A stretch of DNA of 64,000 nucleotides from Terriglobales bacterium. GTDB taxonomy: Bacteria > Acidobacteriota > Terriglobia > Terriglobales > Acidobacteriaceae. Of the stretch, positions 1 through 64,000 are shown piece by piece (within the stretch, counting starts at the first letter, position 1; every line of letters begins with the position of its first letter). Below the pieces are notes generated by a model that was given only the letters and a program-made list of their open reading frames with translations, had not been told where the DNA came from and made no database searches. The translations under genes and the position numbers were made by a program. The stretch spans positions 22,028 through 86,027 of the forward strand of contig JBJMGI010000092.1 of the NCBI GenBank assembly GCA_045807945.1. The letters are read 5' to 3'.

Positions 1-1
1 G

Positions 2-247
2 CCGGGAGAGGGAATCGTTACCACCTATCCGTACGGGACATATGCCGCCGTCTGGGGAACTTCGTTCAGCGCTCCAATGGTTGCGGGTACGGCCGCACTG
101 TTGGATGGCGTTTCCAGCTCCTCCAACGAGTCAACATCTGAGACCTCGATCAGCAATGCCAAGAACCTTGGGCCTGCGCTCAACCACGGCCGGCTCGACA
201 CGTATCAGGCCATGCAGGCCTGGCGCACGCGGTTGGGATTGAAGTAG
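2..247 (+). CDS. S8 (subtilisin-like) serine peptidase, C-terminal fragment (5' end outside window)
   Basis: Frame 2 is open from the window edge to TAG at 245-247. The translation contains GTSFSAPMVAGTAALL, the catalytic-Ser motif (GTSxxxPxVAG) of S8 peptidases. Confidence 0.75.
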   Translation, partial: PGEGIVTTYPYGTYAAVWGTSFSAPMVAGTAALLDGVSSSSNESTSETSISNAKNLGPALNHGRLDTYQAMQAWRTRLGLK

Positions 248-251
248 CTGC

Positions 252-953
252 ATGAGCACGATGATCACTCCATCGGTGAGCGACCTGTCGGGCTTTGGCG
301 GCTTCGCGACCGACCTGCGCGTCAAGGAACTCGAGCAGCAGGTTCTCTCCATGCGCACCGCGGTGATCTGCGGTTTCAACCAGTTGCTCGACCTCAAAGA
401 TCTGAACACCGGTGTGCACAGCACGCGCCTCGCAGAGTGGGCGGTGCGCGTCGCGGAGGGACTGGGCATAGATGAATCCGTCCTGCGAGATGTAGAAGCG
501 GCCGCGATCCTCCATGACATCGGCAAGATCGGCGTGCCGGATGCGATCTTGCATAAGCCTGGCAAGCTCACCGACGAAGAGCGCCAGATCATCAATAAGC
601 ATCCCGAGTATGGGTGGGCCATTCAGCGGATCATCCCCGGCCTCGAGCGCACCAGCTTGTTCACTCTTCATCATCACGAAAACTTTGATGGAACCGGTTA
701 TCCGGGCCGATTGAAAGGCTGCGATACACCTGTTGGTTCGCGAATTGTGGCTGTCATCGATGCCTTCGATGCCATGGTGTCCAATCGCCCATATCGCAAA
801 GGTCTTCCCGTTGAGGAAGCCATCCGACGGCTGATCGCGGACAGCGGGACTCAGTTCGACCCCGAAGTTGTGCGGTGCTTCATCAACATCGCAGAACCCG
901 AAGTAGCGGATGTTTTTGCGGCGACGGGTACTTCGATGTCCGTCGTCCTCTGA
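252..953 (+). CDS. HD-GYP domain phosphodiesterase (c-di-GMP signalling)
   Basis: 233-aa ORF with an HD motif (AAILHDIGKIGVP) and HHENFDGTGYPGRL, the HD-GYP signature. No receiver domain. Confidence 0.85.
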   Translation: MSTMITPSVSDLSGFGGFATDLRVKELEQQVLSMRTAVICGFNQLLDLKDLNTGVHSTRLAEWAVRVAEGLGIDESVLRDVEAAAILHDIGKIGVPDAILHKPGKLTDEERQIINKHPEYGWAIQRIIPGLERTSLFTLHHHENFDGTGYPGRLKGCDTPVGSRIVAVIDAFDAMVSNRPYRKGLPVEEAIRRLIADSGTQFDPEVVRCFINIAEPEVADVFAATGTSMSVVL

Positions 954-1102
954 GTTCGTCTCCGTTGGATACTGCCCCCTTCGCTTCCGGTCGCAACTAG
1001 GCAATTCTGCTCACAACAGCCCCCGCTATCAATTTGCCTCTCAAAGAGATTTCGTTCGCTCTGCGCGTGAGCACTGGAGTACGATGGCGCTCATAACCCC
1101 TT

Positions 1103-1654
1103 ATGAGATCCCCGTACGGGCTCGACATTATCGAGAGCTGCCTTACGTGCAATGAGCGCGACCACTATCTTTTTTGCAACTTGTCGGCTTCCGCGTTGCG
1201 CAGCTTAGAGGAGATCAAATCCATTGCGACTTATCCTAAGGGGGCGGTGCTTTTCCTGGAAGGGCAAGAGCCGCGCGGAGTTTTCATTCTTTGCCATGGG
1301 CGTGTCAAGCTCTCGACCAGCTCCTCAGATGGGAAGACAGTGATCCTTCGGATCGCCGAGGCCGGTGAAGTTCTGGGGTTGGGGGCGTCGGTCGCGGGCC
1401 ATCCCTACGACACCAGCGCAGAATTGCTGGAACCGGCGCAGGCAAATTTTGTCGATCGCAAGGACCTGCTCAACTTCCTCGAGAAGCATGGGGACGCAGC
1501 GCTTCGGGTGGCACAGCGCCTCAGCAGGGATTATCACTCCGCTTGCCGCGAGGTGCGCTCACTCGGGCTTTCGCAATCCGCTGCAGAGAAACTGGCGCGT
1601 TTGATGCTGGAATGGTCCACAACGCCCGGAGAACACGTCCGGCCGAGCTCATGA
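1103..1654 (+). CDS. Crp/Fnr-like cyclic-nucleotide-binding protein, apparently lacking the C-terminal HTH (possible frameshift)
   Basis: 183 aa with a cNMP-binding beta-barrel pattern (GAVLFLEGQEPRGVFILCHGRVKL...GEVLGL) followed by a dimerisation helix. The ORF stops where the HTH should begin. An overlapping frame (1543..1929) stays open for about 90 more codons. Confidence 0.6.
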   Translation: MRSPYGLDIIESCLTCNERDHYLFCNLSASALRSLEEIKSIATYPKGAVLFLEGQEPRGVFILCHGRVKLSTSSSDGKTVILRIAEAGEVLGLGASVAGHPYDTSAELLEPAQANFVDRKDLLNFLEKHGDAALRVAQRLSRDYHSACREVRSLGLSQSAAEKLARLMLEWSTTPGEHVRPSS

Positions 1655-2007
1655 ACTTCGGCGAATCGAGCAAGCCGCATCCTTGCCCAGAATGTGCGCT
1701 GGTGCAACTGGTGCCCGAAGCGCGGCGAAAAGAAAGCCGCCCATGCCGCTTCATCCAACTGAACTCCGACGGTGTGACGATTGAAGACTTTTACCGCACC
1801 GGAACACAACGAGAGCTGGAATGGAACCTGATGGTCTGGTTGCGAAAAACCGTCCGCCAACTGGATGATGAGCGGCATAAGCTCGGTGACAGCAAGCGAG
1901 ATCGCGAGCCATCAAAACGCGGTAAGTAAATGTAGTGACCTTAAACACTTATCTATAAGAGTTCCAGTGATAGCTGAAGTGTGATCCTGGTTGATCCAGG
2001 CCAGATA

Positions 2008-3429
2008 CTATTGCGCGTGCAAGACGAGAGTCGCCACGCATCCCAAACGGTCACTTCTGTTTTCCAGGGTCAAAGTGCCGCCGTGGGCTTCGGCGATCTG
2101 CCGGCTAAGAGCCAGACCAATGCCGCTTCCTTGAGGTTTGGTCGTAAAAAAGGGAACAAACAGGTTCGCGGAGTTGGTGATCCCCTCTCCTTCGTCGCGC
2201 ACGTACATCTTGACCTTCTGGTCCGCAACCTCCCAGCCGAGCTCGACCTTGCCGCGAGTCGCAAGGCTTGCATCGATGGCGTTCTTCACCAGGTTGATGA
2301 GCAGCTGCTCGAGTTGCTCGCGATCAGCCTGCAGTTGCGCATCCGGCCCCGCGATCATTTCCACCGGAAGCCGCCCATCGGCAGCAGCCGCATGCGTAAC
2401 AAGCTCGCGCACATCGATATTCTTCTTCGTCGGCGAGGGGAGTCGCGCCAACCGTGTGTAGCCCTGCATGAATCGCGCCAGTGAATCGGAACGGGCGATT
2501 ATCACGTCGAGGCCGCGCATCACGTCCGACTTCCAATCCGCAGGAAGCTCCTGACGCTCGGTCACGGAACGCAACGTTCCCGCGATCGATTTTATCGGCG
2601 CGAGCGAATTATTGAGCTCATGCCCAAGCACGCGCGTGATGCGTTGCCATGCTTCACGTTCTTCGGTGCGCAGTGCGCGGCTAACATCGGAAACGAAAAG
2701 GAGCGTGTGTGGCACTCCGCGCTCGCGGAAAGCTCTGGTGTGGATCTGCCATCGCCCCTCGCGCCCTCCAAAGTTCGCCTGCACATCGCTCAGGTCGGCG
2801 GACTTCAGATACTCCTGTAGTCCCAGCTCGCCCGCAGATTGCCCGACCATGGCCTCGGAAGGTTGCGCCAGTAATTGCTCGCCCGCGCGGTTCACCATGC
2901 GCAGATGACCGGAGAGGTCAAAAATAAAGATTGCTACGTCGATCTCGGTCATGACCTGCTTCATCAGAGCGCTGGCTTCAATGTCGCGGTCCTGCCGTTC
3001 GCGAAGTGCTTGAGCGAGTGCGTTCGTCTCTAATACCAGCTCGCCCAGCGCGTCATGGTGTCCGCCACCGCGCGCCTTCACGGAATAATCTTCCTCGCGG
3101 ATCGCAGACAGCATGTTGGAGAGAGTCTGCAGCGGACGGAGGACAAGGTTTCTCAGGCTGATGGACGCCACAATCGCTAGTACAACGACGACGATCAGGA
3201 TGGTCCAGCGGGTCAGGGCTGCGAGGTCAGTCTGCCACAGCAGCACGGCGGCAAGTACAAAAGAGGGAAGAGTGATCAGCAGTGCTCGCGCCAGTACCCG
3301 GTGTTCGAAGCTTAACCCGCGTCTTGCCTGGCGCAGCGCATCGCTCGGCTGCGACACGCGTTCAGAGCCCATACTTCTCGATGCGCCGGTAGAGGCTTCC
3401 GCGGCTGAGCCCGAGGGTCTCTGCTGCAT
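2008..3429 (-). CDS. Sensor histidine kinase (TM-HAMP-PAS-HisKA-HATPase, NtrY/AtoS-like)
   Basis: H-box GHELNNSLAPIKSIAG, N-box LINLVKNAIDA, G-boxes DEGEGI / GSGIGLALS, and two N-terminal hydrophobic segments. An alternative start at 3372 (MGSERV) would overlap the upstream gene by only 11 nt. Confidence 0.85.
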   Translation of the reverse strand: MQQRPSGSAAEASTGASRSMGSERVSQPSDALRQARRGLSFEHRVLARALLITLPSFVLAAVLLWQTDLAALTRWTILIVVVVLAIVASISLRNLVLRPLQTLSNMLSAIREEDYSVKARGGGHHDALGELVLETNALAQALRERQDRDIEASALMKQVMTEIDVAIFIFDLSGHLRMVNRAGEQLLAQPSEAMVGQSAGELGLQEYLKSADLSDVQANFGGREGRWQIHTRAFRERGVPHTLLFVSDVSRALRTEEREAWQRITRVLGHELNNSLAPIKSIAGTLRSVTERQELPADWKSDVMRGLDVIIARSDSLARFMQGYTRLARLPSPTKKNIDVRELVTHAAAADGRLPVEMIAGPDAQLQADREQLEQLLINLVKNAIDASLATRGKVELGWEVADQKVKMYVRDEGEGITNSANLFVPFFTTKPQGSGIGLALSRQIAEAHGGTLTLENRSDRLGCVATLVLHAQ

Positions 3430-4732
3430 GGCTAACGTTGCCTCCGTGTCGCGAGAGCGCCTTGCGTATCAGCAGCGATTCTACTTCTTCCAGGCTCATC
3501 TCTTCGATGGGTTTGGTCCCATTTCGCGATTGCAGAGAGAGATCTTCCGGCCGGATGTTCTCGCCCGTGCTCATAAGAACCGCGCGCTCCACCGCGTGGT
3601 CCAGCTCGCGAACATTTCCTGGCCATGGATAGTCGAGCAGGTTTTTCAGCCCTGAGGGATCGAAGCCACTCACCGGCTTGCGGTACCGCTGCGCATATTC
3701 TTTTAGAAAGTGCGCCGCGAGAAGAGGTATGTCTTCCTTGCGCTCACGCAGTGGAGGAAGATGAACTTCAATGGTGTTCAGCCGGAACAAAAGGTCGGCA
3801 CGGAAGCGCCCCGAGTCCACCTCTGACTTCAACTCCGCATTCGTCGCCGAGAGCACTCGTACATTCACTTGCTTCGTACGCGACGAACCTACCCTCTCAA
3901 GCTCACCGCTCTCCAATACGCGCAGCAGTTTCGCCTGCTGCTTCATCGGAACATTTGCGATCTCGTCGAGGAACAGCGTGCCTCCATCGGCAAGCTCCCA
4001 TCGGCCAATGCGGTCCGTGCGAGCGTCGGTGAACGCGCCCTTCACGTGGCCGAAGACTTCGCTCTCGAAGGTCCCTTCGGAGAGCGCACCCGTATTTACC
4101 GTCACAAGTGGCTTGGACGCTCGCGCCGACAAGGCATGGAGCGTCTTGGCCACCACCTCTTTGCCTGTTCCGTGCTCGCCAGTAATAAGGATATTGGCGT
4201 CGGACGGCCCCACCCGGCTGATCAGCTCCAGCACTGGCCGCATTGCACGCGACTCGGCGATGAATGTTGGAAGCCCCTGGGCGCGGAGCAGTCTGTTCTC
4301 GGCCTCAAGCCGTCGTGCACGTCGCAAGCTACGGCTCAGCTCGACCTGCGTGCGCAGCACCGCGAGGAGCCGCTGGTTCTCCCACGGCTTCTGGATAAAA
4401 TCTCGCGCACCGCGCAGCATCGCCTGTACCGCAAGGTCAACGTTGGCCCATGCCGTCATTACGATCACCGGCAGGTCGCTGTCGATCGAACGAATAGATG
4501 AAAGAAGGTCGAGCCCTTCGTGCCCTGAAGTTGTGTCGCGGGTGTAATTAAGGTCGATGAGAGCTACGTCGAAATCGGCAGTCTGCATCGCTTCAATTGC
4601 CGCAGCGGGCGAAGAGACGATCTCACCTTGCATCTTTTCTGCCTTGATGAGCAGGCGCAGAGCTTCCCGGATGTCGGCCTGATCGTCGGCGACCAGGATG
4701 CGTGGAGCATCGGCTTGCTGTGCTGCTTCCAT
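3362..4732 (-). CDS. Sigma-54-dependent response regulator (REC - AAA+ - Fis-type HTH; NtrC family EBP)
   Basis: REC domain (ILVADDQ...IDLNY...), Walker A GEHGTGKE, ESEVFGH, GAFTDA (a variant of GAFTGA), Walker B TLFLDEI, PGNVREL, and C-terminal HTH AAETLGLSRGSLYRRIEKYGL. Confidence 0.9.
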   Translation of the reverse strand: MEAAQQADAPRILVADDQADIREALRLLIKAEKMQGEIVSSPAAAIEAMQTADFDVALIDLNYTRDTTSGHEGLDLLSSIRSIDSDLPVIVMTAWANVDLAVQAMLRGARDFIQKPWENQRLLAVLRTQVELSRSLRRARRLEAENRLLRAQGLPTFIAESRAMRPVLELISRVGPSDANILITGEHGTGKEVVAKTLHALSARASKPLVTVNTGALSEGTFESEVFGHVKGAFTDARTDRIGRWELADGGTLFLDEIANVPMKQQAKLLRVLESGELERVGSSRTKQVNVRVLSATNAELKSEVDSGRFRADLLFRLNTIEVHLPPLRERKEDIPLLAAHFLKEYAQRYRKPVSGFDPSGLKNLLDYPWPGNVRELDHAVERAVLMSTGENIRPEDLSLQSRNGTKPIEEMSLEEVESLLIRKALSRHGGNVSHAAETLGLSRGSLYRRIEKYGL

Positions 4733-4740
4733 GAATACCG

Positions 4741-6651
4741 TTATTGTGTTTTGCTCGGCACCACATCCTGCGCCTTCGGCATCTGGTGCAGCTCGCCGAC
4801 TTCTGCGTCCCGCATACTGATGTTCAGACGGTCCAGTGTGGCGCCGATAGAGCGGTCAAGCTCTACTCTCGACTTCTCATAGATAGTACTCGCAGCCACG
4901 AGGTTCGATTCAGCGACCGCGAGGTCGCGCCCGGCGACCAGCACCTGAGCACTGGTGGAAGCACCCAGGTCGAGCTTCTTCTGCTCAATCTCAAAACTCT
5001 TTTGCGCCAGGTCGCGCGCCTTCTGCGCGGCGAGGACTCGTGCCCGATTCTGTTTTACGGAGAACATCGCGTTCCTGACTTCGATCACGATTTGGTTCTT
5101 GAGCTGCTGGATACGTAGCTCGGCTTGCCGGTATTCCAGCTCCGAGCGCACTTGGTCGGCCTGCGCCGCGCGATTCCGCAAGGGGATATTCAAGTTCACC
5201 CCTATCGAATAGTCGGGCGAGGAATTGTTGAAGGTTCGTTGCAGAACGTCAGGGAAGCCGGTTGTCGCCAGCGGGGGTTCACCTTGAGCAAGCACGGCCG
5301 GATTCTGCACACCTGCTATACCCGAGCCGCCATAGAAACCAACTAGGTCCATTGTCGGCAGCAATGCATTCCTCGCTGCCTTCTTGGTGACTTGCCGGTT
5401 CTTGAGGTCCACGACTGCCTGGTACATTTCAGGCCGCTTGTCTACAGCTTCGTTGATAAGGTCCTGTACGGGACGCACGGGCTCACTCTCGGGCATGGAC
5501 ATCGTGTCCGTCGGCAGGACTTGAGTATCTGCCAAAGCAGTTTCCGCGAGAGTGCGGCTGATCGCGTTCTTCATAAGCAATTGCTGCAACTCGAAATTGC
5601 TCTCTGCCGTGATCAGCTCCTGGTTCCGCCCCTCGACTTCGGCTTCCGCGCGTAGAACTTCGATCGGCGCCATCGCCTGCAATTGCACCTGCTTGCGATT
5701 GTCTTCCAACGTTTTCTGCGCAAGCGTGAGCGAGCGTTCTTTAACCTTGGCGTCTTCGAATGCATTCACCAAGTCCCAATAGATGTTTTGGATCTGTGTG
5801 ACGGTTGCGATCACCTGGTTGCGAAAGCCGGCGTCCGCAATATTCTTGTTGTTCTTCGCGATCACTATGAAGCGGCGATTTGGGCCGAATCCGAAACCCG
5901 AGAGCAGTCTCTGCCGAAGTTCGAATTGCCCAGCCGAGTTCAATAGGGGGTTAAGCGAGGTAAACACGCTGCTGCTCGTCTGCCGCGAGTTGTTGAATCC
6001 GAAGGAGAGGCTTGTGCCGCTCGTGAACGCTTGCGTGTAAAGAAAATTTGCCGTCGCGGTGTTCTCCTGTAATTGCGCCGTGCCCGTCGTCACCGTGTTC
6101 GCTAGCGGAAAAGCGGCGTGCTCGATGCTCAAGTTGCCATTGATGGCGGGATCGAATGATTCCACCGCAGCACCTGTGCCGATGGTGGACTGCACCAGGC
6201 CCGAAGCTCCGGAACCGGCTCCGCCGGCCCCTCCACTCGTTCCGCCCGCTCCCGCCCCGGGAGCGTCGCTACCGAATCCGCCTACACCGCCGCCGGGAGT
6301 GCCTTGCACCAGTCCGCTCGCCACGCCGCGTGCGGAAGCGCCCGCTTTGGTTCTTAAAATGTCTGTGTCCGCGATCTGCAGGTTGTAACGCGAGATGGCG
6401 AGGTCCAGATTGTTCTCGAGCGCGAGCGCGATCGCGTCATCGAGCGAAAGCATCAGCTTCCCGTCTTTTATCAGATCCGCAAGCCGGGTCGAATTTGCCA
6501 GTGAGGCTGCCGGGACCGACCGGCCGATGTACGGTCCCACGGGATTGGGAAAGTAACCACGCGGCTTTCCATAATCAACGTTTGTTTGCTGCGGAAATGC
6601 AGTTGTAGCAAGCAGCAGTAGGATCACCAAACTCTTCCAAGAAGGGATCAT
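4741..6651 (-). CDS. TolC-family outer membrane efflux protein
   Basis: 636 aa with a signal peptide and two OEP repeats with the typical LSLDDAIALALENNLDL start motif. Its start overlaps the stop of the upstream ATPase gene (ATGA). Confidence 0.85.
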   Translation of the reverse strand: MIPSWKSLVILLLLATTAFPQQTNVDYGKPRGYFPNPVGPYIGRSVPAASLANSTRLADLIKDGKLMLSLDDAIALALENNLDLAISRYNLQIADTDILRTKAGASARGVASGLVQGTPGGGVGGFGSDAPGAGAGGTSGGAGGAGSGASGLVQSTIGTGAAVESFDPAINGNLSIEHAAFPLANTVTTGTAQLQENTATANFLYTQAFTSGTSLSFGFNNSRQTSSSVFTSLNPLLNSAGQFELRQRLLSGFGFGPNRRFIVIAKNNKNIADAGFRNQVIATVTQIQNIYWDLVNAFEDAKVKERSLTLAQKTLEDNRKQVQLQAMAPIEVLRAEAEVEGRNQELITAESNFELQQLLMKNAISRTLAETALADTQVLPTDTMSMPESEPVRPVQDLINEAVDKRPEMYQAVVDLKNRQVTKKAARNALLPTMDLVGFYGGSGIAGVQNPAVLAQGEPPLATTGFPDVLQRTFNNSSPDYSIGVNLNIPLRNRAAQADQVRSELEYRQAELRIQQLKNQIVIEVRNAMFSVKQNRARVLAAQKARDLAQKSFEIEQKKLDLGASTSAQVLVAGRDLAVAESNLVAASTIYEKSRVELDRSIGATLDRLNISMRDAEVGELHQMPKAQDVVPSKTQ

Positions 6652-7355
6652 CGAACTCCAGTTCCTGACACTTGCGAATTCGCGGTGTCGAAATCCAACC
6701 AGCCATCCAGCAATTTCACGATTCGACTCCCGTAAGCCGCATTCGCTTCCGAATGGCTCACCTGGACAATGGTCGTACCTTCACGGTTAAGCTGTTGAAA
6801 CAGTTCCATGATGGTTCTTGCCTGGTCGGAATGCAGATTACCGGTCGGCTCGTCTGCCAGCAGAAGTTTGGGATCGTTCACCACAGCGCGTGCGACGCCC
6901 ACGAGTTGCTGCTGTCCCCCCGAGAGCTGCGGAGGATAAAGGTCTTTTTTCCCGACAATGTGGAAGCGGTCGAGGATGTCGGCTACCTTGGCGGCTCGGT
7001 CGGAACGCTTGATGTCCTTATAGGAAAGCGGCAGGTCGATGTTCTCTGCGACGGTCAGATTGTCGAGCAGGTGGTAGCTCTGGAAAACAAATCCAATGTT
7101 CTTTTTGCTGAGCTCAACACGTTCCTTGCGGTTCAGTTTCTGGACGGGCTGCCCGTCGAAGATATATTCGCCTTCCCAGCTGTCATCGAGCATGCCCAGA
7201 ATGCTGAGCAGGCTCGTCTTGCCGGCGCCGCTCGGCCCCATTACAGTCACAAACTCGCCTGGTTCGATGGACAAGTTAATGCGACGCAGTACGAACGTCT
7301 CGCCCGCGGGGATCTTGTAACTCTTTTGTAGGTTCTTAAGTTCGATCATGGTCAT
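6648..7355 (-). CDS. ABC transporter ATP-binding protein (MacB/LolD type)
   Basis: Walker A GPSGAGKT, signature LSGGQQQ, Walker B LLLADEPTGNL, H-loop VSH. Start chosen at MTMIELKNL (7355); its ATG overlaps the TGA of the upstream permease (ATGA). Confidence 0.9.
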   Translation of the reverse strand: MTMIELKNLQKSYKIPAGETFVLRRINLSIEPGEFVTVMGPSGAGKTSLLSILGMLDDSWEGEYIFDGQPVQKLNRKERVELSKKNIGFVFQSYHLLDNLTVAENIDLPLSYKDIKRSDRAAKVADILDRFHIVGKKDLYPPQLSGGQQQLVGVARAVVNDPKLLLADEPTGNLHSDQARTIMELFQQLNREGTTIVQVSHSEANAAYGSRIVKLLDGWLDFDTANSQVSGTGVR

Positions 7356-9871
7356 TCGTAGCGCAGCGCCACCATGGGATCTACTTTCGTCGCGCGTCGA
7401 GCGGGGATCATGCTGGCCAAGACCCCGACCGCCGCCAGGATTGCGACGACGACAACAAGCGAAAGCGGGTCGGTATTCTGCAATCCGAATAACATGCTGT
7501 TGATCAGGCGCGTGCACAGAATCGCCAGCGGAACGCCGATACAGATCCCCACTCCGACAAGCAGCATCGACTCGCGCATCACTAGAGTGAGCACGTTTCC
7601 CCGCTGCGCGCCCAACGCCATGCGCACCCCGATCTCGCGTGTGCGGCCGGCGACTGTGTACGCCATCACCCCATACAGGCCTATGCAGGCCAACGCAAGC
7701 GCGAGAGCCCCAAAAAAAGTGGAGAGCTTGGCGATTGTGATTTCGTTGCTGATCGTCGAATCGACCAAGTAATCCATTGTCTTGATGCTGCTGATCGGCA
7801 GACCCGAGTTGAACGACTTGATCTCAGCCCGCGCGGTTTCCGTCATAGCATCAGGATTCACGGCTGTTCTGATGGCTATTTGCATCAGTCCAAGAGCTTC
7901 GTCCGTCTGCGAGATGGGTCGATAAAACATTGGCGGGATCGGCTTCTCGAGGCTTTGATGGCGCACATCGCGAACCACACCAACTATCTGCATTGGTTTA
8001 TCGACATACTTCGGATCGTCGATTGCGAAGTGGCGACCCATCGGGTCCTGTCCATGAAAGAAAAAGTTCACGAACTGCTGGTTAACCACGGCCACTCGGG
8101 TTGAGCTTGCAGTGTCTTGGGCGCCGAACTCGCGGCCCTCTATAACCGGGATGCTGAGTGCGGAAAAGAATCCCGGGCTGATTTTGTCCCACGATGCCTG
8201 CTTCTGGTCCTCATTGGCGGGGACAAAGTTTTCCACGTTGATGCTGCTGTCGCTATCAGAGCCGGAAAAGAGGCCTGACTCCGAAATTGCGACTTGCTTC
8301 ACTCCGGGCATTCTTTCCAGCCGTCTTTGCAGCTCATCAGCGACTTGGGTTGAAGCGGCGGGCGTCTCATAGCCGGCAGTGATCGGGTCCACGCGTACCA
8401 GCAACAAGTGGTCGCGGCTAAACCCTAACTGCACGTTTTCCAGATTTTTTAGGCTGCGGATCAGGAGACCGGCGGCGAACAGCACCAGCACAGAAAGAGC
8501 AACCTGTGCCGCCACGAGAAGCTTGCCCCATTGGAAACCACCGCGCGTTCCTGATTCGCCGGCGCTAACGCCGCCTTTGAGTGCCGAGTTCACATCAACT
8601 TTAAGAGATCGTAAAGCCGGCACCAATCCAAACAGGATGCCCGTCAGCAGGCATACGCTTGCGGTGAAGGCGAGCACGCGAAGATCGGGCGTGATCTGCA
8701 ATCCCGTACTTGCCACTGTGACTCCGAAGAGCCGCAGGAGGAGCTGTGTTCCCCAGAATGCGAACAAAAGTCCCAAACCTCCACCCAGGAAAGCCAGCAA
8801 CACGCTCTCGGTCAGTAGTTGCGAGACCACGCGCGACGGCTTGGCGCCGATCGCGAGCCGCACCGCCATCTCTCGTTGTCGTACCTTCGCGCGGGCGAGC
8901 AAAAGGTTGGCGACATTCACGCACGCTATAAGCAGCACCAGTCCCACGATCCCCATCAGGAGCATCAATGGCTTTGCAAAGCTGCCGCGCAGTACGGACA
9001 TTCCCCGTGCCCCGGGGACGACATCAATCGGGTGTTTCTTCACTTCGACCAGATCGTTCTGTCGAAGCCGCGCGCCGAATGATCCATTCAATGCTTGTTG
9101 CAGCACAACGTTCAAATTTGCCTTTGCTTGTGAAACCGAGACACCAGGCTTGAGCCGTGCCATCAGCGTGAGCCAAGAAGATTCAGGATCGTCGAGCCAC
9201 TTGCGACCGCGGAGCACCTGCGATTGCATCATCATGGGGATCCAAACTTCCTGAACGTCTCCGACGACTTGCCCGTGGAACCCCGGCGGCGCCACTCCGA
9301 CGACCGTGAGCGGGTACTCGTTGAAGCGAAGTGTAGTACCCACGATGCTCGGGTCTGAGTTGAAGCGGCTGCGGAACATGGAGTAGCTGATGACCGCGAT
9401 CGGGTGTCCTCCTTCAACTTTGTCGTCGTCGGGCGTCAGGGTCCTTCCTATGTACGGGTTTACACCAAGCAGCGAGAAGTAATTCCCAGTGACTAGCGAA
9501 CCCACCACTTCGTCGGAAATGCTCTTTCCAGATGCATCCGCGGTGCGGACTCGATGTATTTCCCCCGCAGCGAGCACATCTTCAAAGACGTTGTTGTGGT
9601 CGCGGATCTCCTTGTAGAGCGGGTAAGAGAAGATGTCCGTCTGCGGAGTGCCATGGGAACGGTTGTGCGCCAGCGTCGGATCGCCGATCACCACCAGCCG
9701 CTGCACGTCGCGCACCGGCAGCATCTTCAGGATGACTGCGTTGATCAGTGTGAAGATGGCGGTGTTCGCGCCGATGCCCAGAGCCAAGGTGAGCACGGCT
9801 ACGGTCGTGAAGCCGGGCGACTTGGCTAACATTCTGAATGCGTAGCGGACGTCTTGCAGGATCGATTCCAT
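7352..9871 (-). CDS. ADOP-type duplicated MacB/FtsX permease (839 aa, no NBD)
   Basis: N-terminus LQDVRYAFRMLAKSPGFTTVAVLTLALGIGANTAIF. Two MacB-periplasmic-domain plus FtsX modules. C-terminus PARRATKVDPMVALRYE. Its ATG directly follows the TAA of the preceding gene. Confidence 0.85.
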   Translation of the reverse strand: MESILQDVRYAFRMLAKSPGFTTVAVLTLALGIGANTAIFTLINAVILKMLPVRDVQRLVVIGDPTLAHNRSHGTPQTDIFSYPLYKEIRDHNNVFEDVLAAGEIHRVRTADASGKSISDEVVGSLVTGNYFSLLGVNPYIGRTLTPDDDKVEGGHPIAVISYSMFRSRFNSDPSIVGTTLRFNEYPLTVVGVAPPGFHGQVVGDVQEVWIPMMMQSQVLRGRKWLDDPESSWLTLMARLKPGVSVSQAKANLNVVLQQALNGSFGARLRQNDLVEVKKHPIDVVPGARGMSVLRGSFAKPLMLLMGIVGLVLLIACVNVANLLLARAKVRQREMAVRLAIGAKPSRVVSQLLTESVLLAFLGGGLGLLFAFWGTQLLLRLFGVTVASTGLQITPDLRVLAFTASVCLLTGILFGLVPALRSLKVDVNSALKGGVSAGESGTRGGFQWGKLLVAAQVALSVLVLFAAGLLIRSLKNLENVQLGFSRDHLLLVRVDPITAGYETPAASTQVADELQRRLERMPGVKQVAISESGLFSGSDSDSSINVENFVPANEDQKQASWDKISPGFFSALSIPVIEGREFGAQDTASSTRVAVVNQQFVNFFFHGQDPMGRHFAIDDPKYVDKPMQIVGVVRDVRHQSLEKPIPPMFYRPISQTDEALGLMQIAIRTAVNPDAMTETARAEIKSFNSGLPISSIKTMDYLVDSTISNEITIAKLSTFFGALALALACIGLYGVMAYTVAGRTREIGVRMALGAQRGNVLTLVMRESMLLVGVGICIGVPLAILCTRLINSMLFGLQNTDPLSLVVVVAILAAVGVLASMIPARRATKVDPMVALRYE

Positions 9872-12295
9872 TTACTCGTACCTCAGGGCGACCATGGGGT
9901 CCACATTGGTGGCGCGCCGCGCCGGGATCAAACAAGCAATGATTGCGACCGCGAACAGGAGCGCGGGAATCACAAAGAACGTGAGCGGGTCGTGCGCGCT
10001 CACGCCGTACAAGAGCGAGCTCATGAGGCGGGTCAAGGCGGATGCTAAAAAGATTCCAATAGTGGCTCCGATAACCGCGAGTCGTGCACCCTCGCCAAGG
10101 ATCATCGTCAGAACATTTCCTCGCGTGGCACCCAGCGCCATACGCACGCCGATCTCGCGCGTCCGTTGGATCACACCCTGCGAGATCACTCCGTACGCTC
10201 CGACGCAGGCGAGAGCAAGCGCGGCACATCCAAACACCGCAAGCAGCAACATGGTAACGCGTCGGATGGCCATCATCTCCTTCGCTGCCGTTTCCATGCT
10301 GACCACACGTATCACTGGCTGGTCCTTGTCCACGCTCCAGATCGCCTGCCGCGCGGAGTTGACCACCGAGTCGGGGTCGCCATTCGTGCGCAACGTGAAT
10401 GCCATCATCTGAAAGAGGTACGGACTCTGGTTGTACGAGACATACATCTCCGGCTGAATGTCTTGATCTAGGCCGGCATGTTTAACGTCGTTGATGATGC
10501 CAACGATTTGTGCCCAGTGTGGTTTTCCGGGCTCACCAAAATCGACCCGCTTCCCAATCGCGTCTTTGTCGGCAAAAAAGTTCTTGGCGAATCTTTCATT
10601 CACCACGGCTACCAGCGGGGAATTCAATCGGTCGGTATCGTTGAAGCCGCGACCCTTGAGGACGCTGATACGCATCACGGCGAAATATGCAGGCGTGACC
10701 ACGCGGAAAGCCGATTCCGGCTGGTCCTGGGGATTAGGCGAGGTGCCTTCGATGGTAAAGGTGGTGGTTGAATCAAATCCGCTAAGCGGAAGAAAGTCGA
10801 TTGCCGCCGCGTGCTGCACCCCAGGGGTGCCCGAGAGCGCGGGAAGTAGCCGGTCCATATAGGCGCGCTTTGCGGGATCATCGGGATATTTCTTCTCCGA
10901 CATAGTGATGTACATCGTCAGCACGTCGGAGGGATCGAAGCCATACGACATCCGCTGCAATCGGTCAAAACTCTTTATCGTTAACCCCGCCCCGATCAGG
11001 ACCACGACCGCAATCGATATTTCCGCGACCACCAATGCATTGCGGAGCCACTTGCTTCGCTTGCTGATGCCAGATGAACCGCTCGCGTCTTTCATGCTTT
11101 GGGCGACGTTGCCGGAACTGCTGTGCAACGCGGGCGGCAATCCAAACAGCAGCCCCGTGAGCAGGACCAGTCCTCCGCAAAACGCAAGCACTGAGGCGTT
11201 GATAGGAATACTCTCGACCCGCGGTATTCCCAGGTTATAGATATGAGTAGGGAAGACGGCAACCAGTCCGCGGGTGACCCAGTAAGCGCACAAAACTCCA
11301 AGCGCCCCTCCGATAGCGGAGAGCAACAGACTTTCGGAAAGGAGCTGGCGGATGAGATCGGTACGGCCTGCCCCAAGTGCAACCCGTACCGAGATCTCGC
11401 GCGTGCGGGCGTGCATGCGCGAGAGCATCAGATTGGCTACATTCGCTACGGCTATCAGCAGCAAAAGTCCGACCGCGCTAAACAGGATCAGTAGTGTCGG
11501 ACGGATGTCCCCGACCTTTCCCTCGCGAAAGTCTCTGAGCAGCACGCCCCAACCGGCATTCGTTTCTGGATGCTCTATCGCCAACTGCTTGGCGATGGAA
11601 TTCAATTCGTCGCTGGCTTGCTGCATTGTGACCCCCGGCCGCAAGCGACCCACTAGTCGAAGGTCGAACTTGTCGCGGTCCTGGTAGCTGGCCGGATCCA
11701 TATCGAGCGGAAGCCAGAGCTCGCCATTCTCTGGTTGTCGGAAGTCTTGTGGCATCACGCCAATAACCGTGTGCGGTGTTCCGTTCAAGGTGATGCTTTT
11801 GCCGACGATACTTGCATCTCGCGCCAAGCGGCGGTCCCAAAGTCTATAGCTGATCACCACCACCGGTGCGTGCGCGGTGCCATCTTCCTGCTCGGAAAAA
11901 GTGCGACCCATCAACGGCGGGACATCCAGCGCCTGGAACATGCTATGCGCGAATCGATAACCGGTGATGGCTTCTGGTTCACCGTTGCCGGTCAAGTCGA
12001 CCGGGCGAAGGTCACGCGAGACGCCGATCACTTCAAAGGAATGGCTGCGCTGCTTCCAATCGAGATAGTTTGCGGGACGCACCGGTGTGCGATGCGCTTT
12101 CATTTCACGAATATCTACCAGCCGGTCCGAGTGAGGAAAGGGCAGCGGTTTCAGCAGGACCTCGTTCACGACCGCGAAGATGGCGGTGTTCGCGCCGATG
12201 CCGAGCGCGATACAAATTACTACCGTGATGGAGAAAGCGGGATTCTTGAGCACAGTCCGCATAGCCATGCGGATATCGTGCAACAGCCGTTCCAT
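9872..12295 (-). CDS. ADOP-type duplicated MacB/FtsX permease (807 aa, no NBD)
   Basis: Start chosen at MERLLHDIRMAMRTVLKNPAF, with GGGGAG 7 nt upstream. Same duplicated architecture as its neighbour, ending PARRATNVDPMVALRYE. Confidence 0.85.
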   Translation of the reverse strand: MERLLHDIRMAMRTVLKNPAFSITVVICIALGIGANTAIFAVVNEVLLKPLPFPHSDRLVDIREMKAHRTPVRPANYLDWKQRSHSFEVIGVSRDLRPVDLTGNGEPEAITGYRFAHSMFQALDVPPLMGRTFSEQEDGTAHAPVVVISYRLWDRRLARDASIVGKSITLNGTPHTVIGVMPQDFRQPENGELWLPLDMDPASYQDRDKFDLRLVGRLRPGVTMQQASDELNSIAKQLAIEHPETNAGWGVLLRDFREGKVGDIRPTLLILFSAVGLLLLIAVANVANLMLSRMHARTREISVRVALGAGRTDLIRQLLSESLLLSAIGGALGVLCAYWVTRGLVAVFPTHIYNLGIPRVESIPINASVLAFCGGLVLLTGLLFGLPPALHSSSGNVAQSMKDASGSSGISKRSKWLRNALVVAEISIAVVVLIGAGLTIKSFDRLQRMSYGFDPSDVLTMYITMSEKKYPDDPAKRAYMDRLLPALSGTPGVQHAAAIDFLPLSGFDSTTTFTIEGTSPNPQDQPESAFRVVTPAYFAVMRISVLKGRGFNDTDRLNSPLVAVVNERFAKNFFADKDAIGKRVDFGEPGKPHWAQIVGIINDVKHAGLDQDIQPEMYVSYNQSPYLFQMMAFTLRTNGDPDSVVNSARQAIWSVDKDQPVIRVVSMETAAKEMMAIRRVTMLLLAVFGCAALALACVGAYGVISQGVIQRTREIGVRMALGATRGNVLTMILGEGARLAVIGATIGIFLASALTRLMSSLLYGVSAHDPLTFFVIPALLFAVAIIACLIPARRATNVDPMVALRYE

Positions 12296-12309
12296 GATGG
12301 GCTCCCCGA

Positions 12310-13011
12310 TTAGGCGTGGACGCTTTCTTCGACCACTTTGCCATCGAACATGTGGATAGTGCGCTGTGCATGCCGCGCGAAACGCTCGTCGTGCGTCACC
12401 ATGCAAATGGTTGCGCCTTCGCGGTGAAGTTCTTGCAGCAGCTGCATCACTGCTTCGCCGTTCCGCGAATCAAGGTTCCCGGTCGGCTCGTCTGCCAGCA
12501 GGATGAGCGGCTTGCCGGCGAGAGCACGCGCCACTGCGACGCGCTGCTGTTGACCGCCGGAAAGTTGCGAAGGGTAGTGACGCATGCGATGCGCCATGCC
12601 CACGCGCTCCAGCGCATTATGGACGCGGTCCTTGCGTTCCGCGGCCGACATGTCGCGATACGTGAGTGGCAGCTCGACATTTTCGTAGACAGTAAGATCG
12701 CCGATCAGGTTGAAACTCTGGAAGATGAAGCCGATCTCCTGATTGCGGATGCGCGCGCGGTCTGCGAAATCCAAGCCTTGCACCGGCTTATTGTTCAGCA
12801 GATAAACACCGTCCGTCGGAGAATCGAGCAGCCCCAGGATGGAAAGGAGCGTGGATTTTCCGCAACCCGAAGGTCCGGCCATAGCGACGTATTCGCCGTC
12901 GGTGATATCGAGATGGATTCCGGAGAGCGCGTGCGTCTCTACTTCATCCGTGTAGAAGACCTTCGTGACGTTCTCGAGATGGATCAGTGTCTTTCCTGCC
13001 ATTTTGTTCAC
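12310..13011 (-). CDS. ABC transporter ATP-binding protein (MacB/LolD type)
   Basis: Walker A GPSGCGKST, signature LSGGQQQRV, Walker B LILLADEPTGNLD, H-loop VTHD. Confidence 0.9.
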   Translation of the reverse strand: MNKMAGKTLIHLENVTKVFYTDEVETHALSGIHLDITDGEYVAMAGPSGCGKSTLLSILGLLDSPTDGVYLLNNKPVQGLDFADRARIRNQEIGFIFQSFNLIGDLTVYENVELPLTYRDMSAAERKDRVHNALERVGMAHRMRHYPSQLSGGQQQRVAVARALAGKPLILLADEPTGNLDSRNGEAVMQLLQELHREGATICMVTHDERFARHAQRTIHMFDGKVVEESVHA

Positions 13012-13022
13012 CCTTCGCTTGA

Positions 13023-14276
13023 TCAGTCGAATCGGATTCGATCTGCTTTCTCCCAGCGCGACATATCCGAGAGGACCACTTGGTCGCCTTCTTTCAATCC
13101 GCCTAGGATCTCGATCGCGGTCACTGAGCTGCGACCGAGTTCCACTTGCACTCGGCTCGCGCCCTTTCCGTCCGGATCGAGCTTGAACATACCCACTGTG
13201 CTCTTTTCTTGTCCGAATGCGGGACGGCCAACGTAAAGCACATTCGAGAGCTGCTCGAGGTTGATGGTGCCGTCCACGCTTAAATCAGGACGCGCGCCTT
13301 TCGGCAATGCGTCGGTTAACTGCACGTCGACTGTTACAGTGCCGTTCTGTACCGCCGGGTCCACGCGCATGACTGAACCGTTGATAACTCCGTTGTGCGT
13401 ATCGATAGACGCTGGCTGGCCGATTTGGATATCTTTCGCCTGCGTCTCAGGAACTTTTAATTCCGCCTTCAGCATTTCTGGCTGCGCCACGCGGGCGAGG
13501 TTGGTTCCCGGCGTCACGCGTTGTCCGACTTGCACCGGGACTTCCTGCAAGACTCCGTCGATGCCGGCGCGAACCTTCAAAGCGTCATACTGCTTGCGGC
13601 GCAGTTGTGCCATGGCGCGCAGCTCGGCGACGCGTGCCTGCTGCACCGCCATCTGCGAGCCTACGGCTTCGCTGTTGATCTCAATCCGCTTCTGCTCGAT
13701 CTCGTGCCGCGTCGCAAGCTCGTGCTCTTTCCCTTCCGATGTCTTAAGGGCTTGTCCAGAAATAACGCCCAACTTCGCCAGTTCGGAATCGATCTCCGCC
13801 TGCCTCTTCGCGTTGTTGTAATCAGCCGAGACGGTCGCCGCGCCGGCTTTCTGCGTCATCAGATCGCCTTCAACTTTTACCCGCGCATTTTTCAATTCGG
13901 CTTCCGCTGCGCGAAGCTGCCACTCAGCGTCGACCATCTCTTGCTCCGCCTGGGGATTGCTCAATTCCATGATGATCGTGTCCGCTTTGACAGGCGTGCC
14001 GGCGAGAACACGAATGCGTTCCACGCGTGCTTCTGTTTCTGCTGGGATCCAGCGGATCTCTACGGGCACCAGCGTTCCTAGACCGCGCACCTGGCGAAGA
14101 ATGGAGCCGCGCTTCACGGTATCGGTCCACACAGTGCCGCGCTCAACGGAGGGCGCCGCCGGCTTCAGTCGCGAAACACCGATCGTGACGGCTACGATAA
14201 AGACCAAGGCGACTGCCGCGAGGGCGATCCGCTTCTTGCGTTTTGCGTCGGCGTTAGATGGGCGAGGAATATCCAT
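13023..14276 (-). CDS. HlyD/MacA-family periplasmic adaptor (membrane fusion protein)
   Basis: 417 aa: N-terminal TM anchor, long coiled-coil hairpin region, then beta-barrel and MP domains. First gene of the operon. Confidence 0.85.
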   Translation of the reverse strand: MDIPRPSNADAKRKKRIALAAVALVFIVAVTIGVSRLKPAAPSVERGTVWTDTVKRGSILRQVRGLGTLVPVEIRWIPAETEARVERIRVLAGTPVKADTIIMELSNPQAEQEMVDAEWQLRAAEAELKNARVKVEGDLMTQKAGAATVSADYNNAKRQAEIDSELAKLGVISGQALKTSEGKEHELATRHEIEQKRIEINSEAVGSQMAVQQARVAELRAMAQLRRKQYDALKVRAGIDGVLQEVPVQVGQRVTPGTNLARVAQPEMLKAELKVPETQAKDIQIGQPASIDTHNGVINGSVMRVDPAVQNGTVTVDVQLTDALPKGARPDLSVDGTINLEQLSNVLYVGRPAFGQEKSTVGMFKLDPDGKGASRVQVELGRSSVTAIEILGGLKEGDQVVLSDMSRWEKADRIRFD

Positions 14277-14292
14277 TTATGTTTTATGTACG

Positions 14293-14309
14293 ATGCACGC
14301 CGCGTGCCA
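14293..14309 (-). promoter_or_regulatory. Predicted sigma-54 promoter P2 (TGGCACGCGGCGTGCAT)
   Basis: The minus strand reads TGGCACG-CGGC-GTGCAT, against the consensus TGGCACG-N4-TTGCW. GG (14308-14307) to GC (14296-14295) spacing is canonical. The predicted TSS is about 7 nt upstream of the adaptor ATG (14276). Confidence 0.6.
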
Positions 14310-14365
14310 GTTCCTGCATTTGCTTTCTCTCAGAAGTCATTGGTTTTAATGAACTTTCCTTAGCG

Positions 14366-15577
14366 TCACTGTCCGGCGCTGATATCAGACTGTCCGTTAC
14401 CGGACACCTCATCCACAGCCAAGACGAGCGCCGTTGTGTCGTCCTTCAGCTGTCCTGCGCAATGCCGCACTGCGTCTTCGAGAACCTGGTGGAGTATCGC
14501 CTCGCTGCTTCGGTGTCGGCACGTGAGCGCTCGCCTAAGCAGACCCTCTTCACCGATTTCGTTTCCGTCTTCGTCGCAGGACTCGAGCAGCCCGTCCGTC
14601 ACCGCGATCAAACGATCGCCGCTCTCGAATCTCGCTGTCCCTTCGTGGTACGACCACAACGGAATCGCTCCGAGCAGTGCATCGTCGCTCTGCAGGCGTT
14701 CGACCGAGCCGTCGCGCTTCAACATGAATGCGGGGGAGTGTCCTGCATTGGTGTAGCGCATTAAGCCGCTCCGCGTGTCCACCAGACCGTAAAACATCGT
14801 TGTGAGGCGCTGCAGCCGCGACTCGAACATCCGTCGATTCAGGCGCGCGCAGACCTCGGCAGGGCTCGCGACGTGCGTCGCGTCCGACCTGACGTGCGCC
14901 TGCAGGTTCGCCATCGCCAATGCCGCTCCCGTCCCTTTTCCCATCGAGTCAGCGATGCAGAAGACAAATTCATTGTCACTAAGAGGGAACGAGTCGAAGT
15001 AGTCTCCGCCCACGAGGTTCGCTGAGCGCGTGGCTCCAGCCACAGAAAATCTCCCGTAAATCTTGTGCGCTGCGCCCATCAACGCTTCTTGCACTTCGAG
15101 TGCGTCTTCATTAGCCCGCATTAGCTGCGAGGCTCGCGAGCGGCGCTCGCGCGTCACCGACGCCTGTAGCGCAATGATCTTCAATGCAGCGTCGTTCTCC
15201 CACGGCTTTTGCAGGAAGTCTGCCGCCCCGCGCTGTAGCGATGCAACGGCAACCTCGATCGTGCTCCAGGCGGTCATCACAATGATCTGCAGATGCGGGT
15301 CGCGACTACGGATCGCATCGATCAACTCCAAACCTTCCTGTCCGGAAGTAGTGTCGCGCCCATAGTTCATATCCATGAGTAGCAGGTCGAACCCTCGGCC
15401 ATTCGCGATCTCGTTGAGCACTTCTTTAGGCGAGTGTGCCACGGCGACTTCCATCCCCGCCGACTTCAGTAGGAACTGCAGCGCCTGGATGATGCCTTCC
15501 TGATCGTCCGCGACGAGGATTCTGAAATGCTCTTCGCCCGCGTAGCTCGGCGCTTTCGATGTGAGTGGTTGTTCCAC
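14366..15577 (-). CDS. Response regulator with PP2C/SpoIIE phosphatase output (REC-PP2C, RsbU-like)
   Basis: The REC domain (ILVADDQ..MDMNYGRDTTSGQEGL..IVMTAW..DFLQKPWEN) is very similar to the REC of the EBP at 3362..4732. The PP2C motifs are GGDYFD, CIADSMGKGTGAALAMA and VTDGLLE. GTG start. Confidence 0.85.
   Translation of the reverse strand: MEQPLTSKAPSYAGEEHFRILVADDQEGIIQALQFLLKSAGMEVAVAHSPKEVLNEIANGRGFDLLLMDMNYGRDTTSGQEGLELIDAIRSRDPHLQIIVMTAWSTIEVAVASLQRGAADFLQKPWENDAALKIIALQASVTRERRSRASQLMRANEDALEVQEALMGAAHKIYGRFSVAGATRSANLVGGDYFDSFPLSDNEFVFCIADSMGKGTGAALAMANLQAHVRSDATHVASPAEVCARLNRRMFESRLQRLTTMFYGLVDTRSGLMRYTNAGHSPAFMLKRDGSVERLQSDDALLGAIPLWSYHEGTARFESGDRLIAVTDGLLESCDEDGNEIGEEGLLRRALTCRHRSSEAILHQVLEDAVRHCAGQLKDDTTALVLAVDEVSGNGQSDISAGQ
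14370..14406 (-). promoter_or_regulatory. Putative enhancer (UAS) for P2: TGTCCG-gtaa-CGGACA-N14-CCGGACA
   Basis: The minus strand carries a 16-bp inverted repeat (14406..14391) plus a third half-site (14376..14370), 60 nt upstream of the -24 element. It lies inside the last 15 codons of the REC-PP2C gene. Confidence 0.5.
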
Positions 15578-15587
15578 GCTCTACTAT

Positions 15588-15604
15588 TTGCAACTGAACG
15601 GCCA
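15588..15604 (-). promoter_or_regulatory. Predicted sigma-54 promoter P1 (TGGCCGTTCAGTTGCAA)
   Basis: GG at 15603-15602 and GC at 15591-15590, canonical spacing, perfect TTGCA -12 box. The predicted TSS falls about on the GTG start (15577), so the transcript would be leaderless or the start call is off. Confidence 0.5.
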
Positions 15605-15653
15605 CGATTTAGGGTGCGAGGCAGCCTCAAACAGCCGATTTGCAGAGCTTTTG

Positions 15654-15690
15654 TGTCCGCAACCGCTATCGAACTGTTCGTGCGTGAACA
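15654..15690 (-). promoter_or_regulatory. Putative enhancer for P1 (degenerate copy): TGTTCA-cgca-CGAACA-N14-gCGGACA
   Basis: Same tripartite layout and N14 spacing as at P2. The proximal half-site lies 49 nt upstream of the -24 element. Located in the 124-bp intergenic region. Confidence 0.4.
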
Positions 15691-15701
15691 CTACGTCGCG
15701 A

Positions 15702-18146
15702 TTATTCCTGGTGCAGTATCTTCGCCGGCTCGACTCGCGTCGCCCGGTACGAAGGAATAAGGCTCGCCGTCGCGGCGATGAGCAGCAGCAGCAGGGAACC
15801 GCCGATCAGGGTCGTGAGGTCAGCGGTGCTGACGCCGTAGATCATGCTGGCTACACCGCGTCCGAGGGCGAGCGATAACCCAAGCCCGATCACCACACCC
15901 ATGAGTGCCGGTTTTAACCCTTGGAAGAAAATCAACCGGAGTATGTCGTTGACCTGGGCGCCAAGCGCCATGCGGATCCCGATCTCGCGCACTCTCCGCC
16001 GCACTGCGTAAGCCAGCACGCTGTATATTCCTACGGCCGCCAATGTGAGCGCCAGCACAGCGAATGCGACCAGCAAAGTCATGTTCAGGCGCTGCGCTTG
16101 CAGCGTTTCGCCGATGAACTTGTCGATGGTGAGCACTTCCAATACCGGCACGTGCGGATCGACCTCGTGAACCGCGTTGATCACCGCGCTGGTGAGGTTG
16201 CCGGGCTTCGAGTCGCTTCTTACGACTAAATACATGGGGAACGAGCGCCACTCATAACCCTTGGGCAGTTCGGCTTGGCTAAGTGGGAGATAGATGGTGG
16301 GGGAAGGATCGTCCGACGTGATCGACTCTTGTTTCACGTCGCCAACCAAGCCGACAACTTCCCGCACTTTGCTCGGCATAAAGGTCAACGTCAGATGTTT
16401 TCCGATGGGGTCTTCGTTCGGCCAGAATTGCTTCGCCAACGAGGCGCTGATCAATACCGCACCAGGACGGTCCGGGGTGTCACTTTCAGAGAGGTCACGC
16501 CCTTTTTGCAGTGGGATACCCATGGCATCGATGTATCCGGGAGTCGCTATCCGCACCGCTACTTCCGGCTGCTCCGACATCTGAACCACCGGATGCCCTT
16601 CCGCCTGCACCGGCTGGTGAGAGCCGCCGGTGAGCGGCATGCTGATGATCATTCCAGCACCCTTCACACCCGGCGCTGCTTTTACGCGTTGCAAGATCTG
16701 GTTCATCGCCTGGCTCTGATGGGCGATCGAGCTGTACGTGGTGGGCGCAAACTCAAGATGCATGGAAAGCGTGTTCTGGGTATCGAAGCCTGGATCGAGG
16801 TGCTGGAGATTCCACAGCGTGCGGACCATCAGTCCTGCTCCCACTAGCAACATCAGCGAGAGCGCGACTTCAACAACCACGAGCGCCGCCCGTGTACGGG
16901 AAGCGCCGCTCTCCGTTCCGGAGCGGCCAACACCTTGCTTCAACCCTTCGCTGGCGTCCTTCCCGGCGAATCGCAACGCCGGGACTAAACCGGCGATCAC
17001 GCCCGTGAGCAACGAAATACCTAGGGTGAACAGAAGTACTGGCGGATTGAGTCCGAACTCACCAGAACGCGGCAGGCTCTCTCCCAGGAAGGCGACGATG
17101 AGAGCGATACCAAAATGAGCCATGATCAATCCAAGCGCGCCGCCTAGCAGCGAAACGACAACCGACTCAGCAAGCACTTGCTGCAGCAACCTGCGGCGGC
17201 TTGCACCCAGCGCCACCCTGATCGCTAGCTCGTGACGACGCGCCAGGGTTCGTGCCAACAGAAGGTTCGCCACGTTGGCACATGCGATCAACAATACAAA
17301 CAGCACAGCAGAAAGCAACACGAGAAGAGCGGGGCGAACATCGCCAACCACTTCGTCTCGCAACGGCACTACCATCGCTCCCCAATCCTTGTCGTCAGCG
17401 GGGTAGGCCTGCGCCAGATTTTGCGAGATGGTGCTCAACTCGGCGTTTGCCTGTTGCAGAGTGACCCCGGGCTTCAGCCGCGCGATTGCAAGGTAATCGT
17501 GGATGCCCCGAAGCGCTCTCTTCTCCGGCGTCAACGCCAGAGGAGTCCAGATCTGTGCGAATGCAGGAAAAGTAAATGCGGCGGGCATCACACCAACCAC
17601 GGTGTACGCCTCACCGTCCAGTTGAATCTGCCGTCCGACAATGTTTTTGTCGCCGCCAAAATGTTGGCGCCAATAGGCGTGACTTAGGACCACCTCGTGA
17701 TTACGTTCGGGCTGATCTTCGTCAGCCGTGAACGTGCGTCCCAGGATTGGCTGCGTGCCAAGAACCGAGAAGAAGCTCGGCGACACCGAACCGCTGTTAA
17801 CTTTTTCCGTTTTATCCGAACCAGTGACGTTGAAGGAGTCGAATCCAAAAATACTGGAGCTTTCGAAGACGTGATTCATCTTGGCCCAGTCGAAATAGTT
17901 CGCTGGAGACACGCTGAACTTCGTCATCCCAGGGAAGCTCTTGGGCGGAGGAATATGCCAGATGTGTACCAGCCGGGAGGGTTCCGCAAAGGGCAATGGC
18001 TGCAGAAGAACGGTATTCACAACGCTAAAGATTGCGGTGTTCGCCCCAATACCGAGCGCCATCACGATGATCGCGGCTGCCGCGAAGCCCGGAGCTTTGC
18101 GAAGCGAACGGAACGCGTGCCGAAGGTCCTGCCAGAGGTCTGCCAT
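15702..18146 (-). CDS. ADOP-type duplicated MacB/FtsX permease (814 aa, no NBD)
   Basis: N-terminus LWQDLRHAFRSLRKAPGFAAAAIIVMALGIGANTAIFSVVN and two MacB_PCD+FtsX modules. AGGAGA lies 8 nt upstream of the ATG. No adjacent ATPase gene. Confidence 0.85.
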   Translation of the reverse strand: MADLWQDLRHAFRSLRKAPGFAAAAIIVMALGIGANTAIFSVVNTVLLQPLPFAEPSRLVHIWHIPPPKSFPGMTKFSVSPANYFDWAKMNHVFESSSIFGFDSFNVTGSDKTEKVNSGSVSPSFFSVLGTQPILGRTFTADEDQPERNHEVVLSHAYWRQHFGGDKNIVGRQIQLDGEAYTVVGVMPAAFTFPAFAQIWTPLALTPEKRALRGIHDYLAIARLKPGVTLQQANAELSTISQNLAQAYPADDKDWGAMVVPLRDEVVGDVRPALLVLLSAVLFVLLIACANVANLLLARTLARRHELAIRVALGASRRRLLQQVLAESVVVSLLGGALGLIMAHFGIALIVAFLGESLPRSGEFGLNPPVLLFTLGISLLTGVIAGLVPALRFAGKDASEGLKQGVGRSGTESGASRTRAALVVVEVALSLMLLVGAGLMVRTLWNLQHLDPGFDTQNTLSMHLEFAPTTYSSIAHQSQAMNQILQRVKAAPGVKGAGMIISMPLTGGSHQPVQAEGHPVVQMSEQPEVAVRIATPGYIDAMGIPLQKGRDLSESDTPDRPGAVLISASLAKQFWPNEDPIGKHLTLTFMPSKVREVVGLVGDVKQESITSDDPSPTIYLPLSQAELPKGYEWRSFPMYLVVRSDSKPGNLTSAVINAVHEVDPHVPVLEVLTIDKFIGETLQAQRLNMTLLVAFAVLALTLAAVGIYSVLAYAVRRRVREIGIRMALGAQVNDILRLIFFQGLKPALMGVVIGLGLSLALGRGVASMIYGVSTADLTTLIGGSLLLLLIAATASLIPSYRATRVEPAKILHQE

Positions 18147-18173
18147 CGAAACTTCTCCTGAACAGGAGATACG

Positions 18174-18189
18174 TGCAATTGCGCGGCCA
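18174..18189 (-). promoter_or_regulatory. Predicted sigma-54 promoter P3 (TGGCCGCGCAATTGCA)
   Basis: GG at 18188-18187 and GC at 18176-18175, canonical spacing, perfect TTGCA. The predicted TSS is about 17 nt upstream of the ATG (18146), leaving room for the AGGAGA SD. Confidence 0.5.
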
Positions 18190-18239
18190 AGTTCGACTCT
18201 TCTCGCGCCGTTCCAAAAATCGAGATTGCCTGGAGAGAA

Positions 18240-18275
18240 TGTCCGGATTCAGGAGAAACCGTCCGCAATCGGACA
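18240..18275 (-). promoter_or_regulatory. Putative enhancer for P3: TGTCCG-attg-CGGACg-N13-CCGGACA
   Basis: Same tripartite layout as at P2. The proximal half-site lies 50 nt upstream of the -24 element, 10 nt (about one helical turn) less than at P2. Confidence 0.5.
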
Positions 18276-18358
18276 CTCCCGCAGCATTGGCACACGTAAT
18301 GGCGCGGGCAGCGTCTTCCGTGAGGGAGTACTATTCTCGTCTCTCGCGGAGGGTCGCA

Positions 18359-18874
18359 ATGGTGCTTGGAATGAGTTTGGAGACTTACACCTTGGTTCAC
18401 GTGATCATCAGCCTGGTTGCGATCGCGTCAGGGTTGATCGTCTTTTTGGGAATGCTCAGCAACAAGCGGATGAATGCGCTCACCGCGGTGTTTTTAGCGA
18501 CGACAGTGCTCACCAGCGTCACCGGTTTCTTTCTTCCCTTCGCGCACGTCACGCCTGGGATCATCGTTGGCATTCTGTCGCTGATCGTCTTAGCGATCGC
18601 GATTCCGGCGCGCTACACCAAACGAATGGTGGGAGGCTGGCGCAAGACGTACGTCATCACTTCGGCCATTGCTCTCTGGTTCAACCTGTTCGTGCTGGTG
18701 GTTCAATGTTTCCAGAAAGTTCCAGCGCTGCACGCATTAGCGCCCACCGGCCAGGAGCCGCCTTTTGCGATTGCGCAGCTTCTCGTGTTGGCTGTCACGG
18801 CCGCCCTGGCGATTGCTGCCGCTAAACGCTTCCATGACGAGCCGGCCGCTTTCGCCAAAAAGGTGGCGCGCTAA
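18359..18874 (+). CDS. Hypothetical integral membrane protein (about 171 aa, 4-5 TM)
   Basis: Start chosen at ATG 18359, with GGAGGG 6 nt upstream. The translation is dominated by hydrophobic helices (LVHVIISLVAIASGLIVFLGML...). No recognisable family motif. Confidence 0.5.
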   Translation: MVLGMSLETYTLVHVIISLVAIASGLIVFLGMLSNKRMNALTAVFLATTVLTSVTGFFLPFAHVTPGIIVGILSLIVLAIAIPARYTKRMVGGWRKTYVITSAIALWFNLFVLVVQCFQKVPALHALAPTGQEPPFAIAQLLVLAVTAALAIAAAKRFHDEPAAFAKKVAR

Positions 18875-18939
18875 AACAATTAACATCCACAGCCCGCGCC
18901 TGTACCTCTAATAAGAGTTCATCAGCAAGGAGAGAAGAG

Positions 18940-19566
18940 ATGGCAAATAGGAACAACAACGTTCGTTCGAAGATCACAGCTCAACCCCGCCTGCATCAGC
19001 ACGCCCCGGAGATACAGGCTTACGGCCAAGTCACACAACTGCTCCCACTCGAACTTGAAGAGCCGGTCCGTTTGGAGATGACCGAGCGGCTGAATCAACT
19101 GCTCGCCGACAGCATGACGCTTCGCGACCTTTACAAGAAGTCGCACTGGCAGGTGGCCGGGCCCACCTTCTATCAACTCCATCTTCTATATGACAAGCAT
19201 TTTGCCGAGCAGGTTGAGATCGTCGACTCGATCGCCGAGCGCATTCAGCTGCTCGGAGGCGTGAGCCTCGCCATGGCCGCCGATGTTGCCGAAACCACGC
19301 AGATCGAGCGTCCGCCCCGCGGCAGGGAAGAAGTGCCGGTGCAGATCTCGCGCTTGCTCGATGCTCACCAGATCATCATTGGTGATTCCCGCAAGCTCGC
19401 GCGTCGCGCCTCTGAGTTGGGTGACGAAGGAACTAATGACTTGGCGGTGAGTGACGTGCTGCGCGTGAACGAGTTACAGCAGTGGTTCCTGAATGAGCAC
19501 CTGGTGAATGTGCCGCTGGTGCGGGCGGAAGGCGAAAAGCAGCTGCCCCAGCGGCAACGCGCTTAG
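18940..19566 (+). CDS. dps: Dps-family DNA-protection / ferritin-like protein
   Basis: LNQLLADSMTLRDLYKKSHWQVAGPTFYQLHLLYDKHFAEQVEIVDSIAERIQLLGG is a typical Dps ferroxidase-centre region. AAGGAGAG SD upstream. Confidence 0.85.
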   Translation: MANRNNNVRSKITAQPRLHQHAPEIQAYGQVTQLLPLELEEPVRLEMTERLNQLLADSMTLRDLYKKSHWQVAGPTFYQLHLLYDKHFAEQVEIVDSIAERIQLLGGVSLAMAADVAETTQIERPPRGREEVPVQISRLLDAHQIIIGDSRKLARRASELGDEGTNDLAVSDVLRVNELQQWFLNEHLVNVPLVRAEGEKQLPQRQRA

Positions 19567-19569
19567 CGC

Positions 19570-20853
19570 TTATTCGTAGCGAAGTGCTTCGACGGGGTCT
19601 AGTCGCGCAGCCAGCACTGCCGGGTAGATCCCGAAGAACAACCCAACCGCCATCGACGTTAGCACGCCGAATACAACCGCCCACATTGGTACTGAAGATG
19701 GCAGCGCCGGCAGCAGTGCGTTGATCGTCAGGCTGATTCCAAACCCTAGTGCCACTCCGATCAGTCCGCCCAGACTTGTCAGTGTGATGGCTTCTATCAG
19801 GAACTGACCGATCACATCGCGCTTGCGCGCCCCGATCGCTTTCCGGATCCCGATCTCGCGCGTGCGCTCCGTCACCGACATTAGCATGATGTTCATCACG
19901 CCCACGCCGCCTACTAGCAAGCCGATGGAGCTGATGACTATCGTTATCAGCGCGATGACGGCGGTGATCTGGTGAAACTGGGTGGCGATCTGCTCAGCGC
20001 TCGAAACCCCAAAGTTGTCAGGCTTATCGAACGGCACGTGGCGTCGGCGGCGCAGCAGATCGCGAACCTGGTCTTCAGCAGCCGTCTTCTGTCCGTTATA
20101 AGGCTTGGCGCCAATGGAGATCTCGTCGTTCAGAGGATGGTGTTTGCGATAGCTGTTGAAAGGAACTGTCGCCACTCGGTCCGCGGACTGATCTTTAAAA
20201 AAATTGCCTTTGCGCTTTTCCATCACGCCGATCACGGTGTAGTTCACGCCGTCGACCATGATGGACTTTCCCAGGGGCTCTTCGTTCTTAAAGAACGTGT
20301 CGCCGATGTCGTATCCGATCACCACGACATCTGACCGGTACATATTTTCCGCGTCGGTAAAATACCGACCTGTCTTCAGACGGACGTTATAGATGTCGGC
20401 ATAGGTCGGCAGCGCGCCCGAGTGATCCACGTTGAAGATCTCTTTTCCCTTGTAGCGCGCCGAAGGGGGCGTGAACGGCCGCCCGGATAGATTGATGCGG
20501 GGGTATGCTTCCGCTACTACATCTTTAACCGCCGGACATTGTTCTTTGATCGCGAGTGCATCTTCCAAGGTGAGGGACTTGCGCATCCGCTCCTCGGTCG
20601 AGAGCCGGCCAATGTGAATCCCAGGTTCGAATTTGAAGATAAAAAGAGTGTCGGCGCCGAAATCGTTGAGGAATCCGCGCATGTCAGCGTCGAGTCCCAC
20701 CAGGATGGAAGCCACAGCAATGATCGAAGTGATGCCGATCACCACGCCGAGAATGGTCAGTGCGGAACGTAGCTTGTTGTTGCGCAAGGTGTCTAGCGCC
20801 ATGCGCGCGCTTTCAATCATTTGGAATCCGCGAGCTTCGGTACTAGCTTTCAT
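19570..20853 (-). CDS. MacB-type ABC transporter permease (single MacB_PCD + FtsX module)
   Basis: N-terminal LRNNKLRSALTILGVVIGI, a periplasmic domain, an FtsX 3-TM module, C-terminus LDPVEALRYE. Start at 20853 or 20820 is uncertain. Confidence 0.8.
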   Translation of the reverse strand: MKASTEARGFQMIESARMALDTLRNNKLRSALTILGVVIGITSIIAVASILVGLDADMRGFLNDFGADTLFIFKFEPGIHIGRLSTEERMRKSLTLEDALAIKEQCPAVKDVVAEAYPRINLSGRPFTPPSARYKGKEIFNVDHSGALPTYADIYNVRLKTGRYFTDAENMYRSDVVVIGYDIGDTFFKNEEPLGKSIMVDGVNYTVIGVMEKRKGNFFKDQSADRVATVPFNSYRKHHPLNDEISIGAKPYNGQKTAAEDQVRDLLRRRRHVPFDKPDNFGVSSAEQIATQFHQITAVIALITIVISSIGLLVGGVGVMNIMLMSVTERTREIGIRKAIGARKRDVIGQFLIEAITLTSLGGLIGVALGFGISLTINALLPALPSSVPMWAVVFGVLTSMAVGLFFGIYPAVLAARLDPVEALRYE

Positions 20854-22078
20854 GGCGCAACGCCTCAATGGGATCTAGCCGGGCCGCTTTTCTTGCTGGG
20901 TACACTCCGAAGAACACTCCCACTGCCGTAGAGACGAAGATGGAAAGAAGAACAGGGAACAGCGGCACGACTGCCGGGATGGGGGTGAGCATAGTGATCA
21001 GCAATGTGATTCCGTAAGCTGCTGCCACCCCGAGTAGCCCGCCGATCGCCGACATCACCGACGACTCCACCAGAAACTGCAGCAGGATGTCGTTATAACG
21101 CGCGCCTACGGATTTCCGAACACCGATCTCGCGTGTGCGCTCGGTCACGCTGGCCAGCATCACGTTCATGATCACGATTCCGCCGATCAAAAGAAATACC
21201 AGGACGATCCCGACCATGCTAGCGGCGATCTTGGCTGTGAGGTTGTGCCATAAGTCAAGCACTCCTGAAGCGGCGAGCACGCCGAAATTATCGTCCTCAC
21301 CAGGTTGGAGATGATGTCGCGCACGCATCAGCATGCGGGCTTCGTCCTGCGTCCGTTCGATTCCGGCGGCGCTCTGCGCCTGAACGTTGATTGCCATGTC
21401 GCTGTGTGTTCCGTAGGTCTTCAGCCACGTGGTCACGGGGATATAAACGAAATTGTCCTGCGGCTGGCCAAGCGTCGTGCCCAGCGGTTTCGCCACGCCC
21501 ACGATCTGATAAGGCTGGCCATCGACCCGGATCTCGTGGCCGATCGGTTCCACTGAGCTGAACAATTTGTTCGAGACTTCGCTGCCGATGAAGGCGACGG
21601 AGGTACGGTGGTCATTATCCGCGTCAGAGATGTAGCGGCCGCGTGCCGGCTCTTCCACGTCCATGTCGCCGATGTTGGAGGTGACGCCACGAATGTCGAT
21701 GTCAGTCATGTTCTCGCCCCCGTAGCGAACGACTCCACGCGTTCGGACCTCAACCCCCACTGCCTTCGCGGTCCTCATGTCGTCGCGCAATGCTTCGAAA
21801 TCTTCCCAGGTGATCTTAGGATTGCGCCGCTGCGCCTTCACGAATTTAGCCGCGTCGGTGATGAGTCCGAAGCGCTCCACCAGGAAGACGTTCGACCCCA
21901 TGTTGGCGACCTTATCGGCGATGTAGTGGTTCATTCCCTCGATCAGCGACACCACAATGATCAGCGTTGCCACCGAGAGGATCACGCCCAGCAGCATCAG
22001 GAACGAGCGCAGCTTGTAGGCCCAAAGGGTCTCCACCGCGACCGTGGTCGGCTCTTTTAGTGAGTGCAGGCGTGACAT
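20843..22078 (-). CDS. MacB-type ABC transporter permease (single MacB_PCD + FtsX module)
   Basis: LWAYKLRSFLMLLGVILSV, a periplasmic domain, an FtsX module, C-terminus LDPIEALRHES. Overlaps the downstream paralogue by 11 nt. Confidence 0.8.
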   Translation of the reverse strand: MSRLHSLKEPTTVAVETLWAYKLRSFLMLLGVILSVATLIIVVSLIEGMNHYIADKVANMGSNVFLVERFGLITDAAKFVKAQRRNPKITWEDFEALRDDMRTAKAVGVEVRTRGVVRYGGENMTDIDIRGVTSNIGDMDVEEPARGRYISDADNDHRTSVAFIGSEVSNKLFSSVEPIGHEIRVDGQPYQIVGVAKPLGTTLGQPQDNFVYIPVTTWLKTYGTHSDMAINVQAQSAAGIERTQDEARMLMRARHHLQPGEDDNFGVLAASGVLDLWHNLTAKIAASMVGIVLVFLLIGGIVIMNVMLASVTERTREIGVRKSVGARYNDILLQFLVESSVMSAIGGLLGVAAAYGITLLITMLTPIPAVVPLFPVLLSIFVSTAVGVFFGVYPARKAARLDPIEALRHES

Positions 22079-22246
22079 GGCTCAGGTAAGTGTACGCAGA
22101 ACGAGCTGCGAGAGTTCAACAATATAGACGCAAGTGGCGGTGTTTTGTGACCAGAAGCGTCCTGCTGGTACGAGTAACAGCTGACCTGCCGATGTAGGCA
22201 CTGGCGGAAATCAGAAAATCTGTTTACTCTTTCGGGCTGGCAAGTT

Positions 22247-23008
22247 TTGGCGGGAGGACGATTGTCGGACTCGCGGACGTTTGTACGATTCGGCACCCAG
22301 CGGCGCGATGCTTGGTGGCTGGAGATTTTACCCGTTGTGTTGGTGTTGGGCGGCTTCGGTCTTTACGCGACGCTTCGCGCCTTTGAGGGGACGTTCTACG
22401 AGTGGGGCCCCTACCTTTCACCTTTTTATTCGCCGCTCATAGATGCCGGCCATCGCTGGTGGAAGTTTTCTCCTGCGTTATTGATCCTGGGTGGTCCGCT
22501 CAGCTTCCGCGCTACTTGCTACTATTACCGCAAGGCGTATTACCGCGCCTTTTTTCTCGATCCCGCCTCTTGCGCCGTAGATGAAGGCGGGCGCCACCGT
22601 TATAAGGGTGAGACTGCATTTCCGTTCATCTTGCAGAACCTGCATCGCTATACATTCTTCCTTGCCCTCATCTTCCTTGGGTTCCTTTGGTACGACGCAG
22701 TCTATGCCTTTAATTGGGATGGTCACTTTGGCATCGGGTTAGGCACGGTAGTCATGCTGGTTAACGTCTGCCTGCTCACGCTGTACAGCTTTTCTTGCCA
22801 CTCGCTGCGTCATCTCGCTGGCGGAAAGCTCGATTGCTTTTCTTGCGTGAACTTCGGCGACGCGCGCCATTCCACATGGAAGGGGCTGAGCTGGCTGAAT
22901 GAGCGGCACATGCTCTGGGCGTGGCTCAGCCTTTTCTCCGTCGGCCTTACCGACTTCTATATCCGCCTGGTCTCGAGCGGCGCCGTTCACGACATAAGGA
23001 TCCTATGA
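22247..23008 (+). CDS. sdhC: Putative succinate dehydrogenase/fumarate reductase membrane-anchor (cytochrome b-like) subunit
   Basis: Polytopic membrane protein with conserved His residues. Its TGA overlaps the sdhA ATG (ATGA). It resembles the anchor of actinobacterial Sdh1-type operons (from memory). The TTG start is uncertain. Confidence 0.55.
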   Translation: MAGGRLSDSRTFVRFGTQRRDAWWLEILPVVLVLGGFGLYATLRAFEGTFYEWGPYLSPFYSPLIDAGHRWWKFSPALLILGGPLSFRATCYYYRKAYYRAFFLDPASCAVDEGGRHRYKGETAFPFILQNLHRYTFFLALIFLGFLWYDAVYAFNWDGHFGIGLGTVVMLVNVCLLTLYSFSCHSLRHLAGGKLDCFSCVNFGDARHSTWKGLSWLNERHMLWAWLSLFSVGLTDFYIRLVSSGAVHDIRIL

Positions 23009-24738
23009 CCGACCGCTTCGAGGTCCACGAACACGACGTTCTGATCATCGGGGCCGGAGGCGCCGGCCTGCGTGCCGCGATCGAGGCGCTCGCGCAGGGG
23101 GTGAGCGTGGGCGTGGTATGCAAATCGCTTCTCGGCAAGGCGCATACGGTTATGGCTGAAGGCGGCATCGCCGCGGCAATGGCCAACGTCGATACCAAGG
23201 ACGATTGGCACACGCACTTCCGCGACACCATGCGTGGCGGCAAATTCCTGAACAACTGGCGCATGGCCCAACTGCACGCGCAGGAAGCACCCGAGCGTGT
23301 CCGCGAACTAGAGCAGTGGGGCGCTCTCTTTGATCGTACCCAGGACGGCAACATCCTACAGCGCGCCTTTGGCGGACACACATACAAGCGTCTCTGCCAC
23401 GTCGGCGATCGCACTGGGCTCGAGATGATCCGCACCCTGCAAGACCGCGGCGTCGCCATGGGCTTCGACGTCTACATGGAATGCGCGATCACTCGTCTGC
23501 TGAAAGACGGTGACCGCATCGCCGGAGCATTCGGATATTGGCGCGAGCAGGGAAGGTTCGTCGTCTTCAAGGCGAAGTCGGCCGTGATCGCCACCGGCGG
23601 CATTGGCAAAGCATGGCCGGTGACTTCGAATTCCTGGGAATACACCGGCGATGGCATGTCGCTCGCCTACGACGCCGGCGCTGAACTCATGGATATGGAG
23701 TTCGTGCAGTTCCATCCCACAGGGATGGTCTGGCCGCCCGGTGTGCAGGGAATCCTCGTGACGGAAGCGGTGCGCGGCGAAGGCGGAATCCTCACCAATA
23801 AACTCGGTGAGCGCTTCATGCAGAAGTACGACCCAAAGCGCATGGAACTTTCCACGCGCGATGTCGTCGCCCGCTCGATTTACACCGAAGTAAAGGAAGG
23901 ACGTGGCACCGAACACGGCGGCGCGTATCTGGATATTTCGCACAAGCCTGCCGACTACGTGAAGAAAAAATTGCCCAGCATGTATCACCAGTTCAAGGAA
24001 TTGGCGGACGTGGACATCACCAAAGGTCCGATGGAAGTCGGGCCGACCTGCCACTACATGATGGGCGGGATCAAAGTTGATGCCGAGACCGCCGCGTCAA
24101 CTTTGCCGGGACTCTACGCAGCCGGCGAAGCAGCCGCAGGATTGCACGGCGCGAACCGCCTTGGCGGGAACTCACTCTCCGATCTTCTTGTCTTCGGACG
24201 CCGCGCCGGGCTTGCCGCAGCGGACTACGCGAAGAAGACTGCCGCTCCGAAGGTTGACGATGCCACACTGCAAGCTGCAGAGCGCGAGATGCTGGAGCCG
24301 TTCGAGCGCACCGGCGGTGAGTCGCCATACGAAGTCCACCGCGATCTGCAAAAGACGATGCAAGCGCTCGTCGGCATCTTCCGTGTGGAAGACGATCTCA
24401 AGCGAGCGCTCAGCGAGCTTGAGTCGCTAAAGGCACGCGCCTCCAGAGTTCGCGTCGAAGGCTCGCGCATGTTCAATCCCGGGTGGCACATGGCGAAAGA
24501 TCTCCAATCCATGTTGCGGGTCTCAGAGGCCGTCGCGAAAAGTGCGCTGGTCCGCAAAGAGAGCCGCGGCGCCCACAGCCGCATCGATTTCCCGAACTAT
24601 GATCCGGTGTGGGAGAAGCAGAACAACGTGATCAAGCGTGACGGCGACACGATGAACCTGCGGCAAGTCCCTGTAAAAGAAGTGCCGGCGGATTTGAAGC
24701 AATTGCTGGCTGAAGAAGAGGCGACAGCGAAGGCATAA
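23005..24738 (+). CDS. sdhA: Succinate dehydrogenase/fumarate reductase flavoprotein subunit
   Basis: FAD fingerprint DVLIIGAGGAGLRAA, HTVMAEGG (the covalent-FAD His region), HPTG, RGEGG, and HGANRLGGNSL. AAGGA SD upstream. Confidence 0.9.
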   Translation: MTDRFEVHEHDVLIIGAGGAGLRAAIEALAQGVSVGVVCKSLLGKAHTVMAEGGIAAAMANVDTKDDWHTHFRDTMRGGKFLNNWRMAQLHAQEAPERVRELEQWGALFDRTQDGNILQRAFGGHTYKRLCHVGDRTGLEMIRTLQDRGVAMGFDVYMECAITRLLKDGDRIAGAFGYWREQGRFVVFKAKSAVIATGGIGKAWPVTSNSWEYTGDGMSLAYDAGAELMDMEFVQFHPTGMVWPPGVQGILVTEAVRGEGGILTNKLGERFMQKYDPKRMELSTRDVVARSIYTEVKEGRGTEHGGAYLDISHKPADYVKKKLPSMYHQFKELADVDITKGPMEVGPTCHYMMGGIKVDAETAASTLPGLYAAGEAAAGLHGANRLGGNSLSDLLVFGRRAGLAAADYAKKTAAPKVDDATLQAAEREMLEPFERTGGESPYEVHRDLQKTMQALVGIFRVEDDLKRALSELESLKARASRVRVEGSRMFNPGWHMAKDLQSMLRVSEAVAKSALVRKESRGAHSRIDFPNYDPVWEKQNNVIKRDGDTMNLRQVPVKEVPADLKQLLAEEEATAKA

Positions 24739-25473
24739 ATGGCAGACGTTACCCTAAGAGTCTTTCGCGGCAACAACGAAGCCGGTGCGGCGCAGGATTA
24801 CACCGTTCCTGTCGCTCCCGGCATGGTGGTGCTCGATGCCCTGCATTACATTCAGGGACACCTCGCCTCCGATCTCGCCGTCCGCTGGAACTGCAAAGCG
24901 GCAAAATGCGGCTCATGCTCGGCCGAGGTGAACGGGCGTCCGCGCCTCACTTGCAAGACGCGCGTGGACTCGTTGCCAATGAACGAGCCGATTGTCGTGA
25001 ATCCGATCAAGTCATTCCCAGTGATCAAGGACCTGGTCACAGACGTCTCGTGGAATTACAAGGTCAACAAGAAGATCAAGCCGTTCTCGCCGAAGCCGAA
25101 CGTGGAATGGAAGATGTATCAGCCTGACGTCGATCGCGTGCAGGAGTTCCGCAAGTGCATCGAGTGCTTCCTGTGCCAGAACGTCTGCCACGTACTACGC
25201 GATCACGATAAGAAAGAGGAATTCGCCGGTCCGCGATTCTTCGTCCGCGTGGCGGCGCTCGAGATGCATCCACTCGACGGCGCTTCGCGCATCCAAGCCC
25301 TAAAAGACGAGATGGGCCTCGGCTATTGCAACATCACCAAATGCTGCACTGAGGTCTGTCCGGAAGACATTCACATCACCGACAACGCCATCATTCCGCT
25401 GAAAGAGCGTGTGGTAGACGAGTATTATGACCCTGTGCTGAAGATCGTCCGCAAGATTTTCGGTGCGAAGTAG
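24739..25473 (+). CDS. sdhB: Succinate dehydrogenase/fumarate reductase iron-sulfur subunit
   Basis: 2Fe-2S cluster CKAAKCGSCSAEVNG...C, then CIECFLCQNVC and CTEVCPEDI ferredoxin-type Cys clusters. Starts immediately after the sdhA stop. Confidence 0.9.
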   Translation: MADVTLRVFRGNNEAGAAQDYTVPVAPGMVVLDALHYIQGHLASDLAVRWNCKAAKCGSCSAEVNGRPRLTCKTRVDSLPMNEPIVVNPIKSFPVIKDLVTDVSWNYKVNKKIKPFSPKPNVEWKMYQPDVDRVQEFRKCIECFLCQNVCHVLRDHDKKEEFAGPRFFVRVAALEMHPLDGASRIQALKDEMGLGYCNITKCCTEVCPEDIHITDNAIIPLKERVVDEYYDPVLKIVRKIFGAK

Positions 25474-25478
25474 GATTT

Positions 25479-26009
25479 ATGGATTACAAGCCGAAGACCA
25501 TCACACCAGCCGGCATTAAAGAGGCCAATAGCAAGGCCGAACGCTATCGCTTTCTGAACCAGCCAGAGGAAGCAGAGTCTATCTGCCTCGACGTTCTCGC
25601 CGTCGATCCGCAAAATCAGCTCGCGTGGCGCAATCTCGGACTCGCCATCACTGACCAGTTCACCGGCAAGGCGACCGACCGACACACCGAAGCCGAACTT
25701 GCCTTTGAAAAGTTGACCGATAAATACGAGCGGCTTTATTACATGGGCATCATGCACGAGCGCCGCGCGAAATCGCAGTTGCGCTCAGGCCATCTGCCGC
25801 ACACGCTGCTCGTCATCTTCGAGGAAGCGATGCGCTGCTTCGAAGAGGCGCAAAAACTAAGTCCCGCTGCCAATGATGATGCCATCCTGCACTGGAATAC
25901 TTGCGTGCGGCTGTTGCAAAGCCGGGCGGATGCTGACTGGCATCGCGAGCATCAGGAGATAGAAGGCATTGATGCAGGCGACAGCCAGCCGATGTACTCC
26001 AGAAAATAA
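25479..26009 (+). CDS. Hypothetical helical (TPR-like) protein, 5 nt downstream of sdhB
   Basis: 176-aa ORF on the same strand, 5-nt gap after sdhB. No family motif recognised. Confidence 0.5.
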   Translation: MDYKPKTITPAGIKEANSKAERYRFLNQPEEAESICLDVLAVDPQNQLAWRNLGLAITDQFTGKATDRHTEAELAFEKLTDKYERLYYMGIMHERRAKSQLRSGHLPHTLLVIFEEAMRCFEEAQKLSPAANDDAILHWNTCVRLLQSRADADWHREHQEIEGIDAGDSQPMYSRK

Positions 26010-26012
26010 AAA

Positions 26013-26033
26013 GCCCGGCCGTGTTGGCCGGGC
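26013..26033. terminator. GC-rich hairpin; intrinsic terminator mainly for the minus-strand small ORF
   Basis: GCCCGGCC-gtgtt-GGCCGGGC. An A-run at 26003-26012 gives a U-tract (UUUUUAUUUU) on the minus-strand transcript. The plus-strand 3' flank is only weakly T-rich. Confidence 0.55.
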
Positions 26034-26046
26034 ACATCCACTTTTC

Positions 26047-26181
26047 TCAGAAGCAGCGTGGATCGGTTGGGTGTTTGACGTTGCATTTCGGCACCGGACC
26101 AAAGCTGTTGATGGTTGTGTTCGCAACTTCACCCACAAACGCGAACAGCCCCAGTAGTATGAGCAGGCGTCCTAATCTCAT
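26047..26181 (-). CDS. Small ORF (44 aa), secreted or membrane peptide candidate; not in the supplied ORF track
   Basis: Encodes MRLGRLLILLGLFAFVGEVANTTINSFGPVPKCNVKHPTDPRCF. GGAGG (26194..26190) sits 8 nt upstream of the ATG. The N-terminus is signal-peptide-like and there are two Cys residues (C-x9-C). The terminator hairpin begins 14 nt after the stop. Confidence 0.45.
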   Translation of the reverse strand: MRLGRLLILLGLFAFVGEVANTTINSFGPVPKCNVKHPTDPRCF

Positions 26182-26233
26182 AGTTGTTGCCTCCGGCGCG
26201 AATCATAGGGGCGACATTCCGGCCAGGCAATCC

Positions 26234-26255
26234 GTTTGTGACGGGTTTGTGACGG
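26234..26255. repeat. Perfect tandem 11-bp direct repeat (GTTTGTGACGG x2), candidate activator site
   Basis: 26234..26244 and 26245..26255 are identical. The 11-bp phasing is typical of OmpR/PhoB-type direct-repeat sites. It lies 53-74 nt upstream of the small-ORF ATG. Confidence 0.4.
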
Positions 26256-26273
26256 ATAGTAGCTTATCTGTGA

Positions 26274-27119
26274 CTAATCGATCTTCACGGCTTTCGCGAC
26301 CACCTTCTCGTAGCGTTTCCAAGGCAGTAGCCGCTTCAACCACAGTTGCATTTTCGCGTCGCGTCCCACTACATACCGCAGGCGCGGGTTGGGATCATCC
26401 GCAATATTGGCGATCAGCGTAGAGACGATCTTCGGATCTGCCTTGGTGATCTTTGTCTTCACGAACTCCGAGTAGCGCGCGCCTCGTTCGTGGTTCGGCG
26501 ATTTCGGATCAATCGCAAACGCGCCCACTTTCACGTTGCGGTCCCAGATATCAGTCGCGAACGCTCCCGGCTCCACTAACACCACTCGGATTCCCAACGA
26601 GTGCGTCTCGATGCGCAGTGCCTCGCTCCAGCCTTCGAGGGCGAACTTCGATGCCGAATAGCTGCTGACTACCGGTTGCCCGACTAGTCCGCTAATGGAC
26701 GAGACCATGATGATGTGTCCTGATTTTTGCGCGCGCATCACCGGCAGTAGCGCCTTCGTAACAGAAACGTGTCCGAAGAAGTTGGTCTCGAACTGCTGGC
26801 GAATCTCGGTGTAACGAAGATCTTCAGCGAAACCGGCCATGGCGAATCCAGCATTGTTCACGAGGACGTCAACGCGCTTGTGATACTTGATGATCTGCTC
26901 GATGGTGGCGAAGAGCGTGCCTTGGTCGGTGATGTCCATGCGGCGGACATCCACAGAATCCTTGAGTCCCGCGGCGCCGAGTGCTTCATCGAGGCGGCCG
27001 CGCCGGGTGGTGTCGCGCATGGTGGCTACCACCTTGTAGCCGCGCCTTGCCAGCTCAACTGTCGTGAGCAGGCCAAAGCCGCTGGAGCTGCCTGTGATGA
27101 GTGCAACCTTGCCATTCAT
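26274..27119 (-). CDS. Short-chain dehydrogenase/reductase (SDR) family oxidoreductase
   Basis: TGSSSGFG (TGxxxGxG), NNAG, and the catalytic YSASKFALEG (YxxxK). Confidence 0.85.
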   Translation of the reverse strand: MNGKVALITGSSSGFGLLTTVELARRGYKVVATMRDTTRRGRLDEALGAAGLKDSVDVRRMDITDQGTLFATIEQIIKYHKRVDVLVNNAGFAMAGFAEDLRYTEIRQQFETNFFGHVSVTKALLPVMRAQKSGHIIMVSSISGLVGQPVVSSYSASKFALEGWSEALRIETHSLGIRVVLVEPGAFATDIWDRNVKVGAFAIDPKSPNHERGARYSEFVKTKITKADPKIVSTLIANIADDPNPRLRYVVGRDAKMQLWLKRLLPWKRYEKVVAKAVKID

Positions 27120-27186
27120 GGCTGGTTAGTTTGTATCACGCCCACGAAGACGCGAACGGGGGAGGGAACCCAGAGTGGTAAGAGCG

Positions 27187-27459
27187 TTATCTCACGTTGC
27201 GGCGGTTTTGTTCCTTCAGGCGAAGGAACCACATATAGAGCTCATCGACGCGGTCGATATCTTCTGAGAGCACCGGCTGGTCGGCATACTTGTGGATAGC
27301 ATGATCGTCATGACGCCGCTTTAAATTGGTGACCACCTGATAAAGCTCGTCTACCTTGGAGTGCATGACGCGCAGGTCGGCTATCAACCGCACCTCTTCT
27401 ACATCAAGCCAGCGGTCGGAAGCGTTATCGTTCGATTGTGGTTTTCCTTTAACCATCAT
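27187..27459 (-). CDS. Hypothetical protein (90 aa)
   Basis: ORF only. Same strand as the SDR gene, 67 nt upstream of it. No motif recognised. Confidence 0.35.
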   Translation of the reverse strand: MMVKGKPQSNDNASDRWLDVEEVRLIADLRVMHSKVDELYQVVTNLKRRHDDHAIHKYADQPVLSEDIDRVDELYMWFLRLKEQNRRNVR

Positions 27460-27628
27460 GATTCGGTCTGGCCTCCGTCTAGCTCGTATGACAGTTGGTT
27501 ATTCTACACATGAAATTCGCTTCCGTGTTGCGCGGAGCCACCAAGTTTGCAAAAGTCTGGCTGATACGAGAAGATAACTAGTTCCCGCTGCAGTTCTAGT
27601 CTCACAATCTCCCTTACAGGATGGATGG

Positions 27629-28990
27629 ATGCCTACGCGGTCTACGAATTCACGTAGTGAGATGCAGAAAAATAAGCCCTCTCGGATCGAGCCCGCGAAA
27701 GGCAAGCTTGGCGTCATGTTGCCGGGCATGGGCGCCGTCGCGACTACGTTCGTAGCCGGGGTGGAAGCCGTCCGGAAAGGGCTGGCGAAACCTATCGGCT
27801 CGCTAACGCAAATGGGTACCATCCGCCTGGGCCAGCGGACCGATAAAGAATCGCCGCTCATCAAGAAATTCGTCCCGCTCGCTGACTTGAAAGACCTCGT
27901 CTTCACTGGCTGGGACATCTTCGAAGACGATATGTACACCGCAGCCACAAAGGCGGGCGTCCTCGATCGCTATTTGCTCGAGCAGATCAAGCCCTTTCTC
28001 AGCGGGATCAAACCCCGCAAGGCCGTTTTTGACCAAAAGTACGTCAAGCTGCTCAGCGGTAAGAACGTGAAAAAAGGGAAGAACAAGATGGAACTGGCGG
28101 AGCAGCTTCGCCAGGACATCCGTGATTTCAAGAAGACCTCGGGCGCGAGCCGGCTTGTCATGCTCTGGTGCGGCTCCACGGAAATTTTCCTGCAGCCTAC
28201 GCGCGTGCACTCCTCGATCGCTGCATTCGAAAAAGGCTTGGTTGCAAACGACGAGAACATCGCGCCCTCGATGATCTACGCCTACGCCGCGCTTTCCGAA
28301 GGCGTGCCCTTCGGAAACGGTGCACCGAACCTCACCGTGGACATTCCGGTAATGCACCAGCTCTCGATAAAGAACAATGCGCCGATCTGCGGCAAGGATT
28401 TCAAAACTGGCCAAACCCTCATGAAAACCGTGCTCGCGCCGATGTTCAAAGCGCGCATGCTGGGACTCAGCGGTTGGTATTCAACGAACATCCTGGGCAA
28501 TCGCGACGGCGAAGTGCTGGATGACCCCGAGTCCTTCAAGACGAAAGAAGAATCGAAGCTCGGCGTCTTGGAACATATTCTTCAGCCGAAGCTTTATCCC
28601 GATCTGTACAAGAACATCTTCCACAAGGTGCGCATCAATTACTACCCGCCGCGTGGGGACAACAAAGAGGGCTGGGACAACATCGACATCTTCGGCTGGC
28701 TCGGTTACCCGATGCAGCTCAAGGTAGATTTCCTTTGCCGCGACTCCATCTTGGCGGCGCCTATCGTGCTCGATCTGATCTTGTTCCTCGACCTGGCGCA
28801 ACGCAGCGAAGAGCTGCGCGGCATTGGCATACAGGAGTGGCTCAGTTTTTATCTGAAATCCCCGATGACGAAGCCGGGCTTGTATCCCGAGCACGATCTG
28901 TTCATCCAGTCCATGAAGCTGAAGAACACGCTGCGTCACCTCAAAGGCGAGCAGCTCATCACTCACCTCGGTCTCGAGTATTACGACTGA
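27629..28990 (+). CDS. ino1: myo-Inositol-1-phosphate (inositol-3-phosphate) synthase
   Basis: GVMLPGMGAVATTFVAG Rossmann start, WCGSTE, NGAPN, GKDFKTGQT and SGWYSTNILGNRDG are typical of bacterial/archaeal MIPS. An alternative start is at 27662. Confidence 0.85.
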   Translation: MPTRSTNSRSEMQKNKPSRIEPAKGKLGVMLPGMGAVATTFVAGVEAVRKGLAKPIGSLTQMGTIRLGQRTDKESPLIKKFVPLADLKDLVFTGWDIFEDDMYTAATKAGVLDRYLLEQIKPFLSGIKPRKAVFDQKYVKLLSGKNVKKGKNKMELAEQLRQDIRDFKKTSGASRLVMLWCGSTEIFLQPTRVHSSIAAFEKGLVANDENIAPSMIYAYAALSEGVPFGNGAPNLTVDIPVMHQLSIKNNAPICGKDFKTGQTLMKTVLAPMFKARMLGLSGWYSTNILGNRDGEVLDDPESFKTKEESKLGVLEHILQPKLYPDLYKNIFHKVRINYYPPRGDNKEGWDNIDIFGWLGYPMQLKVDFLCRDSILAAPIVLDLILFLDLAQRSEELRGIGIQEWLSFYLKSPMTKPGLYPEHDLFIQSMKLKNTLRHLKGEQLITHLGLEYYD

Positions 28991-29010
28991 TTCGAACTCC
29001 CCTCGCGAAA

Positions 29011-29035
29011 GGGCCGCTCTTGAGCGGCCTTTTCC
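29011..29035 (+). terminator. Intrinsic terminator after ino1
   Basis: GGCCGCT-cttg-AGCGGCC hairpin followed by TTTTCCGTTTCC. Confidence 0.5.
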
Positions 29036-29081
29036 GTTTCCTGGCACACCCTTATTTCGATTGCACAACATCTAAGCGCGA

Positions 29082-29435
29082 ATGGCACGTCTTCGGCCAC
29101 TGGCGCTTGTTTTCATGCTCTCCGTCTTCAGTGCGGCCGCCTTCGCTACCATCGGCAGCTTCCGCGGCAAGATCGTGACTGCGCCAGTCGGACAAGCTCG
29201 TGAAGGCTGGGTCTTCGTCCAAGGTCCTAACGGCAGCCTTCGGCTCGTGGACGTCCGCAAAGCTCAGTTCGCCTTCGACGAGGACTTCCACGCTCCCGCA
29301 GACCTTAGTCCCTCTGCCAAGCTTCTATTGCAAGGCGCCGAGGTGAGAGTAGTGGGCGAGCAGCAGCAGGGAGAGTGGCGCGCCATGCGCGTTGAGATCA
29401 TTCGCCTCGCCGCCTCTACCCGTGGCACCACCTAA
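29082..29435 (+). CDS. Hypothetical secreted protein (117 aa)
   Basis: Signal peptide MARLRPLALVFMLSVFSAAAFA. No family motif recognised. Confidence 0.5.
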   Translation: MARLRPLALVFMLSVFSAAAFATIGSFRGKIVTAPVGQAREGWVFVQGPNGSLRLVDVRKAQFAFDEDFHAPADLSPSAKLLLQGAEVRVVGEQQQGEWRAMRVEIIRLAASTRGTT

Positions 29436-29571
29436 ATGGTTCCAGCACAGAAAGAAAGCAGCCGGACGGCCTGTTTTTGCGTCTAATTCTGAAGGTACGA
29501 CCCCCTTGAAAAAAGCCTATAATGGCGGAACTACTCCCAAAGCAAGTGGGTGTCGGGCACTGGAGTCTCCC

Positions 29572-30921
29572 ATGAGATCGCACCGTTCATTTCTTGCACT
29601 GTTCCTGATCACAGGACTTGCACTTTCCCCATTCGCCCTCGCGCAGAGCCCAAACACGTCGCCCGCGCCGGCCGCTACGACCACTACGACTACGACGACC
29701 ACGACCCAGGCGCCTGCTGCGAATCCCGCGGACGCTGAGCAGCAGCCGTTGAGTCTCGATGATCTGCTTGCCATCCTGAAAGATAAAAAGCAGTCGCGCA
29801 ATGCCGCTTCCATCGTGACCGCGCACGGCACCAATTTTGATTTGTCGAAAGACAACGTCGAGAAGATCCGGAAAGCCGGCGGCGACGAGCAACTGATTTC
29901 CACCATCGCGCTGCAGAGTGGGCAAGATGATCCCACAAAGCCCGACATGAAGGCCGATAGTCAGATAAAGCACGATGGATCCGAGAAAGACGTGGACGCC
30001 ATCGGAAATCGCGATGTGGGCAAGCGCGGCTTCGGTAATTGGTATTCGATCGAGAAGGAAATGGCGATGGGCAAGGCATACGCCCAGCAGGTCGAGTCCA
30101 CCGTCAAGCTGGTTCAGGACCCTGTCGTCAACGAGTACGTGAACCGGATCGGGCAGAATCTGGTGCGCAATTCCGACGCGAAGGTCCCGTTCACGATCAA
30201 GGTCGTTGACTCCGATGAGATTAACGCCTTCGCTCTTCCCGGCGGCTACTTCTACGTGAACTCCGGTCTCATTCTCGCCGCCGATGATGAATCGGAACTT
30301 GCGGGCGTTATGGCCCACGAGATCGCTCACGTGGCCGCTCGCCATGCCATGCGTCAGCAGACACGCGGCAACCTGGCGCAGATCGCGACTATCCCCCTGA
30401 TCTTTGTGGGTGGCGGAATCGGTTACGCTGCCCGCCAGGCGGTCAGCCTTGCACTTCCGCTGACGTTTATGAAGTTTTCGCGCGGATTCGAGGCCGAGGC
30501 CGATTATCTTGGAGTGCAGTACATGTATAAGACCGGCTACGATCCGAACTCGTTCGTCTCGTTCTTTGAAAAAGTGCAAGCCACTGAGAAGAAGAAACCG
30601 GGCTCGCTAGCTAAAGCCTTCGCCAGCCATCCGCAGACTCCTGATCGCATTTCCGAGACGCAAAAGGAGATTTCCACGATTCTCCCTGCACGCGAGCAGT
30701 ACATCGTCACCACGTCGGAGTTCGATGACGTGAAGTCGCGTCTGGCGTCCATCGAGAACCGCCGCAAGATCAACGATAACGATAAGGACAAGCCTAGCCT
30801 GCGTCGCGCTTCCAACGGCGGGAATGGCGGGGACAAGCCCGATACTAACCAGCGCACCGACAAGGACAAAGACAAGAATGGGGACGACGTTCCTCCCGTC
30901 CTTCATCGCCGCGACGATTGA
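29572..30921 (+). CDS. M48-family zinc metallopeptidase, secreted/periplasmic, with poly-Thr linker
   Basis: Start chosen at MRSHRSFLALFLITGLALSPFALA (GGAG 6 nt upstream). HEIAHVAARH (HExxH) plus a downstream E..ADYLG. A run of nine Thr follows the signal peptide. Low-complexity D/K/N-rich tail. Confidence 0.8.
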   Translation: MRSHRSFLALFLITGLALSPFALAQSPNTSPAPAATTTTTTTTTTQAPAANPADAEQQPLSLDDLLAILKDKKQSRNAASIVTAHGTNFDLSKDNVEKIRKAGGDEQLISTIALQSGQDDPTKPDMKADSQIKHDGSEKDVDAIGNRDVGKRGFGNWYSIEKEMAMGKAYAQQVESTVKLVQDPVVNEYVNRIGQNLVRNSDAKVPFTIKVVDSDEINAFALPGGYFYVNSGLILAADDESELAGVMAHEIAHVAARHAMRQQTRGNLAQIATIPLIFVGGGIGYAARQAVSLALPLTFMKFSRGFEAEADYLGVQYMYKTGYDPNSFVSFFEKVQATEKKKPGSLAKAFASHPQTPDRISETQKEISTILPAREQYIVTTSEFDDVKSRLASIENRRKINDNDKDKPSLRRASNGGNGGDKPDTNQRTDKDKDKNGDDVPPVLHRRDD

Positions 30922-30944
30922 TCCAAGTTGCAATAAAGCAAAAA

Positions 30945-30974
30945 CGGCAGCCAATGGCTGCCGTTTTTATTTTC
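30945..30974. terminator. Bidirectional intrinsic terminator
   Basis: CGGCAGCC-aat-GGCTGCCG flanked by AAAAA upstream and TTTTTATTTT downstream. Sits between convergent genes. Confidence 0.6.
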
Positions 30975-30986
30975 CTCTGAAAGGGA

Positions 30987-31202
30987 TTATCGGTGCTGCA
31001 TGTTGTCGTGGATCTTGCGCATCGCAAGCTCGCTGCTATCGCCAGATAGCAGCCGTATCAGCGCTCGCTGCGAGTCGATCACGCGGCCTTGCTCGAAGTT
31101 CACTGCCGAAACGAATATGAAGGCGATACCGATGATGATCGTCAACCGGCTCTGGCGCCAGTGAAGGGAAAGCTTGGCAAGATCGATTCTTGGTTTCTGC
31201 AC
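30987..31202 (-). CDS. Hypothetical small membrane protein (71 aa)
   Basis: One hydrophobic helix (LTIIIGIAFIFVSAV). Lies 36 nt downstream of the GGDEF gene on the same strand. Confidence 0.35.
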   Translation of the reverse strand: MQKPRIDLAKLSLHWRQSRLTIIIGIAFIFVSAVNFEQGRVIDSQRALIRLLSGDSSELAMRKIHDNMQHR

Positions 31203-31238
31203 AATGGTGAGAATAGCAGAGCGCGACAGCAGTTGTAT

Positions 31239-32729
31239 CTAAGAAGCGCCAGCAGACGACGATTCGCTTTTCGATTCTCCCAGTCGCGACAGCAGGGTGC
31301 GCGCCAACTCCATTTCGTTGTCGCAATCTTCGGGAAAGTTTGCCCGCCCCGTTCGCACCCGCACCACCAGCCGTCCTCCAACTTTTGCCGCCGGATTCGC
31401 CTCGATCTGGGCACATAGCTTCCTCACCACGTTAAGGGCTTGCTCCGACCCTGTTTCCGGCAGGATCATCGCGAACTGATCGCCGCCATAGCGGCAGATC
31501 ACGTCCACCCCACGGAGCTGCTGCTTCATGATCATGGCTACGTTGCGCAGCAGCATATCTCCTGCATCGAAGCCAGCAGCGGAGTTGATCTCGCGCAACC
31601 CACCCAGGTCCACCAACACGACTGAAAAGGTGCCGCGATAGCGTCGCGCGCGCCCTGTCTCGAGCCCTAGCGCAATGTGGAAATACCGCTGGTTGTAAAC
31701 CCCGGTCAGCGAATCAGTGTTGCTTACGCGGCGCAACTCGTCCGCAAGCTGCACATTTCGGATAGCAGTCGCGCAAACGTCGGTGGCGGCCTGTGCGATG
31801 GACCGGTCATCCACAGTAAAGAAATTCGCCTCCGGATGAATGACCAGAAGGGCGCCCAAAGTTTCGGCAAAGGAGATCAGTGGGACGCATAGCTCCGAGC
31901 CGGAACCGGGAAGAGCGTGCGCCCAATCGGAACGCGAATTTACATCGTTCACCAGGACGTTCATACGAGCTTCAAACGCCTGTGCCAGGATTCCTTTAGA
32001 AGCGATGGCGGAGTAGTCTCCCGGCCAATCGTTGCGAGTGCCGGAGTGTGAACGTAATTCCAGCGGTCCGTCAGGGCCGCGCAGAAGTATTCCGACCTCG
32101 GACCCTTCAAATGTGTCGCTCAGCAGGTCGGCTAGGGTGCTCAGCAGTTGGTCTAGGTCGCTCGATGCGGTAGTGGCGCGGGCGATCAGGTGGATGATCT
32201 CGATCTGGCGCATGCGCCGGCGCTCGGTGGAGTGCAGCCGGGTGTTCTCAAGCGCGACCGCCGCCTGGCTGGCAAACAGCGCCAGTAGTCCGATCATGTC
32301 ATCACGGAAGTAGTCCGGTTTTGTGCTCTCGATGTCCAGGACGCCGATGACCGTGTCTCGCACGATCAGGGGAAGTGCCAATTCGCTGCGAATCCCCTCG
32401 GCGGCTTTTAGGTAACGGGGTTCGCGGGTTACATCGGGAACATAAAGTGGAGCTTTATGTTCTGCCGCCCAGCCGGTAACACCTTGTTCGCCGATCTTCA
32501 CCCGCCGGCTAGCGGTGGTGTCCTGATCGTAGCCATTCTGCGCGCGAACGTAGAGCTCATTCGAAGAGGCATCCACAAGCATCACCGCACAATTTGAGAT
32601 CCCAAAGTAGTTTCTAACGATCAGCAGGATGTGGTGCAGAACGGTGTCCAGGTCCACGCTGGAAAGGATCATCTCCGTTGCTTCTTGCAACACGGCGACG
32701 TCGCGGATGCTGGACTGGATCTCTCGCAA
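31239..32729 (-). CDS. GAF-GAF-GGDEF protein (diguanylate-cyclase-like; active-site motif GGDQF, I-site RGVD present)
   Basis: Two GAF-like regions, then DSLTGVYNQRYF ... RGVDVICRYGGDQFAMIL. The motif codons at 31473..31487 read GGC GGC GAT CAG TTC on the minus strand. Confidence 0.85.
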   Translation of the reverse strand: MREIQSSIRDVAVLQEATEMILSSVDLDTVLHHILLIVRNYFGISNCAVMLVDASSNELYVRAQNGYDQDTTASRRVKIGEQGVTGWAAEHKAPLYVPDVTREPRYLKAAEGIRSELALPLIVRDTVIGVLDIESTKPDYFRDDMIGLLALFASQAAVALENTRLHSTERRRMRQIEIIHLIARATTASSDLDQLLSTLADLLSDTFEGSEVGILLRGPDGPLELRSHSGTRNDWPGDYSAIASKGILAQAFEARMNVLVNDVNSRSDWAHALPGSGSELCVPLISFAETLGALLVIHPEANFFTVDDRSIAQAATDVCATAIRNVQLADELRRVSNTDSLTGVYNQRYFHIALGLETGRARRYRGTFSVVLVDLGGLREINSAAGFDAGDMLLRNVAMIMKQQLRGVDVICRYGGDQFAMILPETGSEQALNVVRKLCAQIEANPAAKVGGRLVVRVRTGRANFPEDCDNEMELARTLLSRLGESKSESSSAGAS

Positions 32730-32848
32730 AGGAAGGCCTCAGGGGGAACTTGGATTATACGATTTTTTGCCGCTCGTACTATTAGGGGAATCAAGGGTTG
32801 CAACTGATGGTATGCTGAGCAGCAATTTCAGCAGACAAGAAGGAAAGC

Positions 32849-33316
32849 ATGGGGCAGCCCGGCGGGAACATTGTTCTCGAGGTGAGCGCGTACATGACGC
32901 GCAACGTGACTACCTTGCGTAATGACAGCCACCTGCTCGATGCAGCCCTGCTGATCCGACGCACCGGCAAGCGTCATGTGCCCATCCTGGATGAGAACGG
33001 CAAATTGGTTGGGATCATCAGTGATCGCGACGTCTCGCGGCTTTCGCCTTCGATGCTCGCGAATATGACCCCAGACGATTACAACCGGGTATTTGAGGCG
33101 ACTCCCATAACCGCGGCCATGACCAAAAATCCAATCACCATTGCCCCGGATGCTCCGGTGCGCGATGCGGTGAATATGCTCTATAGCAAGCGCGTGAGCG
33201 CGCTCCCCGTGGTGGATGGCGACCAGTTGGTCGGCATCGTCACCATCTCAGACATGTTGGGACTGCTGAATCAACTGCTAGCAGACGGAGAATCGGCTTC
33301 GGGCGCAACGCCCTAA
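32849..33316 (+). CDS. CBS-domain pair protein
   Basis: Two CBS repeats (MTRNVTTL...HVPILDENGKLVGIISDRDV and MTKNPITI...ALPVVDGDQLVGIVTISDM). Confidence 0.8.
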   Translation: MGQPGGNIVLEVSAYMTRNVTTLRNDSHLLDAALLIRRTGKRHVPILDENGKLVGIISDRDVSRLSPSMLANMTPDDYNRVFEATPITAAMTKNPITIAPDAPVRDAVNMLYSKRVSALPVVDGDQLVGIVTISDMLGLLNQLLADGESASGATP

Positions 33317-33323
33317 TCCGCCT

Positions 33324-33560
33324 TTACGCTGCGCGCTGGTGCAGCGGCTCTTGCAGAGCGTTGTCGTTCGCTTCTTCGCGGCCCACGACCTTCATCGTCT
33401 TCCAGTCGTAAGCGAACTCGCGGCCGCAATCCAGACAAACCACGTATGTGCCGGTGATGCGGGAAGCTTCGGAACGCTTGTTTCTGCTCGTAATGGGGAA
33501 ACTGTAATTCTTGTGCCAGCACCCAAAAAACAGGTCTACCAGACTCGTCATCATTACCAC
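33324..33560 (-). CDS. Hypothetical small Cys-containing (zinc-ribbon-like) protein
   Basis: 78 aa with CWH...CLDCG. Lies 126 nt downstream of the anti-sigma gene on the same strand. Confidence 0.4.
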   Translation of the reverse strand: MVMMTSLVDLFFGCWHKNYSFPITSRNKRSEASRITGTYVVCLDCGREFAYDWKTMKVVGREEANDNALQEPLHQRAA

Positions 33561-33686
33561 ACCCCTCAGGAAGGGCCCAATTGCTGAATGGTTCTGCCCG
33601 GAGCTTTTCGGCTCCAGGTACTTAGATTCAGGAACATGCCTTTGGGTTTCAACCTTAGGGGATTGAATTGGTGCGGAAATGGTGCG

Positions 33687-33935
33687 TCAGACCCCGGACT
33701 TTTTGGCGTCCTTGCACTTGGACATAATGGCGGCGCGAAGCTTATCGCGCAATGGCTCGGGCAGGTCGTAGACTTCCTGATTGCGGTGGATCTCGATCGT
33801 GGTCTCAGTTGTCTTGAGAACGACAAAGCAGTTGTGGCACCAATGCAGGTGCTCTTCCAATTCGGCGCGGTCCTTCTGGCTAATGGCGCCGTCCAGGTAG
33901 TCGGTCAACTCGTTGAGAAATTCTTTGCAGGTCAC
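33687..33935 (-). CDS. Anti-sigma factor, zf-HC2 type (cytoplasmic, 82 aa)
   Basis: LEEHLHWCHNCF is the H-x3-C-x2-C zinc motif. Starts 2 nt after the ECF sigma gene stop. Confidence 0.7.
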   Translation of the reverse strand: MTCKEFLNELTDYLDGAISQKDRAELEEHLHWCHNCFVVLKTTETTIEIHRNQEVYDLPEPLRDKLRAAIMSKCKDAKKSGV

Positions 33936-33937
33936 GG

Positions 33938-34585
33938 CTACGCGACGCCGTCCTTTTTCTTTTTGAAGTAGCGGTTCAAGCGTTCCCGTAGTTGCAAGCG
34001 CGCGCGCAACAGTCGCGATTTCACCGCCGGAACGCTCAGCTGGAGCGCCTCGGCCGTCTCTTCGGTTGAGAGCCCTTCCACGTCGCGCAGCACGAAAACC
34101 GTGCGGAAGCTCGCGGGCAGGCCCTGAATGTTCCGGCTGAGGATATCTTTCAGCTCAGCCTGGTTGTACATCTGCTCCGGGTTCGGGCTCCAGTCCGCGA
34201 TCTCGCGGGGTATGGAGTCGTCGTCGGTCTCGATGTCTTCGTCTATCGAGACAGTTCGCCCGGTGCCGGTACGCCGCTTGCGCAGACGCATCAGCGCCTC
34301 GTTCACGGCGATTCGGACCAGCCAAGTATAAAACTTCGACTGTTCCTGGAAGCGCTCGAGGTTCTGGTAAGCCTTCAGGAAGGCGTCCTGCACCACGTCT
34401 TCCGCGTCTTCGCGGTTCTGCGTGATGTGGTTCGCGATCCGAAAGACGTTCCGGTCGTAGCGCCGGACCAGCTCTTCAAACGCGCTGACGTCGCCTCCCT
34501 TAGCGGCCCTTACAAGGGCCAGCTCTTCGGCGGAGGCGTAATCAGCTCCTGCGGATTGGATGGGCGGTGTCACAGGGGGATTCAC
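33938..34585 (-). CDS. ECF (group IV sigma-70) RNA polymerase sigma factor
   Basis: Region 2 (AEDVVQDAFLKAYQNLERF...FYTWLVRIAVNEAL) and region 4 (SFRTVFVLRDVEGLSTEETAEALQLSVPAVKSRLLRAR). Confidence 0.85.
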   Translation of the reverse strand: MNPPVTPPIQSAGADYASAEELALVRAAKGGDVSAFEELVRRYDRNVFRIANHITQNREDAEDVVQDAFLKAYQNLERFQEQSKFYTWLVRIAVNEALMRLRKRRTGTGRTVSIDEDIETDDDSIPREIADWSPNPEQMYNQAELKDILSRNIQGLPASFRTVFVLRDVEGLSTEETAEALQLSVPAVKSRLLRARLQLRERLNRYFKKKKDGVA

Positions 34586-34745
34586 AAAAATTGCCCTAAT
34601 TCCAGGGGTACAGCTTCCCGGCTCGTCCGTAGGCGAAACCGGAACCTTTGACTTTAAAGCAAAGCGCTCGATTCTTCAAACCGTATAACCCGCCGAGCGT
34701 CTAAATATTCCCTCAGGAACGCTCATTTAGACTGGACTCACACTC

Positions 34746-35084
34746 ATGAAAAGCCTTTTTTTCACACTGTGCCTAGCGGCTGCACTCGCCGGCTGCGCGA
34801 AGAAGCCGCTCTCGGAGCGGATAAACATCACTATGAAGAAGTACGAGTTCAGTCCGCCTGAGGTTCACGTCAAGCGGGGACAAAGAGTGCTGTTCGTGAT
34901 CAATTCGCTCGACACCCAGCACGGCTTCCACGTGGAAGAGTTCGGTATCAACGAGCCCGTCAAAAAAGGGCAGACGGCAGAGGTCGAATTCGAGTCCGAT
35001 AAACCGGGCACATTCCCGATGAATTGCAGCATCATCTGCGGCTCGCGGCACGACGACATGGAAGGCAAAATCATTGTCGAGTAG
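34746..35084 (+). CDS. Cupredoxin-domain lipoprotein with CuA-type ligand motif
   Basis: Lipobox LAAALAGC. HGFHVEEF ... CSIICGSRHDDM, i.e. H...C-x3-C-x3-H-x2-M as in cytochrome oxidase subunit II / NosZ CuA sites. No TM helices or other oxidase subunits nearby. Confidence 0.7.
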   Translation: MKSLFFTLCLAAALAGCAKKPLSERINITMKKYEFSPPEVHVKRGQRVLFVINSLDTQHGFHVEEFGINEPVKKGQTAEVEFESDKPGTFPMNCSIICGSRHDDMEGKIIVE

Positions 35085-35131
35085 CCCGCCGAGGGCTTCT
35101 AAGGGCATCCACTGAAGCAACTGCGATTCGA

Positions 35132-35159
35132 TTGACACTCGGTAGAAAGGCCATATAAT
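35132..35159 (+). promoter_or_regulatory. Consensus sigma-70 promoter (TTGACA-N16-TATAAT)
   Basis: TTGACA at 35132..35137 and TATAAT at 35154..35159, a perfect match to both hexamers. About 55-nt leader to the ATG at 35222. Confidence 0.5.
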
Positions 35160-35221
35160 CAGCGTCGGAATCCTCCTTACAGCCAGAAGCCCCCGGTTTT
35201 GGCACGGATCCTCCAACAATC

Positions 35222-37165
35222 ATGTCTGAGTCCAAAGATATTCAAAATCTGATCGAGCGCGTGGTCGGAGAAGTCTCTGAGCGCCGTATTACCGAGCTGC
35301 GCAAAGACGTGGTCAAGCGCATCACACGCGAGTCGGAAGACATTGTGGACGCCGTCTTCGCCGAAGTCTCCGATACCCATCTGCCCGAGCTCCGCAAAGA
35401 TGTTGTCAACAGCGTTCTAAAAGAGACGCAGGATGGCATCGAAGGCGCCGTCAACGAAGCCATCGATTCCCGTGCCAAAGAATTCCGCAAAGAACTCGTC
35501 AATCGCATCTCCGAAGAATCCAAGATCGTCACCCACGGCGTGATTGCGGAAGCACTCGATTCCAGCCTTGACGAACTGAAGCAGGAAGTGGTGGGCCGCG
35601 TCGCAGGCGAGGCGCAAGCTTCAGTCGAACGCGCGATGAACGCGACCCTGGACAAGCGCCTTGGCGATTTGCGTGGCGAGATCATAGAGAAGCTGGCGCA
35701 GGAAGCGCGCAAGATGTTCGAGCAGATGGTCCCGCACATCATGGACGCGCAGCTCGGCCAAATGCGCGCCGATCTCAGCGGGCGCATGACCCAGGAAGTA
35801 CAGGCCACGCTCGAAAAGACTGTCCCCGAGGTCCTCGAGAAGCGCATGAACACGGTGCGCGATGAGGTCATTGCGAAGGTCAACCAGAAAACGCACAAAT
35901 CCATAGACAATCTGGTGCCGGAACTCATTGATAAAGGCATCGGCGAAATGCGCTCAGACGTGATTGCGCGCATGAACAAGAGCACCAAGAGCACGATCGA
36001 AGGCACGATCCCGAACATCGTGGAGAAGCGCCTGTCGGCGTTGCGCAAAGAAGTGACCGACGGCGTGATGAGCAAGACGCGCGAGTCGGTGGACAAGCTG
36101 CTTCCCGAAGTCTTCGCCGATCGCGTCGACGAGATGAAGAAAGATTCCGCCACGAGAATTTGGAAAGAGCTCGAGCCCATATTGGCGAAGGGCAAGGGCA
36201 AATCGCAGGATAAGGATCGTGAAGAGGATGCGCACGCCGCCGTCGCAAGTACCAGCGGAACGCTTGACGCAGCTGTGGCTTCAATCCAGCAAGCGACCAG
36301 TCAGTCCGAGATTCTCCGTACGTTGCTCGAAGGCGCCTCAAATTTCACCGGACGCGCCGCTCTCTTCATCATAAAGGGGAACAGTCTCGCCGGATGGCAA
36401 GGACGCGGCTTTAAAGATAACGACAAAGTTAAGAGTTACAACCTGAGCGCTGGCCAGGGACTCGCAGCACGCGCCATCAACGATCGCACTCCGGTTGCAG
36501 CCTCGGCTTCCGAGTTCGACGACGGTTTCATCTCAGGTGTCGGCGCCCCGTCACAAGGAAACGCCAACGTTCTGCCGCTGCTTGTGAAAGATAAGGTTCC
36601 CGCGGTCATGTACGCCGACGGCGGCACCGAGAAAAACGGCAAGTCCGACGCTTCCGCTCTGCAATTGCTGGTGCGCACCGCCGGGCTTTGGCTCGAAGTG
36701 CTCGCTATGCGCAAGGCTGGTGGGGTAATGACCACGGCATCTTCTCCGGAAGCAGCCGCGGCAGCAGTGGAATCAGCGACGATGCTGACGCCTACGCCGG
36801 CTCCGGGAAGCATCAAGGCTCCTGCCGCAGCTGCGATGGCGGCGGCTGCCCCTGCATCCGCGCCGCCTTCCGCTGGTCCTGCAGTCATCGCTCCAGGTGA
36901 CGAAGAGGTCCACAAGAAAGCCAAGCGCTTTGCGAAACTTCTGGTGGACGAGATCAAGCTTTACAATCAAGGTAAGGTTAACGAAGGTCGCCAGAATAGC
37001 GATCTCTACGATCGGCTGCGTGAAGACATTGATAAGAGCAAGGCCACTTACGATAAACGTTACGGCAGCACTCCGGCCGCCTCTGCCAATTACTTCAACG
37101 AAGAGATCGTTCGCGTGTTGGCCGACAATGATGCCGCGCTCATGGGCAGTAACTTTAACCGCTAG
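35222..37165 (+). CDS. Hypothetical protein: 10 x 31-aa helical repeats + GAF-like domain + Ala/Pro linker + conserved C-terminal domain
   Basis: 647 aa; details are in the findings. The C-terminal block is HKKAKRFAKLLVDEIKLYNQGKVNEGRQNSDLYDRLREDIDKSKATYDKRY. Confidence 0.7.
   Translation: MSESKDIQNLIERVVGEVSERRITELRKDVVKRITRESEDIVDAVFAEVSDTHLPELRKDVVNSVLKETQDGIEGAVNEAIDSRAKEFRKELVNRISEESKIVTHGVIAEALDSSLDELKQEVVGRVAGEAQASVERAMNATLDKRLGDLRGEIIEKLAQEARKMFEQMVPHIMDAQLGQMRADLSGRMTQEVQATLEKTVPEVLEKRMNTVRDEVIAKVNQKTHKSIDNLVPELIDKGIGEMRSDVIARMNKSTKSTIEGTIPNIVEKRLSALRKEVTDGVMSKTRESVDKLLPEVFADRVDEMKKDSATRIWKELEPILAKGKGKSQDKDREEDAHAAVASTSGTLDAAVASIQQATSQSEILRTLLEGASNFTGRAALFIIKGNSLAGWQGRGFKDNDKVKSYNLSAGQGLAARAINDRTPVAASASEFDDGFISGVGAPSQGNANVLPLLVKDKVPAVMYADGGTEKNGKSDASALQLLVRTAGLWLEVLAMRKAGGVMTTASSPEAAAAAVESATMLTPTPAPGSIKAPAAAAMAAAAPASAPPSAGPAVIAPGDEEVHKKAKRFAKLLVDEIKLYNQGKVNEGRQNSDLYDRLREDIDKSKATYDKRYGSTPAASANYFNEEIVRVLADNDAALMGSNFNR
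35243..36184 (+). repeat. Ten tandem 93-bp (31-codon) degenerate coding repeats
   Basis: The anchor basic residue in the motif (L/M)(R/K)xD/E(V/I)(V/I)xR(I/V/M) falls at aa 27, 58, 89, 120, 151, 182, 213, 244, 275 and 306, an exact period of 31. Confidence 0.75.
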
Positions 37166-37171
37166 GTTAGT

Positions 37172-39460
37172 TTGATCTCAGTGACCCTTCGCAATCGCTT
37201 TGTACCTCTCCTGCTCGCCTTAGCGCTTGCTTCCGGAAGCGCGTACCCGCAGAGCTCGACTTCGCACTCCACGACTCACATAAACAAGACCCACACAAAG
37301 AAGAAGACCGCAGCGAAGAAGAAGAGTAAGACTTCCGCTGCGAGGGTGCAGAAGACGGCGCAGGCATTCGTCCGCTCACTCGATCTGCGCGCGATGGCTA
37401 CGCAGCTTCTCCAGAACCGCTCCAAAGCCGCCTACGACGGCGTGGAGCATTATGCTCTCACCCATCCCAATGAAGCGGGCGCCCTGGCTTGGTTTGCCAT
37501 CGGATACGCTCACACCCTCGATCAGGAATTTGCGCAAGCCATTCCCCCGCTTCTGAAGGCGCCGCCAAAGGCTGGTGAGCTAGGCGATTACGTTGATTTC
37601 TATCTCGGCAAGTCTTATCACGCCACCAGCAATTGGTCGGACTGTATAGCCACTCTGCAGGATTTCAGCACCAAGTATCCGGACTCGCTCAATCGTCGCG
37701 ACGCGGCCATCGTTTACGGCAACGCGTTGCTTGCAGCAGGGAAGAATGTGGAGGCTGCAAAAGTCCTCGAGGCGGAGCGCACGCCCTTGCGTTCAGATGT
37801 CGAGCTGTACCTCGGCCGTGCGCTGGCACGCAGCGGACATCCTAATACCGCGGCTGTCGCCTTCCAGCATGTTTATTACGGAATGCCGCTGAGCGACGAA
37901 GCCGATGCGGCTGGTGACGAACTCGATCGCCTGCAAAAGCAGAGCAAGATCCCTGCGGCCAGCTTCTCCGTTCGCAGGCAGCGCCCCGAGTTGCTCGTTT
38001 CTGGCAAACGCTACAGCGAGGCTATTGAAGATTACAAGCGGCTCCTCCAGGAAGCCCCAGCTACCGACGCTCCCGCTCTCCGCCTTGGCCTGGCTGTCGC
38101 CCTCTATCGTGATCGTAGATATAAAGACGCGAAGGATTTGCTGCAGAAGCTCTCCGTCACGGGAGAGACCCCTCTCAGCAGCGACCAAAAAGCCGAGCGG
38201 CTGTACTACCTCGGCGAGATCACTCGCGGCGACGATCAGATCGCCTTTGTTGAATATCTGAGTCAGCTCCGTGCGATTGAGCCTGCCGGTAAATGGCTGG
38301 AGGAAAGCCTCATCTCTACGGGCAACAGCTATCTTCTGAAGAAGGACATTGCCACTGCCGCAAAGTTTTATTCTGAATTAGCCACCCGGGTGCCGAACGG
38401 GAAGTACGGCTCCTACGCGCACTGGAAAGCGGCTTGGATCACCTATCGGCTGAACGATTTCGCCGGTGCGAAGCAGCAGTTCGAAGAGCAGATCAGCCTC
38501 TATCCCAACTCTGCCGAAGTCGCGAATGCTCTCTATTGGCGAGCACGCATCGCGGAGCAGGAGAACGACCCGGCCAAGGCACGCGCCTACTACCAAAAGC
38601 TCGCCGAGCGTTTTCGTTATTACTACTACGGCGAACTCGCTCGCGACCGCATGGCGCAGATCAAGTTCGAAGGGCCGGCCGATCCCGATCCGCTGCTCAG
38701 GAAGATTCCCGCGATAAAGCCGCCCCAAGATCCGAGAGAGTTGATGCCGGCAGACAATCTTCGCGCGCAGCGCAGTCGCTTGCTCCAGAACGGTGGATTG
38801 ACTGACCTGGCGGTGAAAGAACTACAGACCGCTGGCTACAACGATTCACTAGGATGGGCGAATCAAGAGATCCTGCGGCTTTACCAGAACGATGGCGCAT
38901 ACTATCGCGCTTTGCAGGTGGCCAAGCGTTCCGTTCCAGGTTACTTCGCATTCGAGCTGACCGACATGCCGCGTCCGTTCTGGGAGGCGCTATTCCCGCG
39001 TGTCTATTGGACCGACCTCAAAAAATATTCGCAAGAGAATGCTCTCGATCCGTTTATGGTCGCGTCGTTGATCCGTCAGGAATCGGAGTTCAACCCCAGC
39101 GCTGTCTCGCGCGCGAAGGCGTTGGGGCTGATGCAATTGTTGCCAAGTGTAGGTAAGCATCTCGCAAAAGAGGTGAAGCTCGGCGGCTTTAATCAGGGGC
39201 TTCTTTTCGTCCCGCCCATCAACCTGCGACTCGGAACGCGTTACTTCAAGCAGATGGTGGATCAGAACGCTGGCACAGTGGAGTTCGCGCTTGCTGCCTA
39301 CAACGCCGGACAAGACCGCGTTGACGATTGGCGCAAAGACGCCAAATTCCGCGACGTCCCCGAATTCGTGGAATCGATTCCGTTCACCGAAACACGCGAG
39401 TACGTGCAAGCTATTGTTAGGAATGCGGGAGTTTATCGCAGGCTCTATAGCGAGCCGTGA
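37172..39460 (+). CDS. slt: Soluble lytic murein transglycosylase (Slt70-like: superhelical/TPR N-domain + SLT domain)
   Basis: SLT catalytic region ASLIRQESEFNPSAVSRAKALGLMQLLP...AAYNAG, plus a signal peptide. The start (TTG 37172 or GTG 37181) is uncertain. Confidence 0.85.
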   Translation: MISVTLRNRFVPLLLALALASGSAYPQSSTSHSTTHINKTHTKKKTAAKKKSKTSAARVQKTAQAFVRSLDLRAMATQLLQNRSKAAYDGVEHYALTHPNEAGALAWFAIGYAHTLDQEFAQAIPPLLKAPPKAGELGDYVDFYLGKSYHATSNWSDCIATLQDFSTKYPDSLNRRDAAIVYGNALLAAGKNVEAAKVLEAERTPLRSDVELYLGRALARSGHPNTAAVAFQHVYYGMPLSDEADAAGDELDRLQKQSKIPAASFSVRRQRPELLVSGKRYSEAIEDYKRLLQEAPATDAPALRLGLAVALYRDRRYKDAKDLLQKLSVTGETPLSSDQKAERLYYLGEITRGDDQIAFVEYLSQLRAIEPAGKWLEESLISTGNSYLLKKDIATAAKFYSELATRVPNGKYGSYAHWKAAWITYRLNDFAGAKQQFEEQISLYPNSAEVANALYWRARIAEQENDPAKARAYYQKLAERFRYYYYGELARDRMAQIKFEGPADPDPLLRKIPAIKPPQDPRELMPADNLRAQRSRLLQNGGLTDLAVKELQTAGYNDSLGWANQEILRLYQNDGAYYRALQVAKRSVPGYFAFELTDMPRPFWEALFPRVYWTDLKKYSQENALDPFMVASLIRQESEFNPSAVSRAKALGLMQLLPSVGKHLAKEVKLGGFNQGLLFVPPINLRLGTRYFKQMVDQNAGTVEFALAAYNAGQDRVDDWRKDAKFRDVPEFVESIPFTETREYVQAIVRNAGVYRRLYSEP

Positions 39461-39973
39461 TCATTCAGCGGGTGCGTGCTCGGGTGGCGCCGATTTAGCA
39501 AAGAGGATCTCGCCCATCAGCACGAATGCACCGACAACGATTGCGCTATCGGCAACGTTGAACGCCGGCCAGTGATAGCTTCCGACATAGAAGTCGAGAA
39601 AATCCACCACGTGTCCGTGGATCATGCGGTCCCACAGGTTTCCCGCCGCGCCGCCCAGGATCAGCGAAAGTGCCAGCCCCGTCATCGTGATCTTGTGGCT
39701 ATTGCGCCACAACAGCATGGTCACAATGCACATTGCGATAACAGAGAACATGATGAGCGCCGGTGCGCGCCACTGCGAGGCCGAGTCGGCGAACAGTCCG
39801 AACGCGGCGCCTTCATTGTGGGCGTTGGTGAGTTTCAGGAATCCGGGTATCAGCACGATGGAGTCGTGCAATGTGATGCTTCGATCGACCAGCCACTTCG
39901 TCAACTGGTCCAGCAGGATCACTCCTGCTGAGATCAAAAAGTGGAACCGGCGCATAGCGTGTGGCTGGGTCAT
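39461..39973 (-). CDS. lspA: Lipoprotein signal peptidase (signal peptidase II)
   Basis: DQLTKWLV, NEGAAFG, FNVADSAIVVGA. Lies downstream of ileS, the classical ileS-lspA pair. Confidence 0.9.
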   Translation of the reverse strand: MTQPHAMRRFHFLISAGVILLDQLTKWLVDRSITLHDSIVLIPGFLKLTNAHNEGAAFGLFADSASQWRAPALIMFSVIAMCIVTMLLWRNSHKITMTGLALSLILGGAAGNLWDRMIHGHVVDFLDFYVGSYHWPAFNVADSAIVVGAFVLMGEILFAKSAPPEHAPAE

Positions 39974-40010
39974 TTTCTGGGTTAGATTCCTAAATCTCTG
40001 CTGACGATTC

Positions 40011-42854
40011 TTACTTGCCCTCGGCGATCTCCTTCAAAGCCGTGCTGCAGCGCTCGCATACCGTCGGATACTCCGTATCTTTACCGACTTCGGTAGAGTA
40101 AGTCCAGCAGCGCTCGCACTTGGTGCCATCGGCCTTCGCCACCCGGATCTCAAGGGGTGAGTCGCCGTTGGCGGCCTCAGCGCGTGTCAGTTTGACGCGC
40201 GAAACGATAAACAGTTCGCGCAGGCCGGCCGCGTGCTTCTGCAGCGTGGTGAACAGATTACCCGAAGCGAGCAGCTCGACCTGGGCTTCGAGGCCGCTCC
40301 CGATCACCTTATCTCTGCGTAGCGGCTCAAGCGCCAGCATGACCGCCTCGCGGGTTGCGACAAGCTGCGCCCACTCCGACCGGACCACAGCGCCACGATC
40401 GTCGCCAACTTCGCCCCCAAGAACTTCATTGCGCTTCCAAAAAGTTGAAAGGTGAACGCTCTCAGGCCGGGCAGACAATTGCGGCATCATCTGCCAGATC
40501 TCGTCGGCGGTATAGCTCATTAGCGGCGCCATTGCGCGCACTAGTGTCTCCCCGATCCGCCAGAGCGCGGTCTGCGCGGACCGCCGCCCGCGCGAATTTG
40601 GAGCCGCGGTGTAGAGCCGGTCCTTCAGCAGGTCGAAGTAGATAGCGCTCAAATCGACAACACAGAATTCGTTGGCCTGGTGATAGACCTTGTTGAACAG
40701 CCGGGCCTCGTACCACTCTGCGATTTCGTCGTTCAGGTCACCCGTCCGCACCAGCATCGCCTGGTCCACAAATTCCATCTGGTCGAAGGCGACTGCATTC
40801 TTCGCCGGATCGAAGTCGCTCAAATTCCCGAGCACATACCGGAATGTGTTCCGCAGCTTGCGGTAATTCTCAGCGACGCGGTTCATCAGCTCCTCAGACG
40901 AACGGCTGTCTTCGCGATACTCAACCGAAGCAGCCCACAAACGAATGATCTCCCCGCCGAGCCTCTTCGCGATCGCATCCGGATCGACGGCGTTGCCCTT
41001 AGACTTATGTTGCGCCTGACCTTGTGGGTCCAGTGTCCATCCATGCGTCGTGACTTCACGGAACGGTGCTTTGCCGCGCGTCCCGACGGCGCACAGCAGG
41101 GAAGACTGGAACCACCCGCGGTACTGGTCGCCACCTTCGCTGTACAGGTCTGCGGGCCAGGGAAGATCTTTCTCATGCCCCAGCACGGCCGCGTGGCTCG
41201 AGCCTGATTCGAACCAAACGTCGATGATGTCCATCTCTTTCCGGAACTCTTTGCCACCGCACTTCGCGCACTTCGTTCCAGCAGGAAGGATAGAAGCTGC
41301 GTCGTGGCGGTACCAGGAATCCGCGCCTTCCTTCGCAAACAGCTCGACAACTTTGCGGTTTACTTCAGGCGAGCGGAGCAATTCGTTGCACTTGCGGTCG
41401 GTACAGAAAAATACCGCGATGGGAACTCCCCAGATGCGTTGCCGCGAGATGCACCAATCCGGACGCGTCTCGACCATGTTGCTGATGCGCAGCTCGCCCC
41501 ATTCCGGGTCCCACTTTACTTTCTTGATCTCGTCGAGCGCGCGCGAGCGCAGCGTGCCGCCTTCCATCTTCCCGTCCATTGCGATGAACCACTGCTCGGT
41601 AGCGCGGAAGATCACGGGATTATGGCAGCGCCAACAATGCGGATAGGAGTGCTCGATCTTTTCGTGCCCGAGCAGAACGCCTCGTGCCTTCAGCAATTCG
41701 ACGATCGGCTCGTTGGCTTTGAAGACGGTCTTGCCGTCGTACTCCGGCAACCCGTTATGGATCCGCCCGGCTTCATCAACGTTCACCTTCTGGTCCAGCC
41801 CATACTTCGCGCCAGTGTAGAAATCATCTGCGCCATGCGAAGGTGCGGTGTGCACGGCGCCCGTGCCCTGATCGGTGGTGACGTAATCCGCCAGGACGCC
41901 GAGGATCGAACGGTCGAGAAAGGGATGCGCGAAGGTCGAGCGTTCAAGTTTCCGTCCCTTGAATCGCGCGATCTCTCTCGCGTCAGTCAGGTTGCATTTT
42001 TCTTTTGTGGCTGCTGCGAGTGCGTCGGCGACGATATAAACCTGCCCACCACTCTCCAGCGCCACATACTCCAACTCCGGATGGAACGCGACCGCCATCG
42101 ACGCGGGAAGCGTCCAGGGTGTGGTCGTCCAGATAATGGTGTTCACTTTTTTGCCGGCGAGAGCGGAATCCAGCTTCGCCGGATCGCTAGTGAGAGCGTA
42201 TTTCACCCAGACGCTTGGGCTGGTGTGGTTCTCGTACTCGACTTCAGCTTCTGCCAGCGCTGTCCTATCGTGGATGCACCAATAGACCGGCTTCAGCCCT
42301 TTGTAGACGAATTCTTTCTCGAGGAACTGGAAGAACGTTTGCGCAATGACTGACTCATACTGCGCCGACATCGTGAGATATGGATCGTCCCACCGACCGA
42401 GCACACCTAGGCGTCGAAACTGCTCACGCTGCAGATCGACATATTTCTCCGCGTACTTCCGGCACTCCTGACGGACCTGCAAGGGATCCAGCTCCAGCTT
42501 CTTGCGGCCGAGCGACTCGTCAACCTTGATCTCGATGGGCAGGCCGTGGCAGTCCCATCCGGGAACGTAGGGAGCATCAAAGCCCGCCATCGTCTTGGAT
42601 TTAACGACGAAATCCTTCAGGCATTTATCCAACGCCGTTCCCAGGTGGATAAGGCCGTTGGCATAAGGAGGGCCATCGTGCAGCACGTAGATGGGCTTGC
42701 CCGCACGCGACTCGCGGATCTTGTAGTACAGGCGCATCTCGTCCCAGCGCGCGAGCGTTTTCGGCTCGTTCACGGGCAGGTTGGCCTTCATGGCGAAGTC
42801 GGTCTTAGGAAGGTTCAAGGTCGACTTCAGATCGTCGCGGACGGGGGCGCTCAT
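40011..42854 (-). CDS. ileS: Isoleucine--tRNA ligase
   Basis: PPYANGLIHLGTALDK (HIGH region), WCISRQRIWG, a KSKGN (KMSKS-like) motif, and a C-terminal CxxC...CxxC zinc knuckle. ATG at 42854, with GGAG 6 nt upstream. Confidence 0.95.
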   Translation of the reverse strand: MSAPVRDDLKSTLNLPKTDFAMKANLPVNEPKTLARWDEMRLYYKIRESRAGKPIYVLHDGPPYANGLIHLGTALDKCLKDFVVKSKTMAGFDAPYVPGWDCHGLPIEIKVDESLGRKKLELDPLQVRQECRKYAEKYVDLQREQFRRLGVLGRWDDPYLTMSAQYESVIAQTFFQFLEKEFVYKGLKPVYWCIHDRTALAEAEVEYENHTSPSVWVKYALTSDPAKLDSALAGKKVNTIIWTTTPWTLPASMAVAFHPELEYVALESGGQVYIVADALAAATKEKCNLTDAREIARFKGRKLERSTFAHPFLDRSILGVLADYVTTDQGTGAVHTAPSHGADDFYTGAKYGLDQKVNVDEAGRIHNGLPEYDGKTVFKANEPIVELLKARGVLLGHEKIEHSYPHCWRCHNPVIFRATEQWFIAMDGKMEGGTLRSRALDEIKKVKWDPEWGELRISNMVETRPDWCISRQRIWGVPIAVFFCTDRKCNELLRSPEVNRKVVELFAKEGADSWYRHDAASILPAGTKCAKCGGKEFRKEMDIIDVWFESGSSHAAVLGHEKDLPWPADLYSEGGDQYRGWFQSSLLCAVGTRGKAPFREVTTHGWTLDPQGQAQHKSKGNAVDPDAIAKRLGGEIIRLWAASVEYREDSRSSEELMNRVAENYRKLRNTFRYVLGNLSDFDPAKNAVAFDQMEFVDQAMLVRTGDLNDEIAEWYEARLFNKVYHQANEFCVVDLSAIYFDLLKDRLYTAAPNSRGRRSAQTALWRIGETLVRAMAPLMSYTADEIWQMMPQLSARPESVHLSTFWKRNEVLGGEVGDDRGAVVRSEWAQLVATREAVMLALEPLRRDKVIGSGLEAQVELLASGNLFTTLQKHAAGLRELFIVSRVKLTRAEAANGDSPLEIRVAKADGTKCERCWTYSTEVGKDTEYPTVCERCSTALKEIAEGK

Positions 42855-43062
42855 CAATTCTCCGGGTGCTCTTCCATTATAGGGTGACGCTAAAAGAAGC
42901 GTCCACGAGCCGAGGTGAGTTGGGATTGTGGTGGTCTGAATGTAACCCGGAATACCACTCTTGGCATCTGAACACGTAGCGCGTGAATCGGTCCTTTGTT
43001 AAATCGCGGCAAAAAATGCGCGAAATCCAAGAGCAGAAAAGCTTCTGGCTGTAGGAACCGCT

Positions 43063-43079
43063 TGGCACTCGGCGTGCAT
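43063..43079 (+). promoter_or_regulatory. Predicted sigma-54 promoter P4 (TGGCACTCGGCGTGCAT) upstream of tonB-like gene
   Basis: 16 of 17 positions are identical to P2 at 14309..14293. GG at 43064-43065 and GC at 43076-43077, canonical spacing. About 53-nt leader to the ATG at 43141. No copy of the TGTCCG enhancer was seen upstream. Confidence 0.45.
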
Positions 43080-43140
43080 CTTATTGGAACAGAGTTGCAA
43101 TGCACCTCTGGGTCGAACCTGGAAAAGGCCACATAGGGTT

Positions 43141-44160
43141 ATGTCAAATCGGGCTGTTATTACTCCCTTGGAAGAATCCTCCCCCGTCAGCAACATTCGG
43201 CGTGACGCGCTATTTAGCGACGTATTCACCTCAGAATGGTCGCTGTGGGATTCCCTCAAAGAAAACGTTCGCTCCGTCGTAAAGCCGGAAAAACTTCCGC
43301 CGCTCAAGCTGACGTCGCGTCCCGTGAAAGTCCGGGAGATTTGGGGTCAGTCGCAACGCCCCAAGACGGCTGCAGTAGGCTCGCTGATCGCGCATGGCTT
43401 GTTCTTTGGATTGATCGCCTTCGCGCTCATGCAGCCGGCGAAGCAAACTCCTCAAGAACCGCCTAAGCAGGTGACGCATCTCGTCGCTCCTCCGCTCAGC
43501 GACTACATGCCCATGCAGCAGGACCCCGGGCCGGCGATGTCCGGTGGCGGGGGCGGTGGTGACCATGACATCGTGCAGGCTCCCAAGGGTAAGCTCCCTA
43601 AGGTTTCGCCGGTGCAGATCACTCCTCCGGTTGTGATCACGCGTAACGATGCGCCAAAACTTCCGGTGGAACAGACCGTAGTTGCTCCTCCGAAGGTGAA
43701 TCTCCCTAACGCCAGCATGCCGACGATCGGCGACCCGATGGCGAAGCTCGCAGGTCCTCCCTCGAACGGAGTCGGTTCGAGCGCTGGAATCGGCGCAGGC
43801 TCTGGCGGCGGTATCGGTAGCGGCGCAGGCGCAGGTCTTGGACCGGGCAGCGGCGGTGGATTCGGCGGCGGAGTGTACAAAGTGGGTGGCGGAGTTTCCG
43901 CGCCCCGTCTCCTCGTCTCACCGGATCCGGAGTACTCGGAAGAAGCTCGTAAAGCAAAGTATCAAGGCACAGTCGTAGTTTGGATGATTCTTGGTCCCGA
44001 TGGGCGTCCGCAGAAGTTGAAAATTCAACGCGCTCTCGGCATGGGTCTGGATGAGAAGGCGCTCGAAGCGGTGAAGCAGTGGCGCTTCGAACCGGCCAAG
44101 AAAGACAATCAGCCCGTAGCCGTGGCCATCAGCGTGGAAGTTAACTTCCACCTCTACTAA
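43141..44160 (+). CDS. tonB: TonB-family energy transducer
   Basis: N-terminal TM anchor, a Pro- and Gly-rich spacer, and the C-terminal TonB domain YSEEARKAKYQGTVVVWMILGPDGRPQKLKIQRALGMGLDEKALEAVKQWRFEPA. Confidence 0.8.
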   Translation: MSNRAVITPLEESSPVSNIRRDALFSDVFTSEWSLWDSLKENVRSVVKPEKLPPLKLTSRPVKVREIWGQSQRPKTAAVGSLIAHGLFFGLIAFALMQPAKQTPQEPPKQVTHLVAPPLSDYMPMQQDPGPAMSGGGGGGDHDIVQAPKGKLPKVSPVQITPPVVITRNDAPKLPVEQTVVAPPKVNLPNASMPTIGDPMAKLAGPPSNGVGSSAGIGAGSGGGIGSGAGAGLGPGSGGGFGGGVYKVGGGVSAPRLLVSPDPEYSEEARKAKYQGTVVVWMILGPDGRPQKLKIQRALGMGLDEKALEAVKQWRFEPAKKDNQPVAVAISVEVNFHLY

Positions 44161-44225
44161 GTTCCGCTAAACGGCGGTCAGATTCTTCGCAGTACTTAAC
44201 CGAGTCGAGTCGAAGAACGCAGAAG

Positions 44226-44260
44226 GGAAGGCGCGAGCCTTCCTTTTTTGTTTTGTTTTG
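44226..44260 (+). terminator. Intrinsic terminator after tonB
   Basis: GGAAGGC-gcga-GCCTTCC followed by TTTTTTGTTTTGTTTTG. Confidence 0.6.
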
Positions 44261-44262
44261 CT

Positions 44263-44790
44263 TTACAGACCGCCGCCTGCCCGCTTCGCCTGTACACAGC
44301 ACTCGCCTTCCGGGATCGGACTCCCGTGGGGACACGTGCGCGGGTGTTGCAAAAAGGTACAAATGCGTTCGGTAGCTTGCGCTGACAAGATGTGCTCGAA
44401 CTTGCACGCCTGCTGCTCGATCTCAGCTTCGCTCTCGATGTGCAGCGTCTCCGTAAAGAGCTTCTCCGCTAACCGGTGCCGCCGGATGACCTCGCTTGCG
44501 CGCTGGCGCCCACGCTCGGTAAAGTCCACCGTGAAGCGCCCGTGCTCGGGAAGAGGCCCCGAAGCCTGCATCGCCTCGTGACAGCGGTTCAGGATTTCTT
44601 TGTGCGTGTGCGGCTCAGACGACTGGTGGTCCGCCAGGGTCAACAATCCCATGTCGGCCATCTTCTCGATCGCCATATCTACCGGCAACGCACCGTCTAC
44701 CTGGATGCGGCCCATGTCCGCGACTTGACCGTTCTCTTTCACCACCCAAATTTCTTCCAGGATCTCATCGAACTCTTCTTCGTCTGAGAA
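44263..44790 (-). other. DtxR-like domain portion of the ATPase fusion
   Basis: Equivalents of the DtxR metal ligands are present: H79/E83 (RRHRLAE) and C102/E105/H106 (ACKFEH). H98 is replaced by Glu. The putative wHTH segment has few basic residues. Confidence 0.6.
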
Positions 44791-45471
44791 GGAGAAGATC
44801 TCCTGCGCCGAGATCTTTCCATGATGCAGCTCGATGCGTCGGTCAGCAAGACGCGCAACCGTGGGATCGTGCGTCACCATCACGATGGTCCGCCCTTGCT
44901 CGTGGAATTCACGCAGCAAGCGCAGGACGATCTCTTCGTTCCGCGCGTCCAGGTTCCCGGTGGGCTCGTCGGCAAGCACGATAGCGGGATCGTTGATCAG
45001 CGCTCGCGCTATGCACACACGCTGCTGCTCGCCCCCCGAGAGATGCGCAGGAATGTGGTGTGCCCGGTCCTTCAGCCCCACACGCCGCAAGGCTTCGAGC
45101 GCTTCGGCTTCGTCGGTCATACTGTGGAAGTACTGCGCCAGCATCACGTTCTCGAGCGCGGTGAGGTACGGGATGAGATGGAATTGCTGAAAGATGAACC
45201 CGATCTTTTCCGCGCGGAAGCGGTCGAGCTGCTTGCGGTCGAGCGCGGCGACGTTCTCCCCATTTAGCCAGACCTCGCCTGAGCTCGGTCGGTCGAGGCA
45301 TCCGATCAGATTCACGAGCGTGGATTTTCCCGAACCCGATGGCCCCATGATCGAGACCCACTCGCCTTTTTCGATGGTCAGATCGATCGCGTCGAGCGCG
45401 CGGATCACGCCACCATCGCCGTCAGATTTCGCGGGATAGGTCTTGCTCACGTTTTTTATCGCGATACCCAT
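44263..45471 (-). CDS. ABC transporter ATP-binding protein fused to a C-terminal DtxR/MntR-like metalloregulator module
   Basis: aa 1-225: Walker [19 protein letters not shown], Walker B IVLADEPTGNLD, VTHD. aa ~228-402: EILEEIWVVKENG..., RRHRLAEKLFTETL, ACKFEH, and TCPHGSPIP, which is the DtxR-family helix / metal-site / CPHG pattern. Confidence 0.8.
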   Translation of the reverse strand: MGIAIKNVSKTYPAKSDGDGGVIRALDAIDLTIEKGEWVSIMGPSGSGKSTLVNLIGCLDRPSSGEVWLNGENVAALDRKQLDRFRAEKIGFIFQQFHLIPYLTALENVMLAQYFHSMTDEAEALEALRRVGLKDRAHHIPAHLSGGEQQRVCIARALINDPAIVLADEPTGNLDARNEEIVLRLLREFHEQGRTIVMVTHDPTVARLADRRIELHHGKISAQEIFSFSDEEEFDEILEEIWVVKENGQVADMGRIQVDGALPVDMAIEKMADMGLLTLADHQSSEPHTHKEILNRCHEAMQASGPLPEHGRFTVDFTERGRQRASEVIRRHRLAEKLFTETLHIESEAEIEQQACKFEHILSAQATERICTFLQHPRTCPHGSPIPEGECCVQAKRAGGGL

Positions 45472-45479
45472 GCGTCAGT

Positions 45480-46571
45480 TCATTCGCCCTTCAAGATTAC
45501 CGCAGGCTGCGTTTGGCTCAGCAGCGCCATCGGGATCAGCGCCGCCAAGATCGTGAGAGCGATACTGCCAACGAGCACCATCGGGAAAACATCCCATTGC
45601 GGAAGCACGACCGCCTGAAAGTTGAATCGCCCGATCAGGAACGCAACCGCGATGCCGAGGCAAAATCCGAGCACCGCGCCCGCCGCCCCGAGCAACGTGG
45701 CTTCACATGCAAACAGTGCGCTTGCAAGTTGCGGTGAAGCGCCGAGGGCCTTCATAACGGCGAAGTCTTTTCTGCGGTCGAGGACCGAGCTGGTCAAGGT
45801 CGCCAACACGCAGAGCGCTGAAATGACAATGATGATGATGACCGCGATCAGTAACGTCGAGCGCGCTTTCCCGAAGACCTTCGCTTCAGCTTCTGTGATT
45901 TGCTTGATGGGGCGCACATAGGCGCCGGGAAGAGCCGAAGCCAGCGAGTTCACAAGCGCGCTTACATCCTGCGGCTTACGGTCGGCGGCGATCTCGATCG
46001 TGTCCGCCCCAAGACCCGTCCAGGCTGTGAAATCCTCGAGTGGCATGTAAATGCGACTGTCTTCCGTGCTTCCGGTCAGCAGGATCCCAGCCTGACGCAC
46101 GGTGATTCTCTTTCCACGGAATTCAAGAGAGAGATCGCCTTTGCCAAACTGCTTCGCTGCACGCGAGCCCAACAACGCCTTCCCATGTTCCGGCCATGAA
46201 CCTACCATCCAGAACGGGTCGATTTTCCGAGTTCGCTGCACGTCGAGGCCGCCGACCACCACCGCCTGGCCGTTCGCCTTCGCGATCACGTATCCGAACG
46301 GCGCGGCCGATTCACTAGCACCAAGCTGAGCATCCACCTTGTGCAAAGCGTCGGCTGGAAGCGTCGCGTCAGCCTTAGAGGTAATGATCAGGTTCGCGCC
46401 GTATCCCCGAAAATCTCCGCGCAGCTTCGCTTGGACATCCGTAAACAGAGTAAGCATGGCTGTGGCTGCCGTGGCCGCCACAACCACAGCGAGCACCGCG
46501 ATGGCGGAGCTTCCGCGCCTCACGATCAGCGGGCGCAGCAGCACGCGGAAAAACATTCTGCTGCGGCTCAT
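45480..46571 (-). CDS. FtsX-like ABC transporter permease
   Basis: 363 aa: N-terminal TM, an extracytoplasmic domain, and a C-terminal FtsX 3-TM module (DFAVMKALGASPQ...). Confidence 0.8.
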   Translation of the reverse strand: MSRSRMFFRVLLRPLIVRRGSSAIAVLAVVVAATAATAMLTLFTDVQAKLRGDFRGYGANLIITSKADATLPADALHKVDAQLGASESAAPFGYVIAKANGQAVVVGGLDVQRTRKIDPFWMVGSWPEHGKALLGSRAAKQFGKGDLSLEFRGKRITVRQAGILLTGSTEDSRIYMPLEDFTAWTGLGADTIEIAADRKPQDVSALVNSLASALPGAYVRPIKQITEAEAKVFGKARSTLLIAVIIIIVISALCVLATLTSSVLDRRKDFAVMKALGASPQLASALFACEATLLGAAGAVLGFCLGIAVAFLIGRFNFQAVVLPQWDVFPMVLVGSIALTILAALIPMALLSQTQPAVILKGE

Positions 46572-47833
46572 TGGCTACCTCGCAGCACGTGCGCCGGATC
46601 AAGCCGCACCGCGCGGCGAATAGAGGCAATCGAACCGCCATAGGTAACCAGAAATGCGACAGCCAGCACAATAGGGAAGAGCACCGGCTGCAAGCTGATG
46701 CTGGAGTTGAAAATGCTGCGTCCGATCTGCGCAGCTAAAACTCCACCCAGAGCAAACCCGACTACGCCGCCGATGGTTGCGAGCACTCCTGCCTCGGTCA
46801 TGAACAATGCGGCGACGGACGAGTTATCGGCTCCCATCGCCTTCATCAGCCCGACTTCGGTACGCCGCTCCATTATCGCTGTCGCCATAGCCGCCGAAAC
46901 CGCAAGCGCCGCTGCACAGAGCGCAGCGATAGTGATCAGCAGCATCAAACCCTTTATCCGGTTCAGGATTTTGCCTTCGTTCTGTGCGACGCGGCGGATC
47001 TGCTCGGCGTGGGCATTCGGGATCACCTCTTCGATCTGGTGCGCGATCGAGAGCGCGTAAGGAGAGCAGTACCAGCGGTCGTAAGCCGGACCTTTTAGGG
47101 TTCTCGGATCGGTGCGCGCGAACGCATCTTCCGGCTTCGTGACCGCGCTCACCAGGATGCTTCGGACGACGCCCGGCTTTCCGGCGATGTCTTGCGCCAA
47201 CGTAAGTGGGCCGACCACCGCATCTTCCTCGCCCGCTCCCGTCCTGAGGACTCCAGCGACCGTGAGCTGACGCCCGGCGACGGTGAGTGCATCGCCCGGC
47301 TTCACGTTCAAGCCTTGCGCGAGCCTTGCACCGACTAAAACCCTCTGCGAATCGTCAGCTGGCCATTCGCCTTGAACTTTCCACCAGGGGCTGGTCTTGG
47401 TCACGCCCTCGACGAACTCGTCTTTTCCGTAGCGAAGCTGCTTGGCGAAATATGTCCCGATCAGTTCGACATTGCGCGATTCTGCGCCGGATCGAGCTTG
47501 AACGCTCGTTGAGAGGAACGGAGCGAAGCCGCGGATGTTATTGCGCCAGAAAATCCCTTTGATCTTGGGAAGCTCGGCCTCGTTAAGATAAGCGCCCTCG
47601 CTAGCTGGCTTGATGTTCACTCCGCCCACATTCAGATCGAGAGTGTCTTCCTGCGGGACAACCGAGATGTTCGCGCCAAAGCTACGCAGCTCTTCACTGA
47701 CCTTATCGCCAATGTCGGTTGCAATCGCGATCGTCGCGGTCGCGACCGCGACGCCCAGCGTGATCGCGACGGCGGCCATCAGCTTGCGGCGACGTTGCAA
47801 CCGGAACGATTGATAGATCAACCGTAGGAACAT
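46568..47833 (-). CDS. FtsX-like ABC transporter permease
   Basis: 421 aa with the same architecture (EVGLMKAMGADNS...). 4-nt overlap with the downstream permease gene. Confidence 0.8.
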   Translation of the reverse strand: MFLRLIYQSFRLQRRRKLMAAVAITLGVAVATATIAIATDIGDKVSEELRSFGANISVVPQEDTLDLNVGGVNIKPASEGAYLNEAELPKIKGIFWRNNIRGFAPFLSTSVQARSGAESRNVELIGTYFAKQLRYGKDEFVEGVTKTSPWWKVQGEWPADDSQRVLVGARLAQGLNVKPGDALTVAGRQLTVAGVLRTGAGEEDAVVGPLTLAQDIAGKPGVVRSILVSAVTKPEDAFARTDPRTLKGPAYDRWYCSPYALSIAHQIEEVIPNAHAEQIRRVAQNEGKILNRIKGLMLLITIAALCAAALAVSAAMATAIMERRTEVGLMKAMGADNSSVAALFMTEAGVLATIGGVVGFALGGVLAAQIGRSIFNSSISLQPVLFPIVLAVAFLVTYGGSIASIRRAVRLDPAHVLRGSQ

Positions 47834-47835
47834 GA

Positions 47836-49083
47836 TTATTTCGTGAAGTGGACCGCTGCCGTTTGCAGGTCAGCCTGCTCAATGACCACTGCGTCTCGGC
47901 TCTCGCTCGAATGCAGCGGGATCGGATTGCAGCCGCCGCTCTGTCCGACCGTTTGCGGATTCACCGGGGCCGCGCAGTTCTTGCAGACCAGTCCTTGTGC
48001 TGTCTTGTAATAGCCGACGGAGCCGCAGATCTCGCATGCATCGAGGACGGTTGCAATTTTCCCATCCGGCTTCTGGTAGAGCAGGAAGCGCACCTCGGTC
48101 CCATTCACCTTGGCCGCATAGCGGTGCAGGTCGCCGTCTGAGACTTGCGATTTTGGAATCGATGCCTTTCCGTCTACGAACGTGAGTTCAGTCGCCGGTG
48201 AGAGGGAAGTGGTGCTCTTCGCATAAACGAACTCAGCCGTGACCGAAGCTATGAAGATGAAGCACGCGACGCAAACCGAGATCATCCATAGGCGCTCGCG
48301 GCGGAAGCTCCACTCCGCTTTGCGCTGCTCGGCCTTGCTCTCAGCGCTAGGCAACGGAGCACGCCGGCGGTATTCCAGCAGGATCATCATCCCCGTCAGC
48401 GCAAGAATGGTCACGGCAAAGAACCAGTCATTCCGCACGATGGGTCCGATGGTCGCCATTTCAGCTTTGTTCGAGGGGATTACGCCGTTTTCCGACAACT
48501 CGTGCAGACCTGTGACCAGAAGCTGCGCGGCAACGAAGAAGAGGATGACTGTCGTGATCTTAAAGAACTTGCGCAGGTCGATGCGGACGCTGCCTTTGAC
48601 GAACATCACGCCGAAGACCACCGCGAGCGCGACTCCAATCAGCGTGCCTAAAAAGCGCAGCAGCTCGCTGGTGTTGAAGCTGACAGTGGCGAGGATCAAG
48701 ACCGTCTCCACGCCCTCGCGAAGCACCATAAGGAAAATGAAGAAGAAAACACCGATTCGTGATCCCGTTGTTGCCAGGCCGCCCAGCTTGGTCTCGATGC
48801 TGCCCTTCATCGTCTTGCCCGCCTTCATCATGAAGACGACCATGGAGGCGACGAACGCAGCCGCGGCCAGCATCACCCAGCCTTCGAAAATGTCCTGGTT
48901 CCACTCCCAATGGGAGATTACCACCGCCACCGCCAGGCTGCCTACGAAGGCGCTGCCCAGCGCCCAATAGACCAGTTTGCGCAGTTCGGGACGCCGTATC
49001 TTAGAGAGATAAGCCAGGGTGATGCCGACGATGAGAGCAGCTTCCACCCCTTCGCGGAGGGTGATGATCAGGGCTTGCAGCAT
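47836..49083 (-). CDS. FTR1-family iron permease fused to a DUF2318-like Cys-rich domain
   Basis: Two REGVE motifs (TLREGVEAALIVG and VLREGVETVLIL), equivalent to the REXXE iron-permease motifs. The C-terminal 130 aa read CEICGSVGYY...CKNCAAPV...GGCNPIPL. Confidence 0.8.
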   Translation of the reverse strand: MLQALIITLREGVEAALIVGITLAYLSKIRRPELRKLVYWALGSAFVGSLAVAVVISHWEWNQDIFEGWVMLAAAAFVASMVVFMMKAGKTMKGSIETKLGGLATTGSRIGVFFFIFLMVLREGVETVLILATVSFNTSELLRFLGTLIGVALAVVFGVMFVKGSVRIDLRKFFKITTVILFFVAAQLLVTGLHELSENGVIPSNKAEMATIGPIVRNDWFFAVTILALTGMMILLEYRRRAPLPSAESKAEQRKAEWSFRRERLWMISVCVACFIFIASVTAEFVYAKSTTSLSPATELTFVDGKASIPKSQVSDGDLHRYAAKVNGTEVRFLLYQKPDGKIATVLDACEICGSVGYYKTAQGLVCKNCAAPVNPQTVGQSGGCNPIPLHSSESRDAVVIEQADLQTAAVHFTK

Positions 49084-49091
49084 AGATGTTT

Positions 49092-49122
49092 GATATTGAA
49101 AATGAAATTCATTTTCAATATC
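49092..49122. promoter_or_regulatory. Perfect 31-bp palindrome, Fur-box-like operator
   Basis: GATATTGAAAATGAA-a-TTCATTTTCAATATC, with 15-bp arms. The central 19 bp, GAAAATGAAATTCATTTTC, match the E. coli Fur consensus GATAATGATAATCATTATC at 15 of 19 positions. It lies between the -10 box and the ATG of the FTR1 operon. Confidence 0.6.
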
Positions 49123-49123
49123 T

Positions 49124-49153
49124 ATCTTACTCGCCGCTGCGCGTTTCCGTCAA
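49124..49153 (-). promoter_or_regulatory. Predicted sigma-70 promoter of the FTR1 operon (TTGACG-N18-TAAGAT)
   Basis: On the minus strand, -35 is at 49153..49148 and -10 at 49129..49124. The predicted TSS falls inside the palindrome. Confidence 0.45.
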
Positions 49154-49197
49154 TCCGCTGCTACATCTCGCGCCTGCAATCGCTCTTCTAATCCGCT

Positions 49198-50148
49198 GTG
49201 CGCGTCACCGTTGCCAGTACTATTTCGGAAGTTGAACGGCTTCGGCCGCTCTGGGATGAGCTCTTGAGGGAAAATAGAGCGACGATCTTCCACAATCTCG
49301 ACTGGAACCTGCTCGCCCTGCGTACGTTTACAGAAGAGAAGCCATACTTTGTTGCGGTTGAACTCGAATCTTCCGCCACCATCATTCCCGTCGTTGTTCG
49401 TGATCGTGAGATCCGCCTCGCCGGCGGCCCGCTCTTTGACTACCGCGACGTCCTCCACACCGGAGATGACGATTCCTTTAGGCTCGGTCTTGAAAAAGTC
49501 GCTGAGCTCGAGTTGCCTTGGAACATTCAGGGCATTCGCGCCGAGGCCGCACACTCGCTGTGGGCTATCCCAAGTCAGCCGTGGACATCAGCACCGTTCG
49601 TCTCGCTTCGGAATGTTTCCGCAAAGGAGTTTGCAGAAAAGCACACACGCTCTCGACGCGCGCTCCGTCGCCTAGCAGATCTCGGCGCTTCCGTCAGAAT
49701 GGTCCCCGCCATGCCCGAACTCATCGAGCAGCTCTATCGCGAGAAAGCAAAGGAACCTGCGGGATTTGGCCAGAATGTTTTCCAGGATTCGCGTTGCGTC
49801 GCCTTCATGCGCAACGTCGTCTCTCTTCCGCTGACGCACTGCGATGTCTTCTTAATGGAGGCTGCGGGTCAGCGCATCGCCGCCCTGATAACCTTTCGCG
49901 ATCGGGAAGTGCGCCGCTTCTATACCACCTGGATGGACCAGCGCTGGAGCAAGCACTCGCCCGGAGTCGCTTTGCTCTACCATGCCGCTTGCGAAACGCT
50001 TGCAGCCGGCCTCAATTGCGACTACATGACGGGTGAGCAGCCGTACAAAATGCGCTTCGCGACCGGAAGCGTTCCTCTCTACAGACTGGAGTGCAGCTCC
50101 GCAGAGCTTCGCGCTTGTCTCGCACCCGAAGAAGCTAGAGCCGCTTAA
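49198..50148 (+). CDS. GNAT-like acetyltransferase (CelD/BcsL / FemAB-like family)
   Basis: 316 aa, GTG start. The N-terminal LRPLWDELL...FHNLDW and the overall layout resemble the CelD-type family. This is from memory, with no catalytic motif verified. Confidence 0.55.
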   Translation: MRVTVASTISEVERLRPLWDELLRENRATIFHNLDWNLLALRTFTEEKPYFVAVELESSATIIPVVVRDREIRLAGGPLFDYRDVLHTGDDDSFRLGLEKVAELELPWNIQGIRAEAAHSLWAIPSQPWTSAPFVSLRNVSAKEFAEKHTRSRRALRRLADLGASVRMVPAMPELIEQLYREKAKEPAGFGQNVFQDSRCVAFMRNVVSLPLTHCDVFLMEAAGQRIAALITFRDREVRRFYTTWMDQRWSKHSPGVALLYHAACETLAAGLNCDYMTGEQPYKMRFATGSVPLYRLECSSAELRACLAPEEARAA

Positions 50149-50821
50149 GAAAGGCCTTCGCTTTCTCAAGCTCTGGGAAAAGGTTCTCTTCTTGTATGAA
50201 TGCCTTGGGATGCACGCAGCGGCGGCTTCCGCGCAGCTTCACCGGATGCTTGAGGTGCAGCATCTCGTGATAAACGATGTACTCCACCGCATACCGCGGC
50301 ACGTCCGCCCTGTCGAATAGCCGGCTGATCACGATGGTGTTGTGTGCTGGGTCGTAATGTCCAAGATTGCTGCGAGAATCGTTTCCGCTCCAGGTCAAGC
50401 GTGGCTTACCCAGCAATCCGTAGAAAAATTGCTTATTGAGATCGTCGAAGATCTCATCCAAGTCGAACGTGTGTCCCTGCGCCGAGACAATGTGTTTTCG
50501 CCCGCGCATCTGTCGGACCAGGTGAGCTTTTCGGCTCAGGTCATGACTGCTGACGTACTTTCGGTAGCGCGAGGCATGTGCCGCATTGATCGGCTTGCGA
50601 TATAGCTTCGCTAAGAGAATATGCGCAATGGAATGGTGCACACTCTCCGGCGCGCCCTCCAGCAGGTCAGACAATCGCACCAGCACCAGCCCATTGCGCA
50701 GACGGATAGTGTTATTGATATTCGCGAAGGGGTAAAAGCTCACGCGGAAGCCGGGCATTTCGGCGCGCAGCCTCAACTCGCGATAGGTATGCTGGAAGAG
50801 TTCGTGGAGTCCGCCGCTCAC
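50135..50821 (-). CDS. HExxH zinc-metallopeptidase-like protein (SprT/DUF45-like)
   Basis: YHEMLHLKH motif near the C-terminus. 228 aa, no signal peptide. Confidence 0.55.
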   Translation of the reverse strand: MSGGLHELFQHTYRELRLRAEMPGFRVSFYPFANINNTIRLRNGLVLVRLSDLLEGAPESVHHSIAHILLAKLYRKPINAAHASRYRKYVSSHDLSRKAHLVRQMRGRKHIVSAQGHTFDLDEIFDDLNKQFFYGLLGKPRLTWSGNDSRSNLGHYDPAHNTIVISRLFDRADVPRYAVEYIVYHEMLHLKHPVKLRGSRRCVHPKAFIQEENLFPELEKAKAFLKRL

Positions 50822-50862
50822 AGATTCAAATTAGCACGAGTGGGAAGAAGGGAAATGGCGTC

Positions 50863-51393
50863 TCACTTCTTCTTTTCTTTAGGAACGCGCCCGCCGATGT
50901 CCTCGAGTTCTTTTCTCGCTGAGTCGGAGCTCTCGTTTACCGCGTCGACTGCGTTCTGCAACACGAAGTCGTAATCCTTCTCATCCGCGCCGCCGGTTTC
51001 CTTCAGCGCTCGCAGCTTCAGCTTCCAATTGGATTCGGCTTCCACCAGCTCCGTGAGCGGCTTGATCAGATCAGCTTTCTTCTCGCGATAATCATCGAGG
51101 TTGTCCTCCGTCTCATCCACAAGTGAAAGGAAGTCTTCCAGAAGATCGTGGATATGCTGCCCCCGCCCCTGTGCCATCTTCGGGTCGGCGCGAAGCTGAT
51201 CGATCGCGGTTAGCCGCGCCGTGGCGAAGGTAACGTACAGATGAAACCGCTTCTGCGGGTTCAGGGCCTGTTCGCGTATCTGATCCGTTTCCTGGTCGGT
51301 TAGCGGATCACGCTTATGCTGCCCGCCAGCAAAAAGGGATGACGAGAGCGCGATTAAAGTGAGAGCGGTAAGAGGAATCCGTGAATGTCTCAT
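50863..51393 (-). CDS. Hypothetical secreted helical protein (176 aa)
   Basis: Signal peptide MRHSRIPLTALTLIALSSSLFAG. Acidic, helical mature part with a Lys-rich tail. Starts directly after the stop of the upstream ORF. Confidence 0.5.
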   Translation of the reverse strand: MRHSRIPLTALTLIALSSSLFAGGQHKRDPLTDQETDQIREQALNPQKRFHLYVTFATARLTAIDQLRADPKMAQGRGQHIHDLLEDFLSLVDETEDNLDDYREKKADLIKPLTELVEAESNWKLKLRALKETGGADEKDYDFVLQNAVDAVNESSDSARKELEDIGGRVPKEKKK

Positions 51394-51837
51394 TCATTTC
51401 CTGAACAGCAGGTCCAACAACTCCGACCGCAACTCCTGAACGTGTTCGGCGGCGGCTGTGATCGGCGGCCGGTCATCCACGTCTGCAGCACGCGCTACTT
51501 CTTCCAGACGCCGCTGCAGCTTGTGCATCTTCAATTCTGTTTGTTTGATGCGGTTTCCCGAACGCCCGACGGTTGCGCGCGCTTTCTCGGCATAACTGAT
51601 CACGCTCTGGATGTCGTCCCGGGTCTTCATGAAGTCTCCCGATCCCAGGTGTTGGCTGGCCTGCTCGGCATAGCGGCTCGCCACATCCACGTAGAGCTCG
51701 GCTTGCTTGTCGCCTCCGGCTTCCGCGCGCGCGATCAGCTTATCTAGCGGTTCCGTGCCAGCGAAGAGTCGCACGCCGCTTGTCAGCAACAACAATGCGA
51801 CGACAGGGACGAGTTTGGAAGTTCTATTCACAGTCAC
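51394..51837 (-). CDS. Hypothetical secreted helical protein (147 aa)
   Basis: Signal peptide KLVPVVALLLLTSGVRLFAG. 4-nt overlap with the upstream TPR gene. Confidence 0.5.
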   Translation of the reverse strand: MTVNRTSKLVPVVALLLLTSGVRLFAGTEPLDKLIARAEAGGDKQAELYVDVASRYAEQASQHLGSGDFMKTRDDIQSVISYAEKARATVGRSGNRIKQTELKMHKLQRRLEEVARAADVDDRPPITAAAEHVQELRSELLDLLFRK

Positions 51838-52682
51838 TTCTTGTCGATCGCAACCAGGCGATGCTTAGCTTGCCACTCCTGGTTTGGATTCTTGCCACCG
51901 TCAGTCGCCAGGAACTTTCTATAATTCTCCGCCGCTTGCGGCATCTGTTTCAAGTGGTCATAAGACGTAGCGCGCAGGAAGTAGGTAGCGGCTGATTCTG
52001 GCAAGAAATGCACCCGGGCGTCCAGCGCCTGGATCGCTCCAACAAAGTCTTTGTTTTCGGCCGCAGCAACAGCCAAATCGCCGTAGGCCTCTTTCAGGTC
52101 CGGCTGCAGCCCCACCGCTCGTTGCAGCTCATTCTGAGCTAAATCGAATCTGCGCAGCTGCATTAGCACCACGCCAAAGCCGTAATGCGCGTCCGCGTCG
52201 TTAGGATTCAGCCGCAGCACCGTCGAATACTGCTGCGCAGCTTGCTGATACAGGGAATGCGTCGCATAGAGCTCCGCTACATTCCTGAATAGTGTTCCAT
52301 CGGACCCGGCGAGACCTGATGCGGCTGAGAGTTCCTTGATTGCCGCTTCTTTCCGATTCGATTCAAGCAGCAAGCTGCCCAATTGCACATGTGCCTTCGC
52401 ATTTTGTGGATCTATAGCGATGAAGTTCCGGAGCGCCGCCTCCGCCTCCGGATAACGCTTCTGCGTCGAGTAGAGATACGCCAGCGCACCCAGCGCGCTC
52501 GGATTTTTCGGCTGCAACTCGACGGACTTCTTGTATTCGGCTTCAGCGCCGGCTACGTTTCCGGCTTTTTCTAACTGGTCGCCCGCGCGGAAGTGCGCTT
52601 CCGCATCATCGGGCTGTGCCGCTTGCCCGAGCGCGATGCCGGAGCACAGCGCGAGCGCCGCAATGATCCTAACTACGGCCAT
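51834..52682 (-). CDS. Secreted TPR-repeat protein
   Basis: Signal peptide [19 protein letters not shown], then about six TPR units (AEAEYKKSVELQPKN..., AEAALRNFIAIDPQN...). The start overlaps the uvrA 3' end by 14 nt. Confidence 0.75.
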   Translation of the reverse strand: MAVVRIIAALALCSGIALGQAAQPDDAEAHFRAGDQLEKAGNVAGAEAEYKKSVELQPKNPSALGALAYLYSTQKRYPEAEAALRNFIAIDPQNAKAHVQLGSLLLESNRKEAAIKELSAASGLAGSDGTLFRNVAELYATHSLYQQAAQQYSTVLRLNPNDADAHYGFGVVLMQLRRFDLAQNELQRAVGLQPDLKEAYGDLAVAAAENKDFVGAIQALDARVHFLPESAATYFLRATSYDHLKQMPQAAENYRKFLATDGGKNPNQEWQAKHRLVAIDKK

Positions 52683-55593
52683 TCGAAGGTGAGTTCCCGT
52701 TCTTTAAGATGCGCGCCAGCCACTTGCCGGTGTACGACTCCTTATTCTTGACGACCGCTTCCGGCGTCCCCGCTGCCACAACTTTCCCGCCGCCCTCACC
52801 GCCTTCCGGACCAAGATCAATGACCCAATCAGCGGCCTTGATCACATCCATGTTGTGCTCGATCACCAGGATGGAACCGCCTGCGTCGATGAGTCGCCGG
52901 AATGCTGCGAGCAATTTGCTGACGTCGTCGAAGTGCAAGCCGGTTGTCGGTTCGTCGAAGATGTACAGGAACCGCGGCTTGCGTTTACCGCTTCCGTTCT
53001 CGCCTTCTTCTTCCTGCCGCATGGATTTCGGCTGCAAATGCGCCGCCAACTTCATTCTCTGTGCTTCGCCACCGGAGAGTGTGGTCGCCGATTGCCCCAG
53101 CCGCAGATACCCCAATCCGACTTCATCCAGTACTCGAAGTTTCTCCGTTATCTTCGGAACAGCAGAGAAGAACTGCAGCCCTTCTCTTACCGTCAGCTGC
53201 AGCACCTCGTGTATGTTCTTGCCGCGATACCGCACCTCGAGCACCTCGGCCTTGTAGCGGGTACCCTTGCATTCTTCGCAGATCAGCTCCACATCCGCCA
53301 GGAACTGCATTTCGACCGTTACAGTTCCATCGCCCTGGCACACTTCGCAGCGGCCGCCCGGGATATTGAACGAGAAGTGACCGGCACTGAAGCCGCGCTT
53401 CTGCGCCTCGGGTGTCGCCGCAAAAACCTCGCGGATCGCGTCGAAGGCCTTGATGTAGGTCACCGGGTTCGAACGCGGCGTGCGGCCAATGGGAGATTGG
53501 TCCACCAGCACGACTTCGTCTAGAAACTGGCTTCCATATATGTGGTCGAAGGCGCCGACCGGTGGAGGTGCACCATTCGTCTGATTTTTCACCGCTGCAA
53601 GTCCGCGGTAGAGAACATCGTGCACCAGCGTGGATTTTCCTGAGCCGGAGACGCCCGTGATCGCCACCAGCATGCGCAAAGGAATTTCGACTGTGACGTT
53701 CTTCAGGTTGTGCGCGCGTCCACCTTCAATCTTCAACTTCTCGCTCGTAGGCTTTCGGCGAGCGTTTGGAAGCTGTATGCGCAGGTCCCCACTCAAGTAG
53801 CGCCCAGTGAGCGACGTCGCAATCGAGTTCAGCTGCTTGAATGTGCCTTCGCCGACGACCTTGCCGCCGTGCTCTCCCGCCCCCGGACCGAGATCGAGAA
53901 TGCGGTCAGAGGCGCGCATGATCTCAGGGTCGTGTTCGACCACGAGGATCGTATTTCCCAAGTCGCGCAGGTCATGAAGGATGTTGATCAGCTTCGCCGT
54001 GTCGCGACTGTGCAGGCCGATGGAAGGTTCATCGAGCACGTACAGTGCTCCCACCAGCCGCGAGCCCAAAGAGGTCGCCAGCTGGATGCGCTGCGCTTCT
54101 CCGCCAGAGAGAGTCGAGGCCATCCGGCCCAGAGTCAAGTACTCCAATCCAACTTCGTTCAAGAACCGCAAACGGTCGCGGATCTCTTCCAGAAGTTTGT
54201 CCGCGACTTCGCGCTCGGCTTCGGTGAGTTCGAGAGTATCGAAGAACTTCGCCGCTTCGGTGACAGTCAGGCAGCAGATATCGCAAATGTTCTTGCCGGC
54301 AACCCGGACCTGTCGCGCCTCTGCCCGTAGACGTTGCCCGCCACAGTCGCCGCAGGTCGCGTACCCGCGGTAGCGGCTCAGAAACACGCGCACATGAAGC
54401 TTGTACTTCTTGCGCTCTAAATGTTCGAAGAAGCCGCGGATTCCGACGAAGTCCTCATCGCCTTCCATGATGGCTTCGTGCTGCTCGTGCGAGAGTTGGT
54501 ACCATGGCACATCCACCGGAATCTTTTTATCGCGTGCCCATCGCCGCAGCTCAGTGAAGATGGGCCGGTACTTCGGCTTCGTCCATGGTTCGATAGCTCC
54601 TTCAGCCAGTGTTTTCGACTTATCAGGGATCACCAGGTCCATGTCGAAATCAATGGTGTTGCCGAAACCTTGGCACCGCGGGCAGGCGCCGAAGGGATTA
54701 TTGAACGAGAACAGCCGCGGCTCCGGCTCCTCGTACCGTATCTTGCAGCGGCTGCATTCAAACCTACGCGAGAAGCGGAGCTGTTTCGATTCTTCGCCCT
54801 CGCGCGGAACTGTCTGGAAGATTGCTTCTCCCGCCTGCCGATAACTCGTCTCAAGCGCGTCCACGATGCGCGCGCGAGAGTGGGGAGCGATCACAATGCG
54901 GTCCACCAGCGCGAATAGTGGCTTCGAGAAATCAATCTCGAGCAGAGACTCCGGTGTTGAGAATTCGTAGATATTGCCGCCCTGATACAGCCGATTGAAT
55001 CCCTGCTTGCGCAACTCAAACAAGCGTGCCTTCAGCGCCTCAGCTTTTGCCGCTACTTCTTCCTGCTTCGCCTTCGCCGACTTCTTTTTGCCCTTTTTCT
55101 CCTCAACGGCCACCGGGTGCGCGTGGACAGGGAAGAGCACATTCAGGCGCGTGCCTTCACCTAACTCCATTACCGACGCGGCGACCTCGTCCACGGTGTC
55201 GCGCTTCACCTCCTGCCCGCAGTTCGCGCAGAAAGTCCGGCCTACGCGGGCAAACAGCAGACGCAGGTAGTCGTAAATCTCGGTCGCGGTCGCAACCGTC
55301 GAACGGGGATTACGCGTGGAATTCTTCTGCTTGATCGCCACGGCGGGCGAGATACCGTCGATCAGGTCCACATCCGGCTTCTCAATGCGCTCCAGGAACT
55401 GCCGTGCATATGCGGAGAGCGATTCGACGTACCGGCGCTGCCCCTCGGCATAGATGGTGTCGAAGGCGAGGGAAGACTTGCCCGACCCGGAGACTCCCGT
55501 CACCACCGTCAAGGTATTGTGGGGAATCTCAAAATCTATGTTCTTAAGGTTATGGACGCGCGCGCCGCGCACGATGATGCTGTCATTGGACAT
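52669..55593 (-). CDS. uvrA: Excinuclease ABC subunit A
   Basis: [28 protein letters not shown], zinc modules CxxC, a second ATPase [19 protein letters not shown] twice. Start chosen at MSNDSIIV (55593). Confidence 0.95.
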
Positions 55594-55709
55594 GTTTGAG
55601 GCCGTCGCCGGACACACAGACGCGCTCAGAGTGGTCAGCGAATCTTTCTATTATAAATCGGAGTGGGTGGCGTGTGCTGGCGTTTGTAGTGGGGGTTAGT
55701 ACTTGGGGG

Positions 55710-56462
<753 letters not shown>

Positions 56463-57674
56463 TTATTTGTTGGTCAACGCTTCAACCCCGGGCAGCTTCT
56501 TGCCTTCAAGGAACTCGAGCGACGCGCCGCCGCCGGTGGAGATGTGCGTGATCTTGTCGGCAACGCCCGCCTGATGCACCGCCGCGACGGAGTCTCCGCC
56601 ACCGACGATGGAAGTCGCAGCGCGGTTGTTTGCAACCGCCTCTGCAATAGCAACTGTGCCCTTGGCGAACGGCTCTACTTCGAAGACGCCCATCGGACCG
56701 TTCCAAAGGATAGTCTTCGCCGTCACTATTTCATCGGAGTAGAGCTTGCGCGTCTTCGGTCCGATATCCAGCCCCATCTTGCCGGCCGGGATCGGCGCGC
56801 TCGCGTCCACTTGCGTGACCTGAGCCGAAGCTTCGATCTTGTCCGCGATCACATCATCCACCGGCAACAGGAATTTCAACCCCTTCGCCTTCGCGTCGGC
56901 GAGCAGCTTCCGCGCGAGGTCCAGCTTGTCATCTTCTACCAGCGATTTTCCGGTATCACGCCCCTGCGCCTTCATAAAGGTGTAGGCCATCGCGCCGCCG
57001 ATTAGAAGCGCGTCTACCTTTGGCAATAGATTTTGTATGACCTCTATCTTGTCGCTGACCTTCGCGCCGCCCAGGATCGCGACGAACGGCCGCTCAGGAT
57101 TCGCCAGCACCTTGCCAAGGTACTGCAGCTCTTTTTCCATCAGCAGGCCCGCAGCGGACTTCGAGATGAACTTCGTAATCCCGGCCGTCGACGCGTGTGC
57201 TCGGTGGGCCGAACCAAAGGCATCGTTCACGTAGGCTTCCGCCAGTTTGGCCAGCGCCTTCGCAAAGTTCTCATCGTTCGCTTCTTCTTCCGGATGGAAC
57301 CGCAAGTTCTCAAGCAGCAGGCACTGTCCGGCTTCGAGCTTCTGCGCCATCTCCTCGGCTTCCCATCCGACGCAATCTGGGGAGAATCCAACATTGCAGT
57401 TTCGGCTGAGCTTCTGATCGAGCAAAATTCGTAGGTGCTCGGCCACGTTCATCAGACTCATTTTCGGATTGGGCTTACCCTTGGGACGACCAAGATGCGA
57501 CGCCAGGATCAAGCGCGCGTGATGCTTCAGCGCGTATTCGATCGTGGGCAGCGTCTCGACGATGCGCGTGTCGTCGGTCACGCGGCCGTGCTCGTCGAGG
57601 GGGACGTTAAAATCCACCCGCATGAAGACTCGTTTGTTCTTTAATTCAAGGTCGCGGATCGAGAGTTTCGCCAT
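56463..57674 (-). CDS. pgk: Phosphoglycerate kinase
   Basis: [39 protein letters not shown]. Confidence 0.95.
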
Positions 57675-57728
57675 CTTCGCTTTCTTGAAAACTCTTGGAG
57701 TGCGCTTATTGATGCGTACCGCGAGCTT

Positions 57729-58739
57729 TTAGAGGCCCTTCTTCGCCATCAGGTCGATAAGGTCGCGCACTCGGCACGAGTATCCCCACTCGTTGTCGTA
57801 CCAGGAGATGACCTTCACGCAATTTCCCGCCACCACACGCGTCATAGGAGCGTCCACGATCGAGGAGCGCGGGTCGCCGCGGTAGTCCATTGAGACCAGC
57901 TCTTCGGTCTCGTATCCGAGGTAGCCCTTCAGCGGACCCTCTTCGCTGGCCTTCTTCAACGCAGCGTTCACCTCTTCGACGGTTGTCTTCTTGTCAACGA
58001 ATGCGACCAGATCGACCACGGAGACATCGGGAGTCGGAACGCGAAGAGAAAATCCATCGAGCTTGCCTTTCAGCTCAGGGACAGCCAGGTGCAGCGCTTT
58101 CGCTGCGCCGGTCGAAGTCGGAATCATGGAGAGCGCTGCAGCGCGGGCGCGACGCAAGTCTTTGTGAGGGAAGTCGAGAATGACCTGGTCATTGGTATAG
58201 GAGTGGATGGTCGTCATCGTCCCACTCTGGATACCGAAGTTGTCGTGAATCACTTTGGCAATCGGCGCCAGACAGTTGGTTGTGCAGGAAGCGTTGGAGA
58301 CGATGTGGTGTTTCGCCGGATCGTACTTGTCGTGATTCACTCCGAGGACAAGCGTAATGTCCTCACCTGTCGCCGGAGCCGAGATGATCACCTTCTTTAC
58401 CGGTCCGCGCAGGTGCTTCTTTGCGTCTTCGGCTTTGGTGAAGCGGCCGGTGGATTCCACCACGATCTGCGCGCCCACGCTCTCCCACGGGATCAGCGCC
58501 GGGTCTTTTTCTTTGAAGACCTTGAACTTCTTATTGTCGACGGAAATCGAGTCGCCTTCGGCTCGAACGTCGTGCTTCAGATTTCCCAGGATGGAGTCGT
58601 ACTTCAGCAGGTGGGCCAGCGTCTTCGGATCGGTAAGGTCGTTCACCGCGACCAGATCAAAATTCTTGTCCTCGAGTGCGGTGCGCAGGATGTTTCGCCC
58701 GATGCGCCCGAATCCGTTGATGCCGACTTTCACTGCCAT
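57729..58739 (-). CDS. gap: Type I glyceraldehyde-3-phosphate dehydrogenase
   Basis: [33 protein letters not shown]. Confidence 0.95.
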
Positions 58740-58880
58740 AGTTCCTCCCGGAAAAGTTCAGGCCGCACAGCGAGGCTGCGGCGCACACAGCAAACTAAAA
58801 ATCGTAACATCGTGTGATTCCGAGGCGCAAATCTGTTGCCGATGATGACTCGCCGCGAGCGTCTGTGATACAAACCCTCC

Positions 58881-59612
58881 ATGCGCAAATGGGTGCGGGA
58901 TCGTATCCGCAAAAAGAAAACTACCCCGAACGACACGGAACAGACCGGACACATCGGCCAGTCGAAAAAGACATTCGAAGGCGCAGCAGCTCCCCTGCAA
59001 CCCGCTTACTACGATGCTCCCGCTGCCGGGCCGCAGGATGCGCGCATTGAGACTGAGACCCAGCCGGAGTCCGTTTCCGCTCCGCCCGCCAGCCCTGAAG
59101 CCGCTACCGGCCACGCTCCGCGTCAGAAAACGCCGCGCGCACCCAAAGGTGTTGTGGTTCTGACCATCGGCCTGCCCGGCTCCGGCAAGACCACTTGGTT
59201 CAAGCGCCGCGGAGTCACTCCGCTCTCCAGTGACATGTTGCGCTCTCTTCTATTCGATGACATCACCGAGCAGCGCTACCAAAATCTTGTCTTCTCGACT
59301 TTGCGCTCCCTGCTTCGCGCGCGTCTGATCGCCAAGATGCCGTGGAATTATGTCGACGCGACGAATCTTTCGCCACGTGAACGTAAGCAATGGATCGGCA
59401 TGGCGCGCAGCTTCGGATATGAAGTGCAGGCCGTCTTCTTCGATGTCCCACTGGAAGTTTGTTTGGAGCGGAATCGGAAGCGCGAGCGCATCGTCTCTGA
59501 AGAAGTCATGCGCAACCTGGCACAGCGCTTGAAAGCGCCTACCTTTGACGAAGGCTTCTCGAAGATCGTGGTTGTGCGGGTGAAGAGTAAAGATTCCGCC
59601 GCGGAAGAGTAA
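58881..59612 (+). CDS. P-loop kinase-like ATPase (AAA_33 / polynucleotide-kinase-like) with disordered N-terminal region
   Basis: Walker A GLPGSGKTTW at about aa 105. The first 95 aa are low-complexity (K/P/A/E-rich). The start is uncertain. Confidence 0.6.
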   Translation: MRKWVRDRIRKKKTTPNDTEQTGHIGQSKKTFEGAAAPLQPAYYDAPAAGPQDARIETETQPESVSAPPASPEAATGHAPRQKTPRAPKGVVVLTIGLPGSGKTTWFKRRGVTPLSSDMLRSLLFDDITEQRYQNLVFSTLRSLLRARLIAKMPWNYVDATNLSPRERKQWIGMARSFGYEVQAVFFDVPLEVCLERNRKRERIVSEEVMRNLAQRLKAPTFDEGFSKIVVVRVKSKDSAAEE

Positions 59613-59614
59613 GT

Positions 59615-60217
59615 TCAGGACTTCAAGTAGGGAAGCATTTCCTTGAACGCGGGACCACCCGATCCGCCCAGCAGTTCATAAAGGATAGTCTCGGTCGAGC
59701 TGATCACCGCTCCTGCGCTTCGCATCCGGTCGAGCCCCACATTCCAATTCAGCTCCGAGCGCGAGCCAACCGCATCCGCTGCAACGTGCACCGTGTAATC
59801 CTGCGCGAGCGCGCCCAACGCCGTCTGCAATACGCAGATGTGAGTTTCCATTCCGCATAGCAACAACGTTTTGCGCTGTTGCGGCACCGCTTGCGCCGCT
59901 TTGCAGAATCCTTCGTTAGCAAAGCAGCTGAACTCCTGCTTGTCGTAAACAGTCTGGTCGGGCAGCAGGGAAGCGATCTCGGGAACTGTTTTTCCTAATC
60001 CTCGCTCGTATTGTGTCGTGACCAACACGGGCAATTTGAGGATCTTCGCCAGCCGGATCAGCAGCTGCGAGTTCTTCACCAGACGCTCGTGGTGGTGAAT
60101 GGGTGGCAGCAACTTTTCCTGGATGTCGATCACCAGCAGCGCGCAGTGCTCGGCTGCCAACCGCCGCGCCGAAGCGGCTTGCTTGCTTGAGATGTTCGGA
60201 GTCACGGGGGCGGACAC
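59615..60217 (-). CDS. Isochorismatase-family cysteine hydrolase
   Basis: ALLVIDIQEKLL (catalytic Asp region) and GMETHICVLQTA (catalytic Cys). Confidence 0.8.
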   Translation of the reverse strand: MSAPVTPNISSKQAASARRLAAEHCALLVIDIQEKLLPPIHHHERLVKNSQLLIRLAKILKLPVLVTTQYERGLGKTVPEIASLLPDQTVYDKQEFSCFANEGFCKAAQAVPQQRKTLLLCGMETHICVLQTALGALAQDYTVHVAADAVGSRSELNWNVGLDRMRSAGAVISSTETILYELLGGSGGPAFKEMLPYLKS

Positions 60218-60241
60218 GCTACGATTGTAAACGAGGGAAAT

Positions 60242-60270
60242 TTGACCGACATTCTGCAGCCGCTTAGAAT
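60242..60270 (+). promoter_or_regulatory. Predicted sigma-70 promoter for tRNA-Gln (TTGACC-N17-TAGAAT)
   Basis: -35 at 60242..60247 and -10 at 60265..60270, about 38 nt upstream of the tRNA 5' end. Confidence 0.4.
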
Positions 60271-60314
60271 GAATCCAGTCGCACGCAAGTCCATCGCGGC
60301 TGCCTGCACCGCAT

Positions 60315-60388
60315 TGCCTCCTCGTTCAATGGTAGGACACGTGGCTCTGAACCACGGTATCGGGGTTCGAATCCCTGGGAGGCAACCA
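60315..60388 (+). tRNA. tRNA-Gln (anticodon CUG), CCA encoded
   Basis: Hand-folded cloverleaf. The 7-bp acceptor stem is UGCCUCC/GGAGGCA with a U1:A72 pair. D stem is GUUC/GGAC with a GG loop. The anticodon stem is CGUGG/CCACG with loop CU-CUG-AA. T arm is CGGGG-UUCGAAU-CCCUG. Discriminator A followed by CCA. Confidence 0.85.
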
Positions 60389-60427
60389 AGCTTCTCCTCT
60401 CTTCTTTGACTGTCGCATCGAATACTC

Positions 60428-61747
60428 ATGAGCGAGTCCGTCGTGATTATCGGAGCAGGCGCAGCTGGTCTTTCGTGCGCCGCCGATCTCGCGCGCACCG
60501 GTATTGCCGTCACCGTGTTGGAAGCTCGCGACCGCGTTGGCGGACGCATCTTCAGCCAGTCAGTTCAGGGATTGCCGGCCCCAGTCGAGCTCGGGGCAGA
60601 ATTTATCCACGGCGAAGCGCCGCAGATATTCGATTCAATGAAGCAGGCCGGCCAAGAGATCATTGAAGGCACGGGCGACGACTGGTGCAGGGAAGAAGGC
60701 GAGCTTTGCGCTTGCGATTTCTTCGAAAAGGTAGACGAGCTTCTCAATAAGATGAAGCAGCACGGATACCCTGATCGCTCCTTCGCAGAATTTCTCAAAG
60801 AGCTCCCACGCGAACAAGGTGATGAGCACATCCGCCTCCGCGCGCTTGACTACGTAAGCGGCTTCAATGCAGCGGATCCAGACAAGATCAGCGTTCGGTC
60901 GCTTATCAAAGATATGGCGCGCTCCGAGGAACTCGGAGGTGAGCGTATTTTGCGCCTGCGCAACGGATACTCAGCGCTGGTCTCTTGGCTTGAACGCCAG
61001 TGCACTAGCAACCGTGTCGAAATCCGCACCGATCATGCGGCGCGCCGGATTGCATATGGTTCTGACCGCGCCGTGATTACGGGAAATCACTTTCGAGAGA
61101 CCTTTCAGCTCGAAGCTGACGCTGTCGTGGTCACCGTTCCAGCTTCGCTCCTCCACCCCGGAGCTGCTGCCAGCATCACCTTCGACCCCGAACTTCCAAC
61201 CTCTAAGCTGGAGGCGCTTCGCGGAACCGCGTTCGGAGCAGTCATCCGCGTCGTCCTTGTCTTCAAGGAACCATTCTGGAAAACCATGAAGGGCAGCGGC
61301 GGTTCGCTTGCGAGGCTGCGCTTCCTCTTTTCGCACGATCCGTTCTTCCCAACCTGGTGGACCCAGCACCCGGTCGAGTCACCGGTGCTCGTCGCTTGGT
61401 CCTCGGGGCCGCGTGCAAAGGAATTCAGTGGCTGGACGAAGCAGCGGATCATCGAACAGGCGCTCTCCAGCCTCGCGAACATCCTCCCGATTTCGCGGAC
61501 CGAGGTTGCTGGGATGCTTCGCGAGGGCTTCCTGCACGACTGGCAAGCCGACCCGTTCTCCCTCGGCGCTTACAGCTACTTATGCGTAGGCGCAGCAGAT
61601 GCCCCCGCCGAACTCGCGCGTTCTATGGGGAATAGAGTGTTTTTTGCTGGGGAAGCTACAAACGGAATGGGCGACCATGGCACCGTGCATGGCGCGATGG
61701 AAAGCGGACAGCGCGCCGCCGCCGAGATCAAAGCTGTTTTGGGGTAG
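60428..61747 (+). CDS. FAD-dependent amine oxidase family oxidoreductase
   Basis: VVIIGAGAAGLSCAADLARTGIAVTVLEARDRVGGR dinucleotide-binding fingerprint, plus a C-terminal FFAGEAT...GTVHGAMESG motif. Confidence 0.8.
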   Translation: MSESVVIIGAGAAGLSCAADLARTGIAVTVLEARDRVGGRIFSQSVQGLPAPVELGAEFIHGEAPQIFDSMKQAGQEIIEGTGDDWCREEGELCACDFFEKVDELLNKMKQHGYPDRSFAEFLKELPREQGDEHIRLRALDYVSGFNAADPDKISVRSLIKDMARSEELGGERILRLRNGYSALVSWLERQCTSNRVEIRTDHAARRIAYGSDRAVITGNHFRETFQLEADAVVVTVPASLLHPGAAASITFDPELPTSKLEALRGTAFGAVIRVVLVFKEPFWKTMKGSGGSLARLRFLFSHDPFFPTWWTQHPVESPVLVAWSSGPRAKEFSGWTKQRIIEQALSSLANILPISRTEVAGMLREGFLHDWQADPFSLGAYSYLCVGAADAPAELARSMGNRVFFAGEATNGMGDHGTVHGAMESGQRAAAEIKAVLG

Positions 61748-61752
61748 AGAGA

Positions 61753-62139
61753 TTAGTGCCGCGTCGCGCCGGCGAGTCGTCCTGAAGTTCGCACGCTGCC
61801 GCAAGCTTTTTTGGCCGCGGCTTGCATCCAGGGAGTGATCGTCCCTTTTTCCACCACGCCAATAACGATCTGGTTCTGATGGTCAGAGAGATACATCGTA
61901 GTGCGGCTCTCGCGCTTGGTGTTCTGGCACAACTCGTCGACGACTTGCTGTTCGTGCGAGCTCAACACTTCTTCCGGAAGCACATTGAAGTTGCGGAAGG
62001 TCCACACTAAACGGATGCGGTCCAGCAGGCGGGGTGATACGTAGCGAGTTCCATTGTCGCTTGAAACCTGGAGCACGCCGTAACGGATTTTTTCCATCCA
62101 CATTGAAGACGTCCTGTATTTTCGGGGGCCAGAACGCAA
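61753..62139 (-). CDS. Hypothetical protein
   Basis: ORF only. The likely start is an internal Met (62103 or 62097). No motif recognised. Confidence 0.3.
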   Translation of the reverse strand: MRSGPRKYRTSSMWMEKIRYGVLQVSSDNGTRYVSPRLLDRIRLVWTFRNFNVLPEEVLSSHEQQVVDELCQNTKRESRTTMYLSDHQNQIVIGVVEKGTITPWMQAAAKKACGSVRTSGRLAGATRH

Positions 62140-62309
62140 CCAGAGTAGCCCTGCACCTTAGTTGATGCAACAGTTTTCTGCACTAAAATGTGGCACTCCG
62201 GGGCTGTGTACTTTGGTCACCAGAGCCGCCCCAAACGGTTACTTTGGGCACGTTGGCCAGGTATCCCCCTCGTGCTAGTGTTCCGCCGTTTTTCCACAAC
62301 CTACAACTT

Positions 62310-64000
62310 ATGAAAGTAGACAAGCTGCCGCTCAATCGCGTCTTTGACCGCACCGAACGCTTGGAAGCACCCCTGTTTCAGCGCCCTTATGTATGGGAGC
62401 GGGAGCAAAACTGGGAGCCGCTTTGGTGCACCATCCGTACCGTTGCCGAGGCCCGTTTGAATAATGACGCCCACCGCACCACCTTCCTTGGCGAACTAGT
62501 CCTTGACCAACTCGAGACTCCGCTGAGCCAGATCCACGCCCGGCAGATCATCGATGGTCAACAGCGGCTCACGACTTTCCAGATGGTCCTGGCCGCCGCG
62601 CGCGATCTTTGCGCCGCCTTGGGCGAACAGCGCTTCTCTCAGGCGTTTCGCAAGCTCACCGACAACGATGTCCCACTCAGCGACAATCCCGACGACATCT
62701 TCAAAGTATGGCCTACAAATGCTGACCGGCGCGTCTTCCGCGACACCATGACCGCGGGGAACAAGCGCGAGATTATCGCGCTCGCGTTTAAAAACGCTCT
62801 CATCCCCCAGGCTTATCTTTATTTCTACGACCTCCTTCAGGAATGGTTAGGAACCCCAGATGACCCCAATTTCCTTCCCAGGCTCGACGCGCTGCATCAG
62901 GCGCTGCGCGAAGACTTGCAATTGGTCATCATCGACCTCGAGAGCGACGACGATCCGCAGGAGATATTCGAAACATTGAATGCGCTCGGCACTCCGCTGC
63001 TGCCTGCTGACCTGATCAAGAACTACCTTTTCCGCATGGCGGAGATCCAGGGACTGAACTCCGAGCGGCTGAACGCGCAATACTGGTCACGCTTCGACCG
63101 TGAAATCAGCTTCTGGCGCGACGAGGTGCGCCAAGGCCGCCTCAAGCGACCGCGGTATGACTTATTCGTCCGCCACTACCTCACATTAATGTTGAAGGAA
63201 GACGTAAGCGCCGGCGAGCTTTTCAAGGGATTCAAAAGGTACGCCGGCCGCGAGCCTGAGCGTACCGCTTGCGAGCTGATGCGGGAATTCCGAAGCTACG
63301 GCACGATCTACCGCAGCTTTGAGACCTATGCCGACGACTCACGTGAAGGCATCTTCTTTTATCGCCTCGAGCAGCTCGATACCAGTACGGTGTTCCCGCT
63401 CCTGCTTGAAGTAATCCGCAAATTCGCAGGCGACGAGCATCGGCGGCAGCTCGATCAGATACTCACCGACATCGAGTCTTTTCTCGTAAGGCGCAGCATC
63501 TGCCAGCTCACCAGCAAGAATTACAACCATCTTTTTGTAGAGATGCTGCGGAGTATCCCGGCGATCTCAGCCAAGTCCATCCGCGATTTCCTGCTCGCGT
63601 CTTCGGCAGACACTTCCCGCTGGCCTGACGACGTGGAATTCGAGAAGGCATGGATCAATATTGATTTCTACCGGAAGGTGAAACGATCGAAAGTACGGAT
63701 GATCCTGGAAGCATTGAACGATTCGCTATTCACGCCAAAGACAGAGAAGGTCCGCATCGACCGCCAACTTACCATCGAGCATCTGATGCCTCGCGATTGG
63801 GAGCAGCATTGGCCTCTGACTGCATTTTCCGGGAACTTCCCGCTCGACATCGCCACGGAATTTCGTAACGAATACCTGCACAAGATCGGCAACCTCACTC
63901 TGATCACGCGCTCGTTGAATCCCGCCATATCGAATGGGCCATGGCAGACAAAGCGCCGCGAGATTCTGAAGCACAGCGCCATTCATTTGAACCGCGCATT
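62310..64000 (+). CDS. DUF262 + DUF1524 protein (GmrSD-like ParB/His-Me nuclease architecture), 3' end outside window
   Basis: Not in the ORF track because no stop is reached. My translation from ATG 62310 stays open to the window end. It contains FQRPYVWE and IIDGQQRLTTF (the DUF262 DGQQR motif), and LTIEHLMP...IGNLTLITRSLNPAISN (the DUF1524 H..N..N motif). Confidence 0.8.
   Translation, partial: MKVDKLPLNRVFDRTERLEAPLFQRPYVWEREQNWEPLWCTIRTVAEARLNNDAHRTTFLGELVLDQLETPLSQIHARQIIDGQQRLTTFQMVLAAARDLCAALGEQRFSQAFRKLTDNDVPLSDNPDDIFKVWPTNADRRVFRDTMTAGNKREIIALAFKNALIPQAYLYFYDLLQEWLGTPDDPNFLPRLDALHQALREDLQLVIIDLESDDDPQEIFETLNALGTPLLPADLIKNYLFRMAEIQGLNSERLNAQYWSRFDREISFWRDEVRQGRLKRPRYDLFVRHYLTLMLKEDVSAGELFKGFKRYAGREPERTACELMREFRSYGTIYRSFETYADDSREGIFFYRLEQLDTSTVFPLLLEVIRKFAGDEHRRQLDQILTDIESFLVRRSICQLTSKNYNHLFVEMLRSIPAISAKSIRDFLLASSADTSRWPDDVEFEKAWINIDFYRKVKRSKVRMILEALNDSLFTPKTEKVRIDRQLTIEHLMPRDWEQHWPLTAFSGNFPLDIATEFRNEYLHKIGNLTLITRSLNPAISNGPWQTKRREILKHSAIHLNRA

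What the first reader, a model, noticed from the sequence alone, without database searches (positions are those of the whole stretch)
2008..14276. ADOP 'orphan' permeases embedded in a complete 8-gene MacA-ABC-TolC export operon that also encodes its own sigma-54 activator and kinase
Reading the minus strand from 14276 to 2008, the gene order is: HlyD/MacA adaptor, ATPase, ADOP, ADOP, ATPase, TolC, NtrC-type activator, histidine kinase.

The junctions are 11 nt, 14 nt, 0 nt (TAA directly followed by ATG), ATGA overlap, ATGA overlap, 8 nt, and a final overlap. That pattern indicates one translationally coupled unit.

Each ADOP (807 and 839 aa) carries the MacB-type TM, periplasmic-domain and FtsX module twice and has no nucleotide-binding domain. 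Each is therefore a covalent pseudo-dimer of the MacB membrane part.

As I recall the TIGRFAMs description, the family was named for not lying next to an ATPase. Here two copies sit between two distinct LolD/MacB-type ATPase genes, together with an adaptor and an outer-membrane duct.

I know of no assigned substrate or demonstrated partner set for any ADOP. This locus would therefore be a good entry point to the family.

The sequence leaves one question open. Two fused-dimer permeases plus two different ATPases could mean two parallel pumps sharing one MacA/TolC. Alternatively they could form a single hetero-assembly.
Basis: partly seen in the sequence, partly recalled or inferred. Interest (0 to 1): 0.75.

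Follow-up and report, generated by a model that had tools for sequence, protein, structure and literature searches.

The report
ADOP permeases with their missing ATPases
A soil Terriglobales genome carries "orphan" double-permease (ADOP) genes inside a sigma-54-controlled efflux-pump operon that supplies two ATPases, an adaptor and an outer-membrane duct, and the same cassette recurs in many soil metagenomes, sometimes without any permease, giving this large uncharacterised family its first plausible partners.

Summary
On the minus strand, 14276-2008 encodes HlyD/MFP, ATPase-1, ADOP (807 aa), ADOP (839 aa), ATPase-2, a TolC-like OMF, an NtrC-type activator and a histidine kinase. The junctions are 11, 14, 0, -4, -4, 8 nt and an overlap. 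Both ADOPs score above the TIGR03434 cut-off, contain 2x MacB_PCD + 2x FtsX, and have no NBD.

The unit is larger than reported. A third ADOP (15702-18146) and a receiver-PP2C gene (14366-15577) lie upstream. Each of the three units has a -24/-12 sigma-54 promoter, and two have a TGTCCG-N4-CGGACA palindrome about 90 bp upstream.

The locus is not unique. Of 80 metagenome loci holding ATPase-2 orthologues (67-96% identity), most have ADOPs upstream and NtrC/HK downstream. ATPase-1 and ATPase-2 are two conserved clades separated by 0-3 ADOP genes. Fifteen loci carry the chassis but no permease. Meanwhile 18 of 20 sampled ADOP loci in genomes have no ATPase within 10 kb.

Best reading: an inducible type VII ABC tripartite pump whose ATPases, adaptor and duct are shared by interchangeable ADOP permeases. 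This is a new variant of a known kind. The substrate is unknown.

The parts
18260..18275 (.). Candidate activator-binding palindrome (CGTCCGCAATCGGACA, 1 mismatch to TGTCCG-N4-CGGACA), with a second CGGACA half-site at 18240-18245. It lies about 80 bp upstream of the ADOP3 -24 element.
   Evidence: same arrangement in orthologous locus L102
18174..18189 (-). Sigma-54 -24/-12 promoter-like site TGGCCGCGCAATTGCA, 27 nt upstream of the ADOP3 ATG
15702..18146 (-). ADOP3, third ADOP-family duplicated permease (814 aa). It forms its own transcription unit with no adjacent ATPase.
   Evidence: TIGR03434 at 963 bits, 2x MacB_PCD + 2x FtsX; 33-37% identical to ADOP1 and ADOP2
15589..15604 (-). Sigma-54 -24/-12 promoter-like site TGGCCGTTCAGTTGCA, ending 11 nt before the GTG start of the receiver-PP2C gene. 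A CGGACA half-site lies at 15654-15659.
14366..15577 (-). Response-regulator receiver fused to a SpoIIE/PP2C phosphatase (403 aa). Its receiver is 46% identical to that of the NtrC-type activator.
   Evidence: conserved in L102
14391..14406 (.). Perfect palindrome TGTCCGTTACCGGACA with a second CGGACA at 14370-14375. It is a candidate enhancer (UAS) for the NtrC-type activator, about 90 bp upstream of the HlyD -24 element.
   Evidence: only 3 exact copies in 1.23 Mb held, all upstream of cassette sigma-54 promoters
14294..14309 (-). Sigma-54 -24/-12 promoter-like site TGGCACGCGGCGTGCA, 17 nt upstream of the HlyD ATG
   Evidence: equivalent GGCAC-N6-TGC sites upstream of HlyD in 5 of 6 related loci
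13023..14276 (-). Periplasmic adaptor (HlyD/MacA-type membrane fusion protein, 417 aa, one N-terminal TM)
   Evidence: TIGR01730 above cut-off, HlyD_3, HlyD_D23; TM at 17-35
12310..13011 (-). ATPase-1 (ATP1 clade), a LolD/MacB-type ABC NBD with canonical motifs and D-loop GNLDS
9872..12295 (-). ADOP1 (807 aa), a fused double MacB-type permease with 8 TM (4+4)
   Evidence: AlphaFold2 pLDDT 82.8; best structural match YbbP
7352..9871 (-). ADOP2 (839 aa), a fused double MacB-type permease. Its second periplasmic domain evolves fast.
6648..7355 (-). ATPase-2 (ATP2 clade), an ABC NBD with canonical Walker A/B, LSGGQ and H-loop but a clade-wide D-loop His (GNLHS)
4741..6651 (-). TolC-like outer-membrane factor (636 aa, signal peptide, 2x OEP, Gly-rich insert)
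3362..4732 (-). NtrC-type sigma-54 activator (REC, AAA+ sigma-54 interaction domain, HTH_8; loop motif GAFTDA)
2008..3429 (-). Histidine kinase (probable start Met20 at 3372). It has two TM helices about 5 residues apart, which is the intramembrane-sensing type, followed by PAS, an H-box and HATPase_c.

Best explanation
The locus encodes an inducible tripartite envelope-spanning pump of the MacB (type VII ABC) kind.

Proposed assembly. Each ADOP is a complete pseudo-dimeric membrane and periplasmic unit with 8 TM helices, two periplasmic domains and two coupling helices. It docks two separately encoded NBDs drawn from ATPase-1 and/or ATPase-2. It connects through the HlyD-type adaptor to the TolC-like duct. 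The pump would expel a substrate taken from the periplasm or the outer leaflet by mechanotransmission, as in MacAB-TolC.

Proposed sharing. ATPases, adaptor and duct form a constant chassis. ADOP1, ADOP2 and the separately transcribed ADOP3 are alternative permeases that plug into it, and orphan ADOPs elsewhere probably do the same.

Proposed regulation. Expression depends on sigma-54. The intramembrane-type kinase phosphorylates the NtrC-type activator, which binds tandem TGTCCG-N4-CGGACA sites about 90 bp upstream of -24/-12 promoters. This switches on the HlyD...HK operon (autoregulation), ADOP3 and the receiver-PP2C gene.

Shown: gene content, domains, fold, junctions, motif integrity, promoter and UAS motifs, and conservation of the cassette. 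Inferred: physical assembly, sharing of ATPases, direction of transport, substrate and signal.
For: Domains and family scores come, and tight or overlapping junctions.

Structure. The AlphaFold2 model of ADOP1 (pLDDT 82.8) has 8 TM helices and short helices at 298-306 and 712-720. Its best PDB match is E. coli YbbP over the full length, followed by MacB halves. YbbP binds two YbbA through two coupling helices (PMC12646458).

NBD docking. Coupling-helix residues E300, R304, G308, A309 and R711, R718, A720, G722 are invariant across 58 ADOPs, including orphan-context ones. The motif R..EI.VR.ALGA is present in both halves. Both ATPases have intact catalytic motifs.

Cassette conservation. L013 (Gemmatimonadales) has HlyD-ATP1-ATP1-ADOPx4-ATP2-...-NtrC-HK. 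Among the 80 ATP2-orthologue loci, an ADOP lies directly upstream in 34 of 54 evaluable loci, NtrC or TolC lies directly downstream in 36 of 52, and an NtrC orthologue lies within 6 kb in 23 of 32.

Chassis without permease. ATP1 and ATP2 are separated by 0, 1, 2 or 3 ADOPs in 9, 4, 5 and 2 loci. Fifteen loci have the chassis but no FtsX-type permease at E<0.01.

Regulation. There are three -24/-12 sites in about 0.4 kb of promoter-proximal DNA, against a background of 0.066 per kb per strand. Sigma-54 sites lie upstream of HlyD in 5 of 6 other loci, against a background of 0.148 per kb. The exact UAS palindrome occurs only 3 times in 1.23 Mb, each time 90-110 bp upstream of a cassette sigma-54 promoter.
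Against: There is no experimental or RNA evidence. The substrate is unknown. Within the flanks held, about half of the informative ATP2 loci lack ATP1, so the two ATPases are not obligatorily linked. The OMF is present directly downstream of ATP2 in only 12 of 52 loci. The activator carries GAFTDA rather than the canonical GAFTGA. Only 2 of 48 ADOP starts in the genome-scan loci (L001-L020) plus the window have a sigma-54 site, and one of the two is the window's own ADOP3, so orphan arrays in that sample are not generally part of the same regulon. No whole-genome census of ADOP versus ATP1/ATP2 counts could be run.
Confidence: 0.7

Rival explanations
1. Two dedicated parallel pumps. An ATPase-1 homodimer serves ADOP1 and an ATPase-2 homodimer serves ADOP2. 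Only the adaptor and duct are shared.
For: Each ATPase gene abuts one ADOP gene, with a 14-nt gap and an ATGA overlap. The two ATPase clades are distinct and each is conserved: 0.76 and 0.73 identity within clades, 0.44 between. Homodimeric NBDs on asymmetric permeases are the rule in LolCDE and YbbAP (PMC12646458).
Against: The number of ADOPs between ATP1 and ATP2 varies from 0 to 3 while the ATPase types stay at two. Arrays of 3-5 ADOPs precede a single ATP2. ADOP3 has no ATPase of its own but has the same promoter type as the ATPase operon and a UAS one mismatch from the palindrome. Permease-less chassis loci exist.
Confidence: 0.15
2. ATPase-1 and ATPase-2 form one obligate heterodimeric motor, with one NBD on each half of the asymmetric ADOP.
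For: ATP1 and ATP2 are adjacent, with no ADOP between them, in 9 loci. The ATP2 clade has an invariant D-loop His (38 of 38) where ATP1 keeps Asp (23 of 23), which is an asymmetry at the NBD dimer interface. The N-half and C-half coupling helices have distinct half-specific consensus sequences.
Against: A subgroup has ATP2-TolC-NtrC-HK with no ATP1 within 10 kb (L025, L028). L017 shows only an ATP2-like gene. Both NBDs have fully canonical catalytic sites.
Confidence: 0.3
3. The module is mainly a sensing and resistance device of the BceAB-BceS type. The ADOP transporter reports its own substrate load to the intramembrane kinase. It protects the envelope against antimicrobial peptides or lipopeptides rather than secreting a self-made product.
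For: The HK has two TM helices about 5 residues apart and therefore no periplasmic sensor domain. The HK and activator are conserved next to the ATPase in 23 of 32 loci. BceAB is also a fused type VII permease and is among the structural matches. No biosynthetic genes are seen next to the cassette.
Against: The partner regulator is NtrC-type, not OmpR-type. A cytoplasmic PAS domain could be the sensor instead. The presence of an adaptor and OMF points to trans-envelope export.
Confidence: 0.3
4. The adjacency is incidental. ADOPs are ATP-independent membrane proteins that merely inserted into an ABC/MFP/OMF operon.
For: Most ADOP loci have no ATPase: 18 of 20 genome loci, plus L103 and L104.
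Against: ADOPs are translationally coupled to the ATPase genes. The arrangement recurs across Acidobacteriota, Gemmatimonadota and Planctomycetota. The coupling-helix residues are invariant. Chassis loci contain no alternative permease.
Confidence: 0.05

Closest known systems
[quoted passage not shown]
   Same: A single polypeptide carries two MacB-type modules with two periplasmic domains, two coupling helices and a separately encoded LolD-like ATPase. YbbP is the best full-length structural match to the ADOP1 model (TM 0.42-0.45).
   Different: YbbP has 10 TM helices, with two linker helices; ADOP has 8 (4+4). Identity over the structural alignment is 14%, and phmmer with ADOP1 gave no YbbP hit. 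YbbAP has one ATPase type, no adaptor or OMF, and a TesA hydrolase partner. It is not sigma-54 regulated.
MacAB-TolC tripartite efflux pump (PMC5985334)
   Same: The adaptor, TolC-type duct and type VII ABC architecture are shared. MacB_PCD and FtsX domains are present. The NBDs belong to the MacB/LolD clade.
   Different: MacB is a homodimer with an N-terminally fused NBD. Here the two permease halves are fused to each other and the NBDs are separate and of two kinds. There are multiple alternative permeases per operon.
DarBCD darobactin exporter (NF038007/8/10; PMC8442675)
   Same: It combines a duplicated roughly 780-aa permease, an adaptor and a separate ATPase. DarD is the top NCBIfam hit for both ATPases. 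DarC aligns end to end with the adaptor.
   Different: All scores are far below the equivalog cut-offs (257 and 246 against 375; 79 against 450; 25-35 against 700). No RiPP or biosynthetic genes are nearby. DarBCD has one ATPase.
BceAB-BceRS flux-sensing resistance modules
   Same: A fused type VII permease with a separate ATPase is genetically linked to a kinase with two closely spaced TM helices and no extracytoplasmic domain.
   Different: BceB has 10 TM helices and one extracellular domain. The regulator is OmpR-type and sigma-70 dependent. These are Firmicutes systems with no adaptor or OMF.
Orphan ADOP arrays (TIGR03434) of Acidobacteriota, and also Bacteroidota (PMC3914696, PMC11573002)
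   Same: It is the same protein family. ADOP1 is 52% identical to an orphan-context ADOP (P0013), which is closer than to its operon neighbour ADOP2 at 37%.
   Different: Orphan arrays have no ATPase, adaptor, OMF or regulator within 10 kb, and in the genome-scan sample they generally have no sigma-54 promoter.

Membership tests
ADOP family duplicated permease (TIGR03434) | Full-length match above the curated cut-off | tested here: met
   953, 960 and 963 bits against a cut-off of 622 for ADOP1, ADOP2 and ADOP3
ADOP family duplicated permease (TIGR03434) | Two FtsX permease modules with two MacB-type periplasmic domains and no NBD | tested here: met
   2 stretches each of PF02687 and PF12704, and no PF00005; 8 TM helices
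ADOP family duplicated permease (TIGR03434) | 'Orphan' context, meaning no adjacent ABC ATPase gene. This is descriptive and gave the family its name. | tested here: not met
   ADOP1 and ADOP2 are flanked by ATPase genes. The feature holds for 18 of 20 sampled loci elsewhere.
Type VII (MacB-type) ABC tripartite efflux pump | Four-TM module with a large periplasmic domain between TM1 and TM2 and a coupling helix between TM2 and TM3 | tested here: met
   Present twice per ADOP; Foldseek matches to MacB, LolCE and YbbP
Type VII (MacB-type) ABC tripartite efflux pump | MacB/LolD-clade NBD with intact Walker A/B, signature and H-loop | tested here: met
   ATP2 has a D-loop His
Type VII (MacB-type) ABC tripartite efflux pump | NBD fused to the N-terminus of the permease, as in MacB itself | tested here: not met
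   The NBDs are separate genes
Type VII (MacB-type) ABC tripartite efflux pump | Cognate periplasmic adaptor and TolC-family duct | tested here: met
   Adaptor hits TIGR01730 at 118 bits against 94.9. The OMF has 2x PF02321 at 138 bits, although TIGR01844 is below its cut-off (65 against 225).
Type VII (MacB-type) ABC tripartite efflux pump | Physical assembly and ATP-driven export of a substrate | not testable with these tools
   Requires biochemistry or multimer modelling
YbbAP-type fused permease | 10-TM topology with two linker helices, and a TesA partner | tested here: not met
   8 TM helices. No SGNH or thioesterase family was reported for any cluster gene scanned against Pfam.
DarBCD exporter | Equivalog-level HMM scores for DarB, DarC and DarD | tested here: not met
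   All far below the cut-offs
Sigma-54-dependent two-component system (NtrB/NtrC type) | REC + AAA+ sigma-54 interaction domain + Fis-type HTH | tested here: met
   PF00072, PF00158 (210 bits) and PF02954
Sigma-54-dependent two-component system (NtrB/NtrC type) | GAFTGA sigma-54 contact loop | tested here: inconclusive
   GAFTDA in the window and in 33 of 34 cassette orthologues
Sigma-54-dependent two-component system (NtrB/NtrC type) | -24/-12 promoter with an upstream enhancer at the target genes | tested here: met
   Three promoters in the window, conserved in related loci, with a tandem palindromic UAS. The motifs alone are the evidence; no transcript data exist.
BceS-type intramembrane-sensing kinase | Two TM helices with a minimal extracytoplasmic loop, linked to a type VII ABC transporter | tested here: met
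   TM helices at 26-44 and 50-68; linkage shown
BceS-type intramembrane-sensing kinase | OmpR-type partner regulator, and a kinase-transporter complex | tested here: not met
   The partner is NtrC-type. Complex formation is not testable here.

The most novel reading that the evidence does not exclude
ADOPs are not orphans. They are interchangeable, substrate-specific plug-in permeases for a shared chassis made of the ATP1 and ATP2 ATPases, one adaptor and one TolC-like duct. A genome would encode one or a few chassis loci, sometimes with no permease at all. It would also encode dozens of ADOPs in cis or in trans, whose fast-evolving second periplasmic domain sets specificity. That would make a combinatorial envelope-clearing repertoire in the dominant soil phyla, switched on through sigma-54 by an intramembrane-sensing kinase.
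Probability: 0.35. Interest if true: 0.8.

Novelty: new variant of a known kind. Interest (0 to 1): 0.62.

Why it matters
ADOPs are among the largest paralogous families in Acidobacteriota. The held literature contains no substrate, partner or structure for the family.

This cassette supplies a concrete and conserved partner set: two ATPase clades, an adaptor, a duct, a regulator, its promoter and its likely binding site. It also yields a testable explanation for the orphan status, because permease-less chassis loci complement ATPase-less ADOP arrays.

Finally, it defines an 8-TM fused topology for a type VII ABC permease, distinct from the 10-TM YbbP and BceB.

Tried and rejected
1. A global test for sigma-54 sites in the window was not significant: 27 matches against 19 expected at up to 2 mismatches. 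Only position relative to gene starts gives meaning.
2. Sigma-54 sites upstream of orphan ADOPs. Only 2 of 48 ADOP starts (the L001-L020 genome loci plus the window) had one, and one of the two is the window's own ADOP3. I therefore dropped the idea that all ADOPs belong to one sigma-54 regulon.
3. A search for 8-12-mers shared by all three promoters found none. The UAS was found by eye as a palindrome and then tested.
4. Nearest-neighbour analysis of orphan-context against cassette-context ADOPs was confounded by orthologous loci in the sample and is not used as evidence.
5. The genome-contig scan with ADOP2 found no close orthologue (at most 44% identity), so synteny in close relatives came from metagenome contigs instead.
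6. The terminator and sigma-70 promoter scan of 1500-19000 gave nothing above shuffled expectation.
7. A 735-aa 'fused ATPase' ORF in L035 turned out to be a spurious frame with no Pfam hit.
8. A UAS-like site upstream of an orphan ADOP in L006 has no recognisable -24/-12 element downstream.

Full report
OBSERVATION. The eight minus-strand genes exist exactly where stated. The junctions read 11 nt, 14 nt, TAA directly followed by ATG, ATGA, ATGA, 8 nt and an overlap. Pfam and NCBIfam give the following.
- HlyD-type adaptor: TIGR01730 at 118 bits against a cut-off of 94.9.
- Two ABC NBDs: PF00005. Their best NCBIfam hits are DarD, LolD and MacB, all below the equivalog cut-offs.
- Two ADOPs: TIGR03434 at 953 and 960 bits against 622, each with two MacB_PCD and two FtsX stretches and no NBD.
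- A 636-aa OMF with two OEP repeats.
- An activator with REC, a sigma-54 interaction AAA+ domain and HTH_8.
- An HATPase_c kinase.

Two small corrections apply. JGI called the kinase from Met20, giving an 11-nt overlap. ATPase-1 may start at the ATG 9 nt downstream of the GTG. The source is a Terriglobales MAG contig: P0001, the exact match, is named 'MAG: ABC transporter permease [Terriglobales bacterium]'.

Immediately upstream on the same strand lie a receiver-SpoIIE/PP2C gene (14366-15577) and a third ADOP (15702-18146; 963 bits). The three ADOPs are only 33-37% identical to each other, so they are old paralogues.

Each of the three units is preceded by a -24/-12 element:
- TGGCACGCGGCGTGCA at 14294-14309
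- TGGCCGTTCAGTTGCA at 15589-15604
- TGGCCGCGCAATTGCA at 18174-18189

With GG and GC fixed and up to 2 other mismatches, such sites occur at 0.066 per kb per strand in 0.78 Mb of related DNA. Three correctly oriented sites in about 0.4 kb of promoter-proximal DNA are therefore far beyond chance, even though the window-wide count is not enriched.

About 80-90 bp upstream of two of these promoters sits a palindrome. It is TGTCCGTTACCGGACA at 14391-14406 (exact) and CGTCCGCAATCGGACA at 18260-18275. Each is followed about 21 bp later by a further CGGACA half-site. The third promoter has one half-site.

One copy is in the window. The others are in L080 and L081, each 90-110 bp upstream of a sigma-54-type site that precedes the first gene of a related cassette. 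One-mismatch copies occupy the equivalent positions in the orthologous locus L102. This is the classical enhancer-plus-promoter layout of NtrC-type activators. It implies that the operon-encoded activator drives its own operon, ADOP3 and the receiver-PP2C gene. No sigma-70 promoters or terminators above shuffled expectation lie inside the cluster.

THE PROTEINS. Hydropathy analysis and an AlphaFold2 model (58-sequence alignment, pLDDT 82.8, pTM 0.71) show that ADOP1 has 8 TM helices in a 4+4 arrangement. It has two beta-rich periplasmic domains and short cytoplasmic helices at 298-306 and 712-720, between TM2/3 and TM6/7.

Foldseek places E. coli YbbP (9GE6/9GE7) first over the whole length, with TM-scores of 0.42-0.45. 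MacB, LolC/E, BceB, HrtB and YtrF halves follow. In the YbbAP structure, one fused permease binds two YbbA NBDs through two coupling helices, but YbbP has 10 TM helices (PMC12646458). BceB also has two extra helices (PMC5985334). ADOP is therefore a third, 8-TM way of fusing two MacB modules.

The coupling-helix residues are invariant across 58 ADOPs that include orphan-context members: E300, R304, G308, A309 and R711, R718, A720, G722. The motif R..EI.VR.ALGA is found in both halves of most ADOPs, whether in cassette or orphan context. This argues that all ADOPs dock NBDs.

Both ATPases keep Walker A/B, LSGGQ and the H-loop. The ATP2 clade uniformly has His in place of the D-loop Asp (38 of 38, against Asp in 23 of 23 ATP1).

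The kinase has two TM helices only about 5 residues apart, so it has no periplasmic sensor domain. The activator and 33 of 34 orthologues carry GAFTDA instead of GAFTGA.

COMPARATIVE CONTEXT. A scan of one genome per GTDB species with ADOP2 returned 20 loci at 33-44% identity. Eighteen are single ADOPs or tandem arrays with no ABC ATPase, adaptor, OMF or NtrC within 10 kb. The nearest non-orthologous relatives of ADOP1 (P0013 at 52%, P0038 at 45%) are likewise orphan pairs. So the 'orphan' description is accurate for the bulk of the family.

Two genome loci are different. L013 (a Gemmatimonadales MAG) has HlyD-ATP1(75%)-ATP1-ADOPx4-ATP2(66%)-x-NtrC(67%)-HK(49%). L017 (a Planctomycetota MAG) has an ATP2-like gene (65%) inside an ADOP array, with an OMF downstream.

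A metagenome scan with ATPase-2 found 489 relatives, and the best 80 (67-96% identity) were analysed.
- An ADOP lies directly upstream in 34 of 54 evaluable loci, and ATP1 in 6 of 54.
- Directly downstream lies NtrC in 24 of 52, TolC (followed by NtrC-HK where the contig extends far enough) in 12 of 52, or another ADOP in 8 of 52.
- An NtrC orthologue (60-74% identity) lies within 6 kb in 23 of 32.

ATP1 and ATP2 are two well-separated clades: 0.76 and 0.73 identity within clades, 0.44 between. They are far more conserved than the ADOPs (32-48%).

Where both ATPases are seen, 0, 1, 2 or 3 ADOP genes separate them in 9, 4, 5 and 2 loci. Fifteen loci of 7-20 kb contain ATP2, with or without HlyD, ATP1, TolC and NtrC/HK, but no FtsX-type permease at all at E<0.01. 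Examples are L081 (HlyD-ATP1-ATP2-TolC-NtrC) and L025/L028 (ATP2-TolC-NtrC-HK).

Close relatives keep the full arrangement. L101 (ADOP1 80% identical) has ATP1-ADOP-ADOP-ATP2-OMF-NtrC-HK. L102 (89%) has ADOP3, receiver-PP2C, HlyD and the rest of the cluster in the same order. Sigma-54 sites of the form GGCA[CA]-N6-[TC]GC precede HlyD in 5 of 6 further loci, against a background of 0.148 per kb.

INTERPRETATION. The constant parts are two ATPase clades, an adaptor, often an OMF, and the NtrC/HK pair with its promoter and UAS. They behave as a chassis. The ADOP genes are a variable insert whose number ranges from none to at least four.

Three points follow from the invariant coupling helices and the existence of ATPase-less ADOP arrays elsewhere.
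1. Each ADOP, being a complete pseudo-dimer, most likely forms its own transporter with two NBDs.
2. The ATPases, adaptor and duct are most likely shared between ADOP1, ADOP2 and the separately transcribed but similarly promoted ADOP3.
3. The same sharing in trans plausibly explains orphan ADOPs.

A single hetero-assembly of two ADOPs is unlikely on structural precedent. Whether the motor is ATP1x2, ATP2x2 or ATP1/ATP2 cannot be decided from sequence. The D-loop asymmetry and the frequent ATP1-ATP2 adjacency hint at a heterodimer. The ATP2-only loci hint at a homodimer.

The substrate is unknown. The adaptor and OMF, and the MacB precedent, suggest export from the periplasm or the outer leaflet. 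The intramembrane kinase suggests induction by an envelope-active compound, possibly sensed through the transporter as in BceAB-BceS.

Between the window and its nearest relative L021, ATP2, OMF and NtrC are 94-96% identical, but ADOP2 is only 71%. Identity falls to 30-60% in periplasmic domain 2 (residues 481-680). This is consistent with that domain carrying a fast-evolving specificity.

LITERATURE. The library holds only two papers that use the ADOP name. One describes a highly expressed island of ADOP paralogues (ten in the text, eight in the figure legend) in Psychroflexus torquis, alongside transporters with ATP-binding regions and a thioesterase (PMC3914696). The other is a copy-number note for Dyadobacter (PMC11573002). 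The thioesterase is reminiscent of YbbAP-TesA. No paper links ADOPs to sigma-54 or to a defined partner set. DarBCD is the nearest relative with an assigned substrate. It is described as a permease, membrane-fusion protein and ATPase exporter, and deleting it lowers darobactin titres 2-4-fold (PMC8442675).

VERDICT. The locus is a representative of a widespread, undescribed cassette. That lowers its uniqueness but raises its value as an entry point. It is a new variant of a known kind: a type VII ABC tripartite pump. Interest is 0.62. The most novel reading that remains open is the shared-chassis, plug-in-permease model, with a probability of about 0.35.

Noticed in passing
window 19570-22078 (minus strand): Two single-module MacB-type permease genes (432 and 411 aa, 34% identical, overlapping by 26 nt) have no ATPase, adaptor or OMF next to them. 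This is another ATPase-less permease pair, transcribed away from the ADOP cluster. L102 holds a MacB_PCD-containing gene on the opposite strand, beyond the ADOP3 orthologue, in a comparable position.
   Followed up: partly
window 44263-49083 (minus strand): An FTR1/FtrD-like iron permease is followed by two FtsX/MacB_PCD permeases and a 402-aa ORF that joins an ABC NBD to an iron-dependent-repressor C-terminal domain (Fe_dep_repr_C). This is an unusual fusion if it is a single gene.
   Followed up: no
window 43063-43078 (+): The sigma-54-like site TGGCACTCGGCGTGCA is nearly identical to the HlyD promoter element. It lies 5 nt before the ORF start of a TonB_C-domain protein (43084-44160). The true start is probably further downstream.
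   Followed up: no
window 14277-14309 and 15578-15604: The -12 elements lie only about 11-17 nt from the start codons of the receiver-PP2C and HlyD genes. This implies leaderless or near-leaderless mRNAs, or mis-set starts. No Shine-Dalgarno sequence is visible.
   Followed up: no
window 7352-9871 compared with L021 469-2982: ADOP2 is 71% identical to its orthologue, while the flanking ATP2, OMF and NtrC are 94-96% identical. Divergence is concentrated in periplasmic domain 2 (residues 481-680, 30-60% identity).
   Followed up: partly
window 3362-4732 and 34 orthologues in L-loci: The sigma-54 contact loop reads GAFTDA instead of the canonical GAFTGA in 33 of 34 activators of this cassette family.
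   Followed up: partly
window 14366-15577: The receiver domain of the receiver-PP2C phosphatase is 46% identical to the receiver of the NtrC-type activator, and the gene has its own sigma-54 promoter. It could be a second output branch of the same kinase. It was not detected in the more distant cassette loci.
   Followed up: partly
L035 9301-9861: A CpxP/Spy-like LTXXQ (Metal_resist) periplasmic protein gene sits between ATP1 and ATP2 in a permease-less chassis locus. This hints at a link to envelope stress.
   Followed up: no
window 4741-6651: The TolC-like OMF is unusually long (636 aa). It has a Gly/Ala/Ser-rich low-complexity stretch after the signal peptide, roughly residues 105-150.
   Followed up: no

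Follow-up and report, generated by a model that had tools for sequence, protein, structure and literature searches.

The closest described systems are the fetMP-fetABCDEF clusters of Campylobacter jejuni (CJJ81176_1649-1656) and of E. coli (strain F11 and IncF plasmids, e.g. NZ_CP048311.1). In C. jejuni, fetM, fetA, fetB, fetC and fetD are each required under low iron, a Fur box lies 10 bases upstream of fetM, and the function of FetBCD 'remains unclear' (PMC10783030). The Campylobacter neighbourhood cited in the original prediction, with its poorly understood ABC part, is real and is now named fetMP-fetABCDEF. In the FtrABCD system, FtrD is a membrane Fe-S protein, described as a polyferredoxin and encoded in a Fur-regulated operon (PMC7415376). 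FtrABCD (Bordetella, Brucella, Rubrivivax) and EfeUOB share with the present operon an FTR1/EfeU-type permease and an extracytoplasmic redox or iron-binding partner, but they have P19/FtrA or EfeO plus a cupredoxin or peroxidase and lack an FtsX-type ABC module. MacB, LolCDE, FtsEX, HrtBA and YbbAP are type VII ABC systems, which work in the envelope rather than import; outside the Fet family we know of no type VII member with an FTR1 permease or a metal-sensor domain on its ATPase, and searches returned none.

A compact Fet-like operon in Acidobacteriota

The window, by which we mean the whole 64-kb stretch of Terriglobales DNA analysed, from an acidobacterium of soil, contains four minus-strand genes whose ORF coordinates agree with the predicted layout: genes 1 and 2 are 2 nt apart, genes 2 and 3 overlap by 4 nt, and genes 3 and 4 are 8 nt apart.

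47836-49083, minus strand: gene 1, FTR1–FtrD-like fusion (415-aa ORF)
46568-47833, minus strand: gene 2, FetB-like type VII ABC permease (421 aa; Pfam MacB_PCD and FtsX)
45480-46571, minus strand: gene 3, FetC-like type VII ABC permease (363 aa; Pfam MacB_PCD and FtsX)
44263-45471, minus strand: gene 4, ABC ATPase–DtxR/IdeR-like fusion (402-aa ORF)
44221-44248, no strand assigned: GC-rich terminator-like hairpin between the convergent ABC and TonB-like genes (consensus scan)

The hairpin has a T-run on the plus strand only, and the operon lies on the minus strand. Domain searches backed the four predicted assignments (FTR1/DUF2318, FtsX, FtsX and ABC-ATPase/DtxR-like), with Pfam matches to FTR1, PF10080, FtsX and PF02742; PF01325, the DtxR helix-turn-helix (HTH) family, had no match in the gene 4 protein.

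Comparison with E. coli Fet proteins yielded full-length matches of the gene 2 protein to FetB (39% identity, E 3e-93) and of the gene 3 protein to FetC (27%, E 3e-41), and a match of the gene 4 ATPase domain to FetD (60%, E 3e-90). By sequence similarity, genes 2, 3 and 4 are orthologues of fetB, fetC and fetD in shared order, making the operon a streamlined relative of the fetMP-fetABCDEF cluster. The two share their components and the order of these: FTR1 permease, DUF2318/FtrD-like Cys domain, two distinct FtsX-type permeases, ABC ATPase. The Fur-type box near the first start codon in C. jejuni has a counterpart here in a Fur-box-like palindrome. In contrast to fetMP-fetABCDEF, the present operon lacks FetP/P19, the FetE/F thioredoxins and a YHS domain, retains only the last TM helix of the polytopic FetA membrane domain, and has a permease without the N-terminal periplasmic domain of FetM. 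Here the permease and the Cys domain form a single fused protein, and the ATPase, unlike the 231-aa FetD, bears a DtxR-like module.

This arrangement is widely conserved. All four genes occur in order in 64/64 related loci whose sequence reaches 3.8 kb or more upstream of the ABC gene, and a second clade has the same four genes in a different neighbourhood. The module is found in at least 557 reference genomes, of which the named ones are all Acidobacteriota, and the DtxR-fused ATPase always stands alongside the FTR1 fusion where the context is known. Both predicted fusions are real, although they are not peculiar to this genome, being the norm in Terriglobales and in other Acidobacteriota. 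That they are frameshift, assembly or gene-calling artefacts, or that the adjacency arose by chance, is refuted: nothing was found in its favour, identical architectures recur in thousands of independent database proteins from several sources, both fusions give full-length single alignments in 60/64 loci, and the exact protein sequences also appear in independent public records.

The predicted lack of a P19/EfeO-type partner stood for P19: neither the 64-kb window nor any of 80 related loci (1.15 Mb total) gave a tblastn match to E. coli FetP, a scope that leaves room for a P19 elsewhere in the genome; for EfeO it extends to the immediate neighbours of the operon, which encode TonB_C, GNAT, SprT-like and TPR proteins and two more without a Pfam match. 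A FetE-like gene was present in only 2/80 related loci. The consistent order, the recurrence in a second clade, the absence of FetP from 1.15 Mb and the rarity of FetE-like genes together support a self-contained four-gene unit.

The permease–Cys-domain fusion and the type VII machine

Gene 1 encodes the following features:

48370-49083, minus strand: FTR1/EfeU-type permease core (aa 1-238, 7 TM)
48286-48309, minus strand: nearly invariant S-x-R-R-E-R-L-W motif (aa 259-266), directly N-terminal of TM8
48235-48291, minus strand: predicted eighth transmembrane helix (aa 265-283; hydropathy scan and loop K+R counts)
47839-48234, minus strand: predicted periplasmic FtrD-like (DUF2318) domain (aa 284-415; Pfam PF10080)

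Pfam matched FTR1 at residues 1-199 (E 3.7e-33) and PF10080 at 314-413 (E 3.3e-30), and both REGVE motifs are present (aa 10-14 and 122-126), in agreement with the predicted fusion of an FTR1 permease to a Cys-rich domain. DUF2318 is now named FtrD-like in Pfam, and the NCBI protein name is 'Fe-S-containing protein'. The family profile of the permease matched the membrane domain of E. coli FetM (82 bits, E 2e-27), and the NCBIfam EfeU model scored 149 bits, under its 255-bit equivalog cutoff. In the motif before TM8, R261 is kept in 120/121 homologues and R262 in 117/121; it may be a Tat signal or merely a positive-inside topology signal. The predicted topology, with TM8, places the C-terminal domain in the periplasm.

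The FtrD-like domain (26% identity to E. coli FetA) has five Cys residues that are invariant across homologues (C350, C353, C367, C370 and C385), arranged as CEIC at 350, CKNC at 367 and Cys385 within GGCNPIPL, a spacing identical to the published motif CxxC-x13-CxxC-x14-C (PMC6083913). With an AF2 model of the domain (pLDDT 87.9, pTM 0.83), the top-50 PDB fold matches were all Rieske [2Fe-2S] domains, but weak ones (E 0.025-0.14, TM 0.35-0.49; no match with E < 1e-3), and the candidate ligands are Cys4 as against Cys2His2 in the Rieske-like fold. The domain would bind a metal or an Fe-S centre, and a disulfide-relay role for its CxxC pairs is equally possible. Where FtrABCD and EfeUOB have dedicated partners, it is the sole candidate partner in this operon. 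The argument that the fusion reflects physical association of FTR1 and DUF2318 is a reasonable one, the fusion being kept across two deep acidobacterial clades.

The permeases share with MacAB-TolC, LolCDE, FtsEX, HrtBA and YbbAP-TesA a four-TM FtsX domain and a large periplasmic MacB_PCD, and a LolCE-like permease heterodimer is combined with a separate ATPase, as in type VII systems. The predicted two FtsX-type permeases and ABC ATPase were confirmed both by Pfam and by the FetB/FetC/FetD orthology. In the gene 4 protein, residues 26-171 matched ABC_tran (E 4.6e-36). The ATPase motifs are all intact: Walker A, Q-loop, signature, Walker B and H-switch. As judged from these domains and motifs, genes 2-4 encode a heterodimeric MacB/FtsX-type (type VII) ABC machine.

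In NCBIfam, the ATPase and the permeases score best against families of exporters or extractors, among them MacB, LolCDE and DevA, a result that would suit a system that exports or detoxifies, like most MacB/FtsX-type ABC systems, or that handles another metal, e.g. Mn2+. Mn2+ sensors exist within the DtxR family, and harder ligands (Glu or His) occupy the position of IdeR Met10 in the gene 4 module. We consider such a role quite improbable: the permease has both REGVE motifs of the FTR1 iron path, the operator resembles a Fur box, and the module keeps the equivalent of Cys102, typical of Fe-responsive DtxR/IdeR. In addition, FetBCD, the nearest relatives that have been characterised, help cells to grow when iron is limiting (PMC10783030).

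The DtxR/IdeR-like module and the operator

Gene 4 and the region upstream of gene 1 contain the following features:

44800-45471, minus strand: FetD-like ABC ATPase domain (aa 1-224; Pfam ABC_tran; motifs)
44266-44799, minus strand: DtxR/IdeR-like two-domain module (aa 225-402), degenerate winged helix plus metal-binding/dimerisation domain
49124-49153, minus strand: putative sigma-70-like promoter TTGACG-18 nt-TAAGAT (consensus match)
49094-49120, no strand assigned: perfect 27-nt palindrome TATTGAAAATGAA-T-TTCATTTTCAATA, candidate Fur-box-like operator (read directly)

The predicted DtxR-like module proved to span both the DNA-binding-like and the dimerisation domain of IdeR, without the SH3-like domain, although its HTH is degenerate. 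PF02742 (Fe_dep_repr_C) matched at 318-388 (E 2e-25), IdeR (1b1b) matched the module with E 6e-14, and Foldseek aligned its AF2 model (pLDDT 76) with two-domain IdeR/DtxR at a TM-score by target of up to 0.80. Ligand positions E236, H332, E336, E352, C356, E359 and H360 are kept in 117-119/119 close homologues, and C356, E359 and H360 are invariant also among fusions from separate 50%-identity clusters; on this alignment, the module keeps the primary metal-site ligands of IdeR. The position aligned with IdeR Met10, by a mapping that relies partly on what we take to be the IdeR N-terminal sequence, is Glu here and His in other clades, so that the specificity could be for Mn2+ or another metal. 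P0267 does not retain the ancillary-site residues H79 and H98. The module thus shares with DtxR, IdeR and MntR the two-domain fold, PF02742, the primary-site Cys/Glu/His ligands and ancillary His/Glu, but it is fused C-terminally to an ABC ATPase rather than being a free soluble protein, and differs in its degenerate HTH, missing SH3-like domain, extra invariant Cys and His-rich insertion in the wing.

These extra residues (C371, C380, H382, C391 and C392, plus C297 and H298 in the His-rich insertion), the invariant metal ligands, the very short linker to the ATPase domain and the constant company of the FTR1 fusion would also fit a module that accepts or chaperones Fe2+ arriving through FTR1, or that couples every ion delivered to a single ATP-powered reset of the periplasmic machinery, with metal activating the ATPase. 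We regard this as unlikely, because the orthologous FetD functions without the module, which makes it an add-on outside the core cycle. Moreover, a DtxR fold serving as a chaperone would to our knowledge be unprecedented, and the ligand-binding domains characterised at the C-terminus of ABC ATPases are, as far as we know, all brakes or regulators.

The palindrome directly follows the -10 hexamer, overlapping the promoter, and occurs once in the 64-kb window. With 3 or fewer mismatches it recurs in 51/62 related loci, where it precedes the start codon by 30-73 nt, and it is specific to the operon promoter across 1.15 Mb of related loci. The layout of the putative promoter itself is repeated upstream of the operon in a distant-clade locus (L086), as TTGACG-N17-TAGACT. 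Against operator consensus sequences that we take to be correct, the palindrome matched the E. coli Fur box at 15/19 positions, which only 2/2000 shuffles reached, and the DtxR/IdeR box at 9/19, the chance level. This suggests that the operon would be iron-repressed through a Fur-box-like operator; the sequence covered by the analysis showed no Fur gene.

A conserved palindrome found only at this operon's promoter could mean that the module is still a DNA-binding repressor, the ATPase doubling as a membrane-tethered, metal-dependent autoregulator. The module covers the whole DtxR N-terminal domain as well as the dimerisation domain, and its winged-helix part is well conserved within Terriglobales, which implies some function for it. 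However, PF01325 is unmatched, HTH helix 2 is not predicted and has a 2-residue deletion, the base-contacting Gln43 position is Met, the HTH-equivalent segment has a net charge of -3 versus +1 in IdeR, and the region diverges strongly between fusion clades. The operator itself fits a Fur box rather than a DtxR/IdeR box, and loci with TTGC-type and TTGA-type operators carry the identical 'GALPVSIAVEKM' helix, the 'recognition helix' not changing along with operator type. DNA binding by the winged-helix part is unlikely, an autoregulator very unlikely, and the fused module is probably a sensor, not a repressor.

A proposed iron importer with a built-in brake

We propose, with a probability of about one half, that the operon encodes a self-contained, iron-repressed, P19-independent Fet-type importer in which cytosolic Fe2+ would act through the fused sensor to switch the motor. 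Iron would cross the membrane through FTR1, with the periplasmic Cys domain as the redox or hand-off partner, a role filled in other bacteria by P19, FetA and thioredoxins. The type VII ABC machine would not carry iron and would instead spend ATP on periplasmic mechanical work, on the Cys domain or its bound iron. Rising cytosolic Fe2+ would bind the DtxR-like modules of both ATPase subunits and lock the motor, a fast post-translational brake resembling trans-inhibition of MetNI, ModBC and MalK. This brake would complement a slower repression at the transcriptional level, exerted by a separate Fur-type regulator. The iron substrate, Fe2+ binding by the module and ATPase inhibition are what we infer from the comparisons above.

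The MetN C2 domain, the ModC TOBE domain and the MalK regulatory domain are C-terminal ligand-binding ATPase domains that mediate trans-inhibition. As an analogy from general knowledge, the present module likewise directly follows the nucleotide-binding domain and has a plausible cytoplasmic ligand in the transported species; in contrast, its fold is DtxR-like rather than TOBE/ACT-like, its inhibition is at this point a proposal, and the transporter is of the type VII class and not itself the import pathway. This compact four-gene Fet variant offers a simpler system for working out how the Fet machinery functions.

A four-gene operon with two gene fusions

Four minus-strand genes at window positions 44263-49083 encode an iron permease fused to a cysteine-rich domain, two FtsX-type permeases, and an ABC ATPase that ends in a DtxR-like module.

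Genes of the operon (window coordinates, strand, product; reading frames and Pfam)
47836-49083, minus: gene 1, FTR1-FtrD-like permease (protein 1)
46568-47833, minus: gene 2, FtsX1, MacB_PCD and FtsX domains (protein 2)
45480-46571, minus: gene 3, FtsX2, MacB_PCD and FtsX domains (protein 3)
44263-45471, minus: gene 4, ABC-DtxR fusion (protein 4)

Genes 1 and 2 lie 2 nt apart, genes 2 and 3 overlap by 4 nt, and genes 3 and 4 lie 8 nt apart; the four reading frames of the original prediction were borne out in every detail by ORF, Pfam and motif analysis. Pfam found FTR1 together with PF10080 (FtrD-like, the renamed DUF2318) in protein 1, confirming the proposed permease fusion, and identified both FtsX permeases as such. 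ABC_tran and PF02742 in protein 4 likewise agree with the proposed ATPase carrying a DtxR-like C-terminus, and the earlier interpretation of the operon as a whole is supported.

Each fusion shares its exact architecture with thousands of proteins in the databases. When one genome per species was scanned, at least 557 genomes carried the DtxR-like module, and the best 80 belong to Terriglobales, among them Ca. Angelobacter, Korobacter and Sulfotelmatobacter. The window is likewise part of a Terriglobales MAG. The four families, whose co-occurrence the original prediction had proposed to survey, were all present and in order in 64/64 loci with enough upstream DNA, with both fusions aligning full-length in 60 of the 64; the probability that the operon or its fusions are an artefact is negligible. 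More distant ABC-DtxR fusions occur in Ca. Polarisedimenticolia (database protein P0293) and in another large clade of acidobacteria (P0267, P0518). This second clade has the same four genes and both fusions in an unrelated neighbourhood, indicating that the operon behaves as a self-contained unit. Named matches are Terriglobales, Polarisedimenticolia or 'Acidobacteria bacterium' with one exception, a 2.2-kb MAG contig (L062) binned as Gemmatimonadaceae yet 70% identical to Terriglobales proteins, which is most likely mis-binned rather than a sign of spread to another phylum. At a coverage of 80% or more of the fused permease, no plasmid record matched.

Convergent to the operon lies a TonB-family gene (window 43084-44160, plus strand; TonB_C, E 3.7e-22) that is syntenic, together with IleRS, in many Terriglobales loci; no TonB gene stands beside the second-clade operon, and this gene is probably a neighbour and not a component of the system. 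Upstream of the operon region, two minus-strand genes (window 50863-51393 and 51394-51837) situated between genes for a TPR protein and a SprT-like protein encode proteins of 176 and 147 aa, respectively, with hydrophobic, signal-peptide-like N-termini and no Pfam match, and are kept in the identical contig L087. A tRNA gene (window 60315-60385, plus strand) is the sole Rfam match in the window at the gathering threshold.

Relation to the Fet iron-uptake cluster

As a gene set, the operon is of a known type. Our reference was the Fet cluster of an E. coli IncF plasmid, with gene order fetM-fetP-fetA-fetB-fetC-fetD-fetE. The ABC domain is 60% identical to FetD (E 3e-90), FtsX1 39% identical to FetB (E 3e-93), and FtsX2 27% identical to FetC (E 3e-41). 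The FTR1 core shares 27% identity with the membrane domain of FetM (E 2e-13; profile E 2e-27, 82 bits), and residues 173-414 of protein 1, comprising TM6-TM8 and the Cys domain, share 26% identity with FetA (E 3e-22). As in the Fet cluster, the equivalents of FetB, FetC and FetD follow in the same order downstream of the permease gene, and on sequence comparison FtsX1, FtsX2 and the ABC protein are their orthologues. Domain content, TM pattern and motifs of the ABC part (a four-TM FtsX arrangement, a MacB-like periplasmic core and an intact ATPase) fit a type VII (MacB/FtsX) transporter. The original prediction had described the ABC part of the Campylobacter system as poorly understood, in line with the statement by authors working on the C. 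jejuni system that it is still unclear what FetBCD does and on which substrate it acts (PMC10783030).

The operon differs from Fet in what it fuses and in what it lacks. FetA of E. coli is a separate polytopic protein carrying a YHS domain, whereas here there is no separate fetA gene and protein 1 ends directly after the FtrD-like domain; FetD of E. coli is a 231-aa protein without a sensor module, whereas protein 4 carries the DtxR-like module. The expected absence of a P19 partner held, as tblastn with E. coli FetP found no match in the window or in 80 related loci (1.15 Mb) and no operon neighbour was a PF10634 protein. FetE/FetF thioredoxin-like genes were likewise not found in the window, and TlpA-like matches occurred in only 2/80 loci. 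A Ca. Angelobacter locus (L001) has a TlpA/thioredoxin-like gene (7095-7496) directly downstream of its ABC-DtxR gene, which may be a remnant or a re-acquired FetE-like partner.

We rejected the idea that the FetA membrane domain is a degenerate FTR1 paralogue: the acidobacterial profile scored 6 bits on FetA versus 82 on FetM, hhalign gave a probability of 0.8%, and FetA had no FTR1 Pfam match at E up to 10. BLAST and tblastn alignments of protein 1 with E. coli FetA do reach as far back as TM5-TM8, an extension that is probably hydrophobic-segment noise. The operon is very probably a streamlined Fet-type iron importer; a system for another metal, or one with an export function, is quite unlikely.

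A tethered periplasmic cysteine domain

FTR1 (PF03239) covers residues 1-199 of protein 1 (Pfam E 3.7e-33, 115.5 bits against a curated cutoff of 25.3), and the REGVE motifs at residues 10 and 122 form the expected REXXE pair, one in TM1 and one in TM4 of a seven-TM core. The protein scores below the NCBIfam cutoff for the EfeU equivalog NF041756 (149.1 versus 255 bits). Hydropathy and the positive-inside rule place the N-terminus of the core outside and its C-terminus inside. The core leads into a cytoplasmic loop rich in basic residues (aa 239-264, nine Lys/Arg) and then into an eighth helix (TM8, aa 265-283). This topology makes the last 132 residues periplasmic, and the Cys domain therefore lies on the periplasmic side.

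The FtrD-like domain itself (aa 314-413, Pfam E 3.3e-30) contains the motif C350-x2-C353-x13-C367-x2-C370-x14-C385, in agreement with the published DUF2318 motif CxxC-x13-CxxC-x14/15-C (PMC6083913). NCBI names protein 1 an 'Fe-S-containing protein', and no solved structure matched the FTR1-FtrD sequence at E up to 1. An AlphaFold2 model of the domain (pLDDT 87.9, pTM 0.83) is mostly beta-strand, and its top 50 of 50 PDB fold matches by Foldseek are Rieske [2Fe-2S] domains of Rieske oxygenases, all of them weak (E 0.025-0.14, TM 0.35-0.49). The Rieske ligand pattern CxH...CxxH does not occur in the domain, which has CxxC...CxxC...C instead. The model suggests a Rieske-like domain in which four or five cysteines would replace the Cys2His2 ligands, and which could carry an Fe-S cluster, bind one metal ion or contain redox-active disulfides. 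The fusion joins the permease and the DUF2318 domain in one chain, which is Rosetta-stone evidence that the two work jointly. The tethered domain would supply the redox or hand-off role performed elsewhere by P19, FetA and thioredoxins.

Directly before TM8, protein 1 carries the twin-arginine motif S-x-R-R-E-R-L-W (aa 259-266, window 48286-48309), which is nearly invariant among homologues; the matching position of E. coli FetA reads QRRNALRLW. This motif departs from the Tat consensus S/T-RR-x-F-L-K, and the FTR1-FtrD family is not among the listed dual Sec/Tat polytopic proteins, which have a weakly hydrophobic final TM followed by positive charges (Tooke et al. 2017; PMC5449189). At KD 2.35, TM8 ranks with the most hydrophobic helices, with only one Lys closely after it, and its hydrophobicity makes it a poor fit to these rules. 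The motif might be a Tat signal that exports a cofactor-loaded domain, and the family could be a candidate for dual Sec/Tat insertion.

The DtxR-like module, the operon promoter and proposed control of the ATPase

Protein 4 retains all catalytic motifs of an ABC ATPase (ABC_tran, Pfam E 4.6e-36). Of the two DtxR domains anticipated in its C-terminus, the metal-binding and dimerisation domain PF02742 was found (aa 318-388, E 2e-25, 89 bits with the cutoff at 27), whereas the winged HTH domain PF01325 had no Pfam match in protein 4. Homology to IdeR/DtxR spans residues 222-402 (1b1b is the best match by sequence in the PDB, E 6e-14), and in all homologues the module is fused after residue 224 of the ABC ATPase, with no stand-alone transcription factor among them. 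An AlphaFold2 model of the module (pLDDT 76) matches two-domain IdeR/DtxR structures over ~165 columns with a TM-score by target of up to 0.80, a fold match that points to winged-helix-like N-terminal and dimerisation domains without the SH3-like domain.

IdeR residues H79, E83, H98, C102, E105 and H106 align with H332, E336, E352, C356, E359 and H360 of protein 4, respectively, and M10, in what we take to be the N-terminal sequence of IdeR, aligns with E236. All seven positions are kept in 117-119 of 119 close homologues, with C356, E359 and H360 invariant also in fusions from other 50%-identity clusters; by alignment, the module retains the metal ligands of IdeR. Five further invariant residues (C371, C380, H382, C391, C392) have no IdeR counterpart and make up the pattern IC..F..HP..CPHG..IP.G.CC (window 44266-44799), which occurs in all fusion clades. 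In Terriglobales only, the wing bears a His-rich insertion of ~30 residues (aa 282-310) with invariant C297 and H298. The extra Cys and His residues may be the ligands of another metal or of an Fe-S cluster at a second site. Elsewhere among database proteins, Fe_dep_repr_C and FeoA domains follow a transketolase-like N-terminus in P0351, possibly a gene-calling fusion, and precede an FMN_bind domain in P0338.

One alternative is that the module is still a functional repressor. Its second HTH helix is not predicted, with two residues deleted there, Met occupies the base-contacting Gln43 position, DNA-contact residues are not kept, and the HTH-equivalent segment has a net charge of -3 compared to +1 in IdeR. 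Together with the missing PF01325 match, these features argue against DNA binding by the module.

Promoter elements upstream of gene 1 (window coordinates)
49124-49153: -35/-10-like pair
49094-49120: perfect 27-nt palindrome, between the -35/-10-like pair and the start codon

The palindrome is single-copy in the window, is kept in 51/62 related loci and was found at no other gene in 1.15 Mb (about ±8 kb around each operon), making this its only promoter in that sequence, a span too short to bear much on a global regulator. Compared with consensus sequences, it agrees with the E. coli Fur box at 15/19 positions, a score reached by 2 of 2,000 shuffles, and with DtxR/IdeR, MntR, Zur, PerR and SloR operators at chance level only. 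A Fur-like operator overlaps the putative promoter, an indirect hint that the operon, like a Fet system, may be required when iron is limiting and be induced by low iron or by loss of Fur. In 8/66 loci and the whole second clade, the TTGAAA-type palindrome is replaced by (A)GTTGCAAnTCAnTTnCAAC(T), a TTGCAA...TTGCAA variant of the same architecture. Promoter regions with this variant (L032, L047, L053, L066, L083, L085 and L086, the last at 9970-9992) place it at the same position relative to the TTGACG -35 element. Most of the difference between the two variants lies at one symmetric position, a hint of a trans-acting regulator that has co-evolved. Operator variant and HTH-equivalent helix of the module show no covariation within Terriglobales, and autoregulation by the fused module was rejected; the lack of covariation speaks for a separate regulator at the operator, in the simplest case a member of the Fur family. 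A fur gene was not found in the window or the related loci. A repressor function for the module is quite unlikely.

We instead favor a streamlined Fet-type importer with a trans-inhibited ATP motor, to which we assign a probability of about 0.5. The FTR1 core would form the iron path, and the FetBCD-like type VII ABC machine would perform mechanical work on the periplasmic side without carrying iron. Binding of cytosolic Fe2+ to the two DtxR-like modules would then lock the ATPase dimer, a fast brake whose logic may be comparable to that of MetNI, ModBC and MalK. The MetN, ModC and MalK ATPases also have an extra ligand-binding domain after the NBD, although the module fold is neither TOBE nor ACT. 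We rate this locking step at or slightly below an even chance; the conserved ligands might instead make the module an iron acceptor or an activator of the ATPase, which we consider improbable. More tentatively, the metalloregulator fold may serve here as an allosteric iron gauge built into a transporter motor, with Fe2+ directly stopping or pacing a type VII ABC mechanotransmitter that acts on an FTR1-tethered periplasmic Fe-S/Cys domain. A possible extension is that the Cys domain is cofactor-loaded in the cytoplasm and Tat-exported behind seven Sec-inserted helices.

Literature searches on ABC-DtxR fusions, FTR1 with FtsX, an acidobacterial system and the FetABCD mechanism found nothing beyond the Campylobacter papers. 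The permease-DUF2318 fusion, the loss of P19, thioredoxins and YHS and, above all, a type VII ABC ATPase that carries a DtxR-like sensor appear undescribed in the literature searched. If true, the iron-gauge reading would make this operon the first case in which a DtxR domain gives post-translational metal feedback, and FTR1, DUF2318 and FetBCD without P19 or thioredoxins would be the minimal functional core of the Fet family. The operon represents a possible new use of the metalloregulator fold and, as a pared-down system keeping four genes only, is a candidate for that minimal core. An ATPase with a recognisable metal sensor points to a testable control mechanism, and so compact a system suits reconstitution and structure determination. 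Fet-type clusters are relevant to pathogens (Campylobacter, uropathogenic E. coli, Yersinia, Salmonella plasmids), and FetA and FetBCD are still without a mechanism; the acidobacterial form offers a minimal, testable model for this unsolved iron-uptake machine. In Terriglobales, which are abundant soil bacteria, the operon is the usual locus for a high-affinity iron permease and so bears on iron acquisition in soil.

Follow-up and report, generated by a model that had tools for sequence, protein, structure and literature searches.

A degenerate DtxR-like module on the ABC ATPase of an FTR1-type iron uptake operon: a candidate post-translational iron sensor

The DNA analysed here (the window) is a stretch of 64,000 nucleotides from a Terriglobales bacterium, and one gene on its minus strand raises the question of what a domain resembling the metalloregulators of the DtxR family does at the end of an ABC ATPase. 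The gene is the last of four operon genes and consists of one ORF, which encodes a MacB/LolD-type ABC ATPase (residues 1–224) followed by a two-domain DtxR/IdeR-like module (residues 225–402). The coordinates given in the first-pass annotation are exact, with the codon of residue 228 beginning at 44790 and the stop codon of this minus-strand ORF at 44263–44265. All strings cited there (HHGKISAQE, EILEEIWVVKENG, ALPVDMAIEKMADMGLL, RRHRLAEKLFTETL, ACKFEH and CPHGSPIP) were found in the protein as well. The gene is made up of the following parts.

44263..45471, minus strand: whole fusion gene, ABC ATPase plus DtxR-like module, 402 amino acids (ORF list; Pfam ABC_tran and Fe_dep_repr_C)
44800..45471, minus strand: nucleotide-binding domain (NBD) of the MacB/LolD/FtsE type, residues 1–224 (NCBIfam, Foldseek, invariant columns)
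44734..44799, minus strand: linker (residues 225–229) and helix alpha-1 of the DtxR-like module (residues 230–246) (AF2 secondary structure, alignment to E. coli MntR, column counts)
44629..44784, minus strand: degenerate winged-helix half, residues 230–281, with the recognition-helix equivalent at residues 260–276 (GALPVDMAIEKMADMGL) (Foldseek, PF01325, charge)
44536..44628, minus strand: 31-residue wing insertion, residues 282–312 (alignments, low model confidence)
44296..44535, minus strand: metal-binding and dimerisation domain, residues 313–392, with H332, E336, C356, E359 and H360 (PF02742, IdeR alignment, invariance)
44296..44361, minus strand: extra Cys/His cluster C371, H376, C380, H382, C391 and C392, of the form C-x4-H-x3-C-P-H-G-x7-CC (invariance)

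The ATPase part is complete. Across a set of 42 full-length homologues (65–96% identity), the Walker A motif GPSGSGKS, the signature LSGGEQQR, the Walker B motif LADEPT, the H-loop histidine H201 and the Q-loop are all invariant. MacB, LolD and FtsE are the top NCBIfam matches, and Foldseek aligns the NBD to the ABC domain of MacB at E 8e-24 with 44% identity. The final NBD strand comprises residues 219–225 and helix alpha-1 starts at residue 230, which leaves a tether of about four residues (AF2 secondary structure). NBD and module are not separated by any low-complexity linker. The 178 residues beyond the NBD fold independently in an AlphaFold2 model of residues 225–402 (pLDDT 88.5, pTM 0.85). 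The full-length model has a pTM of 0.51, and the geometry between NBD and module therein is unreliable.

The assignment of the C-terminal region to the DtxR family, as made in the first-pass annotation, is borne out by Pfam, phmmer and Foldseek, with a similarity far above chance. PF02742 (Fe_dep_repr_C) covers residues 318–388 at E 2e-25 (89 bits, compared to a cut-off of 27) and is matched by all of the 22 modules analysed. IdeR (1b1b) was matched at E 5.5e-14 in a phmmer search of the PDB, and the family profile reached E 1.5e-18 against the same database. The proposed structure search, performed with Foldseek on the model of residues 225–402, found the DtxR fold: the two-domain chains of IdeR and DtxR in the PDB were matched at E 2e-8 with a probability of 1.0 and a target-normalised TM-score of 0.77–0.83 over about 158 aligned columns.

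The HMMER alignment to DtxR and IdeR places H332 at the position of H79, E336 at E83, C356 at C102, E359 at E105 and H360 at H106. These five equivalents had been predicted before and are all invariant in the family. The predicted replacement of H98 by glutamate applies to the gene studied (E352), but not to the family as a whole, in which the position is occupied by E in 34 and by A in 8 of the 42 homologues. The primary (binuclear) site was compared to the reference positions D8, E11, H77, E99, E102 and H103 of MntR and M10, C102, E105 and H106 of DtxR. Its six positions correspond to E236, E239, H332, C356, E359 and H360, which are invariant in the 42 homologues; according to the alignment with E. 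coli MntR, E236 and E239 occupy the ligand positions D8 and E11. Both lie in helix alpha-1, in which D235, E240, W242 and E246 are invariant as well. The ancillary site is incomplete: H332 and E336 are kept and the H98 position is E or A. An SH3/FeoA domain, which would contribute two ancillary ligands, is absent according to Pfam and the model, and the protein stops at residue 402. The primary site, which bridges helix alpha-1 and the dimerisation domain, is intact and a putative metal binder.

Two conserved extra His/Cys clusters, which the first-pass annotation does not mention, were observed in addition, bringing the potential metal sites to three per chain. The cluster formed by C371, H376, C380, H382, C391 and C392 does not vary across the three fusion clades or the 33 stand-alone relatives. 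It is missing from canonical DtxR/IdeR; IdeR carries N, S and F where H376, C380 and H382 align. The wing insertion contains the invariant residues H282, H288, H290, C297 and H298 and is confined to the Terriglobia clade, since the alignments show no insert in the P0184 and P0146 clades.

The N-terminal half of the module presents a different picture. Foldseek on the AF2 model indicates that the winged-helix fold is overall kept. However, no match to PF01325 was found in the module at E ≤ 0.1, while the positive control, E. coli MntR, gave E 9e-11. The same model is without match in 21 of 22 modules, with the remaining one at E 0.092. Other HTH models also fail on the module, whereas the MntR control matches many. 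The N-domain of the module features 3 K/R residues and a net charge of −13, compared to 9 K/R and a net charge of 0 in E. coli MntR; the mean net charge of the winged-helix half in the 42 homologues is −10.5. The N-domain of DtxR is itself mildly acidic. Net charge alone is therefore no proof of lost DNA binding, for which reason the MntR control and the count of basic residues were used. K270 is the single basic residue in the recognition-helix segment, in line with the earlier remark that this segment is nearly devoid of them. Conservation is seen for R255 and K/R270. The equivalent of Gln43 is M, L or I, i.e. hydrophobic in place of the base-reading glutamine. The doubt cast on DNA binding by the first-pass annotation is hence substantiated by the failure of PF01325, the acidic N-domain, the low number of K/R residues and the hydrophobic Gln43 equivalent, and DNA binding by the module looks lost as judged from sequence.

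The closest stand-alone relatives (33 cluster representatives) likewise lack a match to PF01325, which suggests that the degenerate head is older than the fusion. Consequently, no adaptation to the fusion can be read from the degenerate head alone. The gene context of the stand-alone relatives P0170, P0174, P0203 and P0152, located on contigs of 1–1.6 kb, contained nothing informative, and a partial ORF after P0174 gave no Pfam match.

The fusion itself is widespread. A search for the same combination of NBD and DtxR-like module elsewhere, as suggested previously, yielded relatives in at least 593 species genomes, and 80 of 80 among the matches listed belong to Acidobacteriota. Both halves lie within one tblastn segment in 79 of 80 related loci. 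A gene-fusion or assembly artefact was considered and rejected, since a single ORF is conserved in these 79 loci. Three divergent clades share the cassette FTR1_FtrD-FtsX-FtsX-ATPase with the fusion ATPase as last gene. In the window, the remaining operon genes and the downstream element are arranged as follows.

47836..49083, minus strand: FTR1 permease fused to an FtrD-like/DUF2318 Cys-rich domain, equivalent to FetM plus FetA (Pfam, NCBIfam; syntenic in 75 of 80 loci)
46568..47833, minus strand: permease 1, MacB_PCD plus FtsX, FetB-like (Pfam; syntenic in 76 of 80 loci)
45480..46571, minus strand: permease 2, MacB_PCD plus FtsX, FetC-like (Pfam; syntenic in 79 of 80 loci)
44221..44248, no strand assigned: GC-rich hairpin where the ATPase and tonB genes converge, likely terminator (scan, 12-bp stem plus T-run)

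The FTR1-FtrD protein matches Pfam FTR1 at E 3.7e-33, FtrD-like at E 3.3e-30 and EfeU in NCBIfam. The full cluster of FTR1, DUF2318/FtrD-like domain, two FtsX-type permeases and ATPase is kept in 75 of 80 loci, and two further clades have it as well. The operon is flanked by a divergent GNAT gene and the convergent tonB gene, and no genes for P19 (FetP) or thioredoxin (FetE/F) are present in the four-gene operon or its flanks. The ABC part belongs to the type VII (MacB/LolCDE-type) machines; it corresponds to FetBCD and is accessory to the FTR1 permease.

Two elements upstream of the operon bear on its transcriptional control.

49092..49122, no strand assigned: perfect 15-1-15 palindrome, Fur-box-like candidate operator (inverted-repeat finder)
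49124..49153, minus strand: sigma-70-like promoter TTGACG-18-TAAGAT (consensus scan only)

Sigma-70-like matches are as frequent in the region as expected by chance, so that the promoter call is weak by itself. The palindrome lies downstream of the putative −10 element and ahead of the operon's start codon and occurs once in the window, where 0 occurrences are expected by chance. We take it to agree with the classical Fur box at about 16 of 21 positions; its reading as a DtxR/IdeR box was rejected, as it is Fur-like instead. The exact operator core is present in only 2 of 80 loci, and the palindrome finder detected the conserved variant core TTGAAATTGAAATTCATTTTCAA in about 60 of 72 regions preceding the FTR1 gene. 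In a sister clade, a fur gene is located directly upstream of the cassette, and related boxes are found upstream of these in-operon fur genes. A Fur-type operator, together with the in-operon fur of the sister clade, would cover transcriptional control, with Fur binding predicted.

Judged from its anatomy and by analogy, the fused DtxR-like module probably senses metal in the cytoplasm and controls the ATPase at the post-translational level. The metal-binding residues are kept and the DNA-binding features are lost, so that cell iron probably throttles the FTR1-type uptake machine directly. It is an even call whether the module gates the type VII ABC ATPase specifically via cytoplasmic Fe2+, and possibly via Fe-S or redox status through the extra clusters. 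We infer that the module binds metal, that this metal is Fe2+, that the module dimerises as part of the ATPase and that metal lowers ATPase activity. In the proposed mechanism, the two modules of an ATPase dimer would pair beneath the NBDs, and rising cytoplasmic Fe2+ would bind to E236, E239, H332, C356, E359 and H360; it may also occupy the extra Cys/His clusters. The metal-bound module would then lock and alter the spacing or closure of the NBDs, by which ATP hydrolysis would be turned down. The module would thereby exert fast post-translational feedback on iron uptake, with slower transcriptional control by a Fur-type repressor at the palindrome. Three points count against such a brake: the DtxR ancillary site is incomplete, the degenerate head appears to predate the fusion, and the role of the FetBCD type VII mechanotransducer in the Fet system is enigmatic (PMC10783030).

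Other functions of the module have to be weighed against this explanation. The retained winged-helix fold, the conserved R255 and K/R270 and the perfect palindrome upstream of the operon would suit a tethered or released transcription factor, in the form of a metal-dependent dimer that binds DNA and represses the operon or further genes. There is a published precedent in YtgC-YtgR, a fusion of an ABC subunit and a DtxR domain which undergoes cleavage and binds DNA together with Fe2+, and similar fusions are reported from 11 phyla (PMC5599777). We nevertheless regard this role as very unlikely for the present module. PF01325 and all HTH models fail on it and succeed on the MntR control, its N-domain combines a net charge of −13 with 3 basic residues, a hydrophobic residue occupies the Gln43 position and the insert breaks up the wing. 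Moreover, the palindrome resembles a Fur box and not a DtxR/IdeR box, the sister clades have a fur gene directly before the cassette, and the linker of about four residues offers no obvious cleavable spacer.

Domain 2 of DtxR serves dimerisation, and its counterpart might act as a constitutive dimer clamp or as a docking surface for FTR1-FtrD. Alternatively, the module might handle metal as a chaperone or buffer for Fe2+ from FTR1, in either case without regulating the ATPase. The invariant surface acids D235, E240, E246, E249, E252 and E269 would suit cation handling or docking of a basic partner, three potential metal sites per chain are available, and the fusion strictly co-occurs with FTR1-FtrD. 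However, the ligands kept are exactly those of the allosteric site of DtxR/MntR, coupling the NBD-tethered helix alpha-1 to domain 2. Campylobacter-type Fet systems function with an unfused ATPase (PMC10783030), indicating that the module is dispensable for the core function. We thus consider a pure handling or scaffold role unlikely. Sensing of redox or Fe-S status via the extra Cys/His cluster, and in Terriglobia also via the wing insert, appears quite unlikely as the function of the module. It would resemble FeoC, the partner of an Fe2+ transporter, whose Cys-rich wing binds an O2-labile [4Fe-4S] cluster (bioRxiv 10.1101/2022.02.26.482101), and a redox dependence has been proposed for the Fet system (PMC10783030). 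Four Cys and two His without counterpart in DtxR/IdeR are conserved in the fusion clades and the stand-alone relatives, but a structural Zn site is an equally good reading of this cluster. The canonical Fe2+/Mn2+ site, too, is fully conserved, and a redox or Fe-S response would therefore supplement, and not replace, metal-dependent regulation of the ATPase.

Excess Fe2+ is toxic, and iron uptake hence needs a quick shut-off. To our knowledge, the control of bacterial iron uptake described so far is almost entirely transcriptional (Fur, DtxR). If regulation of the ATPase by the module is true, this is the first metal-sensing regulatory domain of the DtxR fold on an ABC ATPase and a post-translational iron brake, for which the fold of a transcription factor is re-used as an allosteric domain. 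The module is carried by hundreds of species of Acidobacteriota, a dominant but little-studied soil phylum. It would also identify the FetBCD-type machine as the point at which FTR1-dependent uptake is controlled; this machine is enigmatic even in Campylobacter, which makes the module an experimental entry point to its function.

Compared to DtxR, IdeR and MntR (PDB 1fx7, 2isy, 7b1v and 1bi0; E. coli MntR), the module shares the two-domain fold, with a winged helix in front of a helical domain for metal binding and dimerisation, the ligand positions of the primary site, the RRHRLAE and C-x2-EH motifs and the PxG-PIP turn. It differs in being fused behind an ABC ATPase instead of forming a free protein. 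Pfam does not recognise its DNA-binding domain, which is strongly acidic and devoid of a Gln43-type base contact. In addition, it lacks the SH3 domain, is variable at the H98 position and has the extra Cys/His cluster as well as, in Terriglobia, the His/Cys-rich wing insert.

C-terminal regulatory domains on ABC ATPases are established for MetN (C2/NIL), ModC (TOBE/Mop-like) and MalK, which are trans-inhibited. The analogy to these proteins, drawn in the first-pass annotation, holds in so far as a complete NBD is followed by an extra C-terminal domain, which could pair underneath the two NBDs and bind a substrate-related cytoplasmic ligand. It does not extend to the transporter, which is a type VII MacB/LolCDE-like machine with an accessory role to FTR1 and not a classical type I importer with a substrate-binding protein such as MetNI, ModBC or MalFGK. 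Nor does it extend to the regulatory fold, which is that of DtxR instead of an ACT-like (NIL) or TOBE/Mop fold. In accordance with this, MetN chains align to the fusion through the NBD only (Foldseek, rmsd 11–12 over about 360 columns).

The first-pass annotation knew of no described example of a DtxR fold in such a position. This needs to be corrected for YtgC-YtgR of Chlamydia trachomatis (CT069), in which a DtxR domain on an ABC subunit is cleaved and acts as a DNA-binding repressor (PMC5599777). No description of an ABC ATPase-DtxR fusion was found in open-access papers and preprints, and within this literature the combination of an ATPase with a non-DNA-binding head is indeed undescribed. 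In both systems, a subunit of an ABC transporter for metal uptake carries a C-terminal DtxR-like domain with conserved metal ligands. The partner of YtgR is, however, a TroC-type membrane permease instead of a soluble ATPase, and YtgR keeps a recognisable HTH, is released by proteolysis and represses, whereas the HTH is degenerate here and Fur would cover transcription (PMC5599777).

The closest match for the operon is the FetMP-FetABCDEF system of Campylobacter jejuni (cj1658–1665), in which the ATPase and both permeases are needed for growth under iron limitation (PMC6083913, PMC10783030). Both feature FTR1, a DUF2318/FtrD-like protein, two permeases of the FtsX/MacB type and an ATPase; the Fur box of C. 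jejuni has a candidate counterpart here in the Fur-box-like palindrome. In contrast to C. jejuni, FTR1 and DUF2318 form one polypeptide in the operon described here, which is without P19 or thioredoxin genes. The ATPase carries the DtxR-like module, and none is mentioned in the Campylobacter papers (PMC6083913, PMC10783030).

FeoC, a small winged-helix protein whose wing binds a metal cluster, attaches to the cytoplasmic domain of FeoB and not to a proven DNA target (bioRxiv 10.1101/2022.02.26.482101). It resembles the module as a winged-helix unit on the cytoplasmic side of an Fe2+ transporter, but is a separate single-domain protein without the DtxR dimerisation and metal domain, and its partner is a GTPase instead of an ABC ATPase. 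FeoA, in turn, has the SH3-like fold of the third domain of DtxR. FeoC and FeoA thus show that DtxR-like parts are re-used on Fe2+ transporters.

The fusion ATPase is encoded by the last gene of the four-gene FTR1 iron-uptake operon and carries a DtxR-like module (residues 225–402) behind an N-terminal ABC ATPase.

44263..45471, minus strand: fusion ATPase gene (ORF, 402 residues)

Residue 228 starts at 44790 and every peptide quoted in the first-pass annotation is present, confirming its coordinates. The DtxR-type tail that it had assigned to the ABC ATPase was also recovered. Pfam analysis detected ABC_tran at residues 26–171 (E 4.6e-36) and Fe_dep_repr_C (PF02742) at residues 318–388 (E 2e-25), the latter scoring 89 bits (cut-off 27). 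IdeR and DtxR were the top matches of the tail when all PDB sequences were searched with phmmer (E 5.5e-14). The AlphaFold2 model of residues 225–402, for which 43 homologues were used, reached a pLDDT of 88.5 and a pTM of 0.85. In the Foldseek comparison that had been proposed for the tail, the top PDB matches were exclusively IdeR, DtxR and MntR-type chains (E 2e-8, probability 1.0), with TM values of 0.77–0.83 on two-domain chains over ~158 aligned columns. Based on the model and these matches to IdeR/DtxR, the tail contains both the winged-helix and the dimerisation domain. The third (SH3) domain is absent.

Residues 1–224 form a complete nucleotide-binding domain (NBD), with Walker A, signature, Walker B and H-loop invariant in 42 homologues. 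Its nearest NCBIfam models are MacB, LolD and FtsE, and its nearest structures are the MacB ABC domain, MJ0796, LolD, FtsE, HrtA and YbbA (Foldseek, E 8e-24 and below). The ATPase half belongs to type VII, the mechanotransmission class of ABC systems, and not with type I importers such as MetNI, ModBC and MalFGK.

The module retains the winged-helix fold, but not its sequence. No Pfam HTH model, including PF01325, matched the fusion ATPase at E ≤ 0.1, and among 22 modules of the three fusion clades the best result for PF01325 was a single match with E 0.092. The positive control, E. coli MntR, was matched by PF01325 at E 9e-11 and by a dozen other winged-helix models. The N-domain of the module (counted over residues 230–281 and 313–317) has 3 K/R and 16 D/E (net −13), compared to 9 K/R and 9 D/E (net 0) in the same region of MntR. 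For residues 227–281, the net charge in the 42 homologues averages −10.5 (range −15 to −6). The alignment by which DtxR contact positions were mapped is weak and uses the conserved M-x2-G-L-L motif as its anchor; in it, the base-reading Gln43 position is of hydrophobic type (M/L/I), the Ser42 position is variable and the Arg50 position is mostly E/S/D/Q. R255 and K/R270 are the only conserved basic residues of the head, and wing strands 277–281 and 313–317 are split by a 31-residue insert. Given the silent HTH models, the acidic head, the replaced contact residues and the split wing, sequence-specific DNA binding by the module is judged unlikely from its sequence, in line with the doubt voiced earlier.

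In the phmmer alignment with IdeR/DtxR, H332, E336, E352, C356, E359 and H360 occupy the positions of DtxR H79, E83, H98, C102, E105 and H106, which agrees with the ligand equivalents named in the first-pass annotation. The H98 position is Glu in 34 and Ala in 8 of the 42 homologues. When aligned with E. coli MntR (K-12 record), D235-E236-I-L-E239 corresponds to the segment D-D-Y-V-E, which in B. subtilis MntR contains ligands D8 and E11; the equivalent of the first in DtxR is M10. Each of the six MntR binuclear-site positions, among them the DtxR primary-site positions, is occupied by a ligating residue (E236, E239, H332, C356, E359 and H360), and all six are invariant in the 42 homologues (65–96% identity). 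The site is mixed, with a DtxR/IdeR-like Cys at the C102 position and MntR-like carboxylates on helix alpha-1. Both SH3-domain ligands of the DtxR ancillary site are absent from the fusion ATPase, and this site is not intact.

The wing insert (residues 282–312) features invariant H282, H288, H290, C297 and H298 in the motif H-x5-H-x-H-K-x4-R-C-H and is confined to the Terriglobia clade, the other two fusion clades lacking it. All three clades share, without variation, C371, H376, C380, H382, C391 and C392; within the aligned part, the IdeR residues opposite H376, C380 and H382 are N, S and F. The C371–C392 cluster may represent an ancillary site that has been rebuilt, or else a site for structural Zn or for an Fe-S cluster. 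The third clade (P0146, L084:5665-6870) has His in place of E236 and Arg in place of H332, and NBD and module are separated by an additional Cys-rich stretch (CPLVNTGDCC); the metal site of this clade may be rebuilt in another way.

Exhaustive searching across 1.84 billion representatives yielded 2856 matches. The 33 nearest free-standing cluster representatives that were aligned (alignment A4) share the motif C-x14-C-x4-H-P-x2-C-P-H-G-x7-CC; 28 have a FeoA/SH3 domain and none of the 33 has PF01325. Since this motif defines the closest stand-alone relatives and PF01325 is missing from them, the module can be traced to a separate, Cys-rich subfamily of DtxR proteins, in which the head was already atypical. 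The stand-alone subfamily is large (examples are P0174, P0170 and P0203 at L085:24-722, L086:413-1177 and L087:75-773), its motif is also readable as C..GHP..CPHG.PIP.G.CC, and its members may likewise not be classical repressors. The same Cys-rich DtxR domain also occurs in unusual fusions, namely in P0228 (transketolase-like, Fe_dep_repr_C and FeoA; 428 aa), which may be a gene-calling artefact, and in P0214 (Fe_dep_repr_C, FeoA and FMN_bind; 434 aa).

A word-indexed search for the same fusion elsewhere, as suggested earlier, found the tail in 3444 proteins, the best 120 of which are all ~400 aa long with ABC_tran and PF02742. At least 593 genomes (one per species) encode a relative, and the 80 genomes among the matches listed all belong to Acidobacteriota/Terriglobia. 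The order FTR1_FtrD, permease, permease, ATPase was observed in 75 of the 80 loci listed, contig ends explaining the exceptions. This cassette is shared by a second clade (~360 aa, without wing insert; 858 matches in Polarisedimenticolia and other Acidobacteriota) and by the divergent third form, P0146. The second clade has a fur gene directly upstream of its FTR1 gene (L081, L082/L083). At L081:2377-2892 and L082:2687-3223 it is located 4–8 nt upstream of, or overlaps, the FTR1_FtrD gene and thus appears to be a dedicated Fur paralogue of the operon. The surroundings of the operon in the window are as follows:

40011-42857, minus strand: ileS, next after the TonB_C-domain gene
43084-44160, plus strand: TonB_C-domain gene, converging on the ATPase gene
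49092-49122, unstranded: inverted repeat, a perfect 15-1-15 palindrome, put forward earlier as EMSA target
49198-50148, plus strand: GNAT (Acetyltransf_6) gene, divergent to the operon

About half of the 80 related loci show the same tonB-ileS neighbourhood (43/80 and 38/80), but nothing indicates that it is part of the operon. The GNAT gene sits between the operon and a conserved HExxH gene (50135-50821); with a homologue at the equivalent place in only 2 of the 80 loci, it looks like a local insertion.

The palindrome occurs once in the window; it follows immediately downstream of the promoter-like site TTGACG-18-TAAGAT and precedes the start codon by 8 nt. Its core TGAAAATGAATTTCATTTTCA matches the consensus of the extended classical Fur box at ~16 of 21 positions. 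A DtxR/IdeR box was rejected, as there is no resemblance. About 60 of the 72 related loci have a near-identical core, TTGAAATTGAAATTCATTTTCAA, ahead of their FTR1 gene, and in the sister clade the in-operon fur gene is preceded by boxes built in the same hexamer style, AATTGAGATTGAGTCTCAATT and GAGATTGAGACTCGATCTC. The operon is predicted to be controlled by a separate Fur-type repressor, so that the DtxR module would be available for a different task. In a minority of loci (L011, L032, L035, L057, L077, L084), another palindrome (GTTGCAAC-N3-GTTGCAAC or AGTTGCAAATCATTTACAACT) replaces the Fur-like TGAAATTGAAATTCATTTTCA box upstream of FTR1_FtrD, pointing to a repressor whose specificity differs or has diverged.

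In DtxR, IdeR and MntR, the primary site links helix alpha-1 to the dimerisation domain, and metal binding drives a conformational change. In the AlphaFold2 model of the full-length protein, helix alpha-1 (230–246) begins four residues past the last NBD strand (219–225), so that its metal-driven movement would pass directly to the ATPase. Since ABC transporters contain a pair of ATPase subunits and domain 2 of DtxR is a dimeriser, two modules would be expected to pair beneath the NBDs. From this tether and the expected pairing, we propose metal-dependent inhibition of ATP hydrolysis, a feedback by cytoplasmic Fe2+ that we consider rather probable, the direction of the effect being a guess by analogy. 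Fe2+ is favoured as the sensed metal because this is an FTR1 operon behind a Fur-like box and the site has retained the Cys typical of DtxR; Mn2+ is the other possible candidate.

That the module serves as a chaperone, buffer or scaffold and has no part in switching is unlikely. A redox or Fe-S sensor based on the extra Cys/His clusters would be comparable to the 4Fe-4S wing of FeoC (bioRxiv 10.1101/2022.02.26.482101); this role, which could coexist with Fe2+ sensing, appears unlikely as well. A precedent for a released repressor is Chlamydia YtgC-YtgR, in which a DtxR-like repressor fused to an ABC permease is proteolytically released and, with Fe2+, binds DNA (PMC5599777); however, the degenerate DNA-binding head, the separate Fur-type box upstream of the operon and the very short linker make such a role highly improbable here.

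YtgC-YtgR also limits the novelty suggested in the first-pass annotation: regulatory domains on ABC ATPases and a DtxR fusion to an ABC permease (PMC5599777) are already known. The open-access papers and preprints searched gave no description of a phylum-wide DtxR-fold module with degenerate DNA-binding head on an ATPase, and public-database annotation of the fusion proteins is generic, e.g. 'ATP-binding cassette domain-containing protein'. The cassette corresponds, in compact form, to the fetMP-fetABCDEF cluster of Campylobacter. The latter comprises an FTR1 permease, a membrane protein with DUF2318, a pair of permeases and an ATPase, preceded by a Fur box (PMC6083913), and its genes fetB, fetC and fetD are each required for growth under iron limitation (PMC10783030). 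In contrast to Campylobacter, FTR1 and the DUF2318/FtrD-like domain are fused in one protein here, and no P19 or thioredoxin genes lie within the four-gene operon. The ATPase carries a DtxR tail, whereas none is mentioned for FetD in PMC6083913 or PMC10783030. In MetN, ModC and MalK, regulatory domains pair beneath the NBDs, and the same would be expected of the modules described here.
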